Virus record (IMG/VR): IMGVR_UViG_3300043178_000179
DNA: 64,000 bases
Strand: one strand, 5' to 3'
Source: a virus
Taxonomy: Duplodnaviria; Heunggongvirae; Uroviricota; Caudoviricetes
Position 1 is the first letter of the stretch, and each line of letters opens with the position of its first letter. The position numbers were made by a program, and so were the translations under genes. This document shows, in pieces, positions 1 through 64,000 of this stretch. The notes under the pieces were generated by a model, which had not been told where the DNA came from, searched no databases, and was given only the letters and a program-made list of their open reading frames with translations.

Positions 1-140
1 CCCTGCCCGAAGCACGGCACCGCGACGATGGGCCAGGCGCCAACGCCCCCTTCCGCGCCGGCTTCCACGTCCTCGGACGGCACGCTGATCGCGCTCGGGC
101 TCGCTGCCGCCGCTGCCGCGGCGCCCTTCGCGATGAACTG

Positions 141-2696
141 GTGGAGGAACCGGTGAGGCTCCGGCGCCATCGGGTGCGCCTGCCCGAGCGCGCCGGGACC
201 GTCCCGCGCCCGCCGCCGTACTGGCCGGGCATCCCGGAAGTCCGCCCGTTCGAGGACGTCTACGACGGTGACGAGGTCCTGGACGACCTGCTGCTGGAGG
301 TGGACCTGCTGACTGCTCCGAAGAAGGGCTCGAAGCAGGGTGGCTTGTCCGAGCTGGTCAAGGCGAAGGTCGAGGCCGCGACGGCCAAGGCCAAGGCAAA
401 GACGGCGAAGCGAGAGGCCAAGGCTGCGCGAAGCGAGGCGGCCGAGCAGCGCCACGAGGCGCAGGCCGAGCGCGCGGAGACTCGGGAGGTCCGCGCCGAG
501 GGCCGGACGGCCCGCGCCGAGGACGGCGGGGAGTCCGTCGGAGCGGCCCGTTCCGGGATGTTGCCGGTGATGGACCCGGAGCACAACGTCCGGGAGACGG
601 CCAAGCAGCTCGCGCTGTTGGAGGACCACCTCTTCCACCCCGCGAAGCGGTGCGCGGACTGCATCCGCAAGCACCTGCTGACGGCCGAGGCGTTGGCCGA
701 GGAGGCCACGACGCTCGACGTGGACGGTGCGATGGGCGAGGCGACGACGGAGGGTCTGGTCGAGAAGATCCGCGGGTTGCAGCGCGCGTACCTCGCCGGG
801 ATCTCGAAGCGCGACCTCGCGCAGAAGGTCCGGGAGATCCGGAAGGACCTGGCCAAGCGGTCCTTCGGCGCGGTCTCGAAGCAGGCATCCCAGATGCCGG
901 AAGGGAGCCGCGCGGTCCGCGACCGGGTCGGTCCTGAGCCGGTGGAGGGTGGCGACCCGCCGCTCGGGGTTCCGCCTCCCATGGCCTTCTCCCAGGACTC
1001 GGTCGATGGCTTGGGCGGGTCGGCCGACGAGCGGCCGGACCTGGAGACGGCGGTCCAGTCGGCCCGGTCCGAGTGGCTCGGGCGGAACGGGGTGCTGGCG
1101 GTCCGCGCCATCGGTGGTGACACCATCCGGGTGGAGCGCGCGCCGGTCGACGCCCCCGAGCCGCCGGGGACGTACATGGGCTGGCCGGTCGAGACGACGA
1201 CGATCAGGTGCCGGCCCGGGCTGCACCGGGTGTTGCCGCTGGCGCGCTGGACGCTGGTGGGGCAGTACGGGATCGAGTCGGTGGCGCTGGAGAAGAACCC
1301 GTCCCACCGTCCGCTCACGCTCGATCCGGAGTATCGGCTGGTCGCGCTCGTGTCCGGTCGCGGGAAGATGCCGGGGCAGGCGAGGATCCCGGACTCGTAC
1401 ATGGGTTGGCCGATGGTGACCCGGCCGCTTCGGGCCCGCGGCTCCACGGCCCGCGGCTCCTCGGCGCTCATGGAGAGCGATGCACACCGCCGTGGGTTTC
1501 GTGGCGGCGAGGCCGTGATCTTCGGCGTGCCCCGTGCCGATGAGTCCGGGCTCTTCACCTGGCGCCGTGGGCACACGCTCCAGGTCGGCGACCGGTTCGA
1601 CGACGACCTGGTGGAATCGATCCCGCAGCAGGGCTGGGTGGCGGTCCGGGATCCGGCCCGCAACACGGCGCACTGGGTGCCCGAGGCCGCGGTCGTCCGG
1701 GTCCAGCCGAGCCCGATCTCGGATTGGCTGCGGGGCCGGACGCTGACCCGGTTCGACGAGAAGCAGCTCACGGGGGCGGTGGTGAGCCAGCGTCCGCTGA
1801 CCGAGGAGCAACTCGCGATGGCGGACCTCGTGCAGGGCGTGATGGCGCCTCATCTCGCCAACGCCTGCGACTGGGCCGGCATCGACCCGGCCCTGGTGGC
1901 GAACAAGGGGTGCCGGCAGGACGTGCCGCAGAAGCTGCTGGTGGCCGCGCTGGTGAACGCGGCGTACGAATCGAACTTCGACCCCGAGGCCGTCGGAGAC
2001 AAGGGCGCCTCGGTGGGGCTCTTCCAGCTCAACGTCCGGGGTGCCGGCCAGGGGATGTCGGTGGTGGATCGGAAGAACCCGATCCGCAACACGCTCCGGA
2101 TCCTGGAGGTGGCCTCGAAGAAGGCCCCGGCCTTCGCGACGGCGATGGTGAACGACGCCCAGGCCGCGGTCACGGCGCCGATGGTGGGCGCGGCTGAGAT
2201 CGGGACTCCTGTCGGAGAGTACGCGCGGCTCTGGACGGTCCACATCGAGGAGCCGAAGTACGCGGACAAGAAGGGTGCCCTGCGCGGCCGGACGGCCGAC
2301 CTGTTGGTGGCGGCCGGGACGCGCCCGACCGTGGCGACGGACCTGCCGGTGCTGCGTGCCGGCGTCCAAGGCCAAGGGCCGGCCGTCGCGCTGCTCCAGC
2401 AACGGCTGAACGCGCACGGCTACCCAGTGGACGTGGACGGGACCTTCGGACCTCGGACGCTCGCGGCCGTGATCGAGTTCCAGCTGGCCCGCGGGATCGT
2501 GCCCGACGGCGTGGTCGGTCCGAGCACCTGGTCGGCGCTGATGCGCGAGCGCGGCGCGGTTGCCCCGGCGCCCGCCCCGATGGCCCGCACGGCCCCGTCG
2601 GCGCCGAGCGCCGGTCCATCGGCCGGCGTGCTCGTGCTCGGTGGCCTCGCAGCGGCCGCGGCGCTCCTCGGGGTCGCGCTGAGCCGCCCCGGCTGA
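141..2696 (+). CDS. virion-associated murein hydrolase: coiled-coil N-terminus, lytic transglycosylase (SLT) domain, PG_binding_1 domain, C-terminal hydrophobic anchor
   Basis: GTG start. SLT motif 'AAYESNFDPEAVGDKGASVGLFQL'. PG-binding repeat 'LLQQRLNAHGYPVDVDGTFGPRTLAAVIEFQ'. K/A/E-rich coiled coil near the N-terminus. C-terminal 'VLVLGGLAAAAALLGVAL'. Confidence 0.6.
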   Translation: MEEPVRLRRHRVRLPERAGTVPRPPPYWPGIPEVRPFEDVYDGDEVLDDLLLEVDLLTAPKKGSKQGGLSELVKAKVEAATAKAKAKTAKREAKAARSEAAEQRHEAQAERAETREVRAEGRTARAEDGGESVGAARSGMLPVMDPEHNVRETAKQLALLEDHLFHPAKRCADCIRKHLLTAEALAEEATTLDVDGAMGEATTEGLVEKIRGLQRAYLAGISKRDLAQKVREIRKDLAKRSFGAVSKQASQMPEGSRAVRDRVGPEPVEGGDPPLGVPPPMAFSQDSVDGLGGSADERPDLETAVQSARSEWLGRNGVLAVRAIGGDTIRVERAPVDAPEPPGTYMGWPVETTTIRCRPGLHRVLPLARWTLVGQYGIESVALEKNPSHRPLTLDPEYRLVALVSGRGKMPGQARIPDSYMGWPMVTRPLRARGSTARGSSALMESDAHRRGFRGGEAVIFGVPRADESGLFTWRRGHTLQVGDRFDDDLVESIPQQGWVAVRDPARNTAHWVPEAAVVRVQPSPISDWLRGRTLTRFDEKQLTGAVVSQRPLTEEQLAMADLVQGVMAPHLANACDWAGIDPALVANKGCRQDVPQKLLVAALVNAAYESNFDPEAVGDKGASVGLFQLNVRGAGQGMSVVDRKNPIRNTLRILEVASKKAPAFATAMVNDAQAAVTAPMVGAAEIGTPVGEYARLWTVHIEEPKYADKKGALRGRTADLLVAAGTRPTVATDLPVLRAGVQGQGPAVALLQQRLNAHGYPVDVDGTFGPRTLAAVIEFQLARGIVPDGVVGPSTWSALMRERGAVAPAPAPMARTAPSAPSAGPSAGVLVLGGLAAAAALLGVALSRPG

Positions 2697-2757
2697 CCCA
2701 TGCGGGTGCTGGTGATCCAGTGCGGCGCGCGGAAGCGCTCTGGAACGCATCCCGTCC

Positions 2758-3528
2758 GTGCTCTCGGCCGAGCACGGGCTCTTGCCGGAGGCGGCCTTGT
2801 GTCCGGCCTACGACCGGGTACTGGTGCCGTCCGGCTACCGGGGCAGGACGAAGGACGGAAGCCCGGTGCGTCGGGTCGACGAGCTGGTCCCGCGGCTCCG
2901 GCAGCAGCGCGACGAGCACGAGCTTCCCCGCGCGCTCGACTTCGTCGGTGGGAAGCTCTACGCCGAGGCGCTCGTCGCGGCGGGGTACGAGGTCCGGTCG
3001 CTGTCGGCCGCCGGGATCGGGTACAAGCGCGCGGCATTGCGCGAGTACCTGGAAAGCGCGGCTCCGGGAAAGGGAGGGCGGCGCCGGGTGCTGGACGCCA
3101 GCGACGCTCACACTCCGGACGGGAACCTCCTGTACGAGACGAAGGCCGGCCCGGCCGCGGCCTTCTGGGAGTTTCTCTCCCCGCACCGTGGATGGAATGT
3201 CCTCGTTGTCCCATTGAGGCCCCGGCGCATCCCGCTGAGCCCGAGTCTGGCCCGGCGTGTGGCGCAGCGGTTGAGGCTTGTACCTCTTCCGACCGATCCT
3301 GACGGTCTTCGACGGATCAATGCCCTCTCGGAGTCCTCGGACCTGGAAGACCGTGCGCTCTTCTTGCGTGGTTTCGTCGCTGAGCTAGGCCTCTACGGCG
3401 CGGCAAGCCGGTTGGGGGCCCGTTTGGAGGGACTGTCGCCCAGCCTGATACAGCAGCGCTGGGGCCGTCTGGCCGACCTGAACTTTGCCCAGGATGCCAA
3501 GGACTTGGACGCCCAGGAAGAGGATTAG
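2758..3528 (+). CDS. hypothetical protein
   Basis: GTG start. Protein-like composition in frame 1. The upstream frame is closed by a TGA at 2713. Confidence 0.4.
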   Translation: MLSAEHGLLPEAALCPAYDRVLVPSGYRGRTKDGSPVRRVDELVPRLRQQRDEHELPRALDFVGGKLYAEALVAAGYEVRSLSAAGIGYKRAALREYLESAAPGKGGRRRVLDASDAHTPDGNLLYETKAGPAAAFWEFLSPHRGWNVLVVPLRPRRIPLSPSLARRVAQRLRLVPLPTDPDGLRRINALSESSDLEDRALFLRGFVAELGLYGAASRLGARLEGLSPSLIQQRWGRLADLNFAQDAKDLDAQEED

Positions 3529-3608
3529 CCTTGACGGCCAAGCGCATCCCGCGCTAAGGGGGCGTCCATGACCCACTCATTGGATGCCTTCGACTTGGGG
3601 ACCACCCG

Positions 3609-4142
3609 ATGAGCCGAGCGACGCCCAGCGGGCGCACCAAGACGCCGCGCGTGGACCGGGACCGTTGGCGCACGCCACCGGAGGTCGTCGCGGACCTCGC
3701 GCGTCGGTTCGACGTCACCTTCGGCCTCGATGCGGCGGCGACGACGGGGACCGAGGTATGCGCCCGGGGGATCAGCCCGGAGATGAACGCGCTGGCGATG
3801 CGGTGGGCGCCGCTGTGTCCGCCCGACGGGGCCGTGTGGCTGAACCCGCCCTACTCTCAGCGCGGCGGAGGGCTCTTGGCCTGGTCCGAGAAGGCCGCCG
3901 AGGCCGCGGCGGAACGGACCGTGGTGGTCTTGGCTCCGTCGACCCCGGACGCCCGGTGGTTCCGGCTGCTCTGGAAGTGGTCGTCGCGGGTGCTGTTCAG
4001 CGAAGGGCGGATCCAGTTTCTCCAGCCGGACGGCTCGCCGAGCAGGGGCAACCCCGGTGGGTCGAGCGTGTTCCTGCTGCACCGGAACAGCCCAGGCGCA
4101 CCGCGCGTCGAGTTCTGGCCGATTCCCCGGGTGCGCCGGTGA
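3609..4142 (+). CDS. phage N6-adenine DNA methyltransferase (Dam-like, phage_N6A_met family)
   Basis: 'DAAA' followed by the catalytic 'NPPYS' motif in a ~177 aa protein, typical of small phage Dam methylases. Confidence 0.75.
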   Translation: MSRATPSGRTKTPRVDRDRWRTPPEVVADLARRFDVTFGLDAAATTGTEVCARGISPEMNALAMRWAPLCPPDGAVWLNPPYSQRGGGLLAWSEKAAEAAAERTVVVLAPSTPDARWFRLLWKWSSRVLFSEGRIQFLQPDGSPSRGNPGGSSVFLLHRNSPGAPRVEFWPIPRVRR

Positions 4143-4432
4143 ACGTCTGCGTCCGGTGCGGGCACGCGCCGTGTACCGCCTGCTCGACGTGGTGCGACGT
4201 GGTGCTTCGAGACGGAAACCAGAAGGGCGAGGTCGAACTCTGCTGCGACGGGACGTGTCTCTACCCGGACGGGACGGGACTGGACGCCGATACCGACCTG
4301 GCCCGGACCGAGCGCGAGCACGCGGCGCGGCTCGGCCTCGACGTCCTCGGGCTGTATGCGACCCACGTCGCGGTGCCTCGGTGTCACGACGAGGCCGGAG
4401 GATGGGAGATCGACCCCAGGAGTCGGGCATGA
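4139..4432 (+). CDS. small Cys-rich (zinc-finger-like) protein
   Basis: GTG start overlapping the upstream stop (GTGA). 'CVRCGHAPCTACSTWC...CCDGTC'. Confidence 0.35.
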   Translation: MNVCVRCGHAPCTACSTWCDVVLRDGNQKGEVELCCDGTCLYPDGTGLDADTDLARTEREHAARLGLDVLGLYATHVAVPRCHDEAGGWEIDPRSRA

Positions 4433-4644
4433 ACCTCGACCTGTTGCGTGAGGTGCTGCGCGCGGCGCTCCGCCCCAGCGGGGAGGAGATCCGCGCGGTC
4501 GTGAAGGAGTGCATGCCACCGGACGCCTACCAGGAGAGGACGATGAACCTCCGGCCGAAGGTCGGGATCATCGGCGCCGGGGACGGCACCGTCCCCGGAC
4601 GGGCGCCGATCGAAACGTTCCTCGGCGGCTGGGCCGCCGCCTAG
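4429..4644 (+). CDS. small hypothetical protein
   Basis: ATGA overlap with the upstream stop. 71 aa. Confidence 0.3.
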   Translation: MNLDLLREVLRAALRPSGEEIRAVVKECMPPDAYQERTMNLRPKVGIIGAGDGTVPGRAPIETFLGGWAAA

Positions 4645-4735
4645 GGCCTGACGGGTCTCTACGGAGACCCCGCCCGCGGCTATGCGGGCGGGTACGAGGA
4701 GGCCCCATGATCGTGCGCGGGAGACCCCATGACGC

Positions 4736-5002
4736 TTGCCTCGCTCGACTACGTCTCCGACCCCGATCTCTGTGGGCTGCCAGTCGTCCTCGTCTGCTAC
4801 CTCTACGCCCTCGTCGAGCGCGGGGAGGCCACATGGCCGACCGTGTGAGCTTTGGCGCGGCGCGGTCGGTGGCGGACCACGCGACGAAGGGCGAGCCGTG
4901 ACCGCGCTCCCCATTGCCTCCGCCGTCGCCGCGCTGGACCTCCCCGCGACCCGGGCGGCTGCGGCCGTAGTCGAGATGCTGGCGAACCGCGGGGCGCCAT
5001 GA
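4736..5002 (+). CDS. small hypothetical protein; its 3' end carries the shared junction motif '...RAAAAVVEMLA'
   Basis: The C-terminal peptide and its DNA recur at the 3' end of ORF 26236..26553. Start uncertain. Confidence 0.25.
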   Translation: MPRSTTSPTPISVGCQSSSSATSTPSSSAGRPHGRPCELWRGAVGGGPRDEGRAVTALPIASAVAALDLPATRAAAAVVEMLANRGAP

Positions 5003-5634
5003 TCCGCGCCCTCTCGATCAGCGGCGGCAAGGACTCGGCCGCGGCGGCTCTCCACATGGAGGAGCTGGGCCTGGAGGTTCACGCCCGGATCTACATGGAC
5101 ACGGGATGGGAGCACCACGACACCTACGTTCACCTGGATCTACTGGAGCGCAGGCTGGGCCCGATCACGCGCCTGCGCGTCGATGTCCCGATCCTCCCCG
5201 GCTACGAGGCTGAGGTCGCGAAGCTGGAGGCCATGCTTGGGATCTCCCCCTCCGCCATGGTCCGGCTCTGTGTTTGGAAGGGATATTTCCCCGGCCAGGG
5301 TACGCGCTGGTGTACGCAGGTCCTCAAGCACGTCCCCGCCGCGCGCTGGTACGCGGCGCAGGCCGACGACGTGGAGAGCGTGGTCGGGGTCCGCCGCGCC
5401 GAGTCGCTGGCCCGATCCCGGCTTCCCGATCGCGAATCGATGGAGCGCGTCGAAGTGCCGCCGGTGGTCCGTCTCCCGGGTGGGAGCCGGCGGATCGAGC
5501 TGGGCCACGTCGAGCAGTGGAGGCCGCTCGCGGACTGGTCCGAGGAGGAGGTGGTGCGCATCCACCAGCGTCACGGGCTCCCGCTGAACCCGCTCTACAG
5601 GCGGGGTTCGCGGACGATCCGCGGGTCGCAGTGA
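4999..5634 (+). CDS. PAPS reductase-like PP-loop ATP pyrophosphatase
   Basis: PP-loop 'SISGGKDS' near the N-terminus. ATGA overlap with the upstream ORF. Confidence 0.7.
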   Translation: MIRALSISGGKDSAAAALHMEELGLEVHARIYMDTGWEHHDTYVHLDLLERRLGPITRLRVDVPILPGYEAEVAKLEAMLGISPSAMVRLCVWKGYFPGQGTRWCTQVLKHVPAARWYAAQADDVESVVGVRRAESLARSRLPDRESMERVEVPPVVRLPGGSRRIELGHVEQWRPLADWSEEEVVRIHQRHGLPLNPLYRRGSRTIRGSQ

Positions 5635-5960
5635 TCCGTCGCCTGGAGGAGATCGCCAGCGCGCGGGTCCAGGAGCGACGCACGGCCCGCGTCGAGGCCG
5701 GCGTGAAGCAGCGCAAGGACATGCCGCCGCCGGCCTGGTTCCAGGTCCGCGATCCAGTCGCCATCGCGGCGTGGCGAGCCACGCACCCGGACGCAGCCGA
5801 GGACGAGCAGAACCGCCACCTGTGCGCGCCCATCGACCAGGCCCTGGAGTGGGCGCGCACCTCGCGCGGCGGGCGCCAGGTCCAGATGTTCGGCGCACCG
5901 TCGCGGGATTGGGCCTGCTCACGATTCGGCTACTGCGAGACGCGGCCGGAGGAGTCGTGA
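5631..5960 (+). CDS. hypothetical protein
   Basis: GTG start overlapping the upstream TGA. Cys-containing 'CAPIDQALEW...FGYCE'. Confidence 0.4.
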   Translation: MIRRLEEIASARVQERRTARVEAGVKQRKDMPPPAWFQVRDPVAIAAWRATHPDAAEDEQNRHLCAPIDQALEWARTSRGGRQVQMFGAPSRDWACSRFGYCETRPEES

Positions 5961-6307
5961 CCGCCTGGACCGTCACCACCAAGGGGAACCTGCGGTGCCG
6001 GGCACACTTCCGCCGGGAGGGAGCCGCTGCTGGCATTCCCGGCGCGCTCCCCATTGCCTCGGAGTTGATCCGCGCTGCCGTAGTCGCGCTGGACCTCCCC
6101 GCGGTGCGTGCGGCTTTCCACCTGGTACTCCAGGGGTGGCCCGAGCTGGGCGAGTGGACCAAGCGCGGCACCTCCCCGCTGAGTGCGGCGTGGACCAAGG
6201 CGACGGCATACCGCGTCGTCGGTAACGCCGTGCCGCCTTCGCTGGCCGAGGCCGTCGGGCGGGCCGTGATCGAGGCCGATGCCACGTGGCGCAGGGTGGC
6301 GGGGTGA
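5957..6307 (+). pseudogene. remnant of a C5-cytosine DNA methyltransferase (C-terminal motifs IX-X only)
   Basis: 'LQGWPELGEW...YRVVGNAVPPSLAEAVGRAVIEA' is near-identical to the C-terminus of the full methylase at 26550..28334. Motifs I-VIII are absent. Confidence 0.5.
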
Positions 6308-7205
6308 CCCGCCCCCGCGGTCTCTACGTCCCCTTCGCCGGGGCGCTGGGCGAGACGCTGTGCCTGCTCGGGGGGCGGCGACTGTTGCCCCCGTGCGGGT
6401 ACATGGGCTCCAAGCGCGCATACGGGCCGGCGATCCTCGGCGCGCTCGGCCTGCACCCCGGTCAGGGCTGCGACCTCGCTCTGATCGTGGACGCCGGACC
6501 CTGGGGCTGGGCCTGGCAGCACCTCTTCCAGGCGGACACGGCGCGATCCGTCGCGGCCCAACTCCGCGCGTGGCGTGGCGAGGACCCGGTCGGGCTCTGG
6601 CGCCGGCTGGCCGCAGAGCCACCGCCCGGGGATCTGATCGACGGGATCGCGACTTGGCTGTGGCTCCAGGCGCGGTGCGCGAACGCTTGTCCGGTGTGGT
6701 GGGATGATACCGGCTGGCGGATGGGCGACAAGCCGCGGTCGGGTGGGGCGAAGGGTGCGATTCAGCACGGGCACCACGCGGACCCCGACCACCCGCACAT
6801 CCAGTGGGGACGGCGGCCGGCCGCACCCGAGCCGGCCGTTCGACATGCCAGCCGCGAGATCCGCCCCAAGGGCACGGGGCGCGGGACTGTACGCGGCATG
6901 ATCGACCCCGGCACCATCGCCGCGCGGATTGAGGCCATCGCCCACCAGTTTGCGGCGTACCTCTGCCTCCAGGCGGGGGCGGCGCTCAGCAAGCCCGTGG
7001 TCGTGCGCGACGGGAGATGGAAGACGGCGGGTTACGGTCACATCAGCGAATCCGCTCGCGAGCGTGGCTTCGTGGACCGCCTGCGCTCCGACATGATCGC
7101 GCTCTGCGTCGACCGCCTCGCGGAGCTCCGGGCTCCGGCCATCGTCGCCTGCCACGCCCGCGCCGAGGACTGCGTGCCGCAGGGCGACCTGGACGGCTGG
7201 GTCGC
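6127..7205 (+). repeat. direct repeat copy A (~1.08 kb) of the methyltransferase module
   Basis: Near-identical to 28155..29199. Both start at 'ctccaggggtggcccgagctgggcgagtgg'. Confidence 0.8.
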
Positions 7206-7494
7206 GATTCTCGATCCGCCCTACCGCGGCGCGACGAGCTACGCGGCGGACTGCCCGCGCGAGACGGTGCTGGCGATGGCGCTGGACCTGCGAGCCCGCG
7301 GCGCGCGGGTCGCGGTCTGCGAGGCGGAGCCGCTGGCTCTCCCCGGCTGGCATCACCTCGACCTGACGGGCGTGCGCAGCGCGGGCGGGCCCGGATCGTG
7401 GTCCGCACGGCGCGCGAAGGGCGAGTGGCTGACGCTCAGCGACCCGCCGGCGGCGAGGCCGGTGGTCCAGCAAGCGCTCTGGCGGTCCGCATGA
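6303..7494 (+). CDS. DNA methyltransferase, N6A/N4C type
   Basis: 'YVPFAGALGE' (motif I-like) and 'ILDPPYRGATSY' (motif IV, DPPY). GTG start overlapping the upstream stop. Confidence 0.6.
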
Positions 7495-8444
7495 TCCTGC
7501 TCTCCGACGCCATCAGCGCCGGCTATCCGCAGATGCGGCGGGACCTGCTCGCTGCGCGCGGCCCTGACGACATCGCGGCCCTGGTGCTCCAGCGCCTCGG
7601 CCACCTGGCCGGCTCCGCGGCGGCTGCCGCCCGCGCCGCGCTGGAGGCCGAGTGGGCATGGCTCCACCATGGACGGCGCCTGCTCTGGCTGGAGCCGCGC
7701 GTCGTGAACGCTCTGCTGGAGGTCCCCATGGCCCCGGTGGTGGCCCCGCCCTGGCCGTGCGCCGTCCAGTGGGCCCCGCACGACGCGCTGATCCATGGCG
7801 AGACCGGCCTGCACTACATCGGCGGGTGGTTGCTGCCGGCGACACCCGCTGGTCGCGTGCCGCTGCTTTCGGCGTGGGCCGGGCATGGCGGGGACGAGGA
7901 GGTGCTGCTGCCGTCCGACTGGACCCATCTTGGGATTGGCACCCCAACGGACTGGCTGCTCCGGAATCTGTGCGCGGCGCTCTCCGATCCTCGGCTGAGC
8001 ACCAGGCTCCGACTGCGACGGGGCGATCGCCTGGCCCGGAAGGCATCACGCTCCACCGCTCGGCCCCGCGTCGAGCGACTGGAACTGACCCCCGACTACC
8101 GGGGAGTCTGGCGTGAGGTAGTGGTTGGGCCCGCCGAGCACCACGAGGCGGGGACGCGCACCCAGGTCCGAGAGCATGCCGTCTCCGATCACACCGCCCG
8201 CGCGTGGGTGCGGGCAATGCGCAACGAGGACGACGAATGGGTGCCTGTCGAGGCCGGCTACGACTGCGACCTCGAGGCCGGCCAAGTGGTGACGCGCTGT
8301 GGGCGTCGCTCGATCCTGATCGCGGTACGGGTGTCCCGGCGCGGGCACGTCCGGGGACGTGGGCTGATGCCGGCGAGGCTTACGCGGGTGATCGGCCCCT
8401 CCCCGCTCGAAGAGGATCGGCCTCTCGACGGGGACGCTCCGTAG
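7491..8444 (+). CDS. hypothetical protein
   Basis: ATGA overlap with the upstream gene. Protein-like composition. Confidence 0.5.
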   Translation: MILLSDAISAGYPQMRRDLLAARGPDDIAALVLQRLGHLAGSAAAAARAALEAEWAWLHHGRRLLWLEPRVVNALLEVPMAPVVAPPWPCAVQWAPHDALIHGETGLHYIGGWLLPATPAGRVPLLSAWAGHGGDEEVLLPSDWTHLGIGTPTDWLLRNLCAALSDPRLSTRLRLRRGDRLARKASRSTARPRVERLELTPDYRGVWREVVVGPAEHHEAGTRTQVREHAVSDHTARAWVRAMRNEDDEWVPVEAGYDCDLEAGQVVTRCGRRSILIAVRVSRRGHVRGRGLMPARLTRVIGPSPLEEDRPLDGDAP

Positions 8445-8575
8445 GATGGAGGCCCAAGAGAACGCACGCTCAGGTCAGCAGCAGGACCGTGCCGAGGATC
8501 ATTCCAGCGGCAACGAGTCCCACCGCCATCGCACGGACCAGGTCATCGAGGGTGAATCGGTCGGGTGGGCGCGTC

Positions 8576-8824
8576 CTATCCCGGGTCCTGGGTCGCTTCG
8601 ACCCGCGGGACCCCCTTTCGCCCGCCCGCGACGTGCTCCACGCCGTTTCCGGCGACGAAGATGCCGAGCACCATCGCCACCCCGTCGAGCACCACCTTTG
8701 CCTCCTCGACCGTGAGCACGTCCAGCGCGAGGCCCACACCGACGACCGCGAGCAGCAGCATCGAGCGGTCCAGCGCGGTCCCCTTCCGGCCCGGCGTCGA
8801 GAGTAGCGTGAAGAGCGCCTTCAT
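8576..8824 (-). CDS. small membrane protein (holin-like, two predicted TM segments)
   Basis: 'MKALFTLLSTPGRKGTALDRSMLLLAVVGVGLALDVL...VAMVLGIFVAG'. ATGA-coupled to the upstream minus-strand gene. Confidence 0.35.
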   Translation of the reverse strand: MKALFTLLSTPGRKGTALDRSMLLLAVVGVGLALDVLTVEEAKVVLDGVAMVLGIFVAGNGVEHVAGGRKGVPRVEATQDPG

Positions 8825-9201
8825 CGCACGTTCGCCTTGCGTGCTGCCCATGCCGCCTCGTCGCGCTCGATCTCCAGCCACACGGGCTCGCCCCGGGCGA
8901 GGCACGCGGCGATCATCTTGTTCCCCGGATGGATGCGGATCCCCTGGAACCCGGGCACGTCGCAGACCAGCGGCATCTCCCGCTGGAACCGCTTGGAGAA
9001 GGTCATCGTCACCCGGTAGCGTCCGACCGGGATCGCCGTTTCGGCCTTGACCTTCGCGGCCTTGATCTGCGCGTCGGTCATCCCCTGTGAGAGATCGCGA
9101 TCCTCGTCCTCCACTGTGTAGCCGAACGACTTGCCGTCCACGGTGAGCACGCCGAGGGTGGCGGTGGAGCCGAACACGTCGCGGGTCAGCGTGAGCCGCA
9201 T
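8821..9201 (-). CDS. hypothetical protein (possible lysis-associated hydrolase)
   Basis: 127 aa with 'VTMTFSKRFQREMPLVCDVPGFQGIRIHPGN'. Sits immediately upstream of the holin-like gene on the minus strand. Confidence 0.35.
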   Translation of the reverse strand: MRLTLTRDVFGSTATLGVLTVDGKSFGYTVEDEDRDLSQGMTDAQIKAAKVKAETAIPVGRYRVTMTFSKRFQREMPLVCDVPGFQGIRIHPGNKMIAACLARGEPVWLEIERDEAAWAARKANVR

Positions 9202-9404
9202 CAGGACACGGTACCACCCTTCGTCCCGAGACGGACTGTTCCCCCGCCACGAGGGCCCTGTGGCTCGCCCTGGCCTCCAGCCGGAGGCGCGGGTGGAATG
9301 TCGTAGAAGTAGCGGCTTCCACCGCCGCGGGGAAACAGCGTTGTCGCCGCTGCCATCGCGGCAACGGTTCCAAGGGCGAGGACGGTTCCGTCTGAGGTAG
9401 GCAT
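9201..9404 (-). CDS. small hydrophobic protein
   Basis: 'LALGTVAAMAAATTLF' hydrophobic stretch. Weak call. Confidence 0.2.
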   Translation of the reverse strand: MPTSDGTVLALGTVAAMAAATTLFPRGGGSRYFYDIPPAPPAGGQGEPQGPRGGGTVRLGTKGGTVS

Positions 9405-9470
9405 GTCGCCACACTACCACGTCCCGGTCTCGCGCGTGCCACTTCCCGTGCGCCGTGGTAGCCTTCCGGC

Positions 9471-9773
9471 ATGGCCAACCCGAAGATCCTGCATGCGGCC
9501 TACGTTGTCGCCGCCCTGGTGGAACTGGTCGGGGACCTGGCCCCGAAGGTGATCGCGGCGCTAGAGCGCGGCGTGGACGCGCCGGCGGCCGCTGCGGCTG
9601 TGCTGGACATGCTCGGGGAGCACCGGGTCGGCAAGGTGAGTCCGCGCACGCTCCGTTTCTTGACGCTCGGGATCGCGTACCTCGTCGAGGACCTGAACCG
9701 CGAGGCCGCGGGAGAGGCGGCATCGGCGTCCACGGCCTCGACCGAGGTCGTTCCTTTCGGCCACGGGGGTTGA
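9471..9773 (+). CDS. hypothetical protein
   Basis: 100 aa, protein-like composition, ATG start. Confidence 0.4.
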   Translation: MANPKILHAAYVVAALVELVGDLAPKVIAALERGVDAPAAAAAVLDMLGEHRVGKVSPRTLRFLTLGIAYLVEDLNREAAGEAASASTASTEVVPFGHGG

Positions 9774-9776
9774 GCG

Positions 9777-10907
9777 GTGGCTTGCGCGCGCTACGGACAG
9801 GAGACGACGCTTCCGACCGGGGTGATCGGCCAGGTGAAGCCGGACGCCGCGACGCAGCCGCCGACGATCTACCAGGCGCTCGCGGCGGGAGCCGGCTTCA
9901 CGGCGGACGCTGACGGTGCCCGCGAGTTGCGGAAGCGTGGCTTCCAGGCGGACGAGGTGGAGCTGAGCCAGGATGACCGTGCCTGGCTGGTCCGGAACGT
10001 GAACGCGGCCTTCGCGAAGGGGACGGTGTGGCGGATCGCCTGCCCGGCGGGACGTATCGCCCGGGATCTCGCCGGGGATGTCTCCTGTGTGACGCTGGCC
10101 GGGTACGTGGGCCTCGACTTCGCGCAGGCCGCAGCCCAGCGCGGCACGGACCTGTCGAAGGACATGGGCGCGGCCTACTCCTGGGTCTCGCCGACGGCCG
10201 TGAGGTTCCGGTTCCTCAAGGGGACGCAGGGTGCGAGCCCGCAGGCGCTCCAGGACGCGGAGCGCTCGGCTCGCGCGCTGGAGTCGATGGCCAAGGCGGT
10301 CCGGGCGATGGAGCCGGTGATGGCCCAGCTTGCGGAGAAGCTGCCCTGGTCGATCCGGGGTTCCTACGCGCGGGCGCTCACGCTTCTCGTCGAGAGCGCG
10401 CAGCCGCTCCGGGCCTACCGCGCGGCGTATCCCGCGAAGGGGTCGGCCGCGCGGCTCGGAGCGCTTCCCCCGGTCCCCCCGGTGGTGCTGTGGGCGGTGG
10501 TGATCATCGGCGCGATCGGCGGGGTGCTGATCTGGCTGGCCTACAAGCAGGAGGACCACCTCCGCGCGAGCGCGGAACTCCAGGTGGCCCAGAACCAGCT
10601 CCCGCTGGTGTTGGCCGAACTGGCCAGGGACCCGGCGCAGCCCAAGGAGGTACGTCGCGCCGCGGCCCAGGCGCTCCAGGAGTGGATGGAGAAGATGCCT
10701 CCTCCGCCGGCGCCGCCAGCGGACCCGCTGTCCGCGCTGACGGATTTCCTCAAGGTGGCCGCGCCCGTGGCGGGTGTCGGATTCCTCCTGTACGCGGCGG
10801 CCCCGATGCTTCGCGAACTCGGCCGGACCGGCGCGGAACAGGTCCGGCAACGCCGGTCCCAGCGCATGCTTCCGGTCGAGGGCCAACGGGCGAACGGCCG
10901 GGCTTGA
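9777..10907 (+). CDS. membrane protein, hypothetical
   Basis: TM segments 'VVLWAVVIIGAIGGVLIWLAY' and 'VAAPVAGVGFLLYAAAP'. Confidence 0.5.
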   Translation: MACARYGQETTLPTGVIGQVKPDAATQPPTIYQALAAGAGFTADADGARELRKRGFQADEVELSQDDRAWLVRNVNAAFAKGTVWRIACPAGRIARDLAGDVSCVTLAGYVGLDFAQAAAQRGTDLSKDMGAAYSWVSPTAVRFRFLKGTQGASPQALQDAERSARALESMAKAVRAMEPVMAQLAEKLPWSIRGSYARALTLLVESAQPLRAYRAAYPAKGSAARLGALPPVPPVVLWAVVIIGAIGGVLIWLAYKQEDHLRASAELQVAQNQLPLVLAELARDPAQPKEVRRAAAQALQEWMEKMPPPPAPPADPLSALTDFLKVAAPVAGVGFLLYAAAPMLRELGRTGAEQVRQRRSQRMLPVEGQRANGRA

Positions 10908-10909
10908 GC

Positions 10910-11038
10910 GTGGCGGTGCCGCCGTATCCATGGGACTGGAACCGACTGCTGACGGAGCAGGATCCGTTCACCGGTACGACGCCGGTCGAGACGGTCGTGT
11001 CGGAGCTGGCCGGTCTGCCTCGCCGAGCTGGTCGGTGA
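10910..11038 (+). CDS. small hypothetical protein (42 aa)
   Basis: GTG start 3 nt after the upstream stop. Confidence 0.3.
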   Translation: MAVPPYPWDWNRLLTEQDPFTGTTPVETVVSELAGLPRRAGR

Positions 11039-11042
11039 GCGC

Positions 11043-12647
11043 ATGGCTCGCGCCCGCACGCGCCGCTGGCTCGCAGCGCACGACGCCGAGCTGCGCTCCG
11101 TGCGGACTGCCGCCGAGCTCACCGACCTGATCCGGGTCTACGACGCCGAGGTCACCGGCCGCGCCTGGGAGGCGCGCGAGGCGCGGGAGGCGGGTCGCCG
11201 GCGCCACGTCGCCGCGCGGCGGACGGAGCGGGTGCAGGCGCTCCGCGCGGCCGCGGCCGCCGCGGACCCGGGCCCGGTCTCGACGCCGGAGGCGGGCCGA
11301 CGCTGGGCGAGGCTCGGGGTGCTGCCGCGGCCGGTGTACCACGCGACCCGGTTCGGTCCGCAGGTTCTGGCCACGGGACTGCGGAGCCGGTTCCAGCTCG
11401 CGGTGGGGGCGAAGGAGACGGCCCGTCCCCGTCCCGTGGGCCTCGGCGGCGGACCCGACGAGTACGTCTCGGTGACGCCGAGCCGTGTGCTGGCGTTGCG
11501 CCTGGCCGCGGCCTTGCAGGCGATCAACGAGGCGTTCAAGGATCCGGAAGGCGTGAGCGCCTGGTTCCGGGAGCACTGGCTGCCGTGGGTCTATCGGAGC
11601 CGGGTGTGGAGGGAGAAGCACTACTCCGGGGACCGGCCCGGTCCCGAGTTCGTCCGCAGGGTGCTGAACGACGCCTCGCAGGTTGTGTTCGGGAAGCCCT
11701 GGGCTCCTCCACAGGTGCATGTCCCCTGGATCATGGGAGGCCAGTACCCGGTCCCGGCCTCCTCGATCAGCGTGGTGACGGCCTACGTGCAGGCGGACCA
11801 GTTCGTGAGCAGTTCCTGGAAGGCCACCGACCGGACCTGGGGGCTGGTGGTGGACGCTCCGGCCATGCTCCGGCCGGACTGTCCCCGGGTCCGTGGTGGT
11901 CCCCGGACGAACATCGTGGATGCCGTCCGGCCTGCCGAGTACGCGCCGCTGCTCCCCGCGGCGGTGGCGACCGCGACGGAGAACCCTTTCGAGGGGAACG
12001 AGATCCGCGCCTGCCCCGAGGACGTGACCGTGGTAAGTTTCCAGCCGGTACTCAACTGGCGGAGGATCCTCATGCCCCGATCCGGAAGCGCGTCTCGTCA
12101 TTCGCCCGGCCATTCGCCCGGCTACTGCGAGGTCCCCTGGCTGGCGTCGGGCGGTCGCAACGTGACCGCGAAGGTCCCCGCGGCCCTCGCGGAACCCGGT
12201 GTGGATCCCTTCCAGGAGCAGCGGCGTCGGTGCGTGCTCGCGGTCTACAACCGGTTGGTGGCCTCGGGCGAACCGGAGGGTCGGCAGACCACTTCCCGCG
12301 CCTTCGCGATCTGCACGAAGCAGCTCCAGCGGTACGGCTACATCGTCCCAGGGACGGCCCGTCCGACGCAGAAGGGGATGGCCCGCTCGCTGGAGAAGCT
12401 GGCGGGGCCGCAGGCGGCCGAGCGCCGCGCGGCCTACGAGCAGGTGCTCCGGACGGCCCGGCAGGGTCGGCCGTCGCTCAAGGAGCGGCAGCAGGCGCGG
12501 CGGAAGCTGGACGCCCTACTCGCGCAGGCGCAGAAGGAGTCGGCGAAGGTCATCCCGCTGCCGACCGGGATCGACCGGCTGCTGCGCGAGGCGAAGCGGG
12601 CCGCGAAGCGCCGGACCTCGCGCCGCGGGGCCGCGGCCCGCTGGTGA
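11043..12647 (+). CDS. hypothetical protein (534 aa)
   Basis: ATG start, protein-like composition. Confidence 0.5.
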   Translation: MARARTRRWLAAHDAELRSVRTAAELTDLIRVYDAEVTGRAWEAREAREAGRRRHVAARRTERVQALRAAAAAADPGPVSTPEAGRRWARLGVLPRPVYHATRFGPQVLATGLRSRFQLAVGAKETARPRPVGLGGGPDEYVSVTPSRVLALRLAAALQAINEAFKDPEGVSAWFREHWLPWVYRSRVWREKHYSGDRPGPEFVRRVLNDASQVVFGKPWAPPQVHVPWIMGGQYPVPASSISVVTAYVQADQFVSSSWKATDRTWGLVVDAPAMLRPDCPRVRGGPRTNIVDAVRPAEYAPLLPAAVATATENPFEGNEIRACPEDVTVVSFQPVLNWRRILMPRSGSASRHSPGHSPGYCEVPWLASGGRNVTAKVPAALAEPGVDPFQEQRRRCVLAVYNRLVASGEPEGRQTTSRAFAICTKQLQRYGYIVPGTARPTQKGMARSLEKLAGPQAAERRAAYEQVLRTARQGRPSLKERQQARRKLDALLAQAQKESAKVIPLPTGIDRLLREAKRAAKRRTSRRGAAARW

Positions 12648-13183
12648 ACGGAGGCTGGCTGGCGCTCGGCGCGTCCGCCGGGCTCGCCCTGGCCGCCGGC
12701 GTACCGAGAGGAGCGGCCGCGCGCCTGGCCGCACCGATCCGCCGGCAGGTGGTCCCGCTCCAGCGGGCATCCGTGCAGGTGTTCACCTGCGACACGGCCT
12801 TCGGGGACTGCGACCCGGAGCGCCCGTCCAAGGGGCATTGTCTGTTGGCCGCGATGGCACTCCAGGACCTCGTGGGCGGAAGCATCCGGACCGGGACGGT
12901 CCAGGGTACGCCACACTACTGGAACCGGGTCGGCCCCTTCGAGGTGGACCTGACGGCGGACCAGTTCGGGTTCAAGGCCCCCCGCTGGCGCCGCGGCCGA
13001 CTCTACGCCGGGACGAGGTTCCCCCGGGAGGCCGGGGAGGCGCTGGCGCCGGTCGGTCAGAACGAGACGGTGAACGGGCTGTACCGGAGGTTCCGCCGCC
13101 GCCTGGTGCCCCTGTTGCGCGGCGCCGGACTCGCGGGCGCCGCGAAGACGCTCTCACGTCCCTTGACCGTTCTCAGCCGCTGA
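12644..13183 (+). CDS. hypothetical protein
   Basis: GTGA overlap with the upstream stop. 'CDTAFGDCDPERPSKGHCLLAAMAL'. Confidence 0.45.
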   Translation: MNGGWLALGASAGLALAAGVPRGAAARLAAPIRRQVVPLQRASVQVFTCDTAFGDCDPERPSKGHCLLAAMALQDLVGGSIRTGTVQGTPHYWNRVGPFEVDLTADQFGFKAPRWRRGRLYAGTRFPREAGEALAPVGQNETVNGLYRRFRRRLVPLLRGAGLAGAAKTLSRPLTVLSR

Positions 13184-13664
13184 CGCTCACGTAGACGTAG
13201 TGGTCGCCCTGGTCCGTTCGGAGCCAGAAGTACGCCTCGGCATCGGAGCCGACGTTGGCCTTGAGCCGCATGTCCGCCTCGCCGTCCACCTCGTCCGGGA
13301 CGGTGACGACGAGCCAGCCGTACCCGTTGTCCACGGTGATGCCGGTGGCGCAGCCCCGCAGCGAGACGTTCTTGGTCTGCCCGGCGTTCATGGCGATGTA
13401 GTCGGCCACGACGATACCTTCACAGGGCACGGTGTCGCCCGTCTCGTGGCCGCCGGTCTCCGCGGTCTCGACCGCCGTGTCGTCGCCGCCGGTCTCGGGC
13501 GTCCCGGTCTCCTGGACGTCGGAGTCCGAGCCCGAGTCCGAAGGCACGCCGGTGTCGCCGGTGTCGGCGGTGTCCCTCACGATGCCGTCGGGCCGGCGTC
13601 CGTCGGCCATCCGCGCGTTGAGGTCGTCCACGTCCAGCATGACGCAAGCGAGGAGCAGGGTCAC
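13173..13664 (-). CDS. putative lipoprotein with an acidic D/T/G-rich linker
   Basis: 'MTLLLAC' short signal with a lipobox-like LLAC. Tail-to-tail with the upstream plus-strand operon. Confidence 0.5.
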   Translation of the reverse strand: MTLLLACVMLDVDDLNARMADGRRPDGIVRDTADTGDTGVPSDSGSDSDVQETGTPETGGDDTAVETAETGGHETGDTVPCEGIVVADYIAMNAGQTKNVSLRGCATGITVDNGYGWLVVTVPDEVDGEADMRLKANVGSDAEAYFWLRTDQGDHYVYVSVSG

Positions 13665-13714
13665 GAAGCCTCCATGACAGGCTAAGGGAGCCTATCCGCC
13701 CCGCTCCGCGGCTG

Positions 13715-14131
13715 TCAACCGTTCCCCGCCTCCGGCCGCGGAAGCGACAGGTTCGGAGACTGCACGGTGAGCCGCCCCGCGAGGATGTCGTCGCGCACGT
13801 GGTCGGCCATCCTGGCCGCGAGGGCCTGCACGACCTCTTGGTTGAGGCCGTGCCGGTACAGGTTGAACAGCCGCGCCTGGTCGGAGTCCACGTTCCGGGA
13901 GATCCGCCCGATCACCTCGGCCACCGGTCCCTCGCCTACCACGGATTCCTCCGGCAGCAGGCCGAACTCCGCGAGGCGGCACTCCAGGTTGGTGAGCGCG
14001 ATCGCCATGAGCGTGTCGTCGGGCTGTCGGCCCGGTTCGAGGCTCCGGTCATGGCAGGCCGCCAACACCTCGCGCACCGCGAGGACCGCGATCCGCAACT
14101 CCGAGGGGACGTGGACCGGGAAGGTACTCAT
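13715..14131 (-). CDS. hypothetical protein
   Basis: Likely start at 'MSTFPVHV'. Divergent from the plus-strand gene at 14425. Confidence 0.4.
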   Translation of the reverse strand: MSTFPVHVPSELRIAVLAVREVLAACHDRSLEPGRQPDDTLMAIALTNLECRLAEFGLLPEESVVGEGPVAEVIGRISRNVDSDQARLFNLYRHGLNQEVVQALAARMADHVRDDILAGRLTVQSPNLSLPRPEAGNG

Positions 14132-14424
14132 GTGGCCGCCCTTAGCCCCGTAAGGCCAAGGCGTCAAGGCATCGCTTGACATCGCGCCCATGGCGCGCTA
14201 AGCGGGGTTCATGGTCGTCATCGTCAGTCGCGGCGGATGGTCGAGGCGGTCCAGAGGGGCCGGCCGCGCGCCTGTACGGTCCCGCGAGGTGGGTGTGTTC
14301 GGACTGAGCACCGACCACCGGAGACCGACCATGCCGAATGACCTCCTGATCCGCCAGTACGGCCCCCGGCGACCTGCTCGCGGATCTGAGCAATGATCGC
14401 CGCCATGCCCGGGAGCGGGCCCTG

Positions 14425-14883
14425 ATGTCCGGCCAGGTCCCGCTGTTTCCGAGGCCGCCCCGCCGCTACGCCCCGGCGCGATCCGCGCGCCAGGAAGCTG
14501 CCGAGGCCCGCCGAGAGCTGCTTGCCCAGCTCCCCGCCCCGTTGCCGTCCGATGCGCCGGTGGAAGCGCTGGCCCGCGGGGATGCCTGGTGCGAGGCCGA
14601 GGGTCGGTGGACCCGCGTGCTCCGCTTCGGTGAAGCCGCCTTCGATCTCGCGACGGTGGCCCGCTTCACCTGGGGGCCGGCCCCCTGGCCCTGGTGGTGG
14701 GCGGTCCACGACCCCTGGGCCGAGGCGGTGGAGGGCCGCCGCGCCGGTGGCTTCGCGAGCGGGATCGTCCGCGAAGGCGAAGCGGCCATTCTGACGGCCA
14801 TGCGCCGGGCCGACGAGCGGTTGGTGCGGGCCGGGCTCTCCGCGCCGCCGGAAGGCTACCCCGAGGTTCTCCTGCGGGGATAG
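14425..14883 (+). CDS. hypothetical protein
   Basis: Protein-like 152 aa with 'WGPAPWPWWWAVHDPW'. Confidence 0.45.
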   Translation: MSGQVPLFPRPPRRYAPARSARQEAAEARRELLAQLPAPLPSDAPVEALARGDAWCEAEGRWTRVLRFGEAAFDLATVARFTWGPAPWPWWWAVHDPWAEAVEGRRAGGFASGIVREGEAAILTAMRRADERLVRAGLSAPPEGYPEVLLRG

Positions 14884-14892
14884 GCTCCGGCG

Positions 14893-15921
14893 ATGACAAT
14901 CGACGAGTTGCTTCGACGCTCACGCCCCGTCTCGGACTGGTCCGGGGTGACGATCGCCCGCTGGCGGCTTCCGGACTTCGAGCCGATCGCGGTGGCCTTC
15001 TCGGGTGGGAAGGACAGCCTCGCCTGCGTTCTCCATCTCCTGGAGCTGGGCGTGCCGAAGGAGCGGATCGAGCTGTGGCACCACCTGATCGATCCGCCTG
15101 GCCAGCAGTTCATGGACTGGCCGGTGACGCCGGCGTATTGCAAGGCGGTCGCCGACGCCCTGGACCTCCCGATCTACTTCTCCTGGAAGGAGGGAGGGTT
15201 TCTCCGGGAGTTGCTGCGTGAGAACGAGGCGACCGCGCCGGTCGGCTTCGAGACTCCGAGCGGCCGCGTGATCCGCGTCGGTGGAAAGGGCCCTCCAGGG
15301 ACCCGTCGTCGGTTCCCGCAGGTCTCGGCCGATCTCAGCGTGCGGTGGTGCAGCGCGTACCTCAAGATCGACGTCGCCGCGCGGGTGATCACGAACGATC
15401 CGCGCCTGGACGCCGCGACGATGCTGCTCGTGACGGGAGAGCGCGCGGAGGAGTCGCCGGGCCGGGCACGGTATGCCGAGGCGGAGCAGCACAAGACGAC
15501 GACACGCCGGCGTCTTGTGGTCCAGTGGCGCCCGGTGCTGCGCTGGCCGGAGTCGGAGGTCTGGGAGATCATCGAGCGCTGGCGGATCAACCCGCACCCC
15601 GCCTACCGGCTGGGCTGGGGGCGCCTGAGCTGCATGAGCTGCATCTTCGGCGATCCGCGCCAGTGGCGCGCGGTCCAGCAGATCGCGCCCCGGGCTTTCG
15701 CACGGATCGCCGCCTATGAGCAGCAGTTCGGGACCACGATCAGCCGCGAGGGCAACGTCGTGGACCGTGCCCGCTGGGCCGGCGCCGTGGCGCTGCCGCC
15801 AAGCAGCGCGCCCATCGTCGCGAGCGCCATGAGCGAGGAGTTCACCGAGCCCGTGGTGTTGCCCTCCGGCGCCTGGCTGCTTCCCGCCGGCGCGTTCAAG
15901 AGGAGCGGGGGCCCGACTTGA
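14893..15921 (+). CDS. PAPS reductase-like PP-loop ATP pyrophosphatase (second paralog)
   Basis: PP-loop 'AFSGGKDS', 'SVRWCSAYLK', C-terminal 'CMSCIFG'. N-terminus 'MTIDELLRR' resembles the DLDALL motif family. Confidence 0.7.
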   Translation: MTIDELLRRSRPVSDWSGVTIARWRLPDFEPIAVAFSGGKDSLACVLHLLELGVPKERIELWHHLIDPPGQQFMDWPVTPAYCKAVADALDLPIYFSWKEGGFLRELLRENEATAPVGFETPSGRVIRVGGKGPPGTRRRFPQVSADLSVRWCSAYLKIDVAARVITNDPRLDAATMLLVTGERAEESPGRARYAEAEQHKTTTRRRLVVQWRPVLRWPESEVWEIIERWRINPHPAYRLGWGRLSCMSCIFGDPRQWRAVQQIAPRAFARIAAYEQQFGTTISREGNVVDRARWAGAVALPPSSAPIVASAMSEEFTEPVVLPSGAWLLPAGAFKRSGGPT

Positions 15922-16381
15922 ACTCGGAGATCCTCGGCACGTCGCGTCCAAGGTCACACATACGCCGGATGTGAGAGCAAAGGGTGCGAAGCGCGGAAAG
16001 CTCCAATCCGACCCTGGGCGCAACCTGTCTCAGGATCTGGGAGAAACGCACGTCGTCCATGCGCCTTCCCCCGCTGATCTCGCTCCGCACGGCGGCCTCG
16101 ACCTCTTCCATCCCGGCACGCGCCCGCAACGCCTCAGTCGCCCAAGGGCGAGCGGCCACCTTGGTTGGGACGAACCAGCGATACCACCGCTTCGCGAACG
16201 TGTGCCGACTTCCCTTATCGGTCGTATCCAGCGAAGCAAGGATCGTGACGTTCGGTGCATGTCGACGTACCATTGCCGCTTGCTGGTAGGTGACGCGCAC
16301 GAAGCCGGGACGGCCCCCCGAGTTGTCCTCGATCCGCTCGGCGCCCAGAGAATGGCGCGAGCGCCCGACAAACTTTGGCAT
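15896..16381 (-). CDS. hypothetical protein
   Basis: 161 aa in a slightly lower-GC stretch. Contains 'SRHTFAKRWYRWF'. Confidence 0.4.
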   Translation of the reverse strand: MPKFVGRSRHSLGAERIEDNSGGRPGFVRVTYQQAAMVRRHAPNVTILASLDTTDKGSRHTFAKRWYRWFVPTKVAARPWATEALRARAGMEEVEAAVRSEISGGRRMDDVRFSQILRQVAPRVGLELSALRTLCSHIRRMCDLGRDVPRISEFKSGPRSS

Positions 16382-16413
16382 CGCCGGATGATAGCACGCA
16401 CAGCGAGGTTACG

Positions 16414-16914
16414 ATGCGGGGGATGGACCTGGACACCCTGCTCGCACGGGCCCGCCGCGGGGCCCTGGAGGACCTGCTGGCCAGGGCCGCGCCGGTCTGG
16501 CCGGAGCCGTGGCACAGGATCCCCGGTTATGCCCCCGACGGCTACCGGATTCGGCTGAGCGGCCAGGAGCTGTTGGCCTTGCAGTGGCTGCTGGTCGAGG
16601 CCACCGCCCTTCGGAACAGCGCCCTGGTGGAGCTGCGAAAGCTCACCCGTGGCAGGTTCCCTTCGGACCCTCTCGGGCAGGTCGCGGCGCTGCGTCAGCA
16701 CGGGCTCGTGGGTTTCCGCAGGATCTCCGGGAGCGGGGACGGGGACGTGGTGCTGGCGGCTCCGATCGCCCGTGACGTGGAAGGCGCGATTCGGCCCGCG
16801 CTCGCCGCTCCGAGCAAGGGCTACGGGCGACCGACCGCGGCGCAGTTCGAGCTGTTGTCGCAGGCCCTCGACCCCAGCCAGATCGCCAAGCGGCGCTACC
16901 CGAGACCGCGCTGA
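16414..16914 (+). CDS. DLDALL-motif family protein 1
   Basis: N-terminus 'MRGMDLDTLLARARRGALEDLLARAAP'. Confidence 0.5.
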   Translation: MRGMDLDTLLARARRGALEDLLARAAPVWPEPWHRIPGYAPDGYRIRLSGQELLALQWLLVEATALRNSALVELRKLTRGRFPSDPLGQVAALRQHGLVGFRRISGSGDGDVVLAAPIARDVEGAIRPALAAPSKGYGRPTAAQFELLSQALDPSQIAKRRYPRPR

Positions 16915-17558
16915 TGGACCTCGACGCGCTGCTGAGGAGGGCCAAGCGGAGCCGGAGCCCGAAGAGGAAGCCGGCCCTGGACCTGGACCGGTTGCTCGCG
17001 GCCGCCCAAACCCCCGAGGTCGCCCTCGTCGTCCCACCCGCGCCGACAGCCCGGCAGCAGGCCCAGGAGGCGCGGGCGCAGGCGGCCCGGGCCCAGGCCG
17101 CCGTGGCGGCCGTCCAGGGCGCCGTGAGCACGAGGCCGCTGATCGAGTTTCCCGGGCTCGTGCTCGTGTCGCCGCAGGCCCCCGGCGCGCACGGTCGGAT
17201 CTGGTCGACCGACGATCCGGCCATGGCCGCCGCCGCGGCCGTTCGGCTCCCGGGTGACCGCGGCTTCCGCGGCGAGATCATCCTCCTCCGGGGCCGGTTC
17301 GCGATCGTGGCGGACATCCTGGGCACCGGGCTCATCGTCGCCGACACCCAGTGGCCACTGGAGCGCGCGCAGCCGGTTCAGCCGATCGGCGTCGGACGGC
17401 CGAGGCACAACTACGCCTACCTGGTGCTGTCCAGGCTGCGGGACAGTTCGATCACGGAGGTCCGGCGGCAGATGGAGCTCCGCATCTTCCTGGAGAAGAC
17501 CTTGAACGAGGGAAAGCTGCCCCCGATCGCCTACCGGGAGGCCACCCCCTGGCGATAG
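16914..17558 (+). CDS. DLDALL-motif family protein 2
   Basis: 'MDLDALLRRAKRS...ALDLDRLLAAAQ'. ATG overlaps the upstream TGA (TGATG). Confidence 0.55.
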   Translation: MDLDALLRRAKRSRSPKRKPALDLDRLLAAAQTPEVALVVPPAPTARQQAQEARAQAARAQAAVAAVQGAVSTRPLIEFPGLVLVSPQAPGAHGRIWSTDDPAMAAAAAVRLPGDRGFRGEIILLRGRFAIVADILGTGLIVADTQWPLERAQPVQPIGVGRPRHNYAYLVLSRLRDSSITEVRRQMELRIFLEKTLNEGKLPPIAYREATPWR

Positions 17559-17606
17559 GGCTTGTGCGGTCGTGCATCGCGGTTCGCGGCACGGTATGCT
17601 CCTGCC

Positions 17607-18251
17607 ATGTCCGGGTTCCCCCTGTTCGCGGTGCGCGGGAGCCGAGCGCTCGATCTGGACGCGCTGCTCGCGCGGGCCGGAGCCGAGGCGCGACCGAGCC
17701 CGATCGACGCGCTGTTGGCCAAGGCCAAGGTGCTGACGCCGGAAGGGCTCAAGCAGGGGAGAACGGAAGCGGATCTCGCGGGCCTGCGCGCGGTCTTTGG
17801 CAAGGCCGGCCGCCGCTACCTGGACGCGCTCCTGGCGGGACGGAAGACGATCCAGATCCAGGGGCGGAGGTACGAGTTGACGGAGGTATTCCGGGGCAGC
17901 CTTGCTGGGAAGGTCATGCTGGCGGACGGCTACATGGCCTGGCCCGTCGCCCAGGCGCCGGCCGGTGTGAAGGTGGATACCCGGTGGCCCACCTTCGACG
18001 AGATCGGCAGGGACTGGGCGGGCCCCGACTCGGCCGTCGTCCGTTCCATCCTCTTCTCGCCGGAAGGTGACGAGGCCATCCTCGACCCGCCGGATCCTGT
18101 TCGGGTCAACGCGATCCGCCTCGCCGCCATGGCCGAGGCCGTGGACGGGACAGCGCTGCGGACCAACGCAGGCGCTCCACCGAAGGACCTGGCGGCGACG
18201 GTCCGTGTCGATGGCCGGCGCGGTACGGCCTGGCTCGCGGTGCTGCGATGA
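17607..18251 (+). CDS. DLDALL-motif family protein 3
   Basis: 'ALDLDALLARA...IDALLAKAKV...YLDALLAGRK'. An alternative start at 17562 is possible. Confidence 0.5.
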   Translation: MSGFPLFAVRGSRALDLDALLARAGAEARPSPIDALLAKAKVLTPEGLKQGRTEADLAGLRAVFGKAGRRYLDALLAGRKTIQIQGRRYELTEVFRGSLAGKVMLADGYMAWPVAQAPAGVKVDTRWPTFDEIGRDWAGPDSAVVRSILFSPEGDEAILDPPDPVRVNAIRLAAMAEAVDGTALRTNAGAPPKDLAATVRVDGRRGTAWLAVLR

Positions 18252-19025
18252 AGATCGACGACCTGCTGCGGAAGGCCGGTGCGGCCGCGAAGCCGAAGGT
18301 CTCGCTGGACGCGCTGTTGGCCGCCGCCGCGCAGGAAGCGCCCCCGGCGACCCCGGTCTCGTCTCCCCGCGCGGCCCCGCGCCGCCCGTCGCCGCCGCCG
18401 CCCCCGCGCCGACAGCCGGCCGCCCGCGGCCCGGCCATGCCCGGCGCGCGGGCGTTCACCGACGCCGACATCGCGGCCGCCGAGGCGGAACCGCCGAAGG
18501 GATGGCGGGTGCGCAGGTTGGATCCGAAGTCCCTCGTCGGCGGCGCCGTGACCTGGATCCGTCCGATGGACAGGCCGGTGGGTGGCCTGGAGTGGGACGC
18601 GCTGGTCTCGGTGAGCTGGGCCCTGGGCTCCTGGCACGGGGCGTCCGGCAAGGACGGGTGGTGGACGGTCCGGTCGCTGCCTTTCGACGGTGTCGAGCGC
18701 TCCTTCCACGGGGACGACGCGAAGGCCGCGATCCGCCAGGCGTTCGCCTGGATGCGCTCGGCGCCGAAGCGTGGGAGCCGCGCGATGGAGAAGCCGGAGA
18801 TCGCCATCGTCCGTGTCGAGCCGATCCACCAGGGCTTCAAGCCTCACGCGATGGCGAAGGCGGCCGCCCGGGGACGGACCTACGACCCGCGCGAAATCGT
18901 CGCGGTCCGCGTCACGATCGCGGCCGCGGACGCTACCACCGCCCAGAGCGAGTGGGCGAGGCAGGCGGCCCGCGAGGCTGCGTGGAAGGTCACCCGCGGA
19001 CCACGACCTGGGAAGTTTCCTGATG
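18248..19025 (+). CDS. DLDALL-motif family protein 4 (3' end uncertain)
   Basis: 'MKIDDLLRKAGAAAKPKVSLDALLAAAAQ'. ATGA-coupled start. The frame stays open into R/G/P-rich sequence, so the true stop was not identified. Confidence 0.4.
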
Positions 19026-20798
19026 CCGAGCATCGACGCGCTGCTCGCGAAGGCCGCGCGCCAGGCGCCCCGGCAGGCTCCGGGCATGGACCTGGACGCG
19101 CTGCTGGCCCGGGCGGCTCGACAGGCCGCCCCCGCCGCCGGCGTGGCTCGACAGGCCGCCCCTGCCGGCGTGGCCCGGGTCCAGGCCCCTCCGGCGGCCG
19201 CCAAGCCGAAGGGGAAGCTCCGGCGGCTGCACGACCCGAAGCTCGCCCCCGCCAAGGGCGTCGAGGTCACCCAGGTCCGCACCCAGGCCGGCGGCAAGCC
19301 GTTCGAGGTGGACGCGCTCGTCCTCTCCTCGACTCCCGACCTCGTGGTCCACCGTCCGATCAGGGTCTACGACGAGGTCTTCTCGTCCGACGGCTTCGTC
19401 GTGACCCATCGCTGGACCGGCGCCGCGGTCGCCTACGGTCCGCCGGACGCGATCCCCCAGGATGCGATCCCGCTCATTCCTGCCGTCGCCACCTGGCTCC
19501 GGAAGGGCAGGATCGACCTGGCCGAGCGGGACTACGAGAAGCTCAGCGCCGCCAGCCGTGCCTCCGGGTTGGACAAGGGGGAGGTCGAACGGCTCCTCCA
19601 GGATCCCCGGAAGCTGCCGCGGCTGGTCGCCGCGCGCCAGGCCGCGCGGGCGCAGCGGCGGAAGATCGTGCTCGGCCAGGGGATCGGCGATGCCCAGATC
19701 GCGGCGGAGATCCGCGCCGCGATCCGGAGGGACGACGGCCTGGCGCTCTACGGTAACGAGCTGGCCGTGCGCATCGGACCCTTCCCGGCCTTCCACTACC
19801 GGTTCTGTTGGACGGGGAAGAAGGTCGTCCTGGACCCGTGGACTCCGCAGGGCTGGCGTTCCGGTCCCGAGCCCCGGCTCGGGATCGACCAGCCGGTGAT
19901 CCGGAAGCCGTCGAAGGTCGTGCTCGACGCGCTCGACGAGTTCATGTCCGCGGCGACGGCCGCGCGGCTCCGTGGCCGGAAGAAGCTGGCGTGGCCCGTG
20001 CCCGACGCACCGGTCGGGCGGATCCGTCGCGCGAAGCCACTGGACGCCGAGCAGCAGCTCCGGCGGCGCGCGAGCTACCTGCACGCGATGGACCCCGAGG
20101 CGAAGAAGCCGGTCAAGCCGGTCGTCGTCCTGGTCGAGGCCGACAATCGGCTCTGGGTCTGGCACGGCGGCGTGGTGGGGCCGGGTCCGGACAAGATGCT
20201 CTACGAGGTCGTGCCGAAGGCGGCCTGGAAGGGTCCGACCTTCGGCTACAAGGAGAGCGGCCGCGCGCGCTCGCTCGGACTCGTGTTCTGCGACGACGCG
20301 GCCGACGAAGCCGGGCACGAGATCACCGTGCGTGGCCAGTCCTACGTCCACACCGGGCGGACCATGCTCGTCACCGCGCCCATGATCTCGGACGACATGT
20401 TCGCCGAGGGGCTCTTGCTGCTCAAGGACAAGCGACTCGTGATGAGCCTCGGTCCCGTCCAGCGACCGCGGGCCTTTTCCGGCCGCCTCGGTGATGTGGA
20501 TCCGGCGCGGGTGATGGCGGTCGACCTCCGGGACCCGAGGACCGTGGCGATCGCCAAGGCCAAGGTCAAGGGAGCGACGTTCGCGGAGCTGGAAGCGATG
20601 GCCCGGCCGAGGCCCATCGTGGTGCAGCTCGGCGACGTGGCCGAGTACCTGCACCTCCGCACGGCCGAGGAGGAGATCAAGAAGCGCGCGCCGGGCTTCG
20701 ACTGGCAGGTCCGTCAGGCGCTCGCGGCCCTGATGCGCAAGCCGCACGAAGTCGAGGAGCAGGACAGGGACGAGGACGAGGAGGAAGGCGAGGAATGA
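19023..20798 (+). CDS. DLDALL-motif family protein 5 (591 aa, acidic C-terminal tail)
   Basis: 'MPSIDALLAKAARQAPRQAPGMDLDALLARAARQ'. C-terminal 'EVEEQDRDEDEEEGEE'. Confidence 0.55.
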   Translation: MPSIDALLAKAARQAPRQAPGMDLDALLARAARQAAPAAGVARQAAPAGVARVQAPPAAAKPKGKLRRLHDPKLAPAKGVEVTQVRTQAGGKPFEVDALVLSSTPDLVVHRPIRVYDEVFSSDGFVVTHRWTGAAVAYGPPDAIPQDAIPLIPAVATWLRKGRIDLAERDYEKLSAASRASGLDKGEVERLLQDPRKLPRLVAARQAARAQRRKIVLGQGIGDAQIAAEIRAAIRRDDGLALYGNELAVRIGPFPAFHYRFCWTGKKVVLDPWTPQGWRSGPEPRLGIDQPVIRKPSKVVLDALDEFMSAATAARLRGRKKLAWPVPDAPVGRIRRAKPLDAEQQLRRRASYLHAMDPEAKKPVKPVVVLVEADNRLWVWHGGVVGPGPDKMLYEVVPKAAWKGPTFGYKESGRARSLGLVFCDDAADEAGHEITVRGQSYVHTGRTMLVTAPMISDDMFAEGLLLLKDKRLVMSLGPVQRPRAFSGRLGDVDPARVMAVDLRDPRTVAIAKAKVKGATFAELEAMARPRPIVVQLGDVAEYLHLRTAEEEIKKRAPGFDWQVRQALAALMRKPHEVEEQDRDEDEEEGEE

Positions 20799-21427
20799 CC
20801 GAGCACGACTGGCGCGTGAAGTACGGCAAGCTCCGAGCCGCGGCCCACAGCCTCGGGACCGACTGGACCGCCTTCGAGAAGGCCGCTCTGCCGCTGGTGC
20901 CGGAGGGCTTCCGAGCGGGTCTCGGCCGGATCTTCGCGAACGAACGCGAGAAGACCGAGACCTACCTCAACCTCGTGATCTCCATCGCGGAACGCAGAGC
21001 CGAGGGCTCGTCGGCTCGTCGCAACGACGAGGAACGGGCCGACTGGATCGACAACGACGAGGGCCTCTACTCGCTGTGGAAGCGCAGTCGCCTCCCCAAG
21101 CGGGAGTTCATCCGGCGGAACCGAGACCTGATCGACCAGGCGATCGACCGGGTGCTGACCGGAGAAGAGCCCGCGCACTCGCTGCTGTACGGGGTCGGAC
21201 ATCGCGGCGGCTCGGCCGCCGCCCGGCCGAAGGCCAGGATCGCGTTCTACGAGGTGGGCCTGGTCGAGCGTCCCAGCGGCCGTCGCGACCGTCGCCCCAC
21301 GTACGTCTGGAAGCCCGGGTACAGCAGGCGGCCCGATGGCGGCGCCCAGCCCTGGCGCACGCGGAGGGAAGCCGAGGCCCAGGCCCGCGCGCAGGGGGCA
21401 CGGGCGCGGTTCATCCATCGCCGGTAG
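20795..21427 (+). CDS. hypothetical protein
   Basis: ATGA overlap with the upstream gene. 210 aa protein-like. Confidence 0.5.
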   Translation: MTEHDWRVKYGKLRAAAHSLGTDWTAFEKAALPLVPEGFRAGLGRIFANEREKTETYLNLVISIAERRAEGSSARRNDEERADWIDNDEGLYSLWKRSRLPKREFIRRNRDLIDQAIDRVLTGEEPAHSLLYGVGHRGGSAAARPKARIAFYEVGLVERPSGRRDRRPTYVWKPGYSRRPDGGAQPWRTRREAEAQARAQGARARFIHRR

Positions 21428-21459
21428 TCCTTGCGCCTGTGACAGGTCCATGGTAGGCG

Positions 21460-21786
21460 ATGGACATGAAGTTCACCGTCAAGTTGCCCGCCGCACCGAC
21501 GACGCGCGATGAGCTGCTGGCCCAAGCAGCGGCCATGGGCATTGAGCTGGCCGGGGAGTGGATCTGTCCATGCTGTCGCGGCGCGGCGTACCTCAGCGCC
21601 TCGATGGAGACAGCCTGGAGTCTCGTGGCGGACTTGGCGGAGCCCTTCGTCGTTTGCGGCGTGGGCCCCTGGGGCTTCACCTGTGGGACCGCGCAGAAGG
21701 CGTCGCTGCGGCCGCCGCTGGACACGCTGTCCTTCCTTCGGGAGCAGGCCGCGCTGGAGCCGCAGGAAGCTGCGGAGGCCGGGTGA
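21460..21786 (+). CDS. small Cys-containing protein
   Basis: 'EWICPCCRGAAY...VVCGVGPWGFTCG'. Confidence 0.4.
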   Translation: MDMKFTVKLPAAPTTRDELLAQAAAMGIELAGEWICPCCRGAAYLSASMETAWSLVADLAEPFVVCGVGPWGFTCGTAQKASLRPPLDTLSFLREQAALEPQEAAEAG

Positions 21787-22385
21787 TCCACGCGCTCGGT
21801 GCCGACCCCGGTTCCAGCGCCGCGTGGGCGCTGGTCGAACTGGAACGCGGGAGCCTGCCGCGTTTCCTCGCACTGGCCGAGGTCCACGGGTCGGAGGACA
21901 AGTGGCTCTCGCGGGCGAGGGACGGCCTCCGCGCGTGTCTCGACCGGGTCCCCGAAGCCTCGCCGGACCTCTGCTGGATCGAGCGGCCGCCGGATCGGGT
22001 CCGTCGGGATGCCAGCGTCCGGCATCACGCGAGCGCGGCCGGCCTGGGGATCCGCGCCGGGATGATGGCGGGGGTCTACTACATGGCGACGGGGAAGTCC
22101 GCCGAGCTGGTGGACCCTGGTACGTGGCAGCAACGGGCATGGGGCCGGGGGCGGGTAGGTCCGAAGGCCCAGGGTGCGGACAAGGCGCAGGTGGCGCTCC
22201 AGCGTGTGAGGCTCGCGGCGTCGCTGGTCCCGGGGTCCCGTCCGGTTCTCGAAGCGATCAGCATGTCGCGCCAGGCGGACTGCGCCGAGGCGGTGCTGAT
22301 CGCCGGGGCCGCGGCCCTGGCCTGTTTGGCGCGGCAGACGACGCCGGCCCTGGGGCGCCGTGCACCGCGCCAGGAGGACGAATGA
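21783..22385 (+). CDS. RuvC-like Holliday junction resolvase
   Basis: N-terminal 'VIHALGADPGSSAAWALVE' matches the RuvC 'ILGIDPGSxxTG' signature. GTGA overlap with the upstream gene. Confidence 0.6.
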   Translation: MIHALGADPGSSAAWALVELERGSLPRFLALAEVHGSEDKWLSRARDGLRACLDRVPEASPDLCWIERPPDRVRRDASVRHHASAAGLGIRAGMMAGVYYMATGKSAELVDPGTWQQRAWGRGRVGPKAQGADKAQVALQRVRLAASLVPGSRPVLEAISMSRQADCAEAVLIAGAAALACLARQTTPALGRRAPRQEDE

Positions 22386-22777
22386 TGCGGCGCGTGTCCC
22401 CGGAGGAGCGCGCCGCCTACGACGCGCGGGTGGCCGAGCTTCGCGCGTCGAGCGCGATCGAGGATCGGATCGTCGGGATCCTCCTCGATGCGACGATCGG
22501 CAGCAAGGAGCCGACCGCAGAGGCGATGTACCGGGTCAAGGCCGCCGTGATCCTCGCGGAGGTCGTACGCCCCCTCACCGTGGGCGATCCGTGTCCGGTG
22601 TGCGGGCTTCCCGGCTTGAAGTGGCACCCGGGCACCGCGTTGCAGAGCGCGACCCGGATCGAGTGCCCGGAGCTTTGGGACGGGCCCCTCTACTGCCCTA
22701 CCTGCGGGTTCATGGTGCCCGGGACGCCCCCGTCGCCCCCGTCGCCCCCGGCGCCCCCGGCCGCCGCCGGTGCATAG
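22382..22777 (+). CDS. zinc-ribbon protein
   Basis: 'CPVCGLPG...CPTCGF'. ATGA overlap. Pro-rich C-terminus. Confidence 0.45.
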   Translation: MMRRVSPEERAAYDARVAELRASSAIEDRIVGILLDATIGSKEPTAEAMYRVKAAVILAEVVRPLTVGDPCPVCGLPGLKWHPGTALQSATRIECPELWDGPLYCPTCGFMVPGTPPSPPSPPAPPAAAGA

Positions 22778-22789
22778 CCGTCGTCGCCC

Positions 22790-22817
22790 TTGCGCGGCGG
22801 TCGCCCCATGTTAGGAT
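22790..22817 (+). promoter_or_regulatory. candidate promoter (TTGCGC-16nt-TAGGAT) upstream of the 22849 ORF
   Basis: A -35-like and TANNNT -10-like hexamer pair in a 70-nt intergenic gap. Confidence 0.25.
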
Positions 22818-22848
22818 ACGGAACCGTCCTGGAGTGCCGATGACCTCG

Positions 22849-23022
22849 ACGACCGAACACGGGCCCGAATGCTGGCGCCAGCCGGCGCACCACGCCTGCG
22901 CGATCGAGGAGATCGACCGGCTCCAGCGCAGCGCGCGCCGGACGCGGGACGAGGCGGAGCTGCGCCGCCGTCGCGAGCGGGTGCTCGACGACATCCTCCG
23001 CACGCTTCCGCGGGTGCGCTGA
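22849..23022 (+). CDS. small hypothetical protein (57 aa)
   Basis: ATG preceded by a promoter-like element. R-rich coiled C-terminus. Confidence 0.35.
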   Translation, partial: TTEHGPECWRQPAHHACAIEEIDRLQRSARRTRDEAELRRRRERVLDDILRTLPRVR

Positions 23023-23645
23023 TGGCCCTCGAACTCTGGGTCATGCCGGGGGTGCCCCAAGGCGCCGAGGCGCCGGTCGACGGCCTGCGCCGCGCGACGG
23101 TGGACGACCTGCTGGCGCACCCGTTGGTCCGCGACGCGGTGGAAGACGACGGGACGCTCGCGGAGGACGAGGACGGCTGTTTCGAGGACGGCGAAGCCGA
23201 CGAGGTGGAGTGCCCGCGCTGCCATGCCACGGCCGAGCACTGTCCGGCGTGCGGTGGGACCGGAGCCGTCTCCAGCCGGATCGAGGACCTGATCGAGATT
23301 TGGATGATCTACGACGGCGAGGGCACCCGTGGCTGGGTGCTGACGGTCGGGCTCGCGCGCCTCGGCCTGCCCGAGCTGGAGGTCCGGGGCCTCCCGCGCT
23401 TCCTGATGCGGTCGGCCGGCGGCATGCTCAACGCGGTCGCGGACTACATGCTCCATGGCGAGCCTGTCGCGGCCGGGGAGAACATGATCATGGGTGACAA
23501 CCCGGCCTTCAAGTTCGTCCAGGCGGACCCGATTCCGGGCCAGGAGCAGTTCTACCGCGACGTGCGCCTGCTGATCGTGGACGACGAGGACAACCCGCCC
23601 GAGTGCGTGGTCTGCGCGGCCGGCCCGCACGAGAGTCACCATTGA
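23022..23645 (+). CDS. hypothetical CxxC...CxxC protein
   Basis: 'ECPRCHATAEHCPACGGTG'. ATG overlaps the upstream TGA. Confidence 0.45.
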   Translation: MALELWVMPGVPQGAEAPVDGLRRATVDDLLAHPLVRDAVEDDGTLAEDEDGCFEDGEADEVECPRCHATAEHCPACGGTGAVSSRIEDLIEIWMIYDGEGTRGWVLTVGLARLGLPELEVRGLPRFLMRSAGGMLNAVADYMLHGEPVAAGENMIMGDNPAFKFVQADPIPGQEQFYRDVRLLIVDDEDNPPECVVCAAGPHESHH

Positions 23646-23950
23646 ACCGGGTGCTGCTGGTCCGTGGTGGTGAGACCCTGGTGGCTGAGGACCGGGTCTC
23701 GCTCTTCGCGCTTCTCGACGAAGTGCGGCGTCGTGCTCCCTTCGACGTCGTGCGGCACGACGGCGTGCCGCTGGTGGCCGCCTGGGCGCGGAGCAATCGC
23801 ATCCGGGAGGAGGAGGGCATCCCGGACGAGGCCCCTGGCGTCGTCGTCGGGCTGGTGCTCCCGGGTCCTCCGGGCACGCCGCCGCCCACGGCGGCCGAGA
23901 TCCCGAGTCTCCCGAGGAGCAAGGTCTTCCGGGCTGCGTGGGCCCGCTGA
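23642..23950 (+). CDS. hypothetical protein
   Basis: TTG (or GTG at 23651) start overlapping the upstream stop. Confidence 0.4.
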   Translation: MNRVLLVRGGETLVAEDRVSLFALLDEVRRRAPFDVVRHDGVPLVAAWARSNRIREEEGIPDEAPGVVVGLVLPGPPGTPPPTAAEIPSLPRSKVFRAAWAR

Positions 23951-24072
23951 TGATCGTCCACCCGGTACTGCTCGCGGGAGCGCTCGCCGGGGCGGTCGCG
24001 TGGCTGGTGCACGAACTACGCGAACGCACCGCGGCCCTGTCCGCCCGTGGCGAGCACTGGAGGGCCTCGTGA
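23950..24072 (+). CDS. small membrane peptide (40 aa)
   Basis: 'MIVHPVLLAGALAGAVAWLV'. Coupled to both flanking genes. Confidence 0.3.
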   Translation: MIVHPVLLAGALAGAVAWLVHELRERTAALSARGEHWRAS

Positions 24073-25076
24073 TCGACAGCCGCATCGAATGGTGCGACGA
24101 CACGGTGAACCCCTGGTGGGGGTGCGAGAAGGTATCTCCGGCCTGTCGCTTCTGCTACGCGGAGGCGCTGGACGCCCGCAACCTCCACGGCGACGGTTTC
24201 CACTGGGGCTCCGGGGCCCCGCGGAGGTTCCGGGTCGAGAAGGCGCTGCACGAGTTGGAGCGGTCGATCCGGCGCGCGACCCGAGAGGATCGCGTGCGAC
24301 GGGTCTTCGTCGCGTCGATGGCGGACGTGTTCGAGGACCGGGCGGACGTAGCCGATGCGCGGCTGGCGTTCCTGACCGGCGCACGCGGTCTGGCGGAGAG
24401 CTGGCGCGCGACCCGCGACCTGGCGGCGGACGCCTTGGGGTATGGACCGCAGGATCCCGATGGGCCGCCGCCGATCCGGCTCCTGCTGCTCACGAAGCGT
24501 CCGCATGTCATGGCGGCCTGGGCAGCGCGGCACGGCTGGGAGCCCTGGTGGTGGGCGGGGACGACGGTCGAGGACCAGGAGCGGGCGGCCGAGCGCATCC
24601 CGCACCTCTTCGAGGTTCCGGCTCGGGTGCGGTTTCTGAGCTGCGAGCCGCTGCTGGAGCGGGTCGTGCTCGGCGATGCCCTGGGTGGGTGTCGCTGCGC
24701 CGTCGAGATGATGGAGGGCGCCGGCCAGCACGCGGTCGGGTGTCCCGCCACGAAGCCTCGCGTCGACTGGGTCATCGCGGGCGGCGAGAGCGGCGCAAGC
24801 GCACGGCCCGCGCACCCGGACTGGTTCCGGTCGCTGCGCGAGGAGTGCCGCGCGGCCGATGTCCCGTTCTTCTTCAAGCAGTGGGGCGCGTGGTCGCCGC
24901 AGCCGCTGCCCTGGGACGTGGACGAAGTGGCCGCGGCCGGACCGTCGGGCTTCGCGCCCTGGAAGGACAAGTCGTCGGGCGAGAACATGGCGGTCCTCCG
25001 CATGGGTCGGCGGGCCTCGGGTCGTTTCCTCGATGGACAGCGCTGGGACCAGGTTCCAGAAGGAGTGGCCGCGTGA
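24069..25076 (+). CDS. phage Gp37/Gp68-family protein (DUF5131-like)
   Basis: 'WCDDTVNPWWGCEKVSPACRFCYAE' and 'SCEPLLE...WVIAGGESG...PFFFKQWG'. Confidence 0.6.
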   Translation: MIDSRIEWCDDTVNPWWGCEKVSPACRFCYAEALDARNLHGDGFHWGSGAPRRFRVEKALHELERSIRRATREDRVRRVFVASMADVFEDRADVADARLAFLTGARGLAESWRATRDLAADALGYGPQDPDGPPPIRLLLLTKRPHVMAAWAARHGWEPWWWAGTTVEDQERAAERIPHLFEVPARVRFLSCEPLLERVVLGDALGGCRCAVEMMEGAGQHAVGCPATKPRVDWVIAGGESGASARPAHPDWFRSLREECRAADVPFFFKQWGAWSPQPLPWDVDEVAAAGPSGFAPWKDKSSGENMAVLRMGRRASGRFLDGQRWDQVPEGVAA

Positions 25077-25573
25077 TCGTCGTCAAGGTCTGCATGTGGC
25101 CCGGTGGAGATCCGGCCCATGAGCGGGTCGAGTGCATCGGCCTGATCGATTTCCAGGCCCAGGCGAAGACCGATGACGCCTCCCTCGGCGTTCGCCAGGG
25201 CGAGCGGGCCTACCGGGTCCGGCTCTTGAAGATGCCGCAGTTCGGCGGGCCGGATGGCTCCGACCCGGAGAGGCTTCGCGCCCCGCGCGCTTCCGACGTC
25301 TGGCGCGAAGGCTACGTCCGTGGGCACCAGCCGGGACCCCGCGGCGCATGGGACCTCCTCGGTGGCGCATTGGCGGTCTTGCTGGGCTCTCGGTTGGGAG
25401 GCTACGTCCGGTACGGTGGGGCTCCCGCGCCCGCCCGGGATGCTCCCATCCGGTGCGGAGCGAAGCTCGAAGACGAGGACGGCCGCTGCGCGCGTGTCGA
25501 CGGGCACAACGGCCGGCACTCGCTCTACCCGCTGAACGAGGCGGACGAGTTGGTCGCGGAGGAACGGACATGA
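25073..25573 (+). CDS. hypothetical protein
   Basis: GTGA-coupled, 166 aa. Confidence 0.45.
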   Translation: MIVVKVCMWPGGDPAHERVECIGLIDFQAQAKTDDASLGVRQGERAYRVRLLKMPQFGGPDGSDPERLRAPRASDVWREGYVRGHQPGPRGAWDLLGGALAVLLGSRLGGYVRYGGAPAPARDAPIRCGAKLEDEDGRCARVDGHNGRHSLYPLNEADELVAEERT

Positions 25574-25779
25574 GCGACGGTCTGCACTGGCCGGCTTCGG
25601 AGACCGCGAAGCGCGGCGCCTACCTCCACTCCTACGTCGAGTTCGGACGGCTTGGTCGCCGCCTGGAGTTCTGGCAGCTCCGGGACAACCGCCCCCGCTG
25701 GCGCACGTTGTTGTCGCCGGCGTGGTGGTCCCGCTTTCGGGTCCGGGTCACCCCATCCGGGCATGGAGAGAGGACATGA
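25570..25779 (+). CDS. small hypothetical protein
   Basis: ATGA-coupled, 69 aa. Confidence 0.4.
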   Translation: MSDGLHWPASETAKRGAYLHSYVEFGRLGRRLEFWQLRDNRPRWRTLLSPAWWSRFRVRVTPSGHGERT

Positions 25780-26000
25780 ACACCAGGGACATCGCGCGCG
25801 GCGAGGCGCGCATGTACCAGGACGCCGATCCGCTCGTCTGCTACCTCGTGGCGGACGGCTGGGCCGAGGTCCTGCACCTGCGGGCGTGGGACACGCACGC
25901 GCCGTACCGGGTGCGCCCCGGGACGGTCGTGGAGGTCCGGCGGCAGCGTGAGCTGCATCGGCTCCCCGATGGCTGGGCCGAGCGCCAGGTGCAGGACTGA
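25776..26000 (+). CDS. small hypothetical protein
   Basis: ATGA-coupled, 74 aa. Confidence 0.4.
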   Translation: MNTRDIARGEARMYQDADPLVCYLVADGWAEVLHLRAWDTHAPYRVRPGTVVEVRRQRELHRLPDGWAERQVQD

Positions 26001-26239
26001 TGTCCGCCCTGCTCGAAGCACTGGACGCACGCCTCATGGAGACGTGTACCGATCCGGGTGGTCTGCTGGATCCACTGGATTACGATGTGTGGGTCCGAAA
26101 GCGGCGACTGCCGGACTTTCGAGCCACCCGCGATCTTGTCGCAGGTGTGTGCCAGGATCTACGGCTTCCCCCGGAGGAGACCCATCGGATCATGGTGTCC
26201 ATCTTCGGGTGGGCGTGCTGCCGCAGGACTGAGCTGTGA
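26000..26239 (+). CDS. small hypothetical protein
   Basis: ATG overlaps the upstream TGA. 79 aa. Confidence 0.4.
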   Translation: MSALLEALDARLMETCTDPGGLLDPLDYDVWVRKRRLPDFRATRDLVAGVCQDLRLPPEETHRIMVSIFGWACCRRTEL

Positions 26240-26553
26240 CCTCGCGCGACCTCGCCCTCCTCCTCCCGGCCCTGGACCGCGCCACCGGCCGGCCGTGGAC
26301 GACGTGCGTGTGCGGCGACGGGCGGCTGCTCGCGTGGCCCGCGGGCGATGGCGGTCGCATCGGTGGCCAGCTTGCGCTCATCGAGTGCTGGACGCAGGAC
26401 GCCTACCGCTCAATGCCGCACACGATCCGGCGCGTGGTTCTCCGGTCGCAGTTCCGCGCGCTGGATGGCGACCGGCGGGACATTGAGGCCGGGCCCGGCT
26501 GGCCGATCCGGGCGGCTGCGGCCGTAGTCGAGATGCTGGCGGCGCGGACGTGA
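26236..26553 (+). CDS. small hypothetical protein ending in the shared '...RAAAAVVEMLA' junction motif
   Basis: GTG start. The 3' end is DNA-identical to the 3' end of ORF 4736..5002. Confidence 0.4.
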   Translation: MTSRDLALLLPALDRATGRPWTTCVCGDGRLLAWPAGDGGRIGGQLALIECWTQDAYRSMPHTIRRVVLRSQFRALDGDRRDIEAGPGWPIRAAAAVVEMLAART

Positions 26554-28334
26554 TCGCCGTTGACCTTTTCGCTGGTGGCGGCGGCGCAGCGCTGGGCCTC
26601 GCTCGCGCCGGCATCGAGCACGCGGCCTGCGTGGACTTCGATGAGGACGCCGTAGTGGTCGCCCGGCGCCTCGGCCTGCCTGCTGTCTGCGCGCGGGTGG
26701 AGGAGTGGACGCCGCCGTCAGGCTCGGTCGATCTCGTGTGGGCGAGCTGCCCCTGCCAGGACTGGAGTACCGCCGGGAAGCGCAGAGGGGCGCAAGGGCA
26801 GCGCAACGGCTACCCCGCGCTGTTCGCGGCACTCGACCGGATGGCCGAGGCGGGCTGCTCCCCGAGGTGGCTCCTGGGCGAGCAGGTCCCCGGGATCCTC
26901 GCCCACAAGAGTGCTGCGGAGTGCGACGAGGGGCGCGACCCGCGGCCCATCGACTGCCCCGCCTGCTACTGGCACGCCGAGCTGGTTCCCGAGTTCCGCC
27001 GCCGCTTCGCGGTCGTCCAGTGGCGCGTGCTCGACGCGGCGGACTACGGCGTCCCCCAGCGGCGACGGCGGGTGATCCTCGTCTGCGGTCCCGTGCCGAT
27101 CCGCTGGCCGGCGTCCACCCACAGCCGCGAGGCGCTGGTGTGGGCCAAGTGGGGACGCGGCGAGCTGGGGGGCGTCCAGGGCGGATCCTACTGGATCGAG
27201 CACGGGATCTCGCCCGTCGGAGAGCCATCCCGAGAGGAGCGCCGGGTGCTGAGCCAGATGCGATCCGTCGGCCTATTCGGCGTGCCGTGGGCGCCGCAGC
27301 GGTGGCGGACCGTGCGGGACGCGCTGGGGCTGGCCCAATGGGCGACCGAGACGCGATTCAGCGGCGGACTCCTGGCGGTCACGGGGCCCGAGCGGAGCGC
27401 GGCCCCGCAGTCGGTGCGCGTGCTCACCGCAGATGAACCCTCGGATACGCTGAGCGGCGGCACACCGACGGGGAGTCATCGAGCGCCGTTGGTCCAGATG
27501 ATCGGGGGCAACCGAGGGCGGGCGCAAGGTGGTGTGCTGCGTGGCCCGATGATCAACGGGGTAGATCAACCCGGATGGACGGTAGATCGCACCCCCACAA
27601 GCCTCCGTGTCATCGGTGGTGGACATCATCCACCCGCCGACCAGGAGGCCACGCGCACCCTCAGCGACCTGACAGACGAGCCATCCACGACGATTCCGGC
27701 GGGGTACGTCGGAAGCAACGGGCCGTGGGTGCTCGGCACCGGCGCGGAGACAGCGAGCCGCGCTCGGCGCGTGCTCAATGCGAAGCATCCGCCCGCTGAC
27801 CCGGATGCGCCGATGCCGACCTGTCGTTCGGGCGGCGACGGACATACCGCCCCGCCGCTCTACTTGCGCACCGAACAGGTGGGTGCCTCCGCGACGAGCG
27901 TGGATGAACCGAGCCCGACGCAGCCAACGGTCGGGAACCAGTACCTCCACCCGGCCGATCCGGGAGTGCGCCGCAAGGGTGACCTGCTGGATCTCGATGC
28001 CGCCTCACCGACGATCCGCGCGCAGTCGTCCGTGGACGCCTCGGGGCACCAGGGCGGGCACGCGGCGCCGTTCGTCGCCCTCGGTGACAGCGAGAGCGAC
28101 GCGGTGTTCCTCGCCACCGGAATCCGCCGCCTTACGCCTGGGGAGTGCGCTATACTCCAGGGGTGGCCCGAGCTGGGCGAGTGGCGCCGAGGTGGCGACT
28201 ACCCGCTGAGCGCAGCGCGCACGAAGAGCATGGCATACCACGTCGTCGGTAACGCCGTGCCGCCTTCGCTTGCCGAGGCCGTCGGGCGGGCCGTGATCGA
28301 GGCCGATGCCACGTGGCGCAGGGCGGCGAAGTGA
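26550..28334 (+). CDS. DNA (cytosine-5)-methyltransferase
   Basis: Motif I 'VDLFAGGGGAALGL', motif IV 'SCPCQDWSTAGKRRG', motif X 'GNAVPP'. GTGA-coupled start. Confidence 0.8.
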   Translation: MIAVDLFAGGGGAALGLARAGIEHAACVDFDEDAVVVARRLGLPAVCARVEEWTPPSGSVDLVWASCPCQDWSTAGKRRGAQGQRNGYPALFAALDRMAEAGCSPRWLLGEQVPGILAHKSAAECDEGRDPRPIDCPACYWHAELVPEFRRRFAVVQWRVLDAADYGVPQRRRRVILVCGPVPIRWPASTHSREALVWAKWGRGELGGVQGGSYWIEHGISPVGEPSREERRVLSQMRSVGLFGVPWAPQRWRTVRDALGLAQWATETRFSGGLLAVTGPERSAAPQSVRVLTADEPSDTLSGGTPTGSHRAPLVQMIGGNRGRAQGGVLRGPMINGVDQPGWTVDRTPTSLRVIGGGHHPPADQEATRTLSDLTDEPSTTIPAGYVGSNGPWVLGTGAETASRARRVLNAKHPPADPDAPMPTCRSGGDGHTAPPLYLRTEQVGASATSVDEPSPTQPTVGNQYLHPADPGVRRKGDLLDLDAASPTIRAQSSVDASGHQGGHAAPFVALGDSESDAVFLATGIRRLTPGECAILQGWPELGEWRRGGDYPLSAARTKSMAYHVVGNAVPPSLAEAVGRAVIEADATWRRAAK

Positions 28335-36795: not shown

Positions 36796-38268
36796 ATGGG
36801 TCTCTCCGAATCCTGGTTCACGGTCGATCGCAAGGGCCTCGCGAAGCTGCTGGAGCGCCGCGGCCTGGCCTTCGCGGTGCTGGAGCTCGTCCAGAACGCC
36901 TGGGACGAGCCCGGCGTCACCGAGGTGGATGTCACGTTGGAGCCGGTCCCGGGTCGGCCGCTGGTGCGGCTGACCGTGGGCGACGACGCCCCGGCGGGTT
37001 TCCAGCGGCTCTCGGACGCCTGGACGCTCTTCGCCGAGAGCGCCAAGAAGGGGAACCCTTCGCAGCGTGGCCGGTTCAACCTGGGCGAGAAGCTGGTGCT
37101 CTCGCTCTGCGAGGAGGCGACGATCGTGACGACGACGGGCGGAGTCCGCTTCGACATCGCGGGACGCCATGCCCTGCGGCAGCGTCGCGAACGAGGTTCG
37201 CTCGTGACGCTGATCCTGCGGATGACGCGCGAGCAACTCGCGGAGGTCCGTGCCGTCGCCGCGATGCTGATCCCTCCCGACACGATCCGCACGGTGTTCG
37301 ACGGGCAGGTGCTTTCTTCCCCGACCCCGGCCGGCCGGTGCGAGGTTGTGCTCCCGACCGAGCTATCCGACGAGGACGGGTTCCTCCGGCCCTCCGCGCG
37401 GAAGAGCGCGGTCACGGTCTACGAGGCGCCCAGCGGAGGCTGGCTCTACGAGATGGGGATCCCCGTCGTGGAGACGGGCGACCGCTGGCACTACGACGTG
37501 GGCCAGAAGGTCCCGCTCACGATGGACCGGCAGAACGTGCCGCCGTCCTTTCTCCGCAAGGTCCGCGCCGGGGTGCTCAACGCGCTCGCGGACCGGCTCC
37601 GGGACGAGGACGGGGCCGAGGGGTGGGTGCGGGAGGCCGCGGCCAGCCCCGAGTGCGAGCCCGCGGCCTTCGCGTCCGCGCTGACGTCGCGCTTCGGCGC
37701 GAACCGGGTGATCTACGACCCCTCGGACCCGGAGGCGAACCACCGGGCGGTGGCCGCCGGGTACACGTTGGTCCGGGGGAACCAGCTCTCGGCCGGCGAG
37801 CGGCAGAACCTCCAGCGGTTCCGGGACATGGGCCACCAGACCTTGCCGCCCGCGGGTCGGGTCTTCCCGACGAGGCCGACGGCGAAGGAGCCGACGCTGC
37901 CCGAGCGTCTGACCCCCGGCATGGAGCGGGTCTGTGACTACTCGGCGCATGTCGGGACGGTGCTGCTTGGTCTCCCGGTGTCGGCCCGGGTGATCGAGGA
38001 CCGGGAGATCACGGTGCTCGCGAGCTACGGCAACCGCCGGGTGACCTTCAACGCCGCCCGGCTGCACCCGGCCTTCTTCGACCGCACCGACGCCGACGGG
38101 CTGTTCTCCGTCCACGCCCTGCTCCTGCACGAGCTGGCGCACGAGTCCGAGGGCAACCACCTGGCCGACGGGTACCACGACGCGCTGTGCGACCTGGGCG
38201 CGGGCCTGGCCCGGGCGCTGCTGGACGGTTCGATCCGCCCCCGGGCCTACGGCTTCGATGTACCGTGA
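36796..38268 (+). CDS. GHKL-type (histidine kinase/Hsp90-like) ATPase domain protein with a C-terminal HExxH motif
   Basis: N-box 'LELVQNAWDE', 'GNPSQRGRFNLGEK'. C-terminal 'LLLHELAHESEGNH'. RBS AAGGAG. Confidence 0.55.
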   Translation: MGLSESWFTVDRKGLAKLLERRGLAFAVLELVQNAWDEPGVTEVDVTLEPVPGRPLVRLTVGDDAPAGFQRLSDAWTLFAESAKKGNPSQRGRFNLGEKLVLSLCEEATIVTTTGGVRFDIAGRHALRQRRERGSLVTLILRMTREQLAEVRAVAAMLIPPDTIRTVFDGQVLSSPTPAGRCEVVLPTELSDEDGFLRPSARKSAVTVYEAPSGGWLYEMGIPVVETGDRWHYDVGQKVPLTMDRQNVPPSFLRKVRAGVLNALADRLRDEDGAEGWVREAAASPECEPAAFASALTSRFGANRVIYDPSDPEANHRAVAAGYTLVRGNQLSAGERQNLQRFRDMGHQTLPPAGRVFPTRPTAKEPTLPERLTPGMERVCDYSAHVGTVLLGLPVSARVIEDREITVLASYGNRRVTFNAARLHPAFFDRTDADGLFSVHALLLHELAHESEGNHLADGYHDALCDLGAGLARALLDGSIRPRAYGFDVP

Positions 38269-38271
38269 CCT

Positions 38272-38659
38272 GATGGCTTCGCCGCTCCCGCTGCTCGGGC
38301 CCGCATGGCGCCCGGTGCACACGCTGATCGTCTCGCTCTCGCCCGACGGCACCGGCGGGCCGTTCCACGCCTCCCCTGGTCGGGTGCTTCTCCGGGGACC
38401 CGTCATGCAGGCGACGTTGTCCGTGCCGCTGCCGACCCGGACGGGATGGGTCAGCCGCCCGTGTCCGAGTGCGGTTCCGTTCGATGCGCTGGCGCTGCAC
38501 GGAGCCGATGGGGTCATCGACCCGGCCGTGCTGGTGGAGGTGGTCGGAGCCAAGAGGAGCCGTGATTTCTTCCTCGTGCCATCCGACGTGGCGCTCGCCG
38601 CGCTTGTCGAGATCCCGTACCCTGGGCGGTGGTCCGTCCTGCTCCGGGTCATGCGATGA
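38272..38659 (+). CDS. hypothetical protein
   Basis: 128 aa downstream of the GHKL gene. Confidence 0.4.
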
Positions 38660-39015
38660 CCGAACGCGAGGCGTTCGAGTTGATGCTCACCGCGCACGCT
38701 GCCGAGGAGCGGGTTCGCGCGGGAGTCCAGGAATGGTTTCGGGAGGCCGGGTTCCAGGCCACCCCGTGGTGGGTCGAGTTGGAGGTTGGAGCGGCGACGA
38801 TCGTCGCTTCGGCCGGCCTCGGTGCGAGGTGGTCTGTGCGTCTTTCCGTCGTCCCCGGCAGCGCGGTCGCGCACTTGTGCTCGGCCGCGGGCTTGGTGTT
38901 CTACGCGACCGCATCTGGACGGACGGCGGTAGAAGCGCTCCGCGCCCTGACCGCGAAGCCCGAGTTCCCCAGAGGGTTCACCACCGTGCACGTTTCTGGC
39001 ACCGAGCCCCGGTGA
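38656..39015 (+). CDS. hypothetical protein
   Basis: ATGA-coupled. Confidence 0.4.
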   Translation: MTEREAFELMLTAHAAEERVRAGVQEWFREAGFQATPWWVELEVGAATIVASAGLGARWSVRLSVVPGSAVAHLCSAAGLVFYATASGRTAVEALRALTAKPEFPRGFTTVHVSGTEPR

Positions 39016-39497
39016 ACTCCACGCCGGCGTTCCAGTCCGATCTTCCGCTGGCGGTTCCCCCGCGGAGCCATCCGGACCTCTTGGCTCTTGCACGGGCCAC
39101 GCTCTCGCGGGAGCGCGCTCGGACCGAGGAGCGCTTCGGCCGTGGGTTGCGACTTCGAGAGGCCCGTGGTCGGGTCGAGCTGTTGCGGGGCTGGACGTTG
39201 CTCAGCAGCGCGGCCTGCCATCCGGCGCCGGTGCCCCACTCGCTGGACGCCGTGGGCTGGGTCCTGCGCGAGGCGCGTGCCTGGTGGGTGGTCCGTCGCG
39301 CCGCCGCCTGCTGGCGGTGCGGCCGTCCAGGGCCCCCGACCTGCGAGGAGTGCCGTGTCGCCTGGCGCGCGGAGAACGCGCTCTGCGTGGAGCAGCTCAA
39401 GCTGCCGCTCGTCGGTCTCGTGGGCCGCGGCCGGCGTCGGCGCCCACCGCAGGTCGAGGACGAGGACGACCTTGACGACGCATCCATGCCGGACTAA
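39012..39497 (+). CDS. zinc-ribbon protein
   Basis: GTGA-coupled. 'CWRCGRPGPPTCEECRVAWRAENALC'. Confidence 0.4.
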   Translation: MNSTPAFQSDLPLAVPPRSHPDLLALARATLSRERARTEERFGRGLRLREARGRVELLRGWTLLSSAACHPAPVPHSLDAVGWVLREARAWWVVRRAAACWRCGRPGPPTCEECRVAWRAENALCVEQLKLPLVGLVGRGRRRRPPQVEDEDDLDDASMPD

Positions 39498-39526
39498 GGG
39501 CCTGGCAGGAGGATCGATGACTCTCA

Positions 39527-39927
39527 ACGAGATCGAGCGGCTGCTCACCTACCAGCCCCCGCGACCCGGGGAGGCCGCGGCACACGAGCTGCTGCGCAAG
39601 CAGGAGCAGATCATGTGGGAGATCGTGCAGGCGCTCCCGATCATCAAGCCCAGCCACGAGTCGATCGACGCCGCGGTCTTGGCCTTCGGCCGGGTGATCG
39701 TCGACGTCGTTCCCGAGGGCCCGGACAGTGTCGCGATCGGGCACCTCGCGCTCGCGCGGACCGCGCTGCACGAGCGGCTCCTGCTCGCTCTCCGGAGCGC
39801 CCCCAACGAGTTGGCGTCGGACGTCCCGCGCCTCACGGACCTCGCCTGGGCGGAGCTTCGCCGCGCTCGTCACATCGCCAGTACCGGCATCGCGATGCGT
39901 GGCCTGCGGAGCCGCGACGTGGCATGA
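39527..39927 (+). CDS. hypothetical protein
   Basis: Good RBS (CAGGAGGAT) before the ATG. Confidence 0.5.
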
Positions 39928-40168
39928 CGGCGGAAGCGAAGCTCCACTGGCTGACAGATCCACCGGAATGGTCTCGTGGATCCGGAGGGAGTCGGACGCC
40001 CGCCCGCGCGAGCCGAAACTGATCGGCACGCCGCGGACCTTGAGGCTACGCACGACCAAGTCGTGGCCAGCAAACAGCGCAGAAAGCCGCCCCGGTTCCG
40101 GGATTCCGAGTATCCGCCGGCCCGGTCCGGCCACCTCGAACTTGTTCATGCCCGAAGGGTAACCCCTT

Positions 40169-40831
40169 GTGCTGGCATGGCAACGCCGTGCAGGAGCGCC
40201 CACGGCGTGCCATGTTGTCGAGGTGGCGTTCCCGGAGAACCACTACCAGGTCCTCGGCGTCCTCCCGACGGCGCCGCGGGAGGAGCTGCGGGCCGCGTGG
40301 CTCCGGGTCGTCAAGCAGACGCACCCGGACCGGAATCCCGGGGACCGTGAGGCCGAGCGCCGGTGCAAGCAGGCGAACGCGGCCTGGCAGGTGCTCCAGG
40401 ATCCGGCCACCCGGGCGGCCTACGACCAGGAGCTCGCGCGTCAGGCGGCACGTCCCGCGCCGCCGCCCGCGCCGCCGCCGTCGGCCCCGACGCCGCCGCC
40501 ACGCCCGCCGTCCGGGCGCTTCCGGCACCGCCGGCACCAGGAGGCGCCGCCGCCTCCTCCACCTCCGCGGAGCAGTTGGTCCCCGCCCCCACCGCCCCCG
40601 CCTCCTCCTCGGAGTGGCTGGCCGCCGCCACCGTCCTGGGACGTTCCGCCGTGGACTCCACCGCGCCCCGCGTGGACGCCGCCGCCCTTCGCCCCAGCTC
40701 CGCTGGCGCCGCGCTTCGAGCCGTTCCGCCCGATGACGCCCACGGGTGGTCAGGTGCGCCTGGAGCGACAGTACGGGCGCTTCGGGGTCTGGAAGCGCAA
40801 CGGCATGCGCGTGACCTGGGACGAGGACTAG
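40169..40831 (+). CDS. J-domain (DnaJ-like) protein with a proline-rich C-terminal region
   Basis: 'HYQVLGVLPTAPREELRAAWLRVVKQTHPDRNPGD' contains the HPD motif. Confidence 0.6.
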   Translation: MLAWQRRAGAPTACHVVEVAFPENHYQVLGVLPTAPREELRAAWLRVVKQTHPDRNPGDREAERRCKQANAAWQVLQDPATRAAYDQELARQAARPAPPPAPPPSAPTPPPRPPSGRFRHRRHQEAPPPPPPPRSSWSPPPPPPPPPRSGWPPPPSWDVPPWTPPRPAWTPPPFAPAPLAPRFEPFRPMTPTGGQVRLERQYGRFGVWKRNGMRVTWDED

Positions 40832-41043
40832 TCCCGGAGCTTCTTCCAGGCGACGGTTGCCCCTAGGACGACGACGGCTGGTAGCACGACGACGTCGAAG
40901 AAGGCGTCCATCCGATCCTGGCAGCCCGGCGCGGCGCTCGGGCGCCGGCAGATGGTCACGAGCTGGGTGGACGCGAGCCAGGCCGCGCCGAGCAGGGCGA
41001 GCCCCGTCCCGTCCCGGTCCTGGTCTACCACCACTTGGCCCAT
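40828..41043 (-). CDS. holin-like small membrane protein
   Basis: 71 aa with two hydrophobic segments. Immediately downstream of the endolysin on the same strand. Confidence 0.45.
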   Translation of the reverse strand: MGQVVVDQDRDGTGLALLGAAWLASTQLVTICRRPSAAPGCQDRMDAFFDVVVLPAVVVLGATVAWKKLRD

Positions 41044-41855
41044 CCGCGTAGCTTCGACTTCGGCCGGTTGTAGGTGCCGACCCGGTTCGAGACGTTCCCT
41101 TCGATCGTGGCGACGGTCCCATCCCGGTTGTCCGCCACGACGAAGCCGGTGTGGCCGGCCTTGGCCGCGGCCGCGGCATCGGAACCGGAGTCGGCCCGGG
41201 CCATGGTGAAGATCGCGCCGCTCGGAATGACGGTCGCACCGCCGGCGACCCAGACCTTGCGCTTCTGAGCCCAGCTCTCGATCTGGGCCGCGCCCCCGAG
41301 CCAGGCGCCGAACGGGATCTCGCTCCAGCCGCCGACTCCGAGCCCCGCCTTCAAGGCCCAGCTCACGAAGATGGCGCACCAGGGCGGCATGGTCTTCAAG
41401 GTCTCGGGGTCGGTGATCTTCCAGTAGAGGTAGTAGGCGCTCGGCGCCTTGCCGTCCCCTCCCTCGTCCACGATGTGGCCGAGTTCCGGGCCGCCGTTGG
41501 AGCCCTCGGGGATCTCCCTGCGCCCGAGCTGCCGGACGGCGCTCTCCAGGACCGAGCGTACGGCCGCGGGCGCATCGGCAGGGATCCGGCCCAGCAGGGC
41601 CTTGCGCTGCGCCTCCAGGACGTCGTCCGGAGTCGGAGCGGTGCCGGTGCTCATCAGGAGGTTCCAGGTGAGCGGCCCGACGACTCCGTCCGGATCGATG
41701 CCCCGGCTGACCTGGAACTGCTCGACGGCCGCCTCGGTCTTGGCTCCGAAGTCCCCGTCGGCCATCACGGTGTAGCCGTGCGCGCTGAGCCGCTGCTGGA
41801 GGAGCGTCACGGCCGAGCCCTTGTCTCCGAGCCGCAGGGTGGGTTGGGTCGCCAT
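41025..41855 (-). CDS. endolysin: PG_binding_1 domain plus CHAP amidase/peptidase domain
   Basis: 'LRLGDKGSAVTLLQQRLSAHGYTV...DGDFGAKTEAAVEQFQ'. CHAP Cys 'PPWCAIFVSWALK' and His 'GHTGFVV'. Confidence 0.75.
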   Translation of the reverse strand: MATQPTLRLGDKGSAVTLLQQRLSAHGYTVMADGDFGAKTEAAVEQFQVSRGIDPDGVVGPLTWNLLMSTGTAPTPDDVLEAQRKALLGRIPADAPAAVRSVLESAVRQLGRREIPEGSNGGPELGHIVDEGGDGKAPSAYYLYWKITDPETLKTMPPWCAIFVSWALKAGLGVGGWSEIPFGAWLGGAAQIESWAQKRKVWVAGGATVIPSGAIFTMARADSGSDAAAAAKAGHTGFVVADNRDGTVATIEGNVSNRVGTYNRPKSKLRGWAKWW

Positions 41856-42035
41856 CGGGCCCTCCAGGATCCAGTGTATCGCCTCTTGACGCCTGGTGCC
41901 GCCGGGGGTAGCTTCCCCTCGTGACCTGCGCCTTCACCTCCTTGCGTCTCTCCCTCGGGCTGTTTCCCAGCTCGTGGTATCTGCGCGAGCCGGAGGAGGC
42001 GCAGGGCTGACGGATCCAACCAAGCCCGCCTGAAC

Positions 42036-42076
42036 GCCCCCTCCGGTCAGTCCGGAGGGGGCGTTCTCGTTTCTGG
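42036..42076 (+). terminator. rho-independent terminator (11-bp GC stem plus U-tract)
   Basis: gccccctccgg-tcagt-ccggagggggc followed by gttctcgtttct. Confidence 0.6.
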
Positions 42077-42113
42077 GCTTCACGTTCGTTGACATCGCTG
42101 GCAGTTGGTCCCT

Positions 42114-42196
42114 GCGCGGATGGCGGAAACGGCAGACGCACCGAGCTCAAGCCTCGGCTCCCACGGGAACTGCGGGTTCGACTCCCGCTCCGCGCA
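42114..42196 (+). tRNA. tRNA-Leu (CAA)
   Basis: Acceptor GCGCGGA/TCCGCGC. Anticodon loop cTCAAgc. Long variable arm. T-loop TTCGACT. Confidence 0.8.
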
Positions 42197-42201
42197 CTCG
42201 T

Positions 42202-42287
42202 CCCGGTGTAGACGTCTATGGAGGACGGGCGGGCTGTAAACCCGTCGCCTTCGGGCCAGGGAGGTTCGATTCCTTCCACCGGGACCA
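42202..42287 (+). tRNA. tRNA-Tyr (GTA), CCA encoded
   Basis: Acceptor CCCGGTG/CACCGGG. Loop ctGTAaa. Long variable arm. Confidence 0.8.
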
Positions 42288-42291
42288 TCTT

Positions 42292-42380
42292 GGAGAGGCC
42301 GTCCTGCGTCGGCGCCAGGTACGCGGTTGGAAACCGCGTGGCCCTCATGGGGTCCGGGGGTTCGACTCCCTTCCTCTCCG
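42292..42380 (+). tRNA. tRNA-Ser (GGA)
   Basis: Acceptor GGAGAGG/CCTCTCC. Loop ttGGAaa. Long variable arm. Confidence 0.75.
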
Positions 42381-42385
42381 CTTGT

Positions 42386-42473
42386 GGCCGGGTGGTGGAA
42401 CTTTGGTAGACACGCCGCGCTCAGGACGCGGTGCTTTCGGGCGCTGAGGGTTCGACTCCCTCCCCGGTCACCA
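42386..42473 (+). tRNA. tRNA-Leu (CAG), CCA encoded
   Basis: Acceptor GGCCGGG/CCCGGTC. Loop ctCAGga. Long variable arm. Confidence 0.8.
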
Positions 42474-42477
42474 TCGT

Positions 42478-42563
42478 GTGCTCGTGGTGGAACATGGTAG
42501 ACACGCCGGGTTGAGGCCCGGTGCCCTCGGGCGGTGAGGGTTCGACTCCCTCCGAGCACACCA
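42478..42563 (+). tRNA. tRNA-Leu (GAG), CCA encoded
   Basis: Acceptor GTGCTCG/CGAGCAC. Loop ttGAGgc. Long variable arm. Confidence 0.8.
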
Positions 42564-42567
42564 TCAC

Positions 42568-42638
42568 AGGGGTCGTACAGGGTACGGGCTGGACTCCAAA
42601 TCCGGCCTTGAAGGGTTCGAGTCCCTTGGCCCCTGCCA
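42568..42638 (+). tRNA. tRNA-Trp (CCA), CCA encoded; compact D-arm
   Basis: Acceptor AGGGGTC/GGCCCCT. Loop ctCCAaa. T-arm aaggg-ttcgagt-ccctt. Confidence 0.65.
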
Positions 42639-42639
42639 C

Positions 42640-42726
42640 GGGAGCGTGGCCGAGAGGAAAGGCACCGGCTTGCTAAGCCGGCGAGGGTCCGGTGGGCCCG
42701 CGCGGGTTCGAGTCCCGCCGCTTCCG
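42640..42726 (+). tRNA. tRNA-Ser (GCT)
   Basis: Acceptor GGGAGCG/CGCTTCC. Loop ttGCTaa. Long variable arm. Confidence 0.75.
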
Positions 42727-42731
42727 CCTCT

Positions 42732-42804
42732 GGACAGGTAGCCCAGTCGGTAGAGCACTCGATTGAAGATCGGGGTGTCGGCGGTTCGATTCCGTCCCTG
42801 TCCA
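42732..42804 (+). tRNA. tRNA-Phe (GAA)
   Basis: Perfect acceptor GGACAGG/CCTGTCC. Loop ttGAAga. Confidence 0.85.
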
Positions 42805-42808
42805 CCTT

Positions 42809-42894
42809 GGAGGGTGTGCGCTCGTCGGCGAAGCGCGCTGGCCCCGAACGTCAGTGGTCCGATGGACCCGAGGGTTCGACTCCCTCACCCTCCG
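42809..42894 (+). tRNA. tRNA-Ser (CGA)
   Basis: Acceptor GGAGGGT/ACCCTCC. Loop ccCGAac. Long variable arm. Confidence 0.75.
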
Positions 42895-42898
42895 CCTT

Positions 42899-42986
42899 GG
42901 AGGACGTGCGCTCGTCGGCGAAGCGCACCGGCCTTGAACACCGGCGGCCCGTCTCGGGCCCGAGGGTTCGACTCCCTCGTCCTCCG
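42899..42986 (+). tRNA. tRNA-Ser (TGA)
   Basis: Acceptor GGAGGAC/GTCCTCC. Loop ctTGAac. Long variable arm. One C-A at the anticodon stem base. Confidence 0.65.
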
Positions 42987-43023
42987 CCTTGCCGCGCGGC
43001 CCATGCCGCGATATGGACCAGCC

Positions 43024-44184
43024 ATGAGCTGGGAGACCGCGAGCCCGGAGTTCCGACAGCAGGTGATCCGTCGGATCGAGCAGTCGGCCCGGAGGACCTA
43101 TCGCCAGCGCCTGCGGGATCCCGCCGCGCAGGACTTCCTCGCGTCGGTCGAGTTCGGTTGTCGGCGCCTCGACGCCGCGTGGGCGCGCGTCGGCTACACC
43201 TGGCCGGGCTGGACCTCCGGCCACGTCGCCCAAGTGAAGGCGATGTCCGAGCCGGTCCTGGGCCTCCCGCCCGGGACGATGGAGTCCAAGGTCGACGACG
43301 ACCTGGTGCTTTGCCAGATCCTCGGTCGGCGGTACGGCGGTCCCCTCTGGGTCCTGGAGGAGGACTGTGCCCGGGCGCTGGCCGCGACCGACCCGCCGAT
43401 CGACCTGATCTCGACGGAGGTGATGGAGTGCCGGCTGCGGCTGCCCTTTCCGTCGATCTGCCTCCAGCTCCCGCCGGTCTTCGAGCTGCACGACGAGCAG
43501 ACCGGCCGCGAGCACCCGGTCGAGGCGATCGAGGTCTGCATGACCTGGGGGCTGAACCTCGACCCCGAGCAGGCGCTCCGTTACCCGAACGCCCTGGCCG
43601 CGCGCCAGGCGCACGAGCCGATGCCGATGCTGCTGATCGTCGCGATCGGCAAGGCCCGAGGGTGTTTCGTCGGGGACGACGGCGTCCCGGTGCTCGACGA
43701 CACGCTCCGCAGCTTCACGCTCGGCGCCGGCCGCCGGGTGAGCGACTTCGGCAAGGTCTCGGGCCTCGACGCGGTCTACGTGGTGCTGAACCTCCTGATG
43801 GCCCTGAACGCGGGCTACCTGGAATCGCGCACGGTGGTCCCTTCCGGGCCGAAGAACCCGGCCAAGGCCGAGAAGCGCGAGCGCCGCGGCGAGGTGCTGG
43901 AGCGCCACACGCTGATCCGGCTCGGCCAGCGGGCGAGGGCGGCGTCCCCGCCGCGGCCCGCCCCGGCATCCGGTGAGCGCGACCCGGTGTCCGCGCACTT
44001 CGTCCGGGGCCACTGGCACTGCTACTGGGTGCGGGAGCCCGGAGACGACCCGGTCCTGTCGCGCAAGCCGGGGAAGAAGGGCGACGGCGAGCTGCACCTC
44101 GTCGCCCGGTGGGTGTTTCCCTTTCAGCGCGGGAGCGGGGGCCCGCCGGAGCCTCGCTATCGGGTCGCCGGATCGAAAAGTTGA
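43024..44184 (+). CDS. hypothetical protein (386 aa) embedded inside the tRNA array
   Basis: ATG start right after tRNA-Ser(TGA). Protein-like composition with no recognisable motif. Confidence 0.5.
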   Translation: MSWETASPEFRQQVIRRIEQSARRTYRQRLRDPAAQDFLASVEFGCRRLDAAWARVGYTWPGWTSGHVAQVKAMSEPVLGLPPGTMESKVDDDLVLCQILGRRYGGPLWVLEEDCARALAATDPPIDLISTEVMECRLRLPFPSICLQLPPVFELHDEQTGREHPVEAIEVCMTWGLNLDPEQALRYPNALAARQAHEPMPMLLIVAIGKARGCFVGDDGVPVLDDTLRSFTLGAGRRVSDFGKVSGLDAVYVVLNLLMALNAGYLESRTVVPSGPKNPAKAEKRERRGEVLERHTLIRLGQRARAASPPRPAPASGERDPVSAHFVRGHWHCYWVREPGDDPVLSRKPGKKGDGELHLVARWVFPFQRGSGGPPEPRYRVAGSKS

Positions 44185-44192
44185 CGACCCGC

Positions 44193-44220
44193 TTGACACC
44201 GCTCCATCGGGTGGTAAGGT
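44193..44220 (+). promoter_or_regulatory. candidate promoter TTGACA-16nt-TAAGGT (a second TTGACG sits 12 nt upstream)
   Basis: Consensus -35 plus TANNNT-like -10, directly before a 38-codon ORF and a strong terminator. Confidence 0.35.
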
Positions 44221-44367
44221 TCGCTCCATGAGAACGCGCTCCAACGAAGCGACCTGTCATCCGGCCCAGGCCGGACGACCGGTCGCGTGCGTGGAGAAGC
44301 GCATCGGTCGGCCGGATACCGACCGGGAGGTCTCCAAGGGATAGTCGCAGCGAGCGAAACCCGACGA

Positions 44368-44405
44368 GGCCCCCGGCACCGAGAGGTCCGGGGGCCTTGT
44401 CGTCT
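44368..44405 (+). terminator. hairpin terminator-like element (9-bp GC stem) immediately before tRNA-Arg
   Basis: ggcccccgg-(11 nt loop)-ccgggggcc followed by ttgtcgtct. Confidence 0.45.
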
Positions 44406-44478
44406 GGGCCCGAAGCTCAAATGGATGAGCGCCGGTCTCCGGAACCGGAGGTTGCGGGTTCGAGTCCCACCGGGCCTA
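44406..44478 (+). tRNA. tRNA-Arg (CCG)
   Basis: Acceptor GGGCCCG/CGGGCCT with G1-U72. Loop ctCCGga. One T-stem mismatch. Confidence 0.7.
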
Positions 44479-44545
44479 CCTTCAATCCTTGAAATCGCGA
44501 AACGAATGGCTGTCGGGCGGGCCGCCTCACGCTGGCCCGCCTCGT

Positions 44546-44621
44546 GTCCCCGAAGCTCAACTGGACGAGCGCCAGGCTACGGACCTGGATGTTGAGGGTT
44601 CGAGTCCCTCCGGGGATACCA
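44546..44621 (+). tRNA. tRNA-Arg (ACG), CCA encoded
   Basis: Acceptor GTCCCCG/CGGGGAT with G1-U72. Loop ctACGga. Confidence 0.8.
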
Positions 44622-44625
44622 TCAT

Positions 44626-44763
44626 GGCGAGGACGCCCTCCGGTTGGGCACAGCTTGAACACAGCTGCCTGCAAAGCAACACGCTGGCCTCCTCGGCCCG
44701 GGCGACCGGGCCCCCACGGCGAAGCGAACACGCTCCAAGTTGGTTCGATTCCAACCCTCGCCA
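44626..44763 (+). ncRNA. tRNA-shaped element (138 nt) with a ~68-nt insertion in the variable-loop position
   Basis: Perfect 7-bp acceptor GGCGAGG/CCTCGCC. D-arm gccc/gggc. Hairpin cagct-tgaacac-agctg. T-arm gttgg-ttcgatt-ccaac. The insert carries the hairpins ggcc-tcctc-ggcc and cccgg-gcgac-ccggg. Confidence 0.4.
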
Positions 44764-44771
44764 CCTCTCTT

Positions 44772-44908
44772 GGGGATGAAGCCTGTTGGTTCAGGCACAG
44801 GTACTCGGCACCTGCTTTCCGCAATCCCGCTGGCCTCCTCGGCCCGGACGACCGGGCCTCCTTCTGGCGAAGCGAACATGCTCAGGGGTTCGACTCCCCG
44901 CATCCCCA
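44772..44908 (+). ncRNA. second tRNA-shaped element (137 nt) with a homologous ~65-nt variable-region insertion
   Basis: Perfect acceptor GGGGATG/CATCCCC. D-arm gcct/aggc. Hairpin caggt-actcggc-acctg. The insert shares 'gctggcctcctcggcccgg.cgaccgggcc...gcgaagcgaaca' with the first element. Confidence 0.4.
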
Positions 44909-44965
44909 CCTTCTCGCCCCCGGCGTCGCTGGAGCCTTCCGGCTCGCGACGGCCGGCGAAACGCT

Positions 44966-45041
44966 GTGGTCGTAGCTCAACGGCTCAGAGCGCCGGGTTG
45001 TGGCCCCGGAGGTGCGGGTTCAACTCCCGCCGATCACCCCA
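44966..45041 (+). tRNA. tRNA-His (GTG), CCA encoded, C73
   Basis: Acceptor GTGGTCG/CGATCAC. Loop ttGTGgc. Discriminator C. Confidence 0.75.
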
Positions 45042-45042
45042 T

Positions 45043-45120
45043 GGTCTCGTGGTGAAGCCTGGAGTTCACGCTGGCCTGTCACGCCAGAGGTCGCGGGTTC
45101 AAATCCCGTCGGGACCGCCA
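45043..45120 (+). tRNA. tRNA-Asp (GTC), CCA encoded
   Basis: Acceptor GGTCTCG/CGGGACC. Loop ctGTCac. Confidence 0.8.
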
Positions 45121-45121
45121 T

Positions 45122-45194
45122 GGATCCATAGCTCAGATGGTAGAGCAGCGGCCTCTTAAGCCGACGGTCCAGGGTTCAAGTCCCTGTGGATCCA
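45122..45194 (+). tRNA. tRNA-Lys (CTT)
   Basis: Acceptor GGATCCA/TGGATCC. Loop ctCTTaa. Confidence 0.75.
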
Positions 45195-45246
45195 CCTTCA
45201 TTCGAGAGGAGGTTCGATGCACCCCAAACGCATCCCTGTGAGCTGC

Positions 45247-45319
45247 GGGCCCGAAGCTCACGGGTGAGCACCGGCCTTTTAAGCCGACAGGCAGGGTTCA
45301 AGTCCCTACGGGCCCACCA
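45247..45319 (+). tRNA. tRNA-Lys (TTT), CCA encoded
   Basis: Acceptor GGGCCCG/CGGGCCC. Loop ctTTTaa. Confidence 0.75.
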
Positions 45320-45393
45320 CCGGGTGTAGCTCAGCCTGGAAGAGCACCAGCCTTGGGCGCTGGACGTCGCAGGTTCAACCCCTGTCACCCGGA
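45320..45393 (+). tRNA. tRNA-Pro (TGG)
   Basis: C1-G72 acceptor CCGGGTG/CACCCGG. Loop ctTGGgc. Confidence 0.8.
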
Positions 45394-45440
45394 CCTGGAG
45401 GACACCATGTTCCGTCGACAACGACGCCTCGATTCGTCGC

Positions 45441-45510
45441 CGGGGCGTCCGCGGGAAGCGGCAGCCGGCCCTTGAAGCCGGTCAACTCGGTTCGATTCCG
45501 AGCGCCCCCG
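45441..45510 (+). tRNA. atypical tRNA-like (TTG anticodon, Gln-like) with C1-C72 mismatch and C33
   Basis: Anticodon hairpin ccggc-ccTTGaa-gccgg. T-arm ctcgg-ttcgatt-ccgag. Compact D-arm. Possibly a pseudogene. Confidence 0.35.
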
Positions 45511-45514
45511 CCTC

Positions 45515-45587
45515 CGCAGCGTAGCTCGGCTGGTAGAGCACCCGGCTCATACCCGGGCGGGCGTGGGTTCGAGTCCCACCGCTGCGA
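45515..45587 (+). tRNA. tRNA-Met (CAT), elongator or Ile2-type
   Basis: Acceptor CGCAGCG/CGCTGCG. Loop ctCATac. Lacks initiator features. Confidence 0.75.
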
Positions 45588-45590
45588 CTT

Positions 45591-45668
45591 CGGGCTGTGG
45601 CGAAGCCTGGTCATCGCGCCGGTCTGGGGGACCGGAGATCGCCGGTTCAAGTCCGGCCAGCCCGACCA
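45591..45668 (+). tRNA. tRNA-Pro (GGG), CCA encoded
   Basis: C1-G72 acceptor CGGGCTG/CAGCCCG. Loop ctGGGgg. Confidence 0.8.
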
Positions 45669-45672
45669 TCGT

Positions 45673-45747
45673 GCTCCCGTCGTCTAGCCCGGTCAGGACG
45701 GCGGCCCCTCAAGCCGCAAACGCAGGGTTCAACTCCCTCCGGGAGCA
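45673..45747 (+). tRNA. tRNA-Glu (CTC)
   Basis: Acceptor GCTCCCG/CGGGAGC. Glu-type 3-bp D-stem (t-cgtc-tag...gac). Loop ccCTCaa with C33. Confidence 0.7.
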
Positions 45748-45758
45748 CTTACCTTCCT

Positions 45759-45831
45759 GGATCCCAAGCTCAAGTGGTCGAGCGCGCGACTGTTAATCGC
45801 GTGGTGCTGGGTTCGAGTCCCAGGGGATCCG
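45759..45831 (+). tRNA. tRNA-Asn (GTT)
   Basis: Perfect acceptor GGATCCC/GGGATCC. Loop ctGTTaa. Confidence 0.85.
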
Positions 45832-45838
45832 CCTCCTT

Positions 45839-45913
45839 CCGGTCGCAGCTCGATGGTGGAGCATCCGCCTGATACGCGGGAGGCTGCTGGTTCAAGTCCA
45901 GCCGACCGGACCA
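45839..45913 (+). tRNA. tRNA-Ile (GAT), CCA encoded
   Basis: Acceptor CCGGTCG/CGACCGG. Loop ctGATac. Confidence 0.8.
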
Positions 45914-45917
45914 TCGC

Positions 45918-45991
45918 TGACCCTTAGCTCAACTGGCAGCAGCGCCCGGCTCTGGACCGGGAGGTTCCAGGTTCGACTCCTGGAGGGTCAA
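45918..45991 (+). tRNA. tRNA-Gln (CTG)
   Basis: U1-A72 acceptor TGACCCT/AGGGTCA. Loop ctCTGga. Confidence 0.75.
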
Positions 45992-45995
45992 CTTC

Positions 45996-46067
45996 GACGA
46001 CGTGGCCGAGAGGTGAGGCAACGGTCTGCAAAGCCGTTCGACGCCGGTTCGACTCCGGCCGTCGTCT
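45996..46067 (+). tRNA. tRNA-Cys (GCA), U73
   Basis: Acceptor GACGACG/CGTCGTC. Loop ctGCAaa. Discriminator U. Confidence 0.8.
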
Positions 46068-46126
46068 CTTGGGGCCGGCCCGTGGCCCCTGGGCGTGCCG
46101 ATGCCCAAGTCCGGTCGCGCTTGGCA

Positions 46127-46218
46127 GCTCTTCGGAGCACCGGGACTGCCGTCCCGGGTTGCGCTTGGCGCGGGCAGCTCTTCGGAGCGCCGGGACTGCC
46201 GTCCCGGGTGGACGACGC
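46127..46218 (+). repeat. tandem ~45-nt repeat, each unit carrying two hairpins (gctc-TTCG-gagc and cccggga-ctgccg-tcccggg)
   Basis: 'gcgcttggc[...]agctcttcggagc(a/g)ccgggactgccgtcccgggt' occurs twice back to back between tRNA-Cys and tRNA-Pro. Confidence 0.6.
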
Positions 46219-46305
46219 GGGAAGCCGCAGCTCGAAGCGACGCTGGCACCGTCGCCGACGGCACCGCAATCGCGGCCAGGGGAGGTAGACGGTAGCCTTC
46301 CCATC

Positions 46306-46379
46306 TCGGGGTGTAGCTCAGCCTGGAAGAGCGGCGGTTTCGGGAGCCGCAGGCCGTGGGTTCGAGTCCCGCCACCCCG
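46306..46379 (+). tRNA. tRNA-Pro (CGG)
   Basis: C1-G72 acceptor CGGGGTG/CACCCCG. Loop ttCGGga. Confidence 0.8.
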
Positions 46380-46813
46380 ACTTCGATCGCTTCCGAGTGC
46401 CCGCCTCGGAATCCGGATTCAGGGCGGCTGGATCGCCGCGGGCTGGTGGAGGGCAACCGCTGCCCCCAGTGCCTTGGGCATCCAGCGCCCTCGGCACACC
46501 CCTCTGGGGATGAAACGGTCTCGACGGGGTACGCAGGCTCGAATCGGCGTCGCAGGCGAGGAGCGGCCTTGACAGCCCACACGGCAAACTGCCAACAACA
46601 ACAACCACTTCGAGGCCCGCGCCGCGGCGTAGGCTTCGAGGTCCAGGGGCTTCGAGCCCCTGGCGTTCGGGGAGGAAGCTGGCCGAGCTTCCCTGGGCGC
46701 ATCCCAGGCCCGGCAGGTCCACTGGTGAACGCGACTCGACCGGTGGATCGGAGTGCATCGAGCGCTGACTGCCCGGGAAAGACGGGCGACACCCGCCGCT
46801 GGGTCACGCGGCA

Positions 46814-46874
46814 GGCGACGTAGCTGGTGACGGTGAGCGTGTTCCGGACGCGGGTTCGACTCCCGCCATCTCCA
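46814..46874 (+). pseudogene. truncated or degenerate tRNA (Gly-TCC-like anticodon hairpin, no variable region, 2 acceptor mismatches)
   Basis: D-arm plus hairpin gcgt-gTTCCgg-acgc, abutting the T-arm gcggg-ttcgact-cccgc. Confidence 0.3.
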
Positions 46875-46878
46875 CTTT

Positions 46879-46952
46879 GCGGCTGAGACCTCGAAGGTGA
46901 GGGCCCGCCTTGCCAGGGCGGGATGGGACGGGTTCGACTCCCGCCAGCCGCT
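46879..46952 (+). tRNA. tRNA-Gly (GCC), U73
   Basis: Acceptor GCGGCTG/CAGCCGC. 6-bp anticodon stem. Loop ttGCCag. Irregular D region. Confidence 0.6.
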
Positions 46953-47022
46953 CCTCGACGTGATCCCTGATCCTCCTTTGTGTCCAGAACCGATCGTGTG
47001 TCCAATCCAGGGGTCGCGTCCT

Positions 47023-47095
47023 GCCCTCGTAGCTCAGCCGGAAGAGCGCCGGTTTCGTAAACCGGAGGTCCGGGGTTCGATGCCCCGCGGGGGCT
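47023..47095 (+). tRNA. tRNA-Thr (CGT)
   Basis: Acceptor GCCCTCG/CGGGGGC. Loop ttCGTaa. Confidence 0.8.
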
Positions 47096-47100
47096 CCTTG

Positions 47101-47172
47101 GCCCGGGTAGCTCAGTGGTGGAGCACCGCCTTGGTAAGGCGGCGGCCATGGGTTCAAGTCCCATCCCGGGCT
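47101..47172 (+). tRNA. tRNA-Thr (GGT)
   Basis: Perfect acceptor GCCCGGG/CCCGGGC. Loop ttGGTaa. Confidence 0.8.
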
Positions 47173-47339
47173 CCTCGTCACCGGCCGGTCTCCGGCCGTC
47201 GCTGACGTTGGGACGAGCGGTGGCCAGTCCCCGCCGGAACCACGCCCGTTCGCGCGGGCGCCGGCGGAAGACCCTGGGCCATCCGAAAGGCTGGCTATAA
47301 ACCGGCTCGACCGGAGCAAACAGGGTTCCACCGCACTTC

Positions 47340-47411
47340 GCGGCCATGGCCGAGAGGTCAGGCACCGCGTTCCCAGCGCGGACGACGCGGGTTCGAGTCC
47401 CGCTGGCCGCT
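47340..47411 (+). tRNA. tRNA-Gly (CCC), U73
   Basis: Acceptor GCGGCCA/TGGCCGC. Loop ttCCCag. Confidence 0.7.
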
Positions 47412-47541
47412 CTTCGAGGAAGCGCAGCGGACGAGGCTTTGGCCCGGCCCGCGACCGTTTCACCGCGGGAGGGCGTTCGCCCGGACCACGGCGCGGTGTT
47501 GGGCCGGGGTGGGTAGCGAGCGGCTGACCAGCTTCCTCTTC

Positions 47542-47614
47542 GCAGGCGAGAGGCCAACGGTGGCCGCCTGGCCTTCCAAGCCGGGACGGACGGGTTCGAT
47601 CCCCGTCGCCTGCT
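47542..47614 (+). tRNA. tRNA-Gly (TCC), U73
   Basis: Acceptor GCAGGCG/CGCCTGC. Loop ctTCCaa. Confidence 0.7.
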
Positions 47615-47618
47615 CCTT

Positions 47619-47691
47619 GCCCGCAGGAGTGCGACTGGCAGCATGCTGGCCTTGTAAGCCGGCCGTCCCGGTTCGAGTCCGGGTGCGGGCT
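47619..47691 (+). tRNA. tRNA-Thr (TGT)
   Basis: Acceptor GCCCGCA/TGCGGGC. Loop ctTGTaa. Irregular D-arm. Confidence 0.65.
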
Positions 47692-47696
47692 TTCGG

Positions 47697-47772
47697 CGGC
47701 GCGTAGCTCAGGTGGGAGAGCACCAGCTCGACAAGCTGGGGGTCGCAGGTTCGAGCCCTGCCGCGCCGACCA
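47697..47772 (+). tRNA. tRNA-Val (GAC), CCA encoded
   Basis: Acceptor CGGCGCG/CGCGCCG. Loop tcGACaa with C33. Confidence 0.7.
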
Positions 47773-47915
47773 TCGACTGCACGGACACTCCTACACAAGT
47801 CCTCCGGATGCCCTGTCCGTGCGCCGCTGCGGGCGGTTTCGTTGGGGCGACAGGGGCTCAGGCTGGCCGGCGGGCCGAAGCACGCGCCTGGTAGAAGGCG
47901 CGTGGCGCCGGCAAC

Positions 47916-47988
47916 GGGGACGTAGCTCAGTTGGGAGAGCGCGGCGTTCGCAACGCCGAGGCCACGGGTTCGACTCCCGTCGTCTCCA
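47916..47988 (+). tRNA. tRNA-Ala (CGC) with the G3-U70 identity pair
   Basis: Acceptor GGGGACG/CGTCTCC. Loop ttCGCaa. Confidence 0.85.
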
Positions 47989-47992
47989 CCTT

Positions 47993-48065
47993 GGGGTCGT
48001 AGCTCACCTGGGAGAGCGCCAGAATGGCATTCTGGAGGTAGAGGGTTCGAGTCCCTTCGACTCCA
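47993..48065 (+). tRNA. tRNA-Ala (GGC) with the G3-U70 identity pair
   Basis: Acceptor GGGGTCG/CGACTCC. Loop atGGCat. Confidence 0.85.
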
Positions 48066-48067
48066 CT

Positions 48068-49336
48068 TCACCTCGGGCAGGCGAGCCCGGTGCTGGGCGC
48101 GTCCCAGCGCTCGTACTCCTTGGCGAGCACGTCCTCGATCCCGGCTCTCGGGTTCTCGGCTCGCCAGGCGGCGACCTGTTCGCGGATCGGGACGAAGCCG
48201 TAGGCGACGTTCTTGTCCTCGAACACGGTGATCGGTCGGCCCTCGCGCTTCCACCGGGCCACGACGGGGTTCCAGGTCCCGGTCCTCCGGAGCTTGGCGA
48301 CGCGCTTCTCGGGGAAGAGCGCCATCTGCGCGCCCCGCAGCGCGACGGCCTCGGCCTCCCACCGTTCGACCTCGCGGAAGAAGGCCGGCTCGATGACCGA
48401 CAGCGCCCAGTACCAGGACACGTCTTGGTACTTGCACATCATGCAGCCGGACTTCTGGACCCCGGAGAAGCCGCCGGCCGCGAGGATGCTCGGCTCGTCG
48501 AAGTGGGTGAGCCCGATCTGCCGCGCGGCCTTCTTCCGGGCCGCGGCGATCCGGTCTCGGTCGACCTTGGGGAGGCCGTCCAGGTCCTCGCGCTTGGTGA
48601 CCCCCATCTCGACGAGCGGGTAGGCGTCGCCCTCCCAGGCGAAGCGGCCCTTCTGGCTCGGCTCCAGCCGCAGCGCGCGCCGGGCCTCGTCGGCCGCGAT
48701 GCCGAGCAGCACGAGGTGGGACCGCCGGCGTCCCGCGAGCACGAACCGGTTCCACTCGGCGGTTCCGACGCCGAACCGTTCTCGACTCAGGTCGTCCATG
48801 AGTTCGCGGCCTGGCTCGACCTTGTGGTTCATGGTGCAGTCGGCCGGCTTCTTGAGGATGATCATGCGCCGGCTGGCGTAGTCGTCGAGGATCGGCGGTC
48901 GCCGGTGGTAGTAGCCCCGCGCGGCGCGGGCCTCGATGCTCTTCGGCGGGTCGCGCCGCCAGGGCGGGGTCAGCACGGGCAGGCGTTGCCCGGGCCGGGC
49001 CTCGCGCATCCGGCCGAGCTCGCGCAGCCAGGCGATCCACCCGTCGGGGCCCTTGGCCGGGGGCTTGCGCTGGACGATGAACCGCAGTCCGTGCCGGCTG
49101 GTGAGCTTCTCGATCCTCGGGATCAGGTCGTAGGTCGCGGGCCACTCGGCGCCGGGATCGGTGAACACGACGGCGTCCACGTCGCCCGGCCGGATGGTCT
49201 CGCCGTCCGCGATCAGTCCGGGCCCGACGAGCAGCAGCAGCATGGTGATGCTGTCGCGGCCCAGGCCGAGTCGGAGCACGACGAGGCGGTCCTTCTTCGC
49301 GCCCTTCGCGGCGTCGAGCAGCGCGTCGAGGTCCAT
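48068..49336 (-). CDS. PAPS reductase-like PP-loop family protein (third, divergent paralog) carrying the N-terminal DLDALL motif; lies inside the tRNA array
   Basis: 'MDLDALLDAAKGAKKDR' then 'LVVLRLGLGRDSITMLLLL' (degenerate PP-loop). 'GCMMCKY'. Confidence 0.5.
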   Translation of the reverse strand: MDLDALLDAAKGAKKDRLVVLRLGLGRDSITMLLLLVGPGLIADGETIRPGDVDAVVFTDPGAEWPATYDLIPRIEKLTSRHGLRFIVQRKPPAKGPDGWIAWLRELGRMREARPGQRLPVLTPPWRRDPPKSIEARAARGYYHRRPPILDDYASRRMIILKKPADCTMNHKVEPGRELMDDLSRERFGVGTAEWNRFVLAGRRRSHLVLLGIAADEARRALRLEPSQKGRFAWEGDAYPLVEMGVTKREDLDGLPKVDRDRIAAARKKAARQIGLTHFDEPSILAAGGFSGVQKSGCMMCKYQDVSWYWALSVIEPAFFREVERWEAEAVALRGAQMALFPEKRVAKLRRTGTWNPVVARWKREGRPITVFEDKNVAYGFVPIREQVAAWRAENPRAGIEDVLAKEYERWDAPSTGLACPR

Positions 49337-49394
49337 GGCCTCAAGCGTAGCCCGGCTTGACCTCCGCCGGCCACGGAACTACGTCGCGGTCGTG

Positions 49395-49607
49395 AGCGAG
49401 CCTCCGACCCCCGAGCGCATCGTGGCCGCGATCGAGTCCTGGCAGGCGGACCCTTACGTCCACCCGCTGACTTGCGGCTGGGACTCGCAGAACCACCGGC
49501 CGCTGCGGCCCCGCCGCGACGGGGACCAGGTGGTGCTGGTCTGCGAGGACTGCGACTACGTCCAGCGCTGGGTTCCGGCCGTGGTGCTGGGCCGCACGGG
49601 AGCGTAG
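49395..49607 (+). CDS. small Cys-containing protein
   Basis: GTG start. 'LTCGWDS...LVCEDCDYV'. The 3' end overlaps tRNA-Ala by 10 nt. Weak call. Confidence 0.25.
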   Translation, partial: SEPPTPERIVAAIESWQADPYVHPLTCGWDSQNHRPLRPRRDGDQVVLVCEDCDYVQRWVPAVVLGRTGA

Positions 49608-49670
49608 CTCAGTTGGGAGAGCATCGGCTTTGCAAGCCGGGGGTCGCGGGTTCGAGTCCCGCCGCTTCCA
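49598..49670 (+). tRNA. tRNA-Ala (TGC) with the G3-U70 identity pair
   Basis: Acceptor GGGAGCG/CGCTTCC. Loop ttTGCaa. Confidence 0.85.
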
Positions 49671-49677
49671 CCTTTCG

Positions 49678-49761
49678 AGCAGGGGTGCAGCATCGGTTCC
49701 GCTGGGAGGGCTCATAACCCTCCGGCTTCGGCCCAACCGGGTTCGACTCCCGGCCCTGCGT
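49678..49761 (+). tRNA. atypical class-II-like tRNA: CAU anticodon plus a 14-nt variable arm, A1-G72 mismatch
   Basis: D-stem cagc/gctg. Anticodon hairpin gaggg-ctCATaa-ccctc. Variable hairpin cggc-ttcg-gccc. T-arm ccggg-ttcgact-cccgg. Confidence 0.4.
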
Positions 49762-49769
49762 CCTTCTTT

Positions 49770-49841
49770 GCCCGCGTAGCCGACTGGGAAGGCGGCGGTC
49801 CTACAAACCGCTTCATGCAGGTTCGATTCCTGTCGCGGGTA
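49770..49841 (+). tRNA. tRNA-Val (TAC)
   Basis: Acceptor GCCCGCG/CGCGGGT. Loop ccTACaa. Confidence 0.8.
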
Positions 49842-49848
49842 CTTCGTC

Positions 49849-49923
49849 GCTGCCGAAGACGAAGCGGTCCAGTCACTGGTCTTTCAAGCCCGTCATTAGC
49901 GGGTTCGAGTCCCGCCGGCAGCA
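49849..49923 (+). tRNA. tRNA-Glu (TTC)
   Basis: Perfect acceptor GCTGCCG/CGGCAGC. 3-bp D-stem. Loop ctTTCaa. One U-C mismatch in the anticodon stem. Confidence 0.6.
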
Positions 49924-49930
49924 CCTTCAC

Positions 49931-50003
49931 GCGCCCGTAGCTCAGCTGGAAGAGCACCGACCTTCTACGTCGAGAGTCGTGGGTTCGATTCCCTCCGGGC
50001 GTA
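49931..50003 (+). tRNA. tRNA-Arg (TCT)
   Basis: Acceptor GCGCCCG/CGGGCGT. Loop ctTCTac. Confidence 0.7.
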
Positions 50004-50004
50004 C

Positions 50005-50078
50005 GTCCCCGAAGCTCAATGGAGGAGCGCCGGTTTCCTAAACCGGGCCAGTTGCGGGTTCGAGTCCCGCCGGGGACA
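50005..50078 (+). tRNA. tRNA-Arg (CCT)
   Basis: Perfect acceptor GTCCCCG/CGGGGAC. Loop ttCCTaa. Confidence 0.75.
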
Positions 50079-50123
50079 CCTTTCGTCCTGTCCGACAGCC
50101 ACGTTTGCGATTATGGATCGGTC

Positions 50124-50738
50124 ATGGAGACCACCGTACTGGTCCTGGACGCGGCGTACCAGCCGCTCAAGGTCGTCCCCTGGCAGAGGGCGATCGAGCT
50201 GATCGTCTCGCAGAAGGCGAACCTCGTCCAGGAGTACGCCGGCCGCGTCGTGCGGTCCGCGAAGCTGACCCTGCCGCTCCCGGCGGTGGTCGTGCTCCGC
50301 CGGTACGTCCGGCTCCGCAACCGGGTGAAGTTCAACCGCCGGAACGTGCTCGCGCGCGACGCGCACCGCTGCGGCTACTGCGGGACCCGTCCGCTCCGTC
50401 GCGACGGAAAGGTGGACCTGGCCGAGCTGACGATCGACCACGTCGTCCCCCGGGCGCAGGCTCGGGACGGCCGGGTACGGCTGCCCGGGGGCCGCGAGGT
50501 CCCGGTGACCTGCTGGGAGAACGTGGCGACGGCGTGCATCCCCTGCAACATGAAGAAGGCGGACCGTCGGCCCGACCAGGTCGGGATGACGCTCCGCCTG
50601 ACGCCCCGGAAGCCGAACGAGCTGGACATCCTGCGCATGGCGCTTTCCCGGGTGCAGGTCCCCGAGGAGTGGAAGGACTACCTGCCCAAGGACTCCTCCT
50701 GGGTGGACTACTGGGACGTCCAGCTCGACGCAGACTGA
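50124..50738 (+). CDS. HNH endonuclease
   Basis: 'RDAHRCGYCG...LTIDHVVPRAQ...WENVATACIPCNMKKADR' (CxxC...H-N-H...CxxC). Confidence 0.7.
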   Translation: METTVLVLDAAYQPLKVVPWQRAIELIVSQKANLVQEYAGRVVRSAKLTLPLPAVVVLRRYVRLRNRVKFNRRNVLARDAHRCGYCGTRPLRRDGKVDLAELTIDHVVPRAQARDGRVRLPGGREVPVTCWENVATACIPCNMKKADRRPDQVGMTLRLTPRKPNELDILRMALSRVQVPEEWKDYLPKDSSWVDYWDVQLDAD

Positions 50739-50751
50739 CCAAGGAGAGGAC

Positions 50752-51168
50752 ATGATCGCCAGCTTCACCGGCACCCGGAAAGGCATGACGCCCGAGCAGC
50801 GTGAAGCCTTCCGAGACTTGCTCCGGACGCAGGGTGTGGAGACGCTTGTCCACGGAGACTGCGTGGGCGCGGACGAGGACGCGGACCGCATCGCCAGCAC
50901 GCTCGGCGTCGCCCGGAACATCCGGCCCTGCAACGTCCGCGACATGCGAGCCCGCTGCGACCTTCGCGGAGCGCGCCCCGTGGAGGGGGAGCGTCCCCCG
51001 TTGGAGCGCAACCGCGACGTCGTCAACGACGGTGCCTGCCTCATCGCGTGCCCCTCCGGCTTCAAGGAGGAGCGGCGCTCAGGGACGTGGGCGACGGTGC
51101 GATACGCCCGTTCCATCCACCGGGACCTCTACATCATCTGGCCCGATGGGCGTGCGGAGCACGGGTGA
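50752..51168 (+). CDS. phage SLOG-family protein (DUF2493/YspA-like)
   Basis: 'IASFTGTRKGMTPEQ...LVHGDCVGADEDAD...ACPSG'. Size fits. Confidence 0.4.
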   Translation: MIASFTGTRKGMTPEQREAFRDLLRTQGVETLVHGDCVGADEDADRIASTLGVARNIRPCNVRDMRARCDLRGARPVEGERPPLERNRDVVNDGACLIACPSGFKEERRSGTWATVRYARSIHRDLYIIWPDGRAEHG

Positions 51169-51181
51169 CCCTGCGGGCTCA

Positions 51182-51448
51182 GTGAGGCCGTGTCGGGCCA
51201 AGGGGTGCGCTGAGGCGCCGGAGTCGGGCCTGTTCTGCCGCCCGCACTGGATGACGCTGCATCCGACGACCCGCGACTCACTCAGGACCGCGCTGGTCTT
51301 CTACGACGCGCACCGCGAGGACACGGCCCTCGCGCGGAGGTTTCTTCTCGCCATCGACACGGCGGTGGCCGAGTTGGCGCTCCGCGAAGGGGACTGGATG
51401 GTCGAGGACGCCCTGGAATGGCTGGGCTCTCGTGCGCCGCCGCGGTAG
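51182..51448 (+). CDS. small Cys/His protein
   Basis: GTG start. 'CRAKGCAEAPESGLFCRPHW'. Confidence 0.35.
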   Translation: MRPCRAKGCAEAPESGLFCRPHWMTLHPTTRDSLRTALVFYDAHREDTALARRFLLAIDTAVAELALREGDWMVEDALEWLGSRAPPR

Positions 51449-51457
51449 AGTCCAACC

Positions 51458-52300
51458 GTGGAAGGTGTCCCGCTCGCGCTGGTGCTGAGTTCGCTGCTGG
51501 CGGCCCCCGTCGTGCTGCGTCCCCGCGGGTCCGGAGACCGTCGTCCCCACCCCCAGGTCGCCGCCGTGATGGCCCCGCATCCCGACGCCGCGGCGTTGCT
51601 CGGCTACCTCGCGAGGCCCTCGCTCGTGGGCTGGCAACAGGTCCGAAACATGGTGATCCCCCGGTCGGGAGAGCTTGGTCCGCCGTTCGGTGGGCCCACG
51701 GTCTGGCAGGCGGTGGTCGAGTACGGCTGGTCCCAGGCCGGAGGCGGCGAGTCCGCGGCGCCCTGGAACTGGGAGGACCCGCGGGCCTACCCCGACCGGC
51801 TGGGTCTCCATCCGCCGCCCGTCGTCGTCGAGAAGGCGATCCTGTCCGCGCTGGGGCGGCCGTACCTCGGGGAGGTCGAGTCGGAAGCGCCGCTCCGGCA
51901 GCGGGCAGCGCCCGCGAGGCCGGCGCCCCGGACGCTTCCGGGTCCGGCCATCCCGCTCTACTACGGCGAGAACCGTCAGCAGCGGTTCTGGCAGGGGGCA
52001 CCGGTCGAGATCGGGCTCCGGGTGTTGCTCTTCGAGCACAAGCGCGAGCCGGGATACTGGACGGTGATCACGCAGGCCCGCGGCGAGAGCCCGCGGGTGT
52101 TGACCCGTCGCCGGAGCGGCCGGACGACGGAGACCGTCTCCGCTGGCGGCCCAACGGCCGCCGCCGCGCTGCGGGATGTCGCGCGGCATCACGCCTTGAA
52201 GCTCACGCTCTCGCAGGACTACCACTGGGGGCTCCGCCGCGGTAAGGTGGCGCTGGTGGCCGGCCCCTGGCGCGGCGAGATCCTGGAGCCCGAGCGATGA
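51458..52300 (+). CDS. hypothetical protein
   Basis: GTG start, 280 aa. Confidence 0.45.
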   Translation: MEGVPLALVLSSLLAAPVVLRPRGSGDRRPHPQVAAVMAPHPDAAALLGYLARPSLVGWQQVRNMVIPRSGELGPPFGGPTVWQAVVEYGWSQAGGGESAAPWNWEDPRAYPDRLGLHPPPVVVEKAILSALGRPYLGEVESEAPLRQRAAPARPAPRTLPGPAIPLYYGENRQQRFWQGAPVEIGLRVLLFEHKREPGYWTVITQARGESPRVLTRRRSGRTTETVSAGGPTAAAALRDVARHHALKLTLSQDYHWGLRRGKVALVAGPWRGEILEPER

Positions 52301-52845
52301 AGGACGGAGCGGTACTGGCGATCGGCGCGGCCGCGCTTGCGGCCGCCGGCGCCGCGCTCGCGCGGTCGTCCGGAAGCCGTGCCGCGCTCGCCGGTCGGGT
52401 GGTCCACCGGTTCCCGGACGGCTGGACGGTCCAGGACCTCTTCAACCCGATCAACCCGATCCTGCTGATCTCGGAGGGCCAGGCGCTCCAGAACACGGTC
52501 CTGCACCCGATCTGGTTCGAGGGGATGTTGCGGGGGAAGTGGCGGGTCCAGAGCCTGCGTCGCCCGGACGGCGAGTCCATGCTGACGCTGATCGTGACCA
52601 AGGACAACCGGGTCGGGGTGGCCCGCGGCCACTGGGACCGCCTGCCCGGCAGCTTCGTTCCCGGGTTCACGGACACGCCCACGACCGTCCGCGAGGAGCT
52701 GACCGAGAAGTTGACCGAGGAGCTTCTCCAGACGGAGTGTGAGCACCTCGTCGCCTACGTTCGCACGATCCAGCCAACCGGCCCGCTGCGCGCGGACGTC
52801 CGCGCCTGCATGGAACGGCTCGGCATCGAGGAAGAGGAGGACTGA
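52297..52845 (+). CDS. paralog family member (short): N-terminal A/L/G-rich segment plus the conserved 'RFPDGWTVQ...SLRRP...GHWDR' C-terminal domain
   Basis: ATGA-coupled. The domain is shared with the 52849 and 55457 genes. Confidence 0.5.
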   Translation: MKDGAVLAIGAAALAAAGAALARSSGSRAALAGRVVHRFPDGWTVQDLFNPINPILLISEGQALQNTVLHPIWFEGMLRGKWRVQSLRRPDGESMLTLIVTKDNRVGVARGHWDRLPGSFVPGFTDTPTTVREELTEKLTEELLQTECEHLVAYVRTIQPTGPLRADVRACMERLGIEEEED

Positions 52846-52848
52846 GAG

Positions 52849-54000
52849 ATGGCCGTTCGTAGTGGTGCAGCGGTCGCGCTCGGCGCGGTGGCCGCGATGG
52901 CGGCGGTCGCGGCCGTGGGTTCCCGTCGCGGGTCGTTCCAGCAGGTCACGCCGTTCATCCAGGCGCTGCTGCGGATCCGCAACGAGTACGGGGCCGACCC
53001 CGAGGTGGTCATCCGAGCGCAGGACTTCGTGCTCCGGGCCTCGATCGAGGGCGTCCAGGTCCTCGCGGGCACGGACGGCCCGACCTCGATGCTGGAGGAC
53101 GAGGCGACGAACATCCCCGGCCCGGGGGGTCTGCTCGGCTACATGGACTTCCAGGCCGGGCTGTTGCGTGCCGGCCGCTACTACGTCGACACGGTGAGCC
53201 GCGCGTTGCCGACGCACGAGTCCAGGTACCAGCGGTTCATCCCCTGGATCGCCCGCGAGGTCGCCCGGATGGTCCGAGCGGAGCGCGCGAAGCGCTCGAA
53301 GGACCAGCAGAGCCTGATCGCGGACCTCGCGGCTTTCAACCGGGAGCTCCCCCGGATCGCGGACTACGCCGGGACCGCGCGGCCGAACCTCCTCCAGATG
53401 ACCTGGCCGCAGGCGAAGGAAGCCTCGGACCGGTGGCACACCGAGATGCAGGAGGTCCTGCGCCAGCGGGCGGAGAAGGCGAAGCTCAAGGCGCTCAAGC
53501 AGGGCGGCCGGGTGATCCACCGCTTCCCGAACGGCTGGACGATCCAGGAACTCTACACCAAGGCCCACCTCGACGTCGAGGGCGACTACATGCACCACTG
53601 CGTCGGGAGTTCGACGCACTACTGGAACGAGGTGCAGCGCGGGAACTACAAGATTGTGAGCCTCCGGCGTCCCACGGGCGAGTCGATGCTCACGATCACG
53701 GTGCAGCTCCCCGGGAACACGATCCTCTACGCGCTGGGGCACTTCGACCGGGCGGCCGGCACCCGCGAGCGGGTGGAGTCCTACGCCCCGGGCATCGCGA
53801 AGATGCTGACGGACGAGATGCTCCTGGACGAGTGCCGCGCGCTGTTGGAGTACCAGCAGATGCTGACGCCCGGTGCTCAGCCCACGGGGCACCTGGCTCG
53901 CTGCGCCGAACGGGTGCACGCGGCCGAGGAGAAGGCTCGGCGCCAGCTCGCGGCCCGCCAAGGCGGCCCCCAGGGTCGTCATCAGGGCCGTCGTCGGTGA
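52849..54000 (+). CDS. paralog family member (long form) with the 'RFPNGWTIQ...HHCVG...SLRRP...GHFDR' domain
   Basis: N-terminus 'MAVRSGAAVALGAVAAMAAVAAVGSRRGS'. The N-terminal region also parallels the 55457 gene. Confidence 0.5.
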   Translation: MAVRSGAAVALGAVAAMAAVAAVGSRRGSFQQVTPFIQALLRIRNEYGADPEVVIRAQDFVLRASIEGVQVLAGTDGPTSMLEDEATNIPGPGGLLGYMDFQAGLLRAGRYYVDTVSRALPTHESRYQRFIPWIAREVARMVRAERAKRSKDQQSLIADLAAFNRELPRIADYAGTARPNLLQMTWPQAKEASDRWHTEMQEVLRQRAEKAKLKALKQGGRVIHRFPNGWTIQELYTKAHLDVEGDYMHHCVGSSTHYWNEVQRGNYKIVSLRRPTGESMLTITVQLPGNTILYALGHFDRAAGTRERVESYAPGIAKMLTDEMLLDECRALLEYQQMLTPGAQPTGHLARCAERVHAAEEKARRQLAARQGGPQGRHQGRRR

Positions 54001-55460
54001 TCGCGTCCTCGCTGGCGCTCGGCGCGGCCGCGGCGCTCGCCATGGCCGGATCGGCCGCCGCCCGCAGGATCTGGTCCCGCGAGGACGCGGTGCGCTTGCG
54101 CCGGCGGTTCGATGCTGGCGAGACGACCGCCCAGATCGCCGCGGCGGAGGGCGTCACGCTCCAGGCCGTGGCCGACCTGTGGCGCCGGCACCGCCTGTCC
54201 GGTCACGTTCGCGGCCGGCGTCGGGTCTACACCGACGAGCAGGCGGCCGCGTGGCGTCGGATGTACCTCGACGGCATGAGTTGGGCCGAGGTCGGCGCGA
54301 CGGTGGGCTTGTCGGCCAACGTCGTCCGCAAGCGGGTCGAGCGGTGGGAGTCCCGCCGCTGGCCTTCCGGGTCGATGGCCCGCTTCGACTACGGCACCGC
54401 CGATCGCCTGCTGGGCGCCCGGGCATCGAAGCGGCTGTCCGGCCGGGAGACCCGGCTGGAGCGGGACGGGAACGACATTCGGGTGGTCTACCACCGCACG
54501 CCCGTGGTGACGCTTCACCCGGACGGGACCTACACGCTCCGCGCCAACGGCTGGGAGACCCTCAGCACCTTGCAGCGGTTCCACGACTACTCCCCGGCGC
54601 GAGTCTTCGGGCGTGGCAGGCCGATCGACACCTTCTACATCGCGCACCGGAGCGACCCGTTCCACGAGCGCTTCTTCGACGGTGCCCGCGTGGACGCCTC
54701 GGGCGTGCTGCTCAACCCCCGAGAACCCGTCCGCCGGATCGGGTCGACCAATGGCCGGCCCTTCGCGTTTGCCGCCGGCGATCTGCTGGTCGGTGATCAA
54801 GGCGGTGGCATCCCGGTCTTCCTGGAGGTTCTCGCTGTCAAGCCCAGGGCGGTCCTCGCCAGGAGGTATGGCTTCAAGATGACCCTCCAGGGGGAGGACG
54901 GCGAGCCCGTGTTCGTGATGGACCGCGCGAAGTCCATGGGTGAGCTGGACTACCTCCTGGAGCCGGACGGCTCGCTGTTCGGCGTCCAGCGCCTGCGGCG
55001 CTCCGGAGGTCGAGTCCCGCAGGGAAGCCTCAACCCGAGGGATCTCGGCAGTCCGGCCCGCAAGCGGGGCCTCACCTCGTCCGAGGTCGCGGCCGCGTGG
55101 GCCGGATCCCGTTTCGGCGTGTCCAAGACGGGGGACTACTGGACCGACGGCGAGACGCTCTGGTCCTACAAGCTCACGATCGGGCAGACCATCGACGGCC
55201 GGAAGATCGTCTGGGACTATCGCGCCTCTCCCCATCGCCGCTCGGTGAGCCTGACGACCTCGCGGCACGTCGACCGGGCCGCCGCGGTCGCGGACGAGGT
55301 CTGGCCGCCCGAGGGCGTCGCGCGCCTCGATCGCCCGCGGATCGGTCCGCCGGACCGCCCTCCTCCGCGGCACGAGCTGCGTCCGCCCCGCCCCGGCTCC
55401 ATCTGGCGGCCCATCGATCCCGTCACGGGCCGGGTCTGGCGCCCGCGGGGCCGCCTGTGA
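53997..55460 (+). CDS. hypothetical protein with HTH motifs and a hydrophobic N-terminus
   Basis: GTGA-coupled. 'TTAQIAAAEGVTLQAVADLWRRH' and 'MSWAEVGATVGLSANVVRKRVERW'. Confidence 0.5.
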   Translation: MIASSLALGAAAALAMAGSAAARRIWSREDAVRLRRRFDAGETTAQIAAAEGVTLQAVADLWRRHRLSGHVRGRRRVYTDEQAAAWRRMYLDGMSWAEVGATVGLSANVVRKRVERWESRRWPSGSMARFDYGTADRLLGARASKRLSGRETRLERDGNDIRVVYHRTPVVTLHPDGTYTLRANGWETLSTLQRFHDYSPARVFGRGRPIDTFYIAHRSDPFHERFFDGARVDASGVLLNPREPVRRIGSTNGRPFAFAAGDLLVGDQGGGIPVFLEVLAVKPRAVLARRYGFKMTLQGEDGEPVFVMDRAKSMGELDYLLEPDGSLFGVQRLRRSGGRVPQGSLNPRDLGSPARKRGLTSSEVAAAWAGSRFGVSKTGDYWTDGETLWSYKLTIGQTIDGRKIVWDYRASPHRRSVSLTTSRHVDRAAAVADEVWPPEGVARLDRPRIGPPDRPPPRHELRPPRPGSIWRPIDPVTGRVWRPRGRL

Positions 55461-56599
55461 ACGGGACGTCCCTCGCCATCGGTCTCGCGGCGGTCGTCGC
55501 GCTGCCTTCGGTCCTCCGCCGTGGCGGTTCCCTCGCGCGCTCCGGCTTGCAGGAGCAGTTGTTGCGCCTCAAGAACCAGTGGAAGGCCGATCCCGAGGTG
55601 GCGATCCGGGCGCAGGACCTCGTGCTGACGATCCTCCCCGGCGATCCGGTCGGTCCGGCCGGGCTGCCGGGCCTGTGGGAGACCAACGCGCAGCTCCTGT
55701 ACGACGTTCGCAAGCTCGGCGGCCACGGCCTGGACGACTACCTGGCGCTGGTAAGCCGGCAGATCGCGGCCAACGAGCACTTCTCGAAGCGCCTGTTGTC
55801 GGTCGACATCGCCTGGCAGCGGTACATCCCCTGGATCGGCCGCGAGGTGGGTCGCCTGATCCGGGCGTCCCGCCGGAACGAGATCCCGGTGCGGCAGCCT
55901 CGCTGGGGCTCGTCCGAGTCGCAGGAGTCCGCGCTGTTGCGCGAGATGCAGTCCCTGCGGAACCAGTTGCCCCGGGTCCTGGACTGGGCGATGGCGACCG
56001 GGCCGGACCTGATGACGCTGCGGTTCAAGCAGGCGAAGGCCAGGTCCGACCGTTGGCACGCGCAGGGCGCAGGCGGTGAGGGGCTCACGGTCGCCCGAGG
56101 GGTGCCGCTGCCCGGCGAGGTCGTCTACCGCTTCGCCGACGGTTGGACGGTGCAGCGCCTGGGGAGCTTTCGCCACCTCCAGTCCGAGGGCCAGGTGCTC
56201 CACCACTGTGTCGGTCGGGGGACCTACTACTGGGACGGTGTCGTCTCCGGGAAGTGGACCATCGAGTCGCTCCGCGATCCGAAGGGGAAGCCCTACGTGA
56301 CGCTGACGGTTCTGCCAAACGGCCGGATCATCTACGCGAAGGGGCACTTCGACCGTTTGGCCGGCGAGCGCATGGAGCGGCGCTACGCTCCGTCCACCTA
56401 CGACAAGCTGACCGACGAGGCGCTCGACCTGGAGTGCCTGCGCCTCGACGAGTACCAGCGCTTCCGGGATCCGCCCCCCGGGGATGTCGCGAGCGACCTC
56501 GTCACCTGCGCGCGTCGCCTGGAGCTGATCCAGGCCCGCGCCGCCGCGCAGGCTCAGGCCAAGGCCCGTGCCCAGGGCCAGGGGCGTTCCACGGGATGA
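55457..56599 (+). CDS. paralog family member (long form) with the 'RFADGWTVQ...HHCVG...SLRDP...GHFDR' domain
   Basis: GTGA-coupled. N-terminus 'VNGTSLAIGLAAVVALPSVLRRGGS'. Confidence 0.5.
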   Translation: MNGTSLAIGLAAVVALPSVLRRGGSLARSGLQEQLLRLKNQWKADPEVAIRAQDLVLTILPGDPVGPAGLPGLWETNAQLLYDVRKLGGHGLDDYLALVSRQIAANEHFSKRLLSVDIAWQRYIPWIGREVGRLIRASRRNEIPVRQPRWGSSESQESALLREMQSLRNQLPRVLDWAMATGPDLMTLRFKQAKARSDRWHAQGAGGEGLTVARGVPLPGEVVYRFADGWTVQRLGSFRHLQSEGQVLHHCVGRGTYYWDGVVSGKWTIESLRDPKGKPYVTLTVLPNGRIIYAKGHFDRLAGERMERRYAPSTYDKLTDEALDLECLRLDEYQRFRDPPPGDVASDLVTCARRLELIQARAAAQAQAKARAQGQGRSTG

Positions 56600-57186
56600 T
56601 CGCGCTCCGGCCGCTGCCCTGGTCCGCCGACGCGCTGGAAGGGTGGCTCTCGGCGCGGACGGTCGCGGCGCACCACGGGCAGCACGAGGCGGGGTACGTC
56701 CAGGCGCTGAACCGGATGACGGCCGCGGCGCCGGGTCTTCGCAATCTTCCCGTCGAGCGGCTGATGCTCGGGCGGACCGATGCCCGCCCGATCGCCGCAC
56801 AGGTCTACAACCACCGCTTCTACTGGGAAGGGCTCGCGCCGACTGCCACGCCCTCGCCGCCGCCGCCCGGTCCGCTCCAAGCGGAGATCGAGCGGACGTT
56901 CGGGTCTCTCGGTCGGCTCCGTGGCCGGTTCCTCTTCCTCGCGAACGCGGTCCTGGGATCGGGATGGTGCTGGCTCACCTGGAACGGCCGGGCGCTCGTC
57001 GTCGAGGTGACGAAGGACGCGGACAACCCCGTGCAGGCGGGCCGAGTACCGCTGTTGGCCTGCGACGTGTGGGAGCACGCCTACTACCTCGACTACGAGA
57101 GCCGCCGCGGCGACTACCTCAAGGGGTTCTGGAACGCGGTCGCCTGGGACGTCGTCGCGCTGCGTCTCCGCCTCGCGCGCCTCTGA
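56596..57186 (+). CDS. Fe/Mn superoxide dismutase
   Basis: 'AAHHGQHEAGYVQALN' (HHxxHHxxYV) and 'DVWEHAYYLDYESRRGDYLKGFWNAVAWDVV' (SOD C-terminal signature). ATGA-coupled. Confidence 0.85.
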   Translation: MIALRPLPWSADALEGWLSARTVAAHHGQHEAGYVQALNRMTAAAPGLRNLPVERLMLGRTDARPIAAQVYNHRFYWEGLAPTATPSPPPPGPLQAEIERTFGSLGRLRGRFLFLANAVLGSGWCWLTWNGRALVVEVTKDADNPVQAGRVPLLACDVWEHAYYLDYESRRGDYLKGFWNAVAWDVVALRLRLARL

Positions 57187-57202
57187 GCCGGTCCGTCCCG
57201 CG

Positions 57203-58411
57203 GTGCGCCCGGGTTATCCTAACGAGGCCGTGGCCAGAGCGCTCCGACATCGTCGCGGTTCCCGCGCATCGCCGCCGACGCTGACCCGCGACGGCTTCCC
57301 CTGGCCGCCCGGGGTGGACCTGTACCACGCCACGACCGGGCTCCGTGCGATCCGCCGCGAGGGTTTCAGGACCCGCCGCGAGCTGGGTGCCGCCGCGCTG
57401 GGCGGCGGGCCGTCGACGGCCGTGAGCCTGACGATCGACTTCCGGGTGGCCGCGAGCATCGCGCTCGGCCTCCGGGTGCTCTCGCTGGGGGCGCGGCGCG
57501 ATCTGTCGCTCCGGGACCTGCTCGACTTCGCCGCGGTCGAGACGCCGAAGGCATTGCGCGCAATCCAGGCCGGGGCCAAGAGGGACTACGGTCTCGACGA
57601 CGAGACGATCGCGAGGCTGGACGACGGTTGGGTGCTGGAGCGGACGCCCGGGATGCTGAGCGGTCGTCGGCTGCCTCCCGGCGCGCTCCCAGGCCAGCCC
57701 TACTTCATGGGTCGCCGGGACGTCTCGGGTCATCCATTGGAGTACGTCTCCTGGTGGATCCGCGGCCCGGCTGCCACCGAGGAGTGGGCGGTCCGCTCCT
57801 GGCAGGGGAACGAGCCCTTCTACAACCTCTACCAGCTCATCCTGGCCCACGGTGAAGGCGAGAAGGAGTGCTTCAACCCGCTCTTCTTCGGCACGGACCT
57901 GGCGTCGCTCGGGCGCGTGTCGGCCGACGACATCGGTGTGCTCGCGGTCCAGGCGGACATCCCGCGGGTCTGTCCGGACGTGCCCGGGACGGTGGGGCTC
58001 GGGTATCTCGATGAGCGCCTGGCCCGCTACTGGGCGGGGTGGTTGAACGACACGTTCGGCTACGACTGTCCGCAGGACCTCTCGTGCCTCGCCGAGCACG
58101 GGAAGCCGTTCCGCTCCACGCGGCGCAGCATCCTGGACTACCCAGGTCCGGCGAAGCCGGAGATCGGCCCGTGGCGGGTCCTGGACGAGGGCGAGCGTCG
58201 GCCGCAGGATACGATGGCCTACCTCAGCTCGCTCGCGGAGTTCCGGGTGTACGACCCGCGCCGGATCCGTGTGCTGGAGGCCACGTCGATCCTGGAGTTG
58301 CAGCGCAGCTCCCGCTGGGGCGGTCGCGCGACCTACCCGTACTTCCGGCCGGGCGAGGACCTCGTCGGCCTCCGCCCGGGCACCCGGGTGCTGGCCGGGG
58401 CTGTCGCGTGA
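57203..58411 (+). CDS. hypothetical protein
   Basis: 402 aa, protein-like. Confidence 0.45.
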   Translation: MRPGYPNEAVARALRHRRGSRASPPTLTRDGFPWPPGVDLYHATTGLRAIRREGFRTRRELGAAALGGGPSTAVSLTIDFRVAASIALGLRVLSLGARRDLSLRDLLDFAAVETPKALRAIQAGAKRDYGLDDETIARLDDGWVLERTPGMLSGRRLPPGALPGQPYFMGRRDVSGHPLEYVSWWIRGPAATEEWAVRSWQGNEPFYNLYQLILAHGEGEKECFNPLFFGTDLASLGRVSADDIGVLAVQADIPRVCPDVPGTVGLGYLDERLARYWAGWLNDTFGYDCPQDLSCLAEHGKPFRSTRRSILDYPGPAKPEIGPWRVLDEGERRPQDTMAYLSSLAEFRVYDPRRIRVLEATSILELQRSSRWGGRATYPYFRPGEDLVGLRPGTRVLAGAVA

Positions 58412-59493
58412 AGGCGCGGCTGCACCCCTACGCATCGGCCACGCCGGGCGAGCTGCACGGAGCTGGGGCGCTGTGGCATAGCCAGTCCGAGCGCGGCCTG
58501 AGCCCGCGCCGGATGGACTGGCGGTACGAGCCGGCCTACCCGGTCGCCTCGCTCAAGCCGCTGATGCCCGAACGTGCCACCTGGCGGAGCTGGTGGGAGA
58601 CCGAGGTCCAGTATCGGACCGCGGAGTGGGGCTGGTCGGCCGAGCGCTTCGTCGAGTGGTGGCTCACCTCGCCCGAGGCCCAGCTCTGGGGTCCAAGCTG
58701 GAAGTGGGCCGTGAACGAAACCGGAGGGTCCATGGCCAAGAAGCCGAAGCCCGGCCGCGGCTGGCGGTACCGTGTGCTCACGGCGCTGATCGTCCCGACC
58801 GCGTTTCTCCGCGAGTTGTCGCAGCGTGGCGACCCACGCTTCTTCGCGCCCCGGTCGGGTCGCCTGTATCGCATGGGCTGTCCGTGGCTCCGTTGGCCGC
58901 CGTTCGACGTCCACTACGAGCTGCGGGTCCGCGCCCCTGTGACCGCCAGTCCAGAGCCGGTCGGCCCAGCTGCCGCGGTGCCGGCATCCAGCATCGTCGT
59001 CGAGACGACCATCTGGGCCAACCACGACATGTCGCAAGAAAACGCGGCGAACATCGCCTGGGGCATCATCGAGGACCAACTGCTCGACCGTGTCCCGCTG
59101 CCGCCGCCCGACCTTTCGGTGCTCGGTCCGCCACCGACGCCGAGACCGTTCCGTTGGGAGGTCCTGCGCGCGCACGAAATCTGGCGGCCGACCTGGAAGC
59201 TCTCCCCGCGCCAGCGGAGGACCATGGGCAGCCGCGCCATCGTCCATCCCCGCACCTGGCGGGTCGACGGTGTCGTCGAGTTCGGTGCGTCACGGTCCGG
59301 CCAGTTCTACGTCAAGGCCGGATCCGCGCGCGGCGCGGAGAAGGTTGCCGAGCGAGTGCTCCGTGGCGAGCGGATCCGTGGCCAGCCGCTTCTCAGGGAC
59401 ATCGAGTGGCGGACGAGCCGCCAATGGCACGGCGTCCGGGCCTACAACGCGGAGCACATCCCGCTCCCGAGCGACCCACCGAGGCGCAGGTGA
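58408..59493 (+). CDS. hypothetical protein
   Basis: GTGA-coupled, 361 aa, Trp-rich. Confidence 0.45.
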   Translation: MKARLHPYASATPGELHGAGALWHSQSERGLSPRRMDWRYEPAYPVASLKPLMPERATWRSWWETEVQYRTAEWGWSAERFVEWWLTSPEAQLWGPSWKWAVNETGGSMAKKPKPGRGWRYRVLTALIVPTAFLRELSQRGDPRFFAPRSGRLYRMGCPWLRWPPFDVHYELRVRAPVTASPEPVGPAAAVPASSIVVETTIWANHDMSQENAANIAWGIIEDQLLDRVPLPPPDLSVLGPPPTPRPFRWEVLRAHEIWRPTWKLSPRQRRTMGSRAIVHPRTWRVDGVVEFGASRSGQFYVKAGSARGAEKVAERVLRGERIRGQPLLRDIEWRTSRQWHGVRAYNAEHIPLPSDPPRRR

Positions 59494-61202
59494 CGACACA
59501 AGAATACGTGTACGCCGGGTCGAGCGAGCATTGCCTCACGGTCCTCGCCCGTGGCCTCGTCGCGCCATCTTGGCTTCCGGGTGTACCGCTCACGACGGAC
59601 CCGGCCCGCGCCGAGCGCCGCGCGATCCCTGGGCCACTCCTGGTCGCTGGGGTGTACCGGGCGCCTCGGAGCAAGATCGGGGGGATGCGCCCGGACCCCC
59701 GCCCCGGGGCCATCTCCGGCGTCGACTTCGTCGCGCCGCGCGTCCCGCCGGAGACGCTGGAGGTGCAGGAGCAGGAGGATGGCCCGTGGGAGCCGATCGA
59801 GGACGTCCTCGGGCACCTCCAAGAGGGGATCGCGGTGTCGGTGCGCCGTGCGCGTCGCGGGAGCGCCGGCGCGCTTCCGCCCGTGCTGCTCACGGAGGAC
59901 GTGCAGTCGCTCCGGCGACTGCTCTCGGGCGACTCGCTTAGCCCCGTGGCGCTCTGGCTCGACCTGGCCGCCGGCGCGCTCCGGGCCTTCGGCTCGGGCA
60001 GGGGCGAGGTCATCTTCGAGATCCAGCCGCGGCACCGCCGCATCATCATCGACGGCGCGACGCTCTACGAGATCGCGGTGCTGCGTGCCCTTCGAGAGCT
60101 CCATCGGAGGATCCCTACCATGCGCCCCTGGCAGGTGACGGTGGACAACACGCCGCCCCTGACGCTGCACGAGGTCGTCTTCAATCCGCCGACGGACCTT
60201 GCCCGTGGACTTCCGCCGCTCTACCACGGGACGAGCGACTCTGCGTGGCGGAGGATCCAGTTCGAGGGTCTGCGTCCTCGCGGCGAGGGTGGCCCGGTCT
60301 ACGGGGGTGTCCTGAACCCTTCCAGGCCGGATCGGGTCTACCTCACGACCTGGGACTCGATGGGCGTCGCGCTCTTCGCCGCCCGCGCGGCCGTCAAGGC
60401 TCACGGTGGTGAGCGCGTGGTGCTCCGGATCGCGCCGGAGGCCCTGGATCCGAAGTTGCTGGAGCCCGACGAGGACTCGCGGATGTTCACCTGGCAAGGG
60501 AGCATCCGCCGGACGGGGACCGTGGCCTACCGCGGAGTCATCCCGCCCACGGAGATCACGCTGGCCTACGAGCCGGACCACGAGGACGCGCCGCCCTTCG
60601 AGGGGAGCCGCGCCCGGGTCCTTGCTGCGATGCCGCGAGACGAGCTGGATCGCCTTGCCGCTGGCGGTGGGCCGATCCGGCTCGGTGAAGCTGCGCCATT
60701 CCGGATCCGGTGGAAGCCGATGGACGAGGACTGGAAGCGGCGCTTCGACCAGCACACCGGGGATCCCTTCGAGCTGCCGGTCGGCTGTCGCGACTTGCCA
60801 CCGGCTGTGGTGCAGGCGGATCGCGCCCGGAAGGAGCAGCTCCTGGCGGGGCTCCTCGCCTGGGGCGGGGACCGCGTGAGCCTTTCGCGCTGGGACGACG
60901 ACTTGCCGCTCATCGTCTCGCACGGGCAACTGTGGAGTGGCCGCGGAGCCCTTCGCCGCCCGGGCGAGCCGGGCCGGTGTCACGGAAATGTCGCACGATT
61001 CTGGGAGCGGAGTCCGGAGAAGCTGCTCATCGCGACCGGGTACGGGCTCTCGGCGGACGGGATGTGGCGGCAGCACACCTTCGGCGTCGAGCTGGCGGGC
61101 GGCCGACCCCGGATCGTCGAGACGACGGTCCCCCGCGTGGCCTATTTCGGCGCCGTGCTGGACGCGGCGCAGTCCCGGCGGTTCGCCCGGGAGAACGGGT
61201 GA
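59490..61202 (+). CDS. hypothetical protein with a possible ADP-ribosyltransferase-fold (Tpt1/KptA-like) segment
   Basis: 'PPLYHGTSDSAWRRIQFEGLRP' resembles the Tpt1 'FLYHGTAxxxxxxIxxxGL' motif. GTGA-coupled. Confidence 0.4.
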   Translation: MTTQEYVYAGSSEHCLTVLARGLVAPSWLPGVPLTTDPARAERRAIPGPLLVAGVYRAPRSKIGGMRPDPRPGAISGVDFVAPRVPPETLEVQEQEDGPWEPIEDVLGHLQEGIAVSVRRARRGSAGALPPVLLTEDVQSLRRLLSGDSLSPVALWLDLAAGALRAFGSGRGEVIFEIQPRHRRIIIDGATLYEIAVLRALRELHRRIPTMRPWQVTVDNTPPLTLHEVVFNPPTDLARGLPPLYHGTSDSAWRRIQFEGLRPRGEGGPVYGGVLNPSRPDRVYLTTWDSMGVALFAARAAVKAHGGERVVLRIAPEALDPKLLEPDEDSRMFTWQGSIRRTGTVAYRGVIPPTEITLAYEPDHEDAPPFEGSRARVLAAMPRDELDRLAAGGGPIRLGEAAPFRIRWKPMDEDWKRRFDQHTGDPFELPVGCRDLPPAVVQADRARKEQLLAGLLAWGGDRVSLSRWDDDLPLIVSHGQLWSGRGALRRPGEPGRCHGNVARFWERSPEKLLIATGYGLSADGMWRQHTFGVELAGGRPRIVETTVPRVAYFGAVLDAAQSRRFARENG

Positions 61203-62335
61203 CCGGCCTCGCGCTGGCTCTTGCGCCGGCCGCGATCCTCGCGGTCGCCGGGGTCCGTGGCAGCCGCGCCACGGCCAGGGCGCTGCGCGCCATGGCGCGC
61301 CGCACGCTCGCGAGCGGGATCTGTGGGGAGAAGCCGGAGTTCTTCCACGTCACCGTGGCCCGGTCGATGCCGGGCATCGTCGCGCACGGGCTGGTGCCAC
61401 CGGCCGAGCGCGGCGAGATCGTCTCGACCTTCGGTGAACGACTCGCACCGTGGGTCGCGGACAAGGTCTTCCTCACGGTCGGGGAAGAAGGGATCTCCAT
61501 CTGGGAGGACAACTGGCTCGTCTCCGACTCGGATCTCTCCATCGACGACCTCGTCGTGCTCCGGGTGCGGCCGGAGGCCGGGATCGAGAGGTTCGTCCGC
61601 GTGGACGAGAAGGCCAGGTCCGACGTGGGCGACGACTGCGCCTTCTACGTCAAGCGCCGGATCCCGCCCGAGCACCTCGACTTCTTCGACCGGAACAGGT
61701 TGGGCTGGCACCCGCTGAGCGGCTGGGCGGCGCGTCGCGCGTCGCCCTCCGGCGGCCGAAACGTAGTCGCGCCGAGCGGCTATCACCGGACGGCGCTGGC
61801 CCGCCGCGGCGCGAGCGTGCCGTTGCGGGTGGTCCAGGAGCGGTTTCCGGAGTGGCTGGGCGGCTCGGTGTTGGACTACGGGGCCGGTCGCGGGGCCGAC
61901 TGCAAGGTGTTGTCGCGGCGCGGTCGCGCAGCCTGCTACGACCCGCACCATCCGGATCCGAAGATGCGACGCCGCCCGGCCGGCACCTTCGGGATCGTGA
62001 TGCTCAGCTACGTGCTGAACGTGTTGCCGCCGAAGCCCCGCGCGCAGGCGCTACGGGAGGCCGCGCGCCATGTCGCGGTTTCGGGCCACCTCGTCGTCGC
62101 GGTCCGCGGGAAGGACGAGTCGGCCTGGGCGCAGGTGCGATCCAGTTGGTCGAAGTGCGAGGACGGCTACGTCCAGCGCGACGCGGCCGGGAGCGTCGAG
62201 AGGTTCCAGCGGTTCTTCACGCCGGCCGAGCTGCGCGCGTACTGCCGGCGGGTGCTGGGCGCCGCCTTCGTGGAGGAGCCGGGCCTGGTCGCGCCGTCCG
62301 GCACGGCGATGATGGCGCTCCGGAGGGTCCGCTGA
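61199..62335 (+). CDS. class I SAM-dependent methyltransferase domain protein (C-terminal) with a hydrophobic N-terminus
   Basis: 'VLDYGAGRGADCKVLSRRG' motif I. N-terminus 'VTGLALALAPAAILAVAGVRGS'. Confidence 0.5.
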   Translation: MTGLALALAPAAILAVAGVRGSRATARALRAMARRTLASGICGEKPEFFHVTVARSMPGIVAHGLVPPAERGEIVSTFGERLAPWVADKVFLTVGEEGISIWEDNWLVSDSDLSIDDLVVLRVRPEAGIERFVRVDEKARSDVGDDCAFYVKRRIPPEHLDFFDRNRLGWHPLSGWAARRASPSGGRNVVAPSGYHRTALARRGASVPLRVVQERFPEWLGGSVLDYGAGRGADCKVLSRRGRAACYDPHHPDPKMRRRPAGTFGIVMLSYVLNVLPPKPRAQALREAARHVAVSGHLVVAVRGKDESAWAQVRSSWSKCEDGYVQRDAAGSVERFQRFFTPAELRAYCRRVLGAAFVEEPGLVAPSGTAMMALRRVR

Positions 62336-63162
62336 TGCCGAAGCGGGTCGCCGGCAAGCTCTACGTCCATCGCACGGCCGTGCACACCTTGCCGCTGTGG
62401 GCCCAATCGGCGATCTCCCGCGCGCTCCCGCTGTTGCCGGCCGGCTTCCGGTGGACGCTGGTGCGGGTCGCCCCCGGCGAGGTCATGTTCGGTCGGACGA
62501 TGCCGTTTTCGCGGCCGCACCCGGAGCTGCTGGAGCGGATCCTCGTTCGCCGCGGCCGGGTCGTGGACCGCAGGTGGTATCGCGGGAACGGGCCCATCTA
62601 CCACCGGATCGAGCAGATGCTGGCGCCTGGGAGCAAGCACCGCGCCGAGGCGGAGCGTCGGACGCGACAGGAAGAGGCGCTCGGGTTGCTGGGTCGTCCC
62701 GACATCGGGACCGCGAGGGCCTGGCGCCGCGCCGGTGGCAGCATGGCCCGTGCTCCCTGGTTGTCCTGGCCATCGGTCACGGCCGGGGAGGTCTGGGCGC
62801 ACGTCGAAGCGGCCTGTCCGCACCGGGGTGGCCCTCGGGACGCGCGCCAGGCGATGGTCCCGCTGGAGAACTACGAGTGGTACGGCCCCGGCTCGATCGA
62901 CGTCCACCACCCGATGTTCCGGCGGCTCGAACCCGCGAGCGACCGCGACGTGCGCCGATACGCCAAGGCGATGCGCGCCGGTCGTGTGCCTCCCGCGGTC
63001 GTGCTGGTTGTCGACAACGACGGACAGAACGAGGAGCGGTTTTTCGTCGAGGACGGCGCCTCATGGCCCGGGGCCTGGTCCGTCGCGAACTGCGCCGGAC
63101 CGACGACCGGACCCGTCGCTCCTGGTTCTATTCCGCACCCATCGGCCATCCGGATTAGGATG
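62335..63162 (+). CDS. hypothetical protein (no in-frame stop before the next candidate start)
   Basis: ATG overlaps the upstream TGA. Frame 1 stays open to the end of the window, so this ORF is absent from the supplied ORF track. Confidence 0.35.
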
Positions 63163-64000
63163 TTTGTGATGACGGCCTTGGCGCTCGCGCTCGCTCCGGT
63201 CGCCGCGCTCGCGGCCGCAGGAACCCTGGCGCGCGGGAGCGCCACGCGGCCGGTGACGCTGCCCGAGGGGCTCCGGGTGCACGTCGCGCGTCCTTACGTC
63301 TCGCCTCGGGAGCGTCCGCTGACGCCGTCGGAGGCTTGGGTACGGGAGGTGGCCTACGGCTTGAAGGTACCCGAGCGCTGGGCGATCGAAGCCGCCGCGG
63401 CCGAGATGGCGCGGAGCGTGCCGGTCGGTCTGGGTGGCCGCCATCACCCGCACGTCTTGGTCCCGGTGCCCGCTTCCTCGGGCTCGGTGGCCGCGAACGC
63501 GGCGCTGGCAGCGGCCATCGCGCGCCGCACGGGCGGCCGGGTACGTTCGTTGCTGGGCCGGGCGGCCGCGGTCGCGCCATCGCACGTCCGCCATCGTGCC
63601 GGCCTTTCTCCTCTCTCCGAGGCGCAGCACCGGATGCTCTCTACGGGCGTGCCGCAGGTGCCCGTGGTCTACCTGGTGGACAACGTGCTCACGAGCGGGA
63701 ACACGCTGCGCGCGGCTCGCGCCGCGCTGGGAGCGGGGGAGGGCCTCGTCTGGGCGAGCCACCATGTCCGGCCCTCGGTCGGAAGCCGCGCGGCGCATCG
63801 CGCATCGCCCCAGGAGTTCGGCGAGCTGACCTTCGAGAGCGCGGCTGCTCCGGGCTGGAGCCTGACCTGGAGCTGGGAGGGCGAGGGGCTCTCCGGGGAC
63901 TACGAGCCCGACGATCCGGACGACGTGCCGGTGCTTCGGGCGACGCTGGCCCGGGACCGCGAGATCGTCGACGATGGCAGCTACGCGACGCTGGCCCCGA
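63163..64000 (+). CDS. ComF/GntX-like phosphoribosyltransferase-domain protein (3' partial), hydrophobic N-terminus
   Basis: 'MFVMTALALALAPVAALAAAGTLARGS'. PRTase motif 'VPVVYLVDNVLTSGNTLRAARAAL'. Confidence 0.45.

Follow-up and report, generated by a model that had tools for sequence, protein, structure and literature searches.

How did one phage genome come to carry two homologous stretches of DNA-methyltransferase genes, and what has each of them lost? The window, by which we mean the whole 64,000-nucleotide stretch analysed here, holds a set of genes that we call X, Y, C5 (a C5 cytosine DNA methyltransferase) and Dam-like (a DNA methyltransferase resembling the D12 class) at two places, locus A and locus B. 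Their gene content is complementary: in locus A the Dam-like gene is intact and X, Y and C5 survive as remnants, while in locus B X and C5 are intact, Y is absent and the Dam-like gene is truncated. Two homologous multi-gene copies with complementary intact genes are the pattern of reciprocal gene loss, and we consider it likely that both loci go back to one ancestral X-Y-C5-Dam-like operon, whose copies diverged and decayed in complementary ways. The name 'DNA-modification operon' would rest on two of the four genes, since X and Y are without known function. The features are as follows.

4898–5002, plus strand: 34-codon remnant ORF (Y start, Y piece, X tail), from alignment to Y of contigs L008 and L003
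4947–4984, plus strand: 38-nt fragment, the native 3' end of gene X, 97% identical to 26504–26541
4999–5960, plus strand: PAPS-reductase-like gene (PF01507, homologue P0088), broken by a 58-nt deletion between 5607 and 5608
5957–6125, plus strand: remnant of gene Y (phrog_24928), with the start region, an internal deletion of ~190 nt and a cut after ..RAAFHL
6126–6307, plus strand: C5 methylase tail, last 60 codons (motif X, GNAVPP), fused in frame to the Y remnant
6126–7215, no strand assigned: repeat copy A, paired with 28153–29200
6286–7494, plus strand: full-length Dam-like methyltransferase, copy A, from homologues, fold and DPPY at 7213–7224
7096–7140, plus strand: 45-nt segment encoding 15 codons of a conserved helix, present in copy A and in contig L001, deleted in copy B
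26236–26553, plus strand: gene X, intact, 105 aa, first gene of the operon, from homologues P0080–P0082
26550–28334, plus strand: intact C5 cytosine DNA methyltransferase, 594 aa (PF00145, phrog_116, TIGR00675, motifs)
28153–29200, no strand assigned: repeat copy B, paired with 6126–7215
28313–29503, plus strand: Dam-like methyltransferase, copy B, truncated and fused; residues 1–296 homologous, with the 15-codon deletion
29201–29503, plus strand: orphan 100-codon tail of copy B, from the frame plot and an ATGA overlap with the start of the JAB gene

The two loci are joined by a direct repeat (BLASTN, E=0) in which copies A and B are 94.3% identical over 1045 ungapped columns. The first-pass annotation had placed it at 6127–7205 and 28155–29199 with about 95% identity, and the repeat is real with the slightly different limits listed above. 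Copy B lacks 45 nt, corresponding to A 7096–7140, and carries a 3-nt insertion near 28855; the balance agrees with the 42-nt deletion reported earlier, and the missing segment is flanked by short ATCG repeats. Divergence is patchy: two patches (6158–6212 and 6826–6852) at 59–66% identity contain half of all A/B substitutions, and the remainder is 96.9% identical. At the codon level the shared block has 13 synonymous and 18 nonsynonymous differences (12 of the latter outside the variable patch), and the C5 tail 4 synonymous and 11 nonsynonymous ones. Over 6734–7215, where L001 can be compared, its allele sides with B at nine of the 15 A/B point differences and with A at six, so that the three alleles appear roughly equidistant. 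Six substitutions polarised with L001 are derived on the B lineage, five of them in amino-acid-changing codons. The suggestion of recent modular recombination holds in that DNA-modification genes were duplicated and shuffled, but 'recent' can be meant only in a relative sense, as the distance between A and B is about that to L001. Because divergence is patchy and copy B has an ancestral-looking patch, PGEQRIYQ, like that of P0003 and P0004, the history includes exchange with other alleles and is more than simple duplication and decay.

The C5 gene of locus B is complete, as had been claimed. It matches PF00145 (E=2.6e-32), phrog_116 (E=3e-56) and TIGR00675 (E=8e-26), and its translation contains DLFAGGGG (motif I), PCQ (IV), EQV (VI, ENV-like), QRR/QRRRR (VIII) and GNAVPP (X), as expected of a PF00145 family member; with all canonical motifs it resembles the orphan phage methyltransferases of the Dcm-like C5 class. 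The locus A fragment has motif X alone and hence is no member of the family. About 115 codons of C5 were thought to survive there, fused behind the PAPS cassette, but codons 1–56 of the 116-codon ORF 5957–6307 derive from gene Y: the fusion partner is the Y remnant, and the PAPS gene lies one gene farther upstream. The junction at 6125/6126 is blunt, with no sequence shared at the join. Since the Y remnant stands directly upstream of the tail and Y lies between X and C5 in relatives, the simplest event would be a blunt deletion that joined Y to C5 codon 535. C5 is also shortened in L003 (59 N-terminal and 32 C-terminal residues kept) and in L012 (31 and 12 residues kept).

Evidence for the ancestral order comes from short contigs (1–3 kb, 70–97% identity), from which it was pieced together. 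On L003 the order is X, Y (176 aa), mini-C5, Dam-like, each gene overlapping the next by GTGA; L008 has X followed by Y, with an upstream gene order matching that of the gene X locus; and L009 has X, a 27-codon ORF and then the C5 start. None of the relatives recovered has the X-Y-C5-Dam-like operon at full length. Gene X is 96% identical to P0080 and 71% to P0081 and P0082, all three of 105 aa, the length of X itself, with the C-terminus ..GWPxRAAAAVV(E/G)ML.., and it has no match in Pfam, PHROG or NCBIfam; in the same libraries phrog_24928 is the sole match of Y. The Y remnant is 97.5% identical to Y of L008 over 6005–6125. We considered whether X (residues 1–89) and the copy-B tail could be halves of one gene that the insertion had split, but X is complete, belonging to a conserved family of 105 aa that has a C-terminus of its own, and the tail is without homologues.

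These genes account for the short shared sequences at the junctions. The remnant ORF 4898–5002 reads, in order, Y start GTGACCGC, an internally deleted Y piece (ALPIAS..ALDLPATRAA) and the X 3' end AAVVEMLANRGAP with its stop; the Y piece meets the X tail at about 4955. The ORF is linked upstream by a GTGA overlap and into the PAPS gene by an ATGA overlap, and has exact 17- and 18-mers in common with 6044–6103: GCGCTCCCCATTGCCTC occurs twice exactly (4904/6044), as does GCGCTGGACCTCCCCGCG (4931/6086), with 0.00–0.01 occurrences expected by chance. The sequences reported earlier are therefore real and do mark junctions, but they are Y fragments (4904–4955 and 6044–6125) and the native X 3' end (4947–4984 and 26504–26541), not dedicated recombination sites. 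Pieces of Y lie on both sides of the PAPS gene in the window, and no single event explains the placement of the Y piece upstream of the X tail at 4898–5002. A further candidate Y fragment at 4801–4830 matches over 30 nt at 87% identity, which is too little for us to count it.

The PAPS-reductase-like gene sits exactly between the X-tail remnant and the Y start, one gene upstream of the C5 tail. What had been read as a PAPS reductase plus a small ORF is a single gene, split by the 58-nt frameshifting deletion into ORFs 4999–5634 and 5631–5960. The N-terminal fragment matches PF01507 (E=6e-16) and contains SGGKDS, and the translation of both ORFs merged can be aligned over its full length with Orf84 of phage 186 and with Rivra gp60. 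In comparison with the intact allele P0088 (339 aa), found on L012 and L013 and 95–97% identical in DNA, the deletion removes SGRVGCWPCIFANKAEIARL, taking GRVGCWPC (the conserved Cys motif, CxxC) and shifting the frame, and so the window gene lacks the intact PF01507 domain with PP-loop and C-terminal Cys motif. P0088 and the merged window sequence share SGGKDS, NPLY..G..RVGCxPC and TSRGG with orf84 of phage 186 and P2-type PAPS-like genes, although, unlike orf84, the copy in the window is without the Cys motif and out of frame. Its two ORFs overlap by GTGA at 5631–5634. Since homology with L012 is bounded at the gene limits, from ATG-1 to 5–11 nt beyond the stop, the gene appears to behave as a discrete cassette in different contexts. 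On L013 slightly different copies of mini-C5 are seen on both sides of it. The two ends of L012 repeat the same 100 nt exactly, so the PAPS-between-mini-C5 layout of that contig could be an assembly cycle; as the L013 copies differ slightly, a PAPS gene flanked by two mini-C5 copies is probable rather than certain.

Copy A is the only complete Dam-like gene. It probably starts at GTG 6304, as judged from the GTGA overlap with the upstream stop and from the N-termini of homologues. The protein falls below every Pfam, PHROG and NCBIfam threshold, but has about 80 metagenomic homologues with 18 invariant residues, including D310, P311 and Y313. Its DPPY (residues 310–313) conforms to motif IV, (D/N)PP(Y/F), where copy B reads D-S-V-G; in 49 homologues the D, the first P and the Y never vary, and 90% or more keep the second P. 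PF02086 matches the family weakly (29 of the 49 members, best E 1.5e-5), and the family profile matches only DpnM (E=0.25) and Mcbe1 (E=0.85), with the GGKR motif of DpnM aligned to MGSKR of copy A. The AlphaFold model (pLDDT 75.6, pTM 0.73) has a predicted Dam-type fold in the alpha-class order of AdoMet-binding region, target-recognition domain and catalytic region: its best 15 Foldseek matches in the PDB are all to E. coli Dam, Mcbe1 or DpnM, with probability 0.98–1.00 and TM-scores of 0.50–0.58 when normalised to the target. Copy A thus resembles these orphan phage Dam/D12-class enzymes in layout: the AdoMet-binding region (xMGxK, DAGPWGW) is N-terminal, DPPY is C-terminal and a target-recognition region is inserted between them. 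It differs from Dam in being ~130 residues longer, with a low-confidence insert at residues 151–252. We regard it as a predicted methylase whose activity is not assured, because it carries derived changes at conserved positions (S131C, P268S and R274C).

Copy B, with a probable start at GTG 28331, has lost DPPY. Homology ends right after the Asp codon of DPPY (A 7213–7215, B 29198–29200), in agreement with the divergence noted earlier at 29199, and the family-invariant D310(PPY), Y319, E346, W355, E380 and T383 are missing; W151 and C260 are unique to copy B at positions where the family has R/K. The protein is the same as P0001 from M40 on. In the tail the frame looks coding, since GC3 is 0.86–0.92, but no credible homologue besides the protein itself was found among 1.84 billion representative proteins, and there is nothing in Pfam, PHROG or NCBIfam. 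Could copy B be a new functional protein, a non-catalytic AdoMet- or DNA-binding module with a new C-terminal domain, co-expressed with C5 or with JAB-Ubl-E1? Its ORF is open for 396 codons with GC3 of 0.82–0.92 throughout, tail included, it has 4-nt overlaps at both ends, and the synonymous and nonsynonymous counts for the shared block suggest some overall constraint. However, strands beta5–beta7 of the Rossmann-like core have gone together with the C-terminal invariant residues and the conserved helix, the B-lineage changes are mostly nonsynonymous and fall at conserved R/K positions, the tail lacks homologues, and in 71% GC DNA long open frames are expected by chance. We therefore find a new function for copy B unlikely.

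The genes and remnants of both loci form unbroken chains of 4-nt stop/start overlaps, at 4898, 4999, 5631, 5957, 6304 and 7491 in locus A and at 26236, 26550, 28331, 29500, 29886 and 30185 in locus B. Such (A/G)TGA overlaps would imply translational coupling of the operon. For phage 186, the GenBank record remarks that the gene after orf84, the PAPS-like gene of that phage, appears to be translated only if orf84 is itself translated to its end. In each of the three independent C5 deletions (L003, L012 and the Y remnant plus 60 codons in locus A) the frame is intact and the 3' end overlapping the next start is preserved, which suggests that selection for coupling may have shaped them, although three in-frame deletions have p ~0.04 by chance and so are suggestive at most. 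There is also a broader idea, that the unit selected in such 'junk' regions is not the proteins but uninterrupted ribosome flow along the 4-nt overlaps, remnants serving as relay ORFs, even the broken PAPS gene being re-coupled by its GTGA, and cassettes joining at the overlaps and leaving flanking direct repeats of a local gene, as with Y in the window and mini-C5 on L013; in this general form we hold it to be doubtful.

From these elements we infer the following order of events. With two operon copies in the genome, each gene would have been redundant, and so complementary decay would have been allowed. Locus B would have kept X and the C5 methylase and lost Y; its Dam-like gene would have lost the 15-codon helix and everything from DPPY on, becoming fused in frame to the 3' end of whichever gene preceded the JAB-Ubl-E1 cluster. 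Locus A would have kept the only complete Dam-like methylase, with the Y remnant fused by the blunt deletion to the last 60 C5 codons and only the final ~12 codons of X left, as the 38-nt match in the 34-codon remnant ORF; the PAPS-reductase-like gene between the X tail and Y would later have been broken by the 58-nt deletion. Remnants would have been kept as open in-frame ORFs because ribosomes must reach the upstream stop to start the next gene, and only deletions preserving the overlap chain would have survived. The phage would thus still make one C5 methylase (from B), one Dam-like methylase (from A) and a separate small Dam (3609–4142), predicted methylases which presumably protect its DNA from host restriction.

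How do other explanations compare? The window comes from a metagenome contig of 95,018 bp, and a duplication in such material might be an assembly artefact or a chimeric contig. But the copies differ by 6% plus indels, each is bordered at either end by unique sequence, and locus A was assembled identically in two other metagenomes: L010 (JGI sample 3300037465) equals window 4712–7351 at 2640 of 2640 positions, and L011 (sample 3300043243) equals 4708–6899 at 99.95%, both with the same 58-nt PAPS lesion. These assemblies exclude an artefact for locus A, and as the chimeric copy-B protein P0001 is on record in two contigs, we regard an artefactual duplication as extremely improbable. The first-pass annotation can instead be spelled out as a model in which the PAPS cassette replaced the 5' 1.6 kb of C5 in locus A in one recombination event guided by short shared sequences. 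It is true that the 38-nt X tail stands directly upstream both of the PAPS start (4999) and of the C5 start (26550), and that the PAPS gene behaves as a discrete cassette. In L003, however, it is Y that is the natural neighbour of C5. What adjoins the C5 tail is not PAPS but Y-derived sequence, 169 nt of it between the PAPS stop and the tail; the Y/C5 junction is blunt, without shared sequence; and the repeated 'junction sequences' at 4904–4948 and 6044–6103 are two Y copies, absent at the locus B C5 gene. Such a single replacement is accordingly improbable.

A much stronger contender, which we rate at a little below an even chance, is that the second copy was acquired by recombination with a related phage carrying its own version of the operon, rather than by duplication within the genome. 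The near-equidistance of A, B and L001 over 6734–7215 and the patchy divergence both favour it, as do the flanks of L001, which are unrelated to the window, and the mixed affinities of L008, which shares 95% identity with the flank upstream of locus B and 97.5% with the Y remnant in locus A. No donor genome, and no complete genome of a relative, was found in searches of GenBank phages, IMG/VR and metagenome data. Acquisition would change the origin of the second copy but not the reading of reciprocal decay, which we prefer for both loci.

Phage mosaicism is said, in the model of Hendrix and Hatfull, to arise by illegitimate or short-homology recombination at gene boundaries, as in lambdoid phages and mycobacteriophages. 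The window is alike in having homology that breaks off sharply at start and stop codons or beside them, junctions that are blunt or have 0–2 nt of microhomology, and single genes common to different phages at 95–97% with unrelated flanks (L001, L008, L012). It differs from the usual case in that two versions of the same module stand in one genome, directly comparable, and that what was discarded can still be traced in a chain of small in-frame ORFs. The duplication-degeneration-complementation idea, reportedly due to Force et al. in 1999, offers another parallel, as the copies have lost different members and both loci are needed for the full gene set; here, however, the operon is viral, whole genes rather than regulatory subfunctions were lost, and duplication within the genome is not proven, acquisition from another phage being equally possible. 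The locus is ordinary phage mosaicism (duplication, shuffling and erosion) seen in unusual detail, and current understanding of phage evolution is unchanged by it. Its value is as a base-by-base record of the turnover of phage anti-restriction genes through duplication or acquisition, blunt deletions, cassette insertion and pseudogenisation, with several intermediate states preserved in related contigs. It also brings to light a family of Dam-like methylases, with ~80 metagenomic members, that escapes current profile libraries, and a testable idea, that translational coupling may limit which deletions survive in tightly packed phage operons. For annotation it carries a warning: the 'genes' 4999–5634, 5631–5960 and 5957–6307 are fragments.

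Neither locus matched any of 50,697 GenBank phages by megablast, and IMG/VR yielded no relatives when scanned with the C5 methylase, with the E1 gene or with the gene at 7491–8444, which follows locus A and has no match in Pfam, PHROG or NCBIfam. The IMG/VR scan with the Dam-like protein gave only L001, which is broken off inside the gene, and the metagenome scan gave three short distant loci, of which L003 alone was useful. The closest C5 homologues, P0090 and P0094, have no X, Y or Dam-like genes among their neighbours. P0094 is itself a D12–C5 fusion protein, and a methylase–PAPS reductase fusion lies nearby.

We read the window, from sequence comparison, as carrying two diverged copies of one operon with complementary losses, in which locus B (around 26-29.5 kb) would supply gene X and the C5 cytosine methylase, and locus A (around 4.7-7.5 kb) the Dam-like methylase. 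The genes concerned are the following.

Methylase and PAPS-reductase-like genes of the two loci
4999-5960: PAPS-reductase-like gene, broken (locus A)
6286-7494: duplicated 402-codon ORF, copy A; putative divergent Dam-like (alpha-class) methyltransferase
26550-28334: intact C5 cytosine methylase (PF00145, E=2.6e-32; motifs DLFAGGGG, PCQ, EQV, QRR, GNAVPP)
28313/28331-29503: Dam-like copy B; residues 1-296 kept, then an unrelated tail

Comparison of the window with itself in BLASTN aligned 6126-7107 with 28153-29137 and 7141-7215 with 29126-29200 (94.3% identity over 1045 ungapped columns), confirming the repeat between the loci; no further long repeats touching them were detected. The 42-nt shortfall of copy B, noted earlier, is the net of 45 missing nucleotides (7096-7140 in A, flanked by short ATCG repeats) and 3 added ones, and the homology ceases immediately 3' of the Asp codon of DPPY, as had also been noted. 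The duplication is not an assembly artefact: locus A is reproduced in other samples, identically to window 4712-7351 in contig L010 (JGI sample 3300037465) and at 99.95% identity to 4708-6899 in L011 (sample 3300043243), and the chimeric copy-B protein is on record in two contigs. Divergence between the copies is uneven, with half of all substitutions falling in two patches (6158-6212 and 6826-6852) at 59-66% identity and the remainder at 96.9%. In the second patch A and the related contig L001 have one version in common, and that of copy B is closer to distant homologues, a pattern suggestive of exchange with other alleles over short stretches.

The first-pass annotation had seen the right features; three points are misassigned, namely where the 5' half of ORF 5957-6307 comes from, whether the PAPS gene is intact and how the C5 N-terminus was lost. 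Contig L008, from the same sample as L001, matches window 25833-26555 (the upstream flank of locus B and gene X) at 95%, and 3' of this match it carries a different gene, Y (phrog_24928). Window 6005-6125 is 97.5% identical to the part of this Y that encodes ..THFRREGAAAGIPGALPIASELIRAAVVALDLPAVRAALHL.., so the 5' part of ORF 5957-6307 derives from Y and not from C5. The ORF consists of the Y start, Y with a ~190-nt internal deletion up to ..RAAFHL, and C5 codons 535-594, the Y/C5 junction at 6125/6126 being blunt. Only these 60 codons of C5 therefore remain in locus A, instead of the ~115 proposed, and it is Y, not a PAPS cassette, that abuts the C5 tail. Against copy B this tail has 11 nonsynonymous and 4 synonymous codon differences, which suggests relaxed constraint. 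A second, more heavily deleted piece of Y forms the 34-codon ORF 4898-5002, joined to the 3' end of X at common 'RAA' codons. A third match between the loci (4947-4984 and 26504-26541, 37/38 nt) lies in each case just 5' of a gene start, that of PAPS in locus A and that of C5 in locus B; since all members of the conserved 105-aa X family end in ..RAAAAVV(E/G)ML.., it represents the native 3' end of X. The two other 'junction' strings do occur exactly twice each in the window, with ~0 expected by chance.

What had been described as a PAPS reductase plus a small ORF is, as judged by alignment, one gene: ORFs 4999-5634 and 5631-5960, when merged, align end to end with single ~330-aa proteins of phages 186, P2 and Rivra. 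An intact allele (339 aa, DNA identity 95-97%) is found on contigs L012 and L013, and compared with it 58 nt are missing from the window, L010 and L011, a deletion that removes SGRVGCWPCIFANKAEIARL and shifts the frame. The loss of this gene may be made good by a second, distantly related PAPS_reduct gene at 14893-15921 (PF01507, E=4e-10), which shares 28% identity with it.

Related contigs differ in what they retain. L003 has X, full-length Y (176 aa), a mini-C5 (59 N-terminal and 32 C-terminal residues) and the Dam-like gene, all joined by GTGA; L009 has X, a 27-codon ORF and the C5 start; L012 and L013 have the intact PAPS gene, a 43-codon mini-C5 (codons 1-31 and the last 12) and the Dam-like start. 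With loci A and B added, the pattern indicates that the original operon ran X-Y-C5-Dam-like, from which Y and C5 would have been lost or shortened repeatedly in different lineages, with the PAPS gene a movable addition. The second copy in the window may have arisen by duplication or come from a related phage; of the point differences between A and B within 6734-7215, L001 carries the B state at 9 and the A state at 6, and copy B retains an ancestral-looking PGEQRIYQ patch, as in two homologues (P0003 and P0004). In L003 (1839-2756, minus strand) the module ends in a truncated Dam-like gene, whose neighbour resembles, by eye, a bacterial fumarylacetoacetate-hydrolase-type gene; this contig may come from a prophage that has decayed in a host chromosome.

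Copy A has no Pfam, PHROG or NCBIfam match but has ~80 metagenomic homologues, and its start is placed at 6304 by homologue N-termini and the GTGA overlap. The family-invariant residues (including xMGxK, D69 and D-P-(P)-Y at 310-313), weak PF02086 matches in 29 of 49 members, a family profile whose only PDB matches are DpnM and Mcbe1, with GGKR and DPPY as the aligned motifs, and an AlphaFold model (pLDDT 75.6) whose 15 best PDB matches are E. coli Dam, Mcbe1 and DpnM lead us to read it as a putative Dam-like enzyme. Copy B lacks a conserved 15-residue helix and the whole C-terminal part from PPY on, with the invariant residues Y319, E346, W355, E380 and T383 among those lost, and has unique W151 and C260 at positions that are R/K in the family. 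Its C-terminus is swapped for a tail of 100 codons whose frame looks coding (GC3 ~0.9) and for which no homologue was found among 1.84 billion representative proteins. Five of the six derived substitutions in the B lineage, polarised by L001, fall in amino-acid-changing codons. Copy B is most likely catalytically dead.

In the intact C5 methylase motifs VIII and IX are separated by a variable region of unusual length (~330 aa; around 27400-27900), which, with its low GC3 (0.64-0.8 compared to ~0.9 elsewhere), may be of different origin or disordered. A separate small Dam-type methylase (3609-4142; PF05869, NPPY motif) lies ~0.8 kb 5' of the locus A remnants, so the phage has no fewer than three DNA methylase genes that look intact. 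In the 108-kb phage-like contig L016 a single 908-aa protein (6001-8727) has D12 and C5 methylase domains and a 903-aa protein (11886-14597) fuses an N6/N4 methylase to a PAPS-reductase domain; the three activities of the window are thus physically joined elsewhere.

Both loci have a 4-nt (A/G)TGA stop/start overlap at every junction.

Positions of the overlaps
Locus A: 4898, 4999, 5631, 5957, 6304, 7491
Locus B: 26236, 26550, 28331, 29500, 29886, 30185

Even the halves of the broken PAPS gene meet at such an overlap, and the copy-B fusion, likewise in frame, meets the downstream JAB gene in an ATGA overlap. None of three independent C5 deletions shifts the frame or removes the 3' end, where the gene overlaps the Dam-like start (chance probability ~1/27). 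We infer that translational coupling would act as a filter deciding which deletions survive. The phage 186 record likewise notes that translation of its PAPS-like orf84 appears to be needed for that of the next gene.

Directly 3' of copy B, at 29500-30763, three genes joined by ATGA/GTGA overlaps form a putative phage-borne ubiquitin-like conjugation trio, in which no recognisable E2 was found.

Genes of the trio, in order
JAB/MPN protein: HTHPG..S..D motif, weak Prok-JAB match
100-aa protein: ends ..KTPFGG-LA, looks like a ubiquitin-like precursor
ThiF/E1 protein: PF00899 (E=4e-22), weak match to the anti-phage 6A-MBL cap2_3 model

What comes nearest among described systems is the mosaicism of phage genomes where genes meet, the reciprocal loss of genes once a unit has been duplicated, and the orphan Dam and Dcm methylases of phages. 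The processes seen at this locus are known ones, resolved here in good detail, and it additionally brings to light a Dam-like family with poor coverage and an idea on coupling that can be tested. The window itself is phage-like (71% GC; 43 tRNA genes, a tmRNA, a lysin-type 851-aa protein and DUF5131), with no near match among GenBank phages; exact protein matches put it on a JGI metagenome contig of 95,018 bp. More than 40 of the tRNA genes and the tmRNA (46506-46875, tag peptide ANNNNHFEARAAA) sit in a block at 42114-50080, where the anticodon of a tRNA-like gene (42478-42563) is called as an odd two bases. A tRNA at 34276-34351 has the anticodon TTA and would read UAA stop codons as a suppressor. 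At 52849-56599 there are tandem paralogous genes (~380-490 aa) that resemble one another in their signal-like N-terminal segments and have conserved blocks (repeat families D14 and D18, at a spacing of ~2.6 kb).

Follow-up and report, generated by a model that had tools for sequence, protein, structure and literature searches.

A short helical motif shared by otherwise unrelated proteins of a large phage is probably a portable docking tag

The window analysed here, a stretch of 64,000 nucleotides, belongs to a large phage that encodes 43 tRNAs and a tmRNA. Between positions 16414 and 20798 it carries five genes which, as a preliminary description had reported, all open with two or three copies of a short leucine-rich motif, here called the tag.

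16414..16914, plus strand: gene 1, 166 aa from 16414 or 163 aa from the ATG at 16423; tags at 16429-16452 (LDTLLARA) and 16465-16488 (LEDLLARA), residues 3 and 15
16914..17558, plus strand: gene 2, 214 aa, its start overlapping the stop of gene 1 (TGATG); tags at 16920-16943 (LDALLRRA) and 16983-17006 (LDRLLAAA), residues 3 and 24
17607..18251, plus strand: gene 3, 214 aa; three tag copies at 17655-17678, 17703-17726 and 17820-17843, residues 17, 33 and 72
18248..19023, plus strand: gene 4, about 258 aa of coding-like sequence; tags at 18254-18277 (IDDLLRKA) and 18305-18328 (LDALLAAA), residues 3 and 20
19023..20798, plus strand: gene 5, 591 aa; tags at 19032-19055 (IDALLAKA) and 19092-19115 (LDALLARA), residues 4 and 24

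The annotated start codons are supported by stop/start overlaps at 16912-16916 (TGATG), 18248-18251 (ATGA), 19021-19025 (TGATG) and 20795-20798 (ATGA) and by independent gene calls on the metagenome contig that agree with them (166, 214, 214 and 591 aa), which rules out that the true starts lie downstream of the motifs. The frame of gene 4 is open to 19756, its first stop, and the codon-position GC signal departs from this frame at ~18900-18950. BLASTP detected no mutual similarity between the bodies of the five proteins, and none of the five matches a family in Pfam, PHROGs or NCBIfam. Searches of protein databases, made for gene 5 alone, gave just six detectable homologues, and other phages encode homologues of its C-terminal domain (residues ~300-590).

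The tag is not the heptad originally proposed but an amphipathic core of 8 residues, with the consensus [LI]-D-x-L-L-[AR]-x-A; basic residues and Lys/Arg-rich linkers follow it. In a single-sequence AF2 model of the gene 2 product, of low overall confidence, both tags are predicted as helices (residues 3-11 and 24-30). Further copies occur elsewhere in the window.

14893..15921, plus strand: PAPS-reductase-like PP-loop enzyme, 342 aa; single N-terminal tag at 14899-14922 (IDELLRRS)
48068..49336, minus strand: second-type PP-loop enzyme, 422 aa; N-terminal tag at 49330-49307 (LDALLDAA)
11043..12647, plus strand: function-unassigned protein, 534 aa; two C-terminal tags at 12507-12530 (LDALLAQA) and 12570-12593 (IDRLLREA), residues 489 and 510 of 534
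34874..36190, minus strand: NUDIX fusion with a NUDIX domain (residues ~20-136), an internal tag at 35716-35693 (LDRLLALA, residue 159) with a basic/Pro linker, and a C-terminal domain
21460..21786, plus strand: small protein, 108 aa, with a weak tag-like segment near the N-terminus at ~21505-21528 (RDELLAQA; PSSM 14.5 bits)

That both PP-loop proteins begin with the motif was borne out: the first opens with MTIDELLRR and the second, read from 49336, with MDLDALLDAAKG. In the AF2 model of the latter (31-sequence alignment, pLDDT 90) the tag forms a separate helix (residues 3-10), joined by a linker (11-18) to the first strand of the body. Most sites are N-terminal, but the C-terminal pair at 11043-12647 and the inter-domain copy of the NUDIX fusion contradict a strictly N-terminal placement, and one copy in gene 3, the third, falls outside the first ~60 residues to which the copies had been assigned. 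At least 14 proteins of this phage are tagged, among them at least four outside the window, on flanking contigs, one being a Lys-rich protein of 109 aa (contig L100). The same phages often have a second type of N-terminal leader, which is hydrophobic and rich in Gly/Ala.

Among ~17,500 predicted residues, the pattern [LI]D.LL..A was found 13 times where shuffling gave an expectation of 0.14 (maximum 3), and the shorter [LI]D.LL 17 times, compared with a mean of 1.17 and a maximum of 7 over 1000 shuffles. A PSSM scored 20 matches above 9 bits, four of them outside its training set, compared with 1.3 in shuffled sequences. Six-frame matches to the motif numbered 14 in 16.6 kb of this phage but only 0-2 per locus in a control set of 80 other viral loci, four of which have a GC content of 70-74%. 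Shuffles and control loci together rule out low-complexity Ala/Leu bias as the cause.

These controls also bear on a wider reading, in which the similarity is a nucleotide-level feature or artefact, such as an operator, a recombination boundary, a translation-initiation element, a recent duplication or compositional bias. High GC does limit codon choice, so that DNA copies become alike, and the first Leu of the LL pair is encoded by CTG somewhat more often than expected (12 of 16, versus ~42% genome-wide). However, the Leu codons of the motif are varied (CTG, CTC, TTG, CTT and CTA), those of the second Leu occur in genome-wide proportions, and the codon of the x residue varies at all three of its positions; moreover, copies are found 12-21 residues past the start, at a C-terminus and within a linker. 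As synonymous Leu codons vary, for example TTG for CTG, the motif is conserved at the level of the protein. An Rfam search of 12-21.8 kb returned no RNA family.

The decisive result is the comparison across lineages. PP-loop and gene-5 homologues in other metagenomic phages also start with a tag, which keeps the helical register but has a sequence peculiar to each lineage, and their neighbours bear the same local version, so that the tag is uniform within each genome.

L119: MATLLELMAK, on five proteins
L121, L116, L122, L162 and P0038: N(L/F)xDFLA (e.g. MNLADFLA)
P0003, P0037 and L184: (I/L)DLDxLIAKT (e.g. IDLDALIAKT)
L146: SRAxELLxRV
L168: PLAxLAxRxGxPxLAxWL, on four proteins

The DNA of these tags is entirely different while the helical register is kept, a further point against a nucleotide-level origin, which we regard as largely refuted and very improbable. 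Each full-length homologue of gene 5 has the tag of its own lineage, and four of the five have it in tandem. Tags are as a rule double, with a near-perfect duplication in P0036 and two copies each in P0037, P0038 and P0034. Relatives of this phage have been binned with Myxococcota, and in the most distant of these the tag is a two-helix module of ~45 residues, with whose helix 1 and helix 2 the two tandem copies of the window align.

Tagged proteins in these other phages include a DarB-like N6-methylase joined to an SNF2 helicase (2369 aa), DdrB-ParB/Mom and ART-PolyVal proteins (the latter match, at 29.7 bits, being just under the Pfam cut-off of 31.2), a BRCT-DNA ligase, a C5 methylase and a QueC-like enzyme. 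Hemerythrin-domain proteins are tagged as well. Tagged ligase, gene-5 family, Mom and PP-loop genes cluster in an island that is partly syntenic. In L168 both PP-loop types are fused in a single tagged protein, and part of an N-terminally tagged methyltransferase protein of that phage shares 45% identity with the C-terminal domain of the NUDIX fusion. Homologues of the PAPS-reductase-like enzyme in 80 other viral contigs all lack the tag, and the second PP-loop family has members both with and without the extension. The tag is thus an add-on grafted onto conserved enzymes, which exist untagged in other phages.

Because related phages tag unrelated proteins with versions of their own, we interpret the motif as an address for one common partner. 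The earlier suggestion of such a partner is thereby strongly supported, given the add-on character of the tag, its varied position and its uniformity within each related genome. Most probably it is a portable docking tag for a common receptor, itself probably encoded by the phage and co-evolving with the tag. Such a tag comprises one short amphipathic helix or, in most cases, two, attached to the protein by a flexible linker that is basic and rich in Pro/Ala, and would bring selected phage proteins that are unrelated in other respects to this single receptor. No receptor was identified.

Two other readings are improbable. The tag could be a weak membrane-targeting sequence, an amphipathic helix with a polybasic stretch that holds enzymes at the inner membrane, perhaps together with the proteins bearing the second, hydrophobic leader. 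Its amphipathic character, the Lys/Arg-rich linkers behind it and the frequency of that leader are in keeping with this, as is the likeness, by our reading, of LDALLAKAKR and TLLELMAKSK to the N-terminus of E. coli MinE (ALLDFFLSRKK). Yet the hydrophobic face is narrow (three Leu and Ala, with no aromatics in this phage), an acidic residue is conserved within the motif, and hydrophobic-moment values do not separate the tag from protein-docking helices. Lipid binding, moreover, needs physical chemistry only, and concerted change between lineages would not be expected of it. About as improbable is a signal for client recognition or turnover, read by a protease or by a chaperone such as the J-domain protein at 40223-40831 together with host Hsp70, which would control the folding, assembly or lifetime of the tagged proteins. 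This J-domain protein is conserved here and in at least two other lineages (L184/L185 and L118, with limited flanks), and leucine-rich cores with basic flanks resemble the binding preferences of Hsp70. Nothing, however, connects it with the tags; chaperone and degron motifs are rarely double and rarely change in concert between lineages, and host chaperones and proteases are conserved.

As to where a docking tag would lead, the likeliest destination is the interior of the assembling capsid, a leading guess that we hold tentatively and draw wholly by analogy. Tagged proteins would be packaged and then delivered together with the DNA, the cargo comprising enzymes of DNA modification, repair and anti-restriction together with fast-evolving orphans, genes 1-5 among them, and two copies per protein could provide bivalent, avidity-based binding to a repetitive lattice. 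The preliminary description had proposed capsid targeting or a propeptide, and this suggestion is plausible, as the tagged set of the relatives includes the DarB-architecture protein, the Mom and DdrB-ParB protein and the ART-PolyVal protein. In P1, DarB and processed DdrB are head components, and their domains are hubs of "polyvalent" proteins delivered with DNA (PMC5512222); packaging of DarB depends on its N-terminal 30 residues (PMC9024508). HK97-fold encapsulin shells likewise load cargo by disordered N-terminal extensions with repeated short motifs (PMC11550324). Also counted on this side were the absence of family matches for genes 1-5, with six homologues for gene 5, and the tagged Lys-rich protein on the flanking contig. 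Against it, the DarB-like, DdrB-like and ART cargo occurs in relatives and is absent from the window, and no conserved cleavage or protease site follows the tags. The prohead protease or scaffold looked for nearby was not recognised, nor were capsid, portal or terminase genes, in the window and its flanks (~76 kb), so the tagged genes cannot be tied to a morphogenesis module.

Nearly as likely as capsid loading, though somewhat doubtful in its own right, is that the tag docks enzymes of DNA modification, repair and nucleotide metabolism on an intracellular hub, or on each other, at the site where phage DNA is replicated or modified. The scaffold might be a replisome component, a DNA-bound protein, a condensate or a compartment, by a logic like that of PIP-box or clamp-binding motifs, cohesin-dockerin pairs or microcompartment encapsulation peptides. 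The cargo consists mainly of enzymes that act on DNA or nucleotides in replication (ligase, Mom-like, C5 and N6 methylases, QueC-like, PP-loop and NUDIX); QueC-like, NUDIX and PP-loop enzymes and DNA ligase are expected in the cytoplasm or on small molecules, and a hub fits them at least as well as a capsid. The domain common to the NUDIX fusion and the methyltransferase protein and the fusion of two PP-loop types, which implies a shared pathway, point the same way, as does a tagged island not visibly beside structural genes. Microcompartment encapsulation peptides, too, are short helices on disordered linkers that can drive condensation (PMC12339742, PMC4594438). On the other side, no hub was identified and the window proteins have no internal repeats of the scaffoldin kind; the tag fits neither the bacterial clamp-binding consensus QL[SD]LF nor the PIP consensus, and its strong divergence between lineages speaks against a conserved host hub. 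Genes 1-5, which have no recognisable family (only gene 5 having been searched for homologues), and the hemerythrin-domain proteins would be unexplained members of a replisome, and cargo of the DarB/DdrB type is classically found in virions.

Several known systems resemble the tagged set in part. The capsid-targeting sequence (CTS) of T4 (IPI-III, Alt, gp67 and gp68) is likewise a short N-terminal peptide that is the sole common feature of diverse, fast-evolving proteins of one phage, and T4 internal proteins sharing it counter host defences (PMC3012670). Through it T4 internal proteins are loaded into the capsid. It is, however, a single copy cut off by the prohead protease, whereas the present tag is usually double, may sit at a C-terminus or inside a protein, and is followed by no cleavage site that could be recognised. 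P1 loads its methylase-helicase into the head by its first 30 residues, and relatives of our phage tag proteins of the DarB and DdrB-ParB types, but the Dar proteins of P1 have no common N-terminal consensus (PMC9024508), while here one tag is common to many proteins in a window without a DarB or DdrB homologue. The P1 darB gene also adjoins portal and protease genes, none of which were recognised here. Cargo-loading domains of Family 2 encapsulins are Pro/Gly/Ala-rich disordered N-terminal extensions with repeated short motifs that bind the shell interior redundantly and cooperatively (PMC11550324); their motif is GPxGLGT rather than a helical [LI]DxLLAxA, they serve few kinds of cargo as opposed to at least 14 tagged proteins, and no shell gene was identified here. 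The encapsulation peptides of bacterial microcompartments (BMC) are also short amphipathic helices with a poorly conserved linker at the N- or C-terminus of several unrelated enzymes (PMC4594438, PMC12339742). They differ in their length of ~18 residues and in being usually single, and no BMC shell protein was found by Pfam among ~60 proteins of this phage. In cohesin-dockerin systems many enzymes without relationship to one another carry a duplicated docking module, the calcium-binding dockerin of ~70 residues, mostly at a terminus, and the specificity of this module evolves together with its receptor between species; here, by contrast, no scaffoldin-like protein with repeated receptor domains was found, and the setting is intracellular or intra-virion. 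Finally, polyvalent proteins combine the same repertoire of domains (N6 methylase with SNF2 helicase, DdrB-ParB, ART-PolyVal and lysozyme) and have been proposed to be delivered along with the DNA (Iyer et al. 2017, PMC5512222). In those proteins one giant polypeptide, anchored by MuF/portal domains, unites the domains, while here they are mostly separate and share a short common tag, and the tagged set may thus represent an "unbundled" solution.

A six-frame scan of the 64-kb window yields 23 matches to [LIVM]D.LL, 11 of which fall at 16.4-19.1 kb, each in the coding frame of one of five consecutive genes. Others occur at the starts of two PP-loop genes (14893 and, on the minus strand, 49336), at the C-terminus of the protein encoded at 11043-12647 and inside 34874-36190 (minus strand). 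Aligning the copies yields xx-[LI]-D-x-L-L-[AR]-x-A as their consensus, with basic residues after it; we refer to this motif as the tag. Its carriers are:

11043-12647: 534-aa protein, with a homologue in locus L152; C-terminal tag
14893-15921, plus strand: PAPS-reductase-like PP-loop enzyme
16414-16914, plus strand: gene 1
16914-17558, plus strand: gene 2
17607-18251, plus strand: gene 3
18248-19023, plus strand: gene 4
19023-20798, plus strand: gene 5
21460-21786: protein found by PSSM
34874-36190, minus strand: NUDIX fusion
48068-49336, minus strand: PP-loop enzyme of a second type
Just past the window's right end: protein with N-terminus MLTIDELLHRA
Contig L100, found by PSSM: 305-aa protein, internal KALDLDALLRKAQRQSKKARSKK
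Contig L100, found by PSSM: third paralogue of the LGRDS-type PP-loop proteins, N-terminus MQLSIEHLLRRA
Contig L100, found by PSSM: 109-aa, extremely Lys-rich protein, N-terminus MLSITKLLAKAKR

The four proteins recovered by PSSM, three of them on a contig reaching 10 kb upstream of the window, were all outside its training set. At least 14 tag carriers are thus present in this phage, about ten with an N-terminal, one with a C-terminal and two with an internal tag.

The motif is far more frequent than amino acid composition predicts. Residue shuffling of the 74 predicted proteins (17,481 residues) gives an expectation of 1.17 matches to [LI]D.LL and 0.14 to [LI]D.LL..A, against 17 and 13 observed. 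Each of 80 other viral loci, four of which have a GC content of 70–74%, contains zero to two matches in six frames, and the 16.6-kb locus L001, identical to this part of the window, contains 14. Stop/start overlaps (TGATG, ATGA) fix the starts of genes 2, 4 and 5 and of the gene that follows, and the annotated starts agree with independent gene calls. The tandem N-terminal motifs reported in the preliminary description are therefore genuine: the shuffles and control loci exclude a low-complexity Ala/Leu bias, and the overlaps and gene calls exclude true start codons lying downstream of the motifs.

Paralogy of the five proteins was rejected, as their bodies have no detectable similarity to one another, and none matches a Pfam, PHROGs or NCBIfam family even at relaxed thresholds. 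A repeat at the DNA level was likewise rejected. All of CTG, CTC, TTG, CTT and CTA are used for leucine within the motif, the second leucine of the LL pair follows genome-wide codon proportions (CTG is over-represented at the first, 12 of 16), and codons at the x position differ at each of their three nucleotides. What is under selection is therefore the peptide, and DNA-level explanations in general are less likely.

The reading frame of gene 4 stays open until 19756 (18248-19756), 733 nt into gene 5, and around 18900-18950 the codon-position GC signal departs from it. In the third frame, a TGA at 19021-19023 shares bases with the gene 5 ATG, again as the TGATG found elsewhere in the operon. 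Inspection of the end of gene 4 revealed no canonical -1 slippery heptamer, and the region reads identically in a second assembly; the long frame could stem from a frameshift or an indel, or gene 4 may genuinely extend over gene 5.

Several searches returned no relatives. Near-identity DNA searches with 12-21.5 kb against phage and plasmid collections found nothing, no relative of gene 5 was found in IMG/VR, and a word-indexed protein search retrieved gene 5 itself alone. A DNA pattern for MDLDALL gave 17 chance matches in IMG/VR, none of them clustered, and a tandem-tag profile scored against none of 5.8 billion proteins.

Where a fold could be modelled, the tag stands apart from it. An AlphaFold2 model of the PP-loop enzyme at 48068-49336 (pLDDT 90, 31-sequence alignment) places the tag in a separate helix of lower confidence (residues 3-10), joined by a linker (residues 11-18) to the first strand of the fold; Foldseek with this model gave weak PP-loop matches alone. 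For gene 2 a single-sequence model (pLDDT 41, usable for secondary structure alone) predicts helices exactly at both tags. For the PAPS-reductase-like enzyme at 14893, IMG/VR contains 185 relatives; ahead of the SGGKDS loop these have short N-termini that vary and carry no tag, so that the tag is an add-on to this enzyme. No conserved residue pattern follows the tags in either of two alignments. Hydrophobic-moment values do not separate a membrane helix from a docking helix; tethering of the carriers to a membrane is a less likely use of the tag, as is a chaperone or degron signal.

In the NUDIX fusion, the domain following the tag (residues 169-417) is conserved, with 45% identity to a counterpart in L168 (14116-14766) and further occurrences in L152, L138 and L113, and has no Pfam match. 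By eye, its segments FVDSGA(V/F)SEV and LHLLGLG resemble tRNA/DNA-guanine transglycosylase-like enzymes. PDB sequence searches with the fusion and the PP-loop enzyme were uninformative.

Relatives were reached through the second PP-loop enzyme, which has 30 homologues in the collection of 5.8 billion proteins. Several begin with peptides akin to the tag (P0003, MPLDLDRLIAKT; P0007, MPKIDLDALFGEPESPRKIDLEALLGKPQ; P0011, MKIDLDELLGTK; P0004, MIKLADLLGVS), and others have no extension at all. The contigs of these homologues were compared together with 56 more metagenomic loci; all are metagenomic fragments, with genes called from codon-position GC. Each lineage has its own version of the tag on several unrelated neighbouring proteins. 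PHROGs assigned no structural annotation to conserved neighbours in the relatives.

Tag versions in related loci
L119: MATLLELMAK(S/I)(K/R), on five proteins, one with two copies
L121: MNLKDFLAL, MNLKDFLDQ and MTLSQFLALHAR; also MTLAQFLTTY followed by LTLAQLQKQ
L116, L117, L122, L162: MNFADFLA or MGFSDFL
L146: SRA(D/S)ELL(A/V)(K/R)V, on four consecutive genes, two with tandem copies
L104: L..LVA(D/E)A(K/R), on four genes
L102: KIDLDxLL
L118: MAR(K/Y)LK(G/S)LLA
L168: 25-residue PLAxLAxRxGxPxLAxWL, on four large proteins

These versions share one helical register: positions 1, 4 and 5 are hydrophobic, position 6 holds a small residue, and a basic residue falls within 7-9.

An independent family behaves in the same way. 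An exhaustive HMMER search found six homologues of the C-terminal domain of gene 5, and all five that are full-length start with the tag of their own lineage, four of them with two copies: P0037 (TIDLDALIARTS then RLDLDALIAKTA), P0034 (RLDQLIEKA then RLADLLAAAEA), P0038 (MNLADFLATYG then GTLASFLRNYG) and P0036 (FNAAAVVRKLNAK and FDAAAVVRKLNAK), with one recognisable copy in P0035 (MPIDLDKELARL). A neighbour of P0037 begins with MSRPRFDLAALIAKTAP; separately fetched proteins such as P0003 and P0037 are placed in one lineage by tag similarity alone. As homologues of the PP-loop enzyme and of gene 5, and their neighbours, carry the tag of their own lineage, two unrelated protein families with their neighbours switch tags in concert between lineages.

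In relatives binned with Myxococcota, and also in P0008-10, P0015 and P0022, the N-terminal extension is a two-helix module of about 45 residues, MxP(D/E)ALLxALxxRLxxxPPxGLxxxD(L/V)DGF(L/F)xRxRxxL, present on several proteins per genome. MAFFT aligns the first tag copy of the window to helix 1 of this module and the second to helix 2. Hence the tandem motifs, real as they are, are better described as a minimal form of a two-helix N-terminal module that is widespread among these phages.

The tag is portable, sits on a flexible linker, is usually bivalent, and is uniform within but divergent between genomes. For these reasons it is very probably a peptide that serves as an address or for docking, recognised by a single receptor that would co-evolve with it, as the preliminary description had proposed among its possibilities. 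The divergence between lineages argues for a receptor that would be encoded by the phage rather than a conserved host protein.

The domains of tagged proteins in relatives, as assigned by Pfam, are as follows.

Tagged cargo in relatives
L168, 2369 aa: N6-methylase, SNF2 and Helicase_C, the architecture of DarB
L168, 9902-12472, 856 aa: fusion of both PP-loop types
A relative, 1186 aa: Mom, L5-gp82 and DdrB-ParB
Methyltransf_23 protein: shares, at 45% identity, the domain that follows the internal tag of the NUDIX fusion
BRCT-DNA ligase; Mom-like proteins; C5 DNA methylase; QueC-like PP-loop protein; hemerythrin-domain proteins
ART-PolyVal protein: 29.7 bits, just below the cut-off

The ddrB-ParB match in L168 (E = 3.5e-5, 24.4 bits) lies below Pfam's cut-off of 27.6 bits, and neither DarB nor DdrB-ParB was detected by Pfam among the window proteins scanned. 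The fusion in L168 suggests that the two PP-loop types, encoded by separate tagged genes in the window, act in one pathway.

To our knowledge, capsid targeting sequences (CTS) are the sole experimentally established cases of a short N-terminal peptide that routes phage proteins. By analogy, the destination may be the procapsid, with the tagged proteins being packaged, which we regard as a real possibility although not as a probable one. It is favoured because the CTS cases in T4 and P1 are the only established phage examples; because the methylase-helicase dyad, DdrB-ParB and ART, all modules of the ‘polyvalent’ kind, are archetypal virion-delivered components (PMC5512222); because HK97-fold shells take cargo by disordered N-terminal extensions with repeated motifs (PMC11550324); and because five adjacent fast-evolving proteins and a small Lys-rich one match the profile of internal proteins. 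However, no head morphogenesis gene such as portal or protease was recognised in the approximately 76 kb of window and flanks, no recognisable cleavage site follows the tag, and the QueC-like, NUDIX, ligase and PP-loop enzymes would be expected to work in the cytoplasm. This cargo list is better accounted for by a hub or factory for DNA modification and replication, to which clients would dock by a logic like that of the PIP-box, dockerin or encapsulation peptide (PMC4594438, PMC12339742). No such hub was found, and self-BLAST of all window and flank proteins revealed no scaffoldin-like internal repeats; we consider a hub only a little less likely than the procapsid.

The source of the window (71% GC) is a large phage; matching metagenomic contigs come from Logan SRR12687342 and JGI 3300043243, and the longest on record is 95 kb. 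Three arrays (33246-50080) hold 43 tRNA genes according to ARAGORN, 34 of them also exceeding the Rfam threshold, and a tmRNA; the latter (46506-46877, Rfam 63 bits) encodes the tmRNA tag peptide ANNNNHFEARAAA, and a tRNA at 34276-34351 with anticodon UUA would read the UAA stop codon. Two families, DUF5131 and DUF5675, are typical of phages, two enzymes are of lysis type (SLT with PG_binding, CHAP with PG_binding), and accessory functions include Dam, a C5 methylase, three PAPS-reductase-like proteins, HNH, NUDIX, a GHKL-like ATPase, PcfJ-like proteins and an SPFH protein. Relatives reached through one window protein are classed as viral by IMG/VR, and in genome collections the same relatives are binned with MAGs of Myxococcota, Deltaproteobacteria and Bradymonadales; from this binning the host is probably a member of the Myxococcota. 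An origin from a conjugative element was rejected in view of the tRNA genes and tmRNA, the two DUF families and the viral relatives.

A segment is duplicated within the window (5909-7494 and 28150-29503). The encoded proteins of 402 aa (6286-7494) and 396 aa (28313-29503) are 89% identical over about 310 residues, and the C-terminal 59 residues of the C5 methylase (26550-28334) recur at the end of 5909-6307 with 81% identity. Two untagged proteins may be components of conflict systems: a Rossmann protein of the ThiF/E1-like type (30185-30763), with a 100-aa protein encoded ahead of it (together 29886-30763), and the GHKL-type ATPase (36796-38268), with an ELVQNAWDE N-box and a weak HATPase_c_3 match. 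A DnaJ-like J-domain protein, Pro-rich in its middle and with a small conserved segment at its C-terminus (40223-40831; L184 3748-4227; L185; L118 14794-15183), is conserved in at least three lineages. In L184 it borders tagged genes; it may be a partner of the tags. A distant relative of 117.7 kb that lacks clear tags (L105; also L107 and L115) encodes a bL12-like protein (18803-19183 in L105, Pfam Ribosomal_L12) and an HU-like protein.

These phages also share a second N-terminal leader that has no relation to the LDxLL tag, a hydrophobic stretch of 12–18 residues rich in Gly, Ala and Leu. DGR often stands before it and R(R)GS(R) after it, as in MSARLAIGAVGVLAGLAALSRRGS. A regular expression finds it on 26 proteins in 10 loci, including PcfJ-like proteins and a methyltransferase, and its sequence, unlike that of the tag, stays conserved from lineage to lineage. 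Candidate roles are those of a weak membrane anchor, a segment of the signal-arrest-release type or another sorting signal.

Occurrences of the second leader
Window: 12644-13183, 52297-52845, 52849-54000, 53997-55460, 55457-56599, 61199-62335
L101: 7129-7776
Other loci: L102, L104, L118, L121, L148, L149, L154

Tentatively, and with more doubt than confidence, we envisage a dedicated sorting system in which a two-helix tag and a co-evolving receptor would route DNA-modifying, repair and counter-defence proteins, either to a replication or modification compartment built by the phage or to the procapsid; the second, hydrophobic leader would mark a different set of proteins for another route. If true, this would be a lineage-specific, programmable ‘postcode’ system in a bacterial virus, not previously described in the literature searched. 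As an address label, the tag would reveal which proteins act together in a poorly known group of large phages, many of them proteins with no recognisable function, and it would double as a short handle, movable between proteins, by which foreign cargo could be loaded into phage particles or other structures made by the phage. The lineage versions supply a natural collection of tag-receptor pairs that may be orthogonal, and co-variation of tag and receptor should allow the receptor to be found computationally once complete genomes exist.

In the literature searched for targeting peptides shared among phage proteins, the T4 and P1 cases and the analogues were all that emerged, with no description of this tag family. 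As in T4, a short N-terminal peptide is found on otherwise unrelated proteins of one phage, and in T4 diverse anti-defence internal proteins have the CTS alone in common (PMC3012670). The present tag differs in that copies also occur at the C-terminus and in a linker. The T4 signal is cut off by the prohead protease at a consensus site; among the proteins scanned here no protease gene was recognised. DarB of P1 is packaged via its first 30 residues (PMC9024508), and L168 has a tagged methylase-helicase and a candidate DdrB-ParB; darB, however, adjoins prt and pro, and no such genes were recognised here in the approximately 76 kb. The experimentally defined DarB signal (AF234172, 17087-17236, minus strand; MNKLSMGVFRCSSVSEILKYIRAITSHRAP) has an amphipathic segment, SEILKYIRAI, that bears some resemblance in pattern to the tag ADELLAKVRRL of L146.

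With encapsulin cargo-loading domains the tag shares a terminal disordered extension and repeated short motifs, but its consensus differs from the GPxGLGT of Family 2, and the window has no encapsulin or capsid match in Pfam. Encapsulation peptides of bacterial microcompartments (BMC) require shell proteins at the locus, which are absent here (no BMC or EutN match among about 60 proteins); dockerin and cohesin matches are also absent in Pfam. Sliding-clamp- or PCNA-binding motifs follow QL[SD]LF or Qxx[LIM]xx[FY][FY]; the tag, xxLDALLAxA, has neither a Gln anchor nor an aromatic pair. Sec/Tat signals have an h-region of at least 7-15 hydrophobic residues, with a twin-Arg for Tat; the tag has three leucines alone, with charged residues on either side. 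A signal for a contractile injection system was rejected, there being no sheath, tube or baseplate families.

The tag belongs to a kind already known, that of terminal targeting and docking peptides. Unusual are its bivalent two-helix form, the number of clients in this phage and the clear concerted divergence. Its clients mirror the domains of ‘polyvalent’ proteins but are separate polypeptides, which suggests that the domains assembled in giant ‘polyvalent’ anti-defence proteins can also be deployed as individual proteins under a common tag.

Follow-up and report, generated by a model that had tools for sequence, protein, structure and literature searches.

Cluster BE1 Streptomyces phages, such as Jay2Jay, carry 43-48 tRNAs and one tmRNA (PMC5764925), whereas the viral tRNA clusters of a 2019 survey, defined by at least 15 tRNA genes at a density of at least 2 per kb, contain 15-37 genes and cover at most 34 codons (PMC6409571). 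By analyzing a 64-kb stretch of DNA (the window) from a contig of an uncultivated phage of at least 95 kb, for which identical contigs come from two independent metagenomes, we identified an array that falls within this definition and is larger than the surveyed clusters, with 41 tRNA genes and 40 different anticodons among them (a single one is repeated). Its size is comparable to that of the BE1 arrays, in agreement with the original prediction, which had noted arrays this large in jumbo phages and some actinophages. We consider it probable that the array represents an almost complete, virus-borne set of translation RNAs that provides a host-independent tRNA supply and not a correction of codon mismatch.

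The 41 tRNA genes and one tmRNA gene found by ARAGORN are all located on the plus strand at 42114-50080, and two further tRNA-like genes of ~140 nt each, overlooked by both ARAGORN and Rfam, bring the total to the ~43 tRNA or tRNA-like genes predicted earlier on one strand of 8 kb; the region thus holds 44 RNA genes and three protein genes. The Rfam tRNA covariance model matches 32 of the 41 tRNAs at the gathering threshold, and eight others (the class II Tyr and Ser tRNAs, Trp, two Gly and a long CAU tRNA) match the tRNA-Sec model with scores below its threshold, so that 40 are backed by covariance models in total and 'Gln ttg' at 45442-45509 is the only one of the 41 without such support. 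The acceptor stem is fully paired (7/7) in 39 of 41. The identity features noticed in the original prediction were also found, namely G3-U70 in all three Ala tRNAs, C1-G72 in all three Pro tRNAs, U1-A72 in Gln (ctg) and U73 in Cys. The observation as a whole is therefore confirmed by ARAGORN and covariance models, and only its interpretation, discussed below, has to be amended in part.

The plus-strand tRNA genes detected by ARAGORN and Rfam are arranged in several blocks. Block 1 (42114-42988) contains ten genes separated by only 1-5 nt, in the order Leu caa, Tyr gta, Ser gga, Leu cag, Leu gag (with a 6-nt anticodon loop), Trp cca, Ser gct, Phe gaa, Ser cga and Ser tga; tandem Leu/Leu and Ser/Ser neighbours share 80-83% identity, which suggests that isoacceptor families expanded via local tandem duplication. 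The genes for tRNA-Arg ccg and tRNA-Arg acg (44406-44621) are followed by the 14 genes of block 2a (44966-46381), which are His, Asp, Lys ctt, Lys ttt, Pro tgg, the doubtful Gln ttg, Met/Ile2 cat, Pro ggg, Glu ctc, Asn, Ile gat, Gln ctg, Cys and Pro cgg, and by the nine genes of block 2b (46879-48066), which are Gly gcc, Thr cgt, Thr ggt, Gly ccc, Gly tcc, Thr tgt, Val gac, Ala cgc and Ala ggc. Block 3 (49598-50080) has six genes, Ala tgc, an 86-nt class-II-like CAU tRNA, Val tac, Glu ttc, Arg tct and Arg cct. In most array genes the CCA end is encoded only up to C or CC, so that tRNA maturation has to rely on host RNase P together with a 3' processing nuclease and the CCA-adding enzyme. Outside the array, ARAGORN detected two plus-strand tRNAs, a class-I tRNA with anticodon CAA (33246-33321; Rfam 50.9 bits) that has two acceptor mismatches and 54% GC, and an ochre-suppressor-type tRNA with anticodon UUA (34276-34351; Rfam 55.6 bits).

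The one-piece tmRNA (46506-46877, plus strand; called by ARAGORN at 46506-46875; Rfam score 63 bits, cut-off 47) encodes the tag ANNNNHFEARAAA, followed by a stop, and has G3-U70 in its acceptor stem; it went unmentioned in the original prediction. The two oversized tRNA-like genes on the same strand (44626-44765, 140 nt; 44772-44910, 139 nt) each have a variable region of ~70 nt, fall in the T-arm repeat family, end in A73-CC and share ~90% identity in their insert cores. The minimum free energy structure of the former is a full cloverleaf (z=-2.9) with the anticodon loop UGAACAC, and its boundaries are found by ARAGORN only when an 'intron' is permitted; the latter also folds into a full cloverleaf, with the loop ACUCGGC, i.e. 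UCG. Other departures include C33 and a 4-bp T stem in Gln ttg, a reduced D arm in tRNA-Trp and the lack of an encoded G-1 in tRNA-His. Gln ttg, Trp, Leu gag, the class-II CAU tRNA and the two 140-nt genes are non-canonical and may be non-decoding. C33 occurs in five array tRNAs, as compared with 1 of 31 and 1 of 27 in control arrays, and the 6-nt anticodon loop in one; these departures go in the direction suggested for escape from nucleases (PMC10264068).

Three protein genes, and not two as first described, interrupt the array. The first (43024-44184, plus strand) encodes a 386-aa AcrVA2-like protein carrying the precomputed PF26125 assignment, which is also found on its homologues; the only PDB match of the family profile is AcrVA2 (7ci1), over the RGHWHxYW motif. 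The second (48068-49336, minus strand) encodes a 422-aa PP-loop protein similar to PAPS reductase, DndC and BrxP (phrog_424, 1e-12; weak SspD and BrxP matches), none of whose 31 homologues lies in a tRNA array. The third is a 71-aa ORF (49392-49607, plus strand) with a GC3 of 0.93 and Cys-pair motifs, the stop codon of which lies within tRNA-Ala tgc; gene calling on the identical contig L001 likewise predicts it, and a homologue search found none. An HNH endonuclease gene (50124-50738, plus strand; Pfam HNH 4e-6, phrog_16726 3e-29) adjoins the array end. On the other side, a lysis cassette indeed adjoins the array and the surroundings are phage-like, although the lysis genes occupy the other strand, divergent to the array: the endolysin (41025-41855, minus strand; PG_binding_1 and CHAP, Pfam 3e-17 and 1e-8; 12 PHROG endolysin families) is transcribed away from the array, and directly downstream of it the gene call at 40828-41034 (minus strand) translates into a holin-like 68-aa protein with two hydrophobic segments and no family match in Pfam or PHROG.

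The anticodons of the array cover all 20 amino acids, more than the 'nearly all' of the original prediction, and read 58 of 61 sense codons, which account for 99.9% of codon usage in the window (16,218 codons in 61 genes); the codons left without a reader are ATA (3 uses), CTA (9) and TTA (0). The genes, folds, anticodon coverage, promoters and ORFs are observed in our analysis, and on the functional side the array would allow phage translation to continue regardless of the condition of the host tRNA pool, e.g. when host anticodon nucleases cleave tRNA or the host is shut off, while the tmRNA would free stalled ribosomes. Of the two functions suggested earlier, translational autonomy fits better than codon-usage compensation, the classic explanation of phage tRNAs (discussed in PMC6409571 and PMC10264068), by which the array would supply tRNAs for phage-frequent codons poorly decoded by the host. 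Readers of A/U-ending codons, which would be scarce in a high-GC host, are present as this explanation would have it, and late genes beyond the window might use rare codons more and so revive it. However, such codons are nearly absent from the 61 genes (AAA 2 uses, AGA 9, TCA 11, ACA 12), phage-gene GC3 is ~0.9, and the set is near complete and not selective, with readers for the commonest codons GCC, GCG, CTG, CTC and CGG as well, i.e. codons are read whatever their frequency. Since the window is 71% GC throughout (0.67-0.74 in each 2-kb window), it is neither a compositional island nor a low-GC phage in a high-GC host; with tRNAs for codons almost never used, compensation is poorly supported and we regard it as unlikely. 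Slightly lower still we place a partly decayed or decoy array, in which duplicated, drifting copies or nuclease sponges no longer decode. The tandem isoacceptors, the 6-nt loop, C33, the reduced D arm, the class-II CAU tRNA and the 140-nt genes could be taken this way, and the Bxz1 array likewise holds unannotated tRNA-like remnants, but the acceptor stems are perfect in nearly all genes, identity elements (Ala G3-U70, Pro C1-G72, Cys U73, discriminators) are kept, the genes are tightly packed, and 40 different anticodons with one repeat are the opposite of random duplication.

The phage label is based on lysis genes, HNH endonucleases, DNA methyltransferases and PHROG matches such as phrog_2045 (1e-79) and phrog_200 (7e-52), and the AcrVA2-like gene within the array adds to the phage-like context. 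The label is not proven because a search for capsid, portal, terminase and tail genes, which covered the window and 7.4 kb upstream of it, recognised none. This gap would suit an origin from a large plasmid, integrative element or chromosomal island of a high-GC bacterium, as would two proteins matching the plasmid-associated PcfJ family, weak tRNA-level plasmid matches to the array, the occurrence of AcrVA2 homologues on plasmids (bioRxiv 10.1101/2022.11.29.518452) and the array units of 26-27 tRNA genes on mycobacterial plasmids of more than 200 kb (PMC12803027). We nevertheless judge this origin very improbable, given that the endolysin and its 2-TM neighbour form a lysis cassette, strong PHROG families and many HNH endonucleases and methyltransferases occur among small, densely packed genes, and searches for relaxase, T4SS, ESX, Par and Rep gave no match. 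The best plasmid coverage of the array is at most 6%, sequence searches found it in common with no known phage or plasmid, and a tmRNA within the array is also seen in the phage arrays examined (BE1; PMC5764925).

The virus-borne translation set would be expressed from three rightward transcription units, each opening with a sigma-70-like promoter of host type, followed by a leaderless ORF in actinobacterial style, the tRNAs being made as polycistronic precursors with 1-5 nt spacers. The pattern TTGACn-N16-18-TAnnnT has only four matches on both strands of the window (128 kb), compared with ~0.45 expected as estimated from base composition, and all four are at gene starts, with the start codon 6-7 nt past the -10 box in three and 13 nt in the fourth. 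Two of them precede tRNAs on the plus strand. P1 (TTGACG-N17-TAGCTT, 41886-41914) is followed 6 nt past its -10 box by the leaderless ORF L1 (41921-42010; GTG start, 29 codons, VTCAFTSLRLSLGLFPSSWYLREPEEAQG), with GC of.59/.56/.86 per codon position and codons read by 9 of the 10 block 1 tRNAs (P=2e-4 against real gene windows). After L1, 110 nt downstream of P1, a perfect 15-bp hairpin (42032-42066, plus strand; -35 kcal/mol) is followed by TCGTTTCT, a T-rich, terminator-like tail. The hairpin had been noticed earlier as a terminator downstream of the endolysin and holin; these genes are on the minus strand, and therefore it lies upstream of the endolysin start, in the divergent intergenic region. 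The computed folding of the L1 leader (pairing 1:2 -49.9, 2:3 -32.0 and 3:4 -35.1 kcal/mol) responds to ribosome position in a trp-type manner. P2 (TTGACA-N16-TAAGGT, 44193-44220) precedes leaderless L2 (44228-44344, plus strand; 38 codons, MRTRSNEATCHPAQAGRPVACVEKRIGRPDTDREVSKG), which lacks Leu, Phe, Tyr and Trp and includes each of the 15 amino acids served by downstream tRNAs; of the 25 anticodons downstream, 19 read codons of L2 (P=0.01); a strong hairpin (44362-44402, plus strand; -38.5 kcal/mol), the inner stem of which is followed by TTGTCGTCT, ends 3 nt before tRNA-Arg. A third, promoter-like sequence, P5 (TTGACC-N17-TACGTC, 49357-49385, plus strand), was read directly from the DNA and has a start codon 6 nt downstream. 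Within block 2a, two plus-strand mini-ORFs have GGAGG Shine-Dalgarno sequences, one (45217-45267, MHPKRIPVSCGPEAHG) holding the very rare AAA and overlapping tRNA-Lys ttt, the other (45407-45475, 22 codons) holding CAA and overlapping the doubtful tRNA-Gln ttg. As a hypothesis only, the units of promoter, leaderless ORF and hairpin at L1 and L2 are candidate ribosome-mediated attenuators.

Among known systems, compact one-strand arrays of tRNAs and a tmRNA are likewise present in Ceeclamvirinae (Bxz1, Myrna, ScoobyDoobyDoo), cluster C-type mycobacteriophages, where they include a suppressor-type tRNA and the host is actinobacterial in style; in Bxz1, an HNH endonuclease and a lysin-like gene interrupt the tRNAs. 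ScoobyDoobyDoo, a Myrnavirus of this cluster type, has 29 tRNAs in 3.5 kb, and three Myrnavirus phages have an unannotated sigma-70-type promoter, leaderless short ORF and hairpins before the first tRNA. Their leader differs from those found here in that it shows no significant codon matching (P=0.14) and no antiterminator alternative. Beyond single tRNAs, we found no nucleotide or protein relatedness between Ceeclamvirinae and the present array, which has 41 tRNAs compared with roughly 29-36, fuller codon coverage, 71% GC, an AcrVA2-like gene and the two 140-nt tRNA-likes. BE1 phages are comparable in tRNA number and in having a tmRNA, the 3' end of which is 97% identical over 36 nt. In contrast, the tRNAs of Jay2Jay occupy a region exceeding 20 kb, where they alternate with dozens of small ORFs and with genes for an RNA ligase and a polynucleotide kinase, whereas the window has no tRNA-repair enzymes. 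BE1 genomes have GC much below that of their hosts, and codon compensation is therefore plausible there but not here. Mycobacterial plasmid units have fewer tRNAs than the present array; these units and viral tRNA clusters are regarded as putative anti-defence devices, and an HNH gene adjoins them, as it does the array here. A promoter, a codon-matched short ORF and alternative pairings are shared with trp-type leader peptides and with the leaderless polycysteine short ORFs of mycobacteria (bioRxiv 10.1101/834739). Known attenuators target amino-acid biosynthesis genes and their leaders contain a run of a single codon, whereas here the target would be a tRNA operon and the leaders sample many different codons. 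Private tRNA and tmRNA kits have precedents in large actinophages, but the one described here may be preceded by translation-sensing switches.

The 41 tRNA genes and one tmRNA gene detected by ARAGORN between 42114 and 50080 on the plus strand, out of 44 RNA genes in the whole window, are many rather than few, and with two tRNA-like genes of ~140 nt the 41 tRNA genes reach the ~43 genes of the original prediction, the tmRNA being additional. At a density of 5.1 tRNA genes per kb (41 genes in 7,967 bp), with the first block packing ten genes into 875 bp, the array falls within the definition of viral tRNA gene clusters as at least 15 tRNA genes at no fewer than 2 per kb (PMC6409571). The Rfam tRNA gathering score is passed by 32 of the 41 genes, and eight more score under relaxed thresholds with the Sec model of the tRNA clan (E<0.15), namely the class II Tyr and Ser tRNAs, the Trp tRNA, two Gly tRNAs and a long CAU tRNA. 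The sole array tRNA left without covariance-model support by the relaxed Rfam search is Gln ttg (45442-45509). The acceptor stem is completely paired (7 of 7) in 39 of the 41 genes, and by cloverleaf, conserved T loop and acceptor stem the array members are bona fide tRNA genes, Gln ttg being doubtful. Sub-threshold Rfam matches to tRNA-Sec, YrlA, plastid and other families were set aside as by-products of tRNA-likeness. The neighbouring Leu/Leu and Ser/Ser genes are tandem copies with 80-83% identity. The identity features previously derived by hand folding can all be read from the sequences: G3-U70 in three of three Ala tRNAs, C1-G72 in three of three Pro tRNAs, U1-A72 in Gln(ctg) and U73 in Cys.

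Beyond the discriminator, the 43 tRNAs of the window continue with CCA in 11 cases, CC in 17, C in 12 and none of these in three, and the trailers of most array genes read CC-T-T or C-T-T, not CCA. Since the full CCA is encoded in only 11 of these 43 genes, the array appears to rely on 3' trimming and on the host CCA-adding enzyme. The tmRNA, which the original prediction did not include, matches the one-piece model Rfam RF00023 over its full length (1-374; 63 bits against a cut-off of 47), and contains the tag reading frame ANNNNHFEARAAA, ending in a stop codon, and a tRNA-like domain with G3-U70 and the acceptor stem GGGGAUG/CAUCUCC.

Because all frames are open at 71% GC, protein genes in the window were called with a codon-bias model. 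The sigma-70-type promoter pattern TTGACn-N16-18-TAnnnT has only four matches on both strands of the window, all four at gene starts and two of them heading the array; the start codon follows the match by 6-7 nt in three cases and by 13 nt in the fourth, and the promoters with the shorter distance are thus predicted to produce leaderless mRNAs. The array is organized in three plus-strand units. The first consists of promoter P1 (41886-41914), the 29-codon leaderless ORF L1 (41921-42010), a 15-bp hairpin with perfect pairing that runs into a T-rich tail (42032-42066), ten tRNAs separated by 1-5 nt (block 1, 42114-42988) and a 386-aa gene (43024-44184). The second contains promoter P2 (44193-44220), the 38-codon ORF L2 (44228-44344), a hairpin of -38.5 kcal/mol (44362-44402), and 25 tRNAs, the two 140-nt genes and the tmRNA (44406-48066), and is followed by a 422-aa gene on the minus strand (48068-49336). 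The third has a weaker promoter-like site (49357-49385), a leaderless 71-aa ORF (49392-49607; GC3 0.93) for which no homologue was found and whose stop codon lies inside the first tRNA of the unit, and six tRNAs (49598-50080) followed by an HNH endonuclease gene. Two of the spacers contain plus-strand mini-ORFs with GGAGG and ATG (45217-45267 and 45407-45475) that reach into the next tRNA. The array does lie beside the lysis cassette, but its placement downstream of the endolysin and holin was not upheld: the endolysin (PG_binding_1 and CHAP; 41025-41855), with a 68-aa protein containing two hydrophobic segments directly downstream of it, is on the minus strand, so transcription of the cassette points away from the array. 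A DnaJ-domain protein (40223-40831; 4e-18) is encoded immediately to the left of this cassette.

Neither the 386-aa nor the 422-aa protein looks tRNA-related, and both look like counter-defence or DNA-modification cargo. The 386-aa protein is AcrVA2-like, as judged from the precomputed PF26125 'AcrVA2-like' assignment of an identical copy (P0001) and its homologues, and from a C-terminal H-x-R-R-G-H-W-H region. A profile built from this protein and three homologues gave a single match among 177,635 PDB sequences, AcrVA2 itself (7ci1_A, E=0.098), with the alignment falling on the conserved RGHWHxYW segment. This segment contains residues important to AcrVA2 activity, and experiments on AcrVA2 itself are the source for translation-dependent destruction of target mRNA (bioRxiv 10.1101/2022.11.29.518452). 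The other, 422-aa protein belongs to the PP-loop enzymes, in the phage 'PAPS reductase' family, and weakly resembles SspD and BrxP. A role in tRNA modification (e.g. TilS-type) was considered for it and rejected, given that it groups with phage PAPS-reductase/DndC/BrxP-like families, has two paralogues outside the array, and has homologues in DNA-modification neighbourhoods, next to methylases and Mom-like genes. None of the homologues of the AcrVA2-like and PAPS-reductase-like proteins is situated in a tRNA array.

Several array members depart from the usual tRNA form. The apparent 344-nt gap at 44622-44965 holds two extra T-arm/acceptor motifs, one for each of the 140-nt genes (44626-44765 and 44772-44910), whose minimum-energy folds are in both cases complete cloverleaves with a variable region of ~70 nt. 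A search with a motif from these genes yielded a single match in IMG/VR, which fell by chance within coding sequence, and no match in the metagenome collection; 140-nt tRNA-like genes with a common 70-nt insert would, if true, form a further new class of RNA. An 86-nt tRNA at 49678-49763 combines a long variable arm (class II shape) with a CAU anticodon, U73 and an A1-G72 mismatch; it is closest to the Ser and Leu genes of the array (66-69% identity) and could be a Ser/Leu-type body that reads AUG or, once modified, AUA. The tRNA-Leu(GAG) at 42478-42563 has a 6-nt anticodon loop, UUGAGG, beside a CCC run, and in the adjacent Leu(CAG), which is 83% identical to it, the loop has the usual 7 nt; the short loop reflects either a real deletion or an error in homopolymer length in the assembly. 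U33 is nearly universal in tRNAs, and C33 is found in five array members, namely Ser cga (42809), Gln ttg (45442), Glu ctc (45673), Val gac (47697) and Val tac (49770). In the arrays of Jay2Jay and ScoobyDoobyDoo, taken as controls, C33 occurs in one of 31 and one of 27 tRNAs, both times in Val-GAC; as C33 in Val(GAC) is a common trait of the three phages compared, it was discarded as a special mark and only the other four cases are unusual. The tRNA-His (44966-45041) has C73, an encoded CCA and a T at position -1, so that G-1, normally needed by bacterial HisRS, is not encoded. The spacer between tRNA-Cys and tRNA-Pro(cgg) (~46117-46210) contains two neighbouring copies of a ~45-nt element, each composed of a GCUC-UUCG-GAGC hairpin and a CCGGGAC-UGCC-GUCCCGG hairpin, with no match in Rfam.

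Two further tRNAs are located outside the array. The 76-nt class I tRNA at 33246-33321 (54% GC) carries the Leu anticodon CAA without a long variable arm and has two acceptor mismatches, including, in the Rfam register, a C-A at the stem top. The other, at 34276-34351, 8 kb upstream of the array, is of the ochre-suppressor type (anticodon UUA; Rfam 55.6 bits; U73) and forms a canonical cloverleaf if started at 34277; its 3' end overlaps a third sigma-70-type promoter, from which the leaderless transcript opens with the 5-codon ORF MRSFW terminated by TAA (promoter and ORF region, 34350-34402). Stop codon recoding by this tRNA was rejected, since coding signal does not flank any in-frame TAA on both sides; the stop codons counted are TGA (57), TAG (16) and TAA (1), and TAA ends only one of the 75 called genes.

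The function of large phage tRNA arrays is a matter of live debate between codon compensation and escape from tRNA-cleaving defences of the host. The existence of the array was confirmed, and of the two functions originally offered for it, translational autonomy and codon-usage compensation, the comparison of codon usage with the anticodon set favours only the former. With standard wobble, 58 of the 61 sense codons have a reader among the 40 anticodons; the codons left without a reader are ATA, CTA and TTA, used three, nine and zero times, respectively, among 16,218 codons of 61 genes. Of the two CAU tRNAs, one may be of the Ile2 type. The set includes readers of the commonest codons and also readers of the nearly unused codons AAA (2 uses), AGA (9), TCA (11) and ACA (12). 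So complete a kit in a uniformly high-GC putative phage speaks against codon compensation, which explains little, and argues for a tRNA supply independent of the host pool, which explains more. For mycobacteriophages, van den Berg et al. (PMC10264068) have elaborated this idea of independence. The five C33 tRNAs and the 6-nt anticodon loop, the anti-defence-type gene within the array and the presence of the tmRNA are each consistent with independence from the host pool, and do not prove it. With its uniformly high-GC composition and codon usage, yet an almost complete decoding set and a tmRNA, the element provides a clean test case for this debate.

The two leading units suggest how such a supply could be controlled. 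In both, a promoter is followed by a short ORF and a strong hairpin and then by tRNAs, with no promoter in between, so that the tRNAs must arise by read-through. This layout fits a ribosome-mediated attenuator, with translation of both ORFs predicted (GC3 0.86 for L1 and 0.77 for L2), and a clean U tract is missing from the hairpin behind L2. The ten block 1 tRNAs serve Leu, Ser, Phe, Tyr and Trp, and these five amino acids account for 13 of the 28 residues of L1 versus two of 37 in L2 (Fisher P=1.7e-4); the hydrophobic character of L1 and the hydrophilic character of L2 by themselves already drive the two compositions apart. L2 contains no Leu, Phe, Tyr or Trp, and it includes each of the 15 amino acids for which tRNAs lie downstream of P2. 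In a pattern noticed post hoc, the codons of L1 match nine of the ten block 1 anticodons (P=2.2e-4 relative to 13,900 windows from real genes of this phage; windows of 28 codons match 4.07 on average and 0.02% reach nine), and those of L2 match 19 of the 25 downstream anticodons (P=0.0096) and one of the ten in block 1.

The predicted pairing energies between the four successive segments of the L1 leader RNA are -49.9 (1:2), -32.0 (2:3) and -35.1 kcal/mol (3:4), with the 2:3 pairing formed between 41991-42002 and 42035-42046. When ribosome positions were masked in the model, a footprint at codons 1-9 of L1 released segment 2 to pair with the 5' half of the terminator (12 bp), whereas with the ribosome absent or at codons 20-30 the terminator strand stayed free, a predicted response that is like the logic of the trp attenuator. 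In L2 the antiterminator is the predicted default and is lost only with a ribosome on codons 29-35. The energy of the antiterminator duplex beats 99.4% (L1) and 96% (L2) of dinucleotide shuffles. Leaderless short ORFs are known as attenuators in mycobacteria (bioRxiv 10.1101/834739), and our literature search found no report of one preceding tRNA genes. Database searches found no relatives that would allow analysis of covariation in the leaders.

We tentatively propose, as a possibility in which we place rather low confidence, that translation stress switches on expression of the array through leader-peptide attenuators, each of which samples the tRNAs under its own control. With ample charged tRNA, the ribosome would reach the end of the leader and cover the antiterminator strand, and transcription would stop; if the host tRNAs run short, as after attack by anticodon nucleases, the ribosome would lag or stall, the antiterminator would form, and the phage tRNAs would be made. 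Mini-ORFs led by Shine-Dalgarno sequences and containing AAA and CAA before the tRNA-Lys(UUU) and Gln(UUG)-like genes could be local versions of the same sensing. If true, the virus would time its tRNA supply to the translation state of the host, putting an old regulatory principle to new use.

A partly similar arrangement is found in Myrnavirus. In all three phages inspected (ScoobyDoobyDoo, L017:3815-3998; Phabba and Myrna, L018/L019 ~400-585) an unannotated sigma-70-type promoter lies upstream of the tRNA array, and a leaderless ORF of 24-25 codons (MFTTADTTRGMLERAPYRPWHKRV) and two conserved hairpins precede the array. At 82-85% nucleotide identity, a start swap (ATG/GTG) and an in-frame 3-nt indel leave the reading frame intact, and the invariant codons TAT-CGA-CCG-TGG-CAT of the ORF lie ahead of arrays that open with Trp, Pro and Tyr tRNAs. 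Codon matching in this leader is insignificant (P=0.14) and a search for an antiterminator alternative in it found none; a clear equivalent of the leader architecture was not seen in Bxz1 or in Rhodococcus phage Grayson.

The carrier has a uniform composition (GC 0.67-0.74 in each 2-kb bin of the window) and phage-type matches that include the endolysin, HNH endonucleases, DNA methyltransferases, phrog_2045 (1e-79) and phrog_200 (7e-52). No capsid, portal, terminase or tail families were recognized in the window or in the 7.4 kb upstream of it on a 95-kb contig. An 847-aa protein (153-2696) with a C-terminal peptidoglycan-binding domain and 700 unmatched N-terminal residues could be a virion-associated lysin, the window's only hint of a structural gene. 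The identical sequence (100%) is present in a Logan assembly (SRR12687342) and in a JGI metagenome, the longest contig measuring 95,018 bp, and the only other contigs carrying array genes are those 100% identical to the window. BLASTN against phage databases returned single-tRNA-sized matches only, coverage of the array by any one record of the phage and plasmid collections stays within about 6%, every match being to a single tRNA, and scans of IMG/VR with the two in-array proteins gave no match. Given these single-tRNA matches and the unsuccessful searches for diverged relatives, the element thus represents a singleton lineage without a cultured or catalogued relative. The host may be actinobacterial, to judge from the leaderless promoters, the GTG starts and the lack of spanin genes; the 3' end of the tmRNA was dropped as a clue, because it is conserved across phyla and hence uninformative.

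Three PAPS-reductase/DndC/BrxP-like PP-loop paralogues are encoded in the element (14947-15921, 48068-49336 and L010:2900-4027), along with Dam, an N6/N4-type methyltransferase (26550-28334) and a methyltransferase-like gene (61199-62335). Their combined presence suggests a heavy investment in DNA modification. A 136-aa protein at 39517-39927 has a weak, below-threshold match (E=0.002) to the hairpin domain of Acb2/Tad1, which are anti-CBASS and anti-Thoeris sponges.

Among known systems, the Cluster BE1 Streptomyces phages carry 43-48 tRNAs and a tmRNA (PMC5764925); in one of them, Jay2Jay, the tRNAs are scattered over more than 20 kb amid many small ORFs and RNA-repair genes. ScoobyDoobyDoo has 29 tRNAs in 3.5 kb, including one of the amber-suppressor type, and the array of Bxz1 is broken by an HNH gene and a lysin-like gene; the architecture of these two phages is the closest to that of the present array. 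Megablast and blastn gave no indication of membership in the Cluster C mycobacteriophage or BE1 lineages, with single-tRNA-sized matches that cover at most 3% of the array, and the protein matches of the element are below 40% identity and scattered over unrelated phages. The spacers of the Bxz1 array (L020:7132-7436) hold unannotated T-arm/acceptor-like motifs ending in CACCA, so odd tRNA-like remnants are not unique to the window. The leader units, the two 140-nt tRNA-like genes, the class II CAU tRNA and the C33 loops count as extras of the present array. A survey of viruses in 2019 described clusters of 15-37 tRNA genes at 2-10 per kb covering at most 34 codons (PMC6409571), and the corresponding units on mycobacterial giant plasmids contain 26-27 genes (PMC12803027). 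With 41 genes and 40 anticodons, compared with the 15-37 genes and no more than 34 codons of that survey, the array is among the largest compact clusters on record. Such arrays are already known, and set against the BE1 phages, Myrnavirus, the 2019 survey and the plasmid units, the present one is unusually complete.

Follow-up and report, generated by a model that had tools for sequence, protein, structure and literature searches.

What kind of RNA is encoded by a gene that has all the stems of a tRNA together with a variable region of 69–71 nt, where normal tRNAs have 4–24 nt? The question is raised by a 42-gene tRNA cluster of a phage-like element, which harbours two such tRNA-shaped genes in tandem. 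They share the strand of the array and are flanked by tRNA-Arg(ACG) and tRNA-His. We analysed these genes (units 1 and 2; Table 1) in the context of the window, by which we mean the whole 64-kb stretch of DNA under study.

Two tRNA-shaped genes in a tRNA array

Both units have the anatomy of a tRNA: an acceptor stem of 7 bp, a D stem of 3–4 bp with GG in the D-loop, an anticodon stem of 5 bp with a 7-nt loop, and a T stem of 5 bp with a T-loop of the form UUCRANY. The one exception is the first T-stem pair of unit 2, which is A.G. These observations bear out the coordinates and anatomy of two tandem tRNA-shaped elements described in a sequence-only reading of this DNA (7-bp acceptors, D arm, anticodon-type hairpin, T arm and discriminator). 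That reading put the insert at 65–68 nt, which is slightly short of the 69–71 nt that separate the anticodon stem from the T stem. Folding, which it named as a check, supports its description. The MFE folds combine a cloverleaf with a long arm (z = -3.0 for unit 1 and -2.6 for unit 2), a structure at most 0.3 kcal/mol from the minimum in either unit, and RNAalifold predicts an identical architecture for the two. A custom detector that looks for a T arm, a 7-bp closure and a D stem within 95–220 nt returned both units, one artefact and nothing else on the two strands of the window. The two units are not chance structures.

The units are tightly packed into the array, with spacers of 4 nt between tRNA-Arg(ACG) and unit 1 and 6 nt between unit 1 and unit 2. 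No terminator-like site was found between the units and the flanking tRNAs, including both upstream tRNA-Arg genes. Like the neighbouring tRNAs, both genes end in A73 and CC followed by U. The array extends beyond tRNA-His as far as position 50080, and an AcrVA2-like gene (PF26125) lies inside it, about 440 nt upstream of the units. For Ala, Gly, Pro, Thr and Ser the array has triads with G, C and U at position 34, and the otherwise systematic G/C/U sets have three gaps only: Val-CAC, Arg-UCG and Leu-UAG.

Table 1. Coordinates of the two units, their parts and genes of the surrounding array
Feature	Position	Strand	Description
tRNA-Arg(CCG)	44406–44480	+	context; upstream of the units
tRNA-Arg(ACG)	44546–44621	+	context; immediately upstream of unit 1
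Unit 1, tRNA-shaped RNA	44626–44765	+	138 nt to discriminator, plus encoded CC
Unit 1 acceptor	44626–44632 / 44756–44762		GGCGAGG/CCUCGCC, 7 Watson-Crick pairs
Unit 1 D arm	44635–44649		GCCC-UCCGGUU-GGGC
Unit 1 anticodon-type arm	44651–44667		CAGCU-UGAACAC-AGCUG; loop G33, AAC
Unit 1 variable region	44668–44738	+	71 nt
Unit 1 5' core of arm	44682–44712	+	CGCUGGCCUCCUCGGCCCGGRCGACCGGGCC; 30/31 identical to unit 2
Unit 1 3' core of arm	44718–44734	+	GGCGAAGCGAACAYGCU; 15/17 identical to unit 2
Unit 1 T arm	44739–44755		GUUGG-UUCGAUU-CCAAC
Unit 1 3' end	44763; 44764–44765		A73; CC
Unit 2, tRNA-shaped RNA	44772–44910	+	137 nt to discriminator, plus encoded CC
Unit 2 acceptor	44772–44778 / 44901–44907		GGGGAUG/CAUCCCC, 7 bp
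Unit 2 D arm	44781–44796
Unit 2 anticodon-type arm	44798–44814		CAGGU-ACUCGGC-ACCUG; loop C33, UCG, G37
Unit 2 variable region	44815–44883	+	69 nt
Unit 2 5' core of arm	44828–44858	+	counterpart of unit 1 44682–44712
Unit 2 3' core of arm	44866–44881	+	counterpart of unit 1 44718–44734
Unit 2 T arm	44884–44900		AGGGG-UUCGACU-CCCCG, first pair A.G
Unit 2 3' end	44908; 44909–44910		A73; CC
tRNA-His(GUG)	44966–45041	+	context; next gene downstream of unit 2
tmRNA	46506–46875		bona fide; in array
HNH endonuclease gene	50019–50738		in array

A conserved arm on diverged bodies

The variable region forms the same arm in both units. In unit 1 it is one interrupted arm of 17 bp (3+4+3+7 bp) with a GCGA tetraloop, broken by a 5x5 pyrimidine-rich internal loop (UCCUC/CCCAC), a G/GA loop and a 4x5 loop. 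Unit 2 has ACGA as its tetraloop and UCCUC/UCCUUCU as the internal loop. Folded by itself, each insert also adopts the single long arm as its MFE. The two GC hairpins that had been proposed from the sequence (ggcc-tcctc-ggcc and cccgg-gcgac-ccggg) are 13–15 kcal/mol worse than this arm, whose distal 7-bp hairpin, GGCCCGG-RCGA-CCGGGCC, is far more stable than the two small ones. An 8-nt direct repeat, AACACGCU, lies around the central part of the unit 1 insert and has no match in unit 2.

Comparison of the two units shows how differently arm and body have fared. The bodies score 18 against each other, where the background among array tRNAs has a mean of 13.5 and a 95th percentile of 28. The arm core, by contrast, is identical at 45 of 48 positions (94%), in agreement with the earlier claim that the insert is conserved between the copies, and its distal pairs are invariant (14/14). 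Within the core, the pyrimidine-rich loop strand is identical at only three of seven positions (CCCAC versus UCCUUCU), so unconstrained positions had time to change. Among the 38 base pairs compared, nine differ on both sides, none on one side only, and one is broken. The double changes are spread over the acceptor (2), D stem (1), anticodon stem (1), T stem (2) and basal arm helix (3). Compensatory changes preserve all four stems of the cloverleaf, and given that the basal arm helix covaries at 3/3 pairs, the flanks of the insert are part of the structure. Gene conversion between the tandem copies could be an alternative to purifying selection on the arm, although it would need two short tracts that spare the pyrimidine-rich loop.

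tRNA models and decoding potential

ARAGORN calls neither unit, whether or not introns are allowed, and neither RF00005 (Rfam tRNA) nor the tRNA-Sec model matches them at E<=10. In the Rfam check for a known family, RF00023 (tmRNA) aligns below threshold with the acceptor and T arm of unit 2 at 25.2 bits (local E 1.9e-8, gathering threshold 47), with no match listed for unit 1. Between 44560 and 44970, no Rfam model of group I or group II introns or of self-cleaving ribozymes (hammerhead, twister, pistol, hatchet, HDV-like) matches at E<=10. The units are, as the sequence-only reading had it, neither normal class II tRNAs nor tRNAs with a group I intron. Their variable regions of 71 and 69 nt lie outside both class I (4–5 nt) and class II (about 10–24 nt). 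A tRNA interrupted by a group I intron was rejected, as the insert has ~65 nt and sits at the variable position, as against an anticodon-loop intron of more than about 200 nt with a P1–P9 fold.

With 4–5 nt in place of the variable region in silico, ARAGORN recognises both units: unit 1 as tRNA-Val(AAC) at default settings, unit 2 as tRNA-Arg(UCG) at -ps95. A covariance model built from the units, R1, aligns ordinary tRNAs end to end at 15–26 bits. The absence of U33 reported earlier holds for both units, with G33 in unit 1 and C33 in unit 2; G33 has no counterpart among the 42 array tRNAs, yet C33 also occurs in five of these ordinary tRNAs. To judge from G33 and A34, unit 1 has probably lost decoding. 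The anticodon loop of unit 2 is still a credible one for Arg-UCG, and this unit may have kept the ability to be charged and to decode as Arg-UCG. Its A8-A9 resembles the Arg tRNAs of the array, but it lacks the A20 that is present in both tRNA-Arg(CCG) and tRNA-Arg(ACG). That UCG is among the three anticodons missing from the array speaks for a decoding role of unit 2. The idea of an A8-U14 swap was dropped, being true of unit 1 alone.

Searches for relatives

Motif scans of IMG/VR, exact and gapped, hit nothing beyond coding sequence or ordinary tRNAs that matched by chance, and protein-based scans of IMG/VR gave no homologue. The motif scan of GTDB genomes had four matches, all chance. BLAST of the units, suggested earlier as a way to find other occurrences of the insert, found none in annotated phages (50,697 phage records, distant BLAST included) or in plasmids, and BLAST of the whole array against phages showed scattered tRNA similarity only. 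In a JGI metagenome scan, for which the pattern was too loose, there was no homologue among the matches listed (at least 120), and the source contig itself was not reached. Within the window the insert has two copies only, with 3 mismatches allowed.

Synteny was followed through neighbouring genes: the AcrVA2-like ORF, a 422-aa PAPS-reductase-like ORF and an HATPase ORF. Two of the loci (L014 and L015) belong to this very element, as pieces with 100% identity. Synteny is genuine for the relative L169, but its contig stops short of the relevant region; LR745208 has one gene in common only, and tRNA arrays are absent from all remaining relatives. The custom detector and R1 found no comparable element in other phage arrays (Frankenweenie, Rctr197k, CcrRogue, T4, L154, L156 and L158) or in 613 kb of loci. 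An apparent tRNA with an insertion in L094 is a partial tRNA-Gln duplication and no analogue. Since orthologues were not found, the comparative evidence is that of two paralogues in one genome.

Discussion

We propose, with a probability of roughly 0.5, that both units are tRNA-derived structured RNAs from a polycistronic array, in which the cloverleaf is a scaffold and the conserved arm a functional module. Derivation of a structured RNA from tRNA was among the earlier suggestions, and it is supported by the compensated cloverleaf stems, the single long insert arm and the neighbour-like gene ends. The units would be transcribed within the tRNA array of the mobile element and would mature as the neighbouring tRNAs do, through RNase P at the 5' end, 3' trimming and CCA completion, with the cloverleaf body providing for folding, processing and stability. 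The ~70-nt region would jut from the tRNA core as a rigid interrupted arm. Because the sequence of the arm, not just its pairing, is constant, a sequence-specific partner is most likely. Our first choice would be a protein that binds the arm at the pyrimidine-rich internal loop, and our second base pairing of the exposed CCUCCUC strand with a G-rich (Shine-Dalgarno-like) RNA. Within the window, no candidate partner protein was recognised, and extended targets of the C-rich strand (anti-Shine-Dalgarno or antisense) were confined to coding-sequence matches of the Ala-Glu-Glu-Ala type. Loss of decoding is consistent with an engineered ~50-nt V-loop insert, which left tRNA activity only marginal (PMC7590224). 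Arguing against the scaffold reading, the anticodon stems, 7-nt loops and purine 37 are kept in both units and would be superfluous for a pure scaffold.

The same features suggest working decoders, Arg-UCG and Val-AAC (read as IAC), with the hyper-extended arm in an accessory role, either protecting them from host tRNA-targeting nucleases as a shield or anti-determinant or serving as a factor-recruiting handle. ARAGORN recognises both once the insert is removed, an Arg-UCG tRNA fills a gap in the array, and C33 has its precedents there. In unit 2, A8-A9, G37 and A73 match the CGN Arg tRNAs of the array, which directly precede the units. By the established E. coli rules, anticodon identity requires C35 and G36 for ArgRS and A35, C36 and A73 for ValRS, and these bases are present. 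Translation also tolerates small V-arm aptamer tags (PMC7590224). Counter to this, G33 of unit 1 is without parallel in the array, an A34 Val anticodon is not normal in bacteria and leaves the missing CAC slot unfilled, unit 2 is without A20, and the invariance of the arm sequence is left unexplained. No natural tRNA known to us has a variable region approaching 70 nt, and on balance we consider working decoders unlikely. A bolder version, which seems to us rather improbable, takes tRNA-Arg(UCG), and perhaps also a Val tRNA, to be chargeable at full length. These would be natural 'aptamer-tagged' tRNAs whose variable arm (~70 nt, 17 bp) is longer than any other known. As a handle recognised by its sequence, the arm would either recruit a factor of the phage or the host to ribosomes during translation or conceal the tRNA from anticodon nucleases. 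If true, this would establish a third functional class of tRNA architecture besides class I and class II.

Nearly identical inserts, at the same structural site in bodies as dissimilar as unrelated tRNAs, could also mean that the ~65-nt core entered the variable loop of two tRNA genes as an intervening or mobile sequence, either excised to give tRNA-Val and tRNA-Arg or a selfish palindromic insertion. The direct repeat in unit 1 and the HNH endonuclease gene of the array are in line with this, which we nevertheless regard as quite improbable. The core has two copies in the window and none in the IMG/VR and GTDB motif scans or in phage and plasmid BLAST, no intron or ribozyme model matches at E<=10, and bulge-helix-bulge splicing is archaeal whereas the tmRNA of this element is bacterial. 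Dispersed copies such as mobile palindromes (MITE/REP-like) would have were not found in these searches, the direct repeat flanks the insert of unit 1 only, and the basal arm helix covaries. Divergence of the pyrimidine-rich loop inside the core disfavours a recent insertion. This divergence, the copy number in the window and the negative searches also disfavour the new tRNA-embedded insertion element that the sequence-only reading had considered. Its processed split-tRNA arrangement finds no support, every part of a cloverleaf being present and colinear in each unit. Decaying tRNA pseudogenes, their function gone, would be missed by standard tRNA finders and might well have loops without U33 and an A.G pair in a T stem. 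Yet nine compensatory double changes against one broken pair, perfect acceptor stems and canonical T loops in both units, a core that is 94% identical and significantly stable folds make decay very unlikely. Little probability attaches to the arm as an RNA decoy against host defence on a tRNA scaffold, for example one that imitates a CRISPR repeat or the RNA bound by some other defence protein. Sequence-level invariance of stems and flanks is expected of a protein-ligand mimic, an AcrVA2-like gene is nearby, and tRNA arrays have been proposed as anti-defence loci (PMC12803027). However, the proximity of a single anti-CRISPR-like gene carries little weight, the arm, with its 4-nt loop and 7-bp stem, shows no recognisable repeat handle, and in a comparison confined to Rfam it matches no CRISPR-DR or other family at E<=10. 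Miniature tmRNA-like molecules acting in trans-translation are effectively refuted. Like the units, tmRNA has an acceptor and T-arm domain around a large internal insertion, and RF00023 aligns with that domain of unit 2, but below its gathering threshold. The 3:70 pair is C-G in unit 1 and G-C in unit 2 instead of G3:U70, neither variable region has a stop codon (UAA, UAG or UGA) in any frame and hence a tag ORF, and the units, of only ~140 nt, have full D and anticodon-type arms and no pseudoknots, unlike tmRNA. The array has, besides, a bona fide tmRNA of its own.

Among known RNAs, class II tRNAs (bacterial Leu, Ser and Tyr; tRNA-Sec) and long-arm allo-tRNAs share with the units a paired extra arm between the anticodon stem and the T stem, a 7-bp acceptor, a 5-bp T stem, G18G19 and the T-loop consensus. 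The natural variable arms known to us measure about 10–24 nt, whereas those of the units have 69–71 nt, 17 bp and three internal loops, accompany G33 or C33, and place one arm sequence on two bodies with different anticodons; ARAGORN and the Rfam tRNA and tRNA-Sec models miss them. The closest analogue, by position only, is T4 species 1 (rnaC, 139 nt) and species 2 (rnaD, 119 nt), tandem RNAs of ~120–140 nt directly after tRNA-Arg in a phage tRNA cluster. Both are stable RNAs whose function is still not known (PMC3014915, PMC9697503). As in the units, rnaC has a canonical T arm (CCGGG-UUCGAAU-CCCGG) and an acceptor-like closure, but it has a ~45-nt 5' extension before the tRNA-like part and no variable-arm expansion, and rnaD is not tRNA-shaped (z = -0.8). 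The two T4 RNAs are not mutual paralogues, have no sequence similarity to the units and differ in fold layout. Structured RNA is also grafted into tRNA in engineered tRNA scaffolds (PMC3401473, PMC3753655), V-arm aptamer-tagged tRNAs and V-Spinach tRNAs; insertions into the variable loop are tolerated, and the cell folds, processes and stabilises the grafted RNA (PMC7590224). Those constructs are synthetic, whereas the units are natural, duplicated and under selection. In YrlA, the Ro-binding helix is formed by the RNA ends, in place of the anticodon stem. Such tRNA mimics (YrlA and bacterial Y RNA-like RNAs, RF02553) are known from bacteria (PMC4201824), and like the units they mimic D arm, T arm and acceptor, which YrlA joins to its protein-binding helix. 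RF02553 has no match in 44560–44970 at E<=10, and no TROVE/Ro60 domain was found in the ~30 proteins scanned in the window, which covers 64 kb of a 95-kb contig.

Stable RNAs in phage tRNA clusters have been known since T4, and to our knowledge the function of none has been explained. The units have a readable anatomy, in which a carrier part (the cloverleaf) is separable from a payload part (an arm of frozen sequence common to two unrelated bodies). This separation provides an experimental handle, the pull-down of arm binders. Should the RNAs prove to be processed and stable, nature would have its own version of the synthetic tRNA-scaffold and V-arm-tag designs used in RNA engineering; should unit 2 still decode, variable arms of tRNAs would span a far wider range of sizes than is known. 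Given that standard tRNA finders skip such genes silently, more of them may hide in the gaps of phage tRNA arrays.

The tRNA array of a phage-like element, with two tRNA-shaped units

The window derives from a 95-kb metagenomic contig, identical pieces of which occur in two other samples, and has a G+C content of 71%. Its proteins, mostly of unknown function, include peptidoglycan-binding lysin-like proteins, PcfJ-like proteins, HNH endonucleases and an AcrVA2-like protein. No close relative was found among 50,697 annotated phage records, and we take the window to belong to a large phage or another mobile element of that kind. In total it encodes 43 ARAGORN tRNA genes and a tmRNA. Coverage of four-codon boxes is systematic: all three G/C/U34 anticodons are present in the array for Ala, Gly, Pro, Thr and Ser(UCN), and only Val-CAC, Arg-UCG and Leu-UAG are absent from its G/C/U34 sets. 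The tRNA with a UUA anticodon outside the array could be a pointer to stop-codon read-through or recoding in the element.

Features of the tRNA array and of other parts of the window
Feature	Position	Strand	Remarks
Unit 1	44626-44765	+	Read from sequence
Unit 2	44772-44910	+	Read from sequence
tRNA array	42114-50080	+	41 ARAGORN-called tRNA genes and tmRNA, all on the same strand
Stretch holding both units	44622-44965		344 nt, blank in both ARAGORN and Rfam annotation
tmRNA	46506-46875		Predicted tag ANNNNHFEARAAA
tRNA-Leu(CAA)	33246-33321		ARAGORN; solitary, outside array, 1 kb from UUA-anticodon tRNA
tRNA with anticodon UUA	34276-34351		ARAGORN/Rfam; ochre-suppressor type, outside main array; Rfam tRNA 55.6 bits
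Long-arm tRNA	42478-42563		86 nt; Rfam tRNA 46.6 bits; not named by ARAGORN because anticodon loop has 6 nt (UUGAGG); probably Leu(GAG) with aberrant loop
C33 tRNAs	42809, 45442, 45673, 47697, 49770		Ser(CGA), Gln(UUG), Glu(CUC), Val(GAC), Val(UAC), respectively; otherwise ordinary, with C33 in place of a nearly universal U33
AcrVA2-like protein gene	42997-44184	+	PF26125; within array, ~440 nt upstream of unit 1
Strong GC hairpin	~44363-44402		After AcrVA2-like gene, directly before tRNA-Arg(CCG)
Shine-Dalgarno-like site	45197-45246		Between two Lys tRNAs; strong GAGAGGAGG, then ATG of a very short ORF extending into tRNA-Lys(UUU)
Five other unannotated array gaps	46069-46306, 46382-46505, 47175-47339, 47413-47541, 47773-47915		124-238 nt; no T-loop motif, no Rfam match at E<=1
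Terminator-like hairpin	47813-47836		The one such hairpin in these gaps
Three PAPS-reductase-like paralogues	4852-5634, 14893-15921, 48068-49336	third: -	PF01507/phrog_424; third lies inside array, on opposite strand
HATPase-type ATP-binding protein	36796-38268		Metagenomic homologues in thousands
Direct repeat	6126-7218, 28153-29203		~1.1 kb, 90% identity; spans starts of the two ORFs below
Two ~400-aa ORFs	6286-7494, 28313-29503		Function unassigned

In both units the acceptor stem is 7 bp long and perfectly paired, and two spacer bases separate it from a D stem of 4 bp whose loop contains GG. A26 comes next, then a stem of 5 bp closing a 7-nt loop and a long intervening region of 71 nt (unit 1) or 69 nt (unit 2); the units end in a T arm (loop UUCGAUU or UUCGACU), the acceptor 3' strand, A73 and CC. 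This cloverleaf, drawn by hand in the sequence-only reading, emerges from single-sequence folding of both units (z = -3.0 and -2.6), and RNAalifold gives the same architecture. A purpose-written detector (T arm, 7-bp closure and D stem, 95-220 nt), scanning both strands of the window, returned the two units and one artefact. With the intervening region swapped for 4-5 nt, ARAGORN calls tRNA-Val(AAC) for unit 1 at default stringency and tRNA-Arg(TCG) for unit 2 at 95% stringency, whichever junction was tried. R1, a covariance model derived from both units, matches ordinary tRNAs over their whole length, scoring 15-26 bits. Independent models thus agree on the cloverleaf; its acceptor pairing has covariance-model support, and the units are not ordinary long-arm tRNAs misfolded by hand.

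The intervening region folds into a single long arm of 3+4+3+7 = 17 bp. Evaluated as explicit models, the folds with this arm reach -61.7 and -62.1 kcal/mol; the structure is the MFE for unit 2, lies within 0.3 kcal/mol of it for unit 1, and is again the MFE when either insert is folded by itself. A GCGA or ACGA tetraloop caps the arm, which is interrupted by an internal loop rich in pyrimidines (UCCUC facing CCCAC or UCCUUCU), by a G/GA loop and, above the 3-bp basal helix, by a 4x4 or 4x5 loop. The two small hairpins proposed earlier must be given up: they overlap the 7-bp hairpin GGCCCGG-RCGA-CCGGGCC, so that all cannot form together, and the two-hairpin model reaches -48.9 and -46.6 kcal/mol, against the lower values for the long arm. 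A 3' mini-hairpin (AGCG-AACA-YGCU), modelled as 2.6-6 kcal/mol costlier, is a possible second conformation.

Conservation between the two units

Our structure-guided comparison of the units, two paralogues from one genome, covered 38 base pairs. Nine differ on both sides yet stay paired (acceptor 3 and 6, D 4, anticodon-stem 4, T 2 and 3, and all three of the basal arm); one-sided changes are absent, and a single pair is broken, the A.G of the unit 2 T stem. Segments of the body, the cloverleaf outside the arm, are 63-71% identical, and global alignment of the two bodies scores 18, inside the range seen between unrelated array tRNAs (mean 13.5, 95th percentile 28). The arm's core blocks are identical at 30 of 31 and 15 of 17 positions, and all 14 distal pairs are unchanged, for which we calculate a chance of ~5e-4 given the rate in the other stems (10/24). 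The intervening loop strand shows divergence in both sequence and length (3/7 identical), evidence against the arm identity having arisen by one recent copying event; two short gene-conversion tracts could still account for it. The simplest reading of these sequences is that the body is under structural selection and the arm under sequence-level selection.

Search for relatives

Motif scans of IMG/VR and GTDB genomes, and BLAST searches of annotated phages and plasmids with the units as queries, gave chance matches only. Synteny walks from three neighbouring proteins led to one true relative, a 4.4-kb ENA contig (L169) with the window's order of HNH gene, tRNA block and PAPS-reductase-like gene, the last 52% identical. 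Its tRNA block (1978-2515) reads Arg-Glu-Val-Met, with Val(CAC) in the position of the window's Val(UAC) and a 106-nt gap in that of Arg(UCU); the contig stops short of the region corresponding to the units. Seven other phage tRNA arrays, including those of T4, Rctr197k, CcrRogue, Frankenweenie and a 36-tRNA IMG/VR contig, hold no comparable element. Because neither the homologue searches nor these arrays yielded one, the units appear to be rare or lineage-specific, with two paralogues as the comparative basis.

The 36-tRNA contig carries a 77-nt tRNA-shaped sequence missed by ARAGORN (6048-6124; acceptor GGGGCAG/CUGCCCC, CCA encoded), a weak R1 match at 18.3 bits. On an AT-rich metagenome contig (1729-1905), the 3' two-thirds of tRNA-Gln(CUG) are repeated after the gene; this second copy contains a 32-nt GC-rich two-hairpin insertion and has a non-pairing 5' end. 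We rejected the latter as an analogue; it is probably an integration-site duplication or assembly chimera.

Decoding potential and alternative identities

By variable-region size, U33 and model detection, the units are not canonical tRNAs. The lack of U33 described in the sequence-only reading is confirmed (G33 in unit 1, C33 in unit 2), C33 also occurring in 5 of 42 array tRNAs; the other 37 have U33 and none has G33. Unit 2 combines A8-A9, C33, UCG, G37 and A73. Among array tRNAs, A8-A9 recurs in Arg(CCG), Arg(ACG) and Arg(CCU), and G37 in the first two; A20, present in the neighbouring Arg tRNAs, is absent from unit 2. Because of its Arg-like bases, its place just downstream of two CGN Arg tRNAs (unit 1 intervening) and the UCG gap in the array, unit 2 seems to derive from tRNA-Arg(UCG), and possibly still works as one. 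Decoding by unit 1 seems unlikely, since it has G33 and its Val anticodon, with A34, leaves the empty CAC slot unfilled. Engineered precedents point the same way by analogy: translation tolerates small hairpin tags in the V arm, but tRNA activity falls to a marginal level when the V loop carries a Spinach aptamer (PMC7590224). That the units are working tRNAs with an accessory arm is, on this evidence, rather unlikely. A8 also occurs in several array tRNAs (Arg, Lys, Asn, Glu), and the C33 and A8 features may reflect anticodon-loop changes that evade host nucleases.

Other identities fare worse. The Rfam tmRNA model aligned to unit 2 through the acceptor and T arm only (25 bits; threshold 47), G3:U70 is absent, the insert has no stop codon, and the real tmRNA lies 1.6 kb downstream; we rejected tmRNA, and a mini-tmRNA is barely conceivable. 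tmRNA aside, no intron, ribozyme, YrlA, CRISPR-repeat or other Rfam family matched the units at E<=10, and for tmRNA, intron-containing tRNA and YrlA alike, defining features are missing from the units. A dispersed repeat was discarded (only two copies in the window, with <=3 mismatches allowed), as was protein-coding sequence (ORFs overlapping the units extend into flanking tRNA genes). An intervening or mobile sequence is improbable, and a decoy in defence equally so. Pseudogenes are a slimmer prospect again. We conclude that the units, seen in a single lineage, are real, non-random and under selection.

A proposed role for the long arm

The best-supported model, to which we give a probability of about 0.5, is that the units are tRNA-processed, cloverleaf-stabilised RNAs with the long arm as payload. 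No terminator-like site lies between the units and flanking tRNAs, and their spacers and A73-CC-U ends are the same as in neighbouring tRNAs. The units would be co-transcribed with the array and matured by tRNA processing enzymes, the cloverleaf would supply stability, and the arm would engage a putative partner. Since the arm stems and the CCUCCUC strand are invariant and the opposite loop strand is variable, our first choice would be a sequence-specific protein recognising the arm's internal loop and helix. As a second option, the C-rich strand might pair with G-rich (Shine-Dalgarno-like) RNA, by analogy with the sRNAs of Gram-positive bacteria that use C-rich loops; a search of the 64-kb window for extended targets gave only coding-sequence matches.

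The nearest natural analogue is in T4, where the stable RNAs rnaD (119 nt) and rnaC (139 nt) come directly after tRNA-Arg, rnaC having a canonical T arm and an acceptor-like closure. No role has yet been assigned to either (PMC3014915, PMC9697503). The likeness is positional and conceptual only, since the T4 RNAs are not homologous to the units. In structure the units take class II tRNA architecture to an extreme, and synthetic tRNA scaffolds and tRNAs tagged in the V arm may be their functional counterparts. The units belong with the tRNA-derived RNAs of phage tRNA clusters and with long-arm tRNAs.
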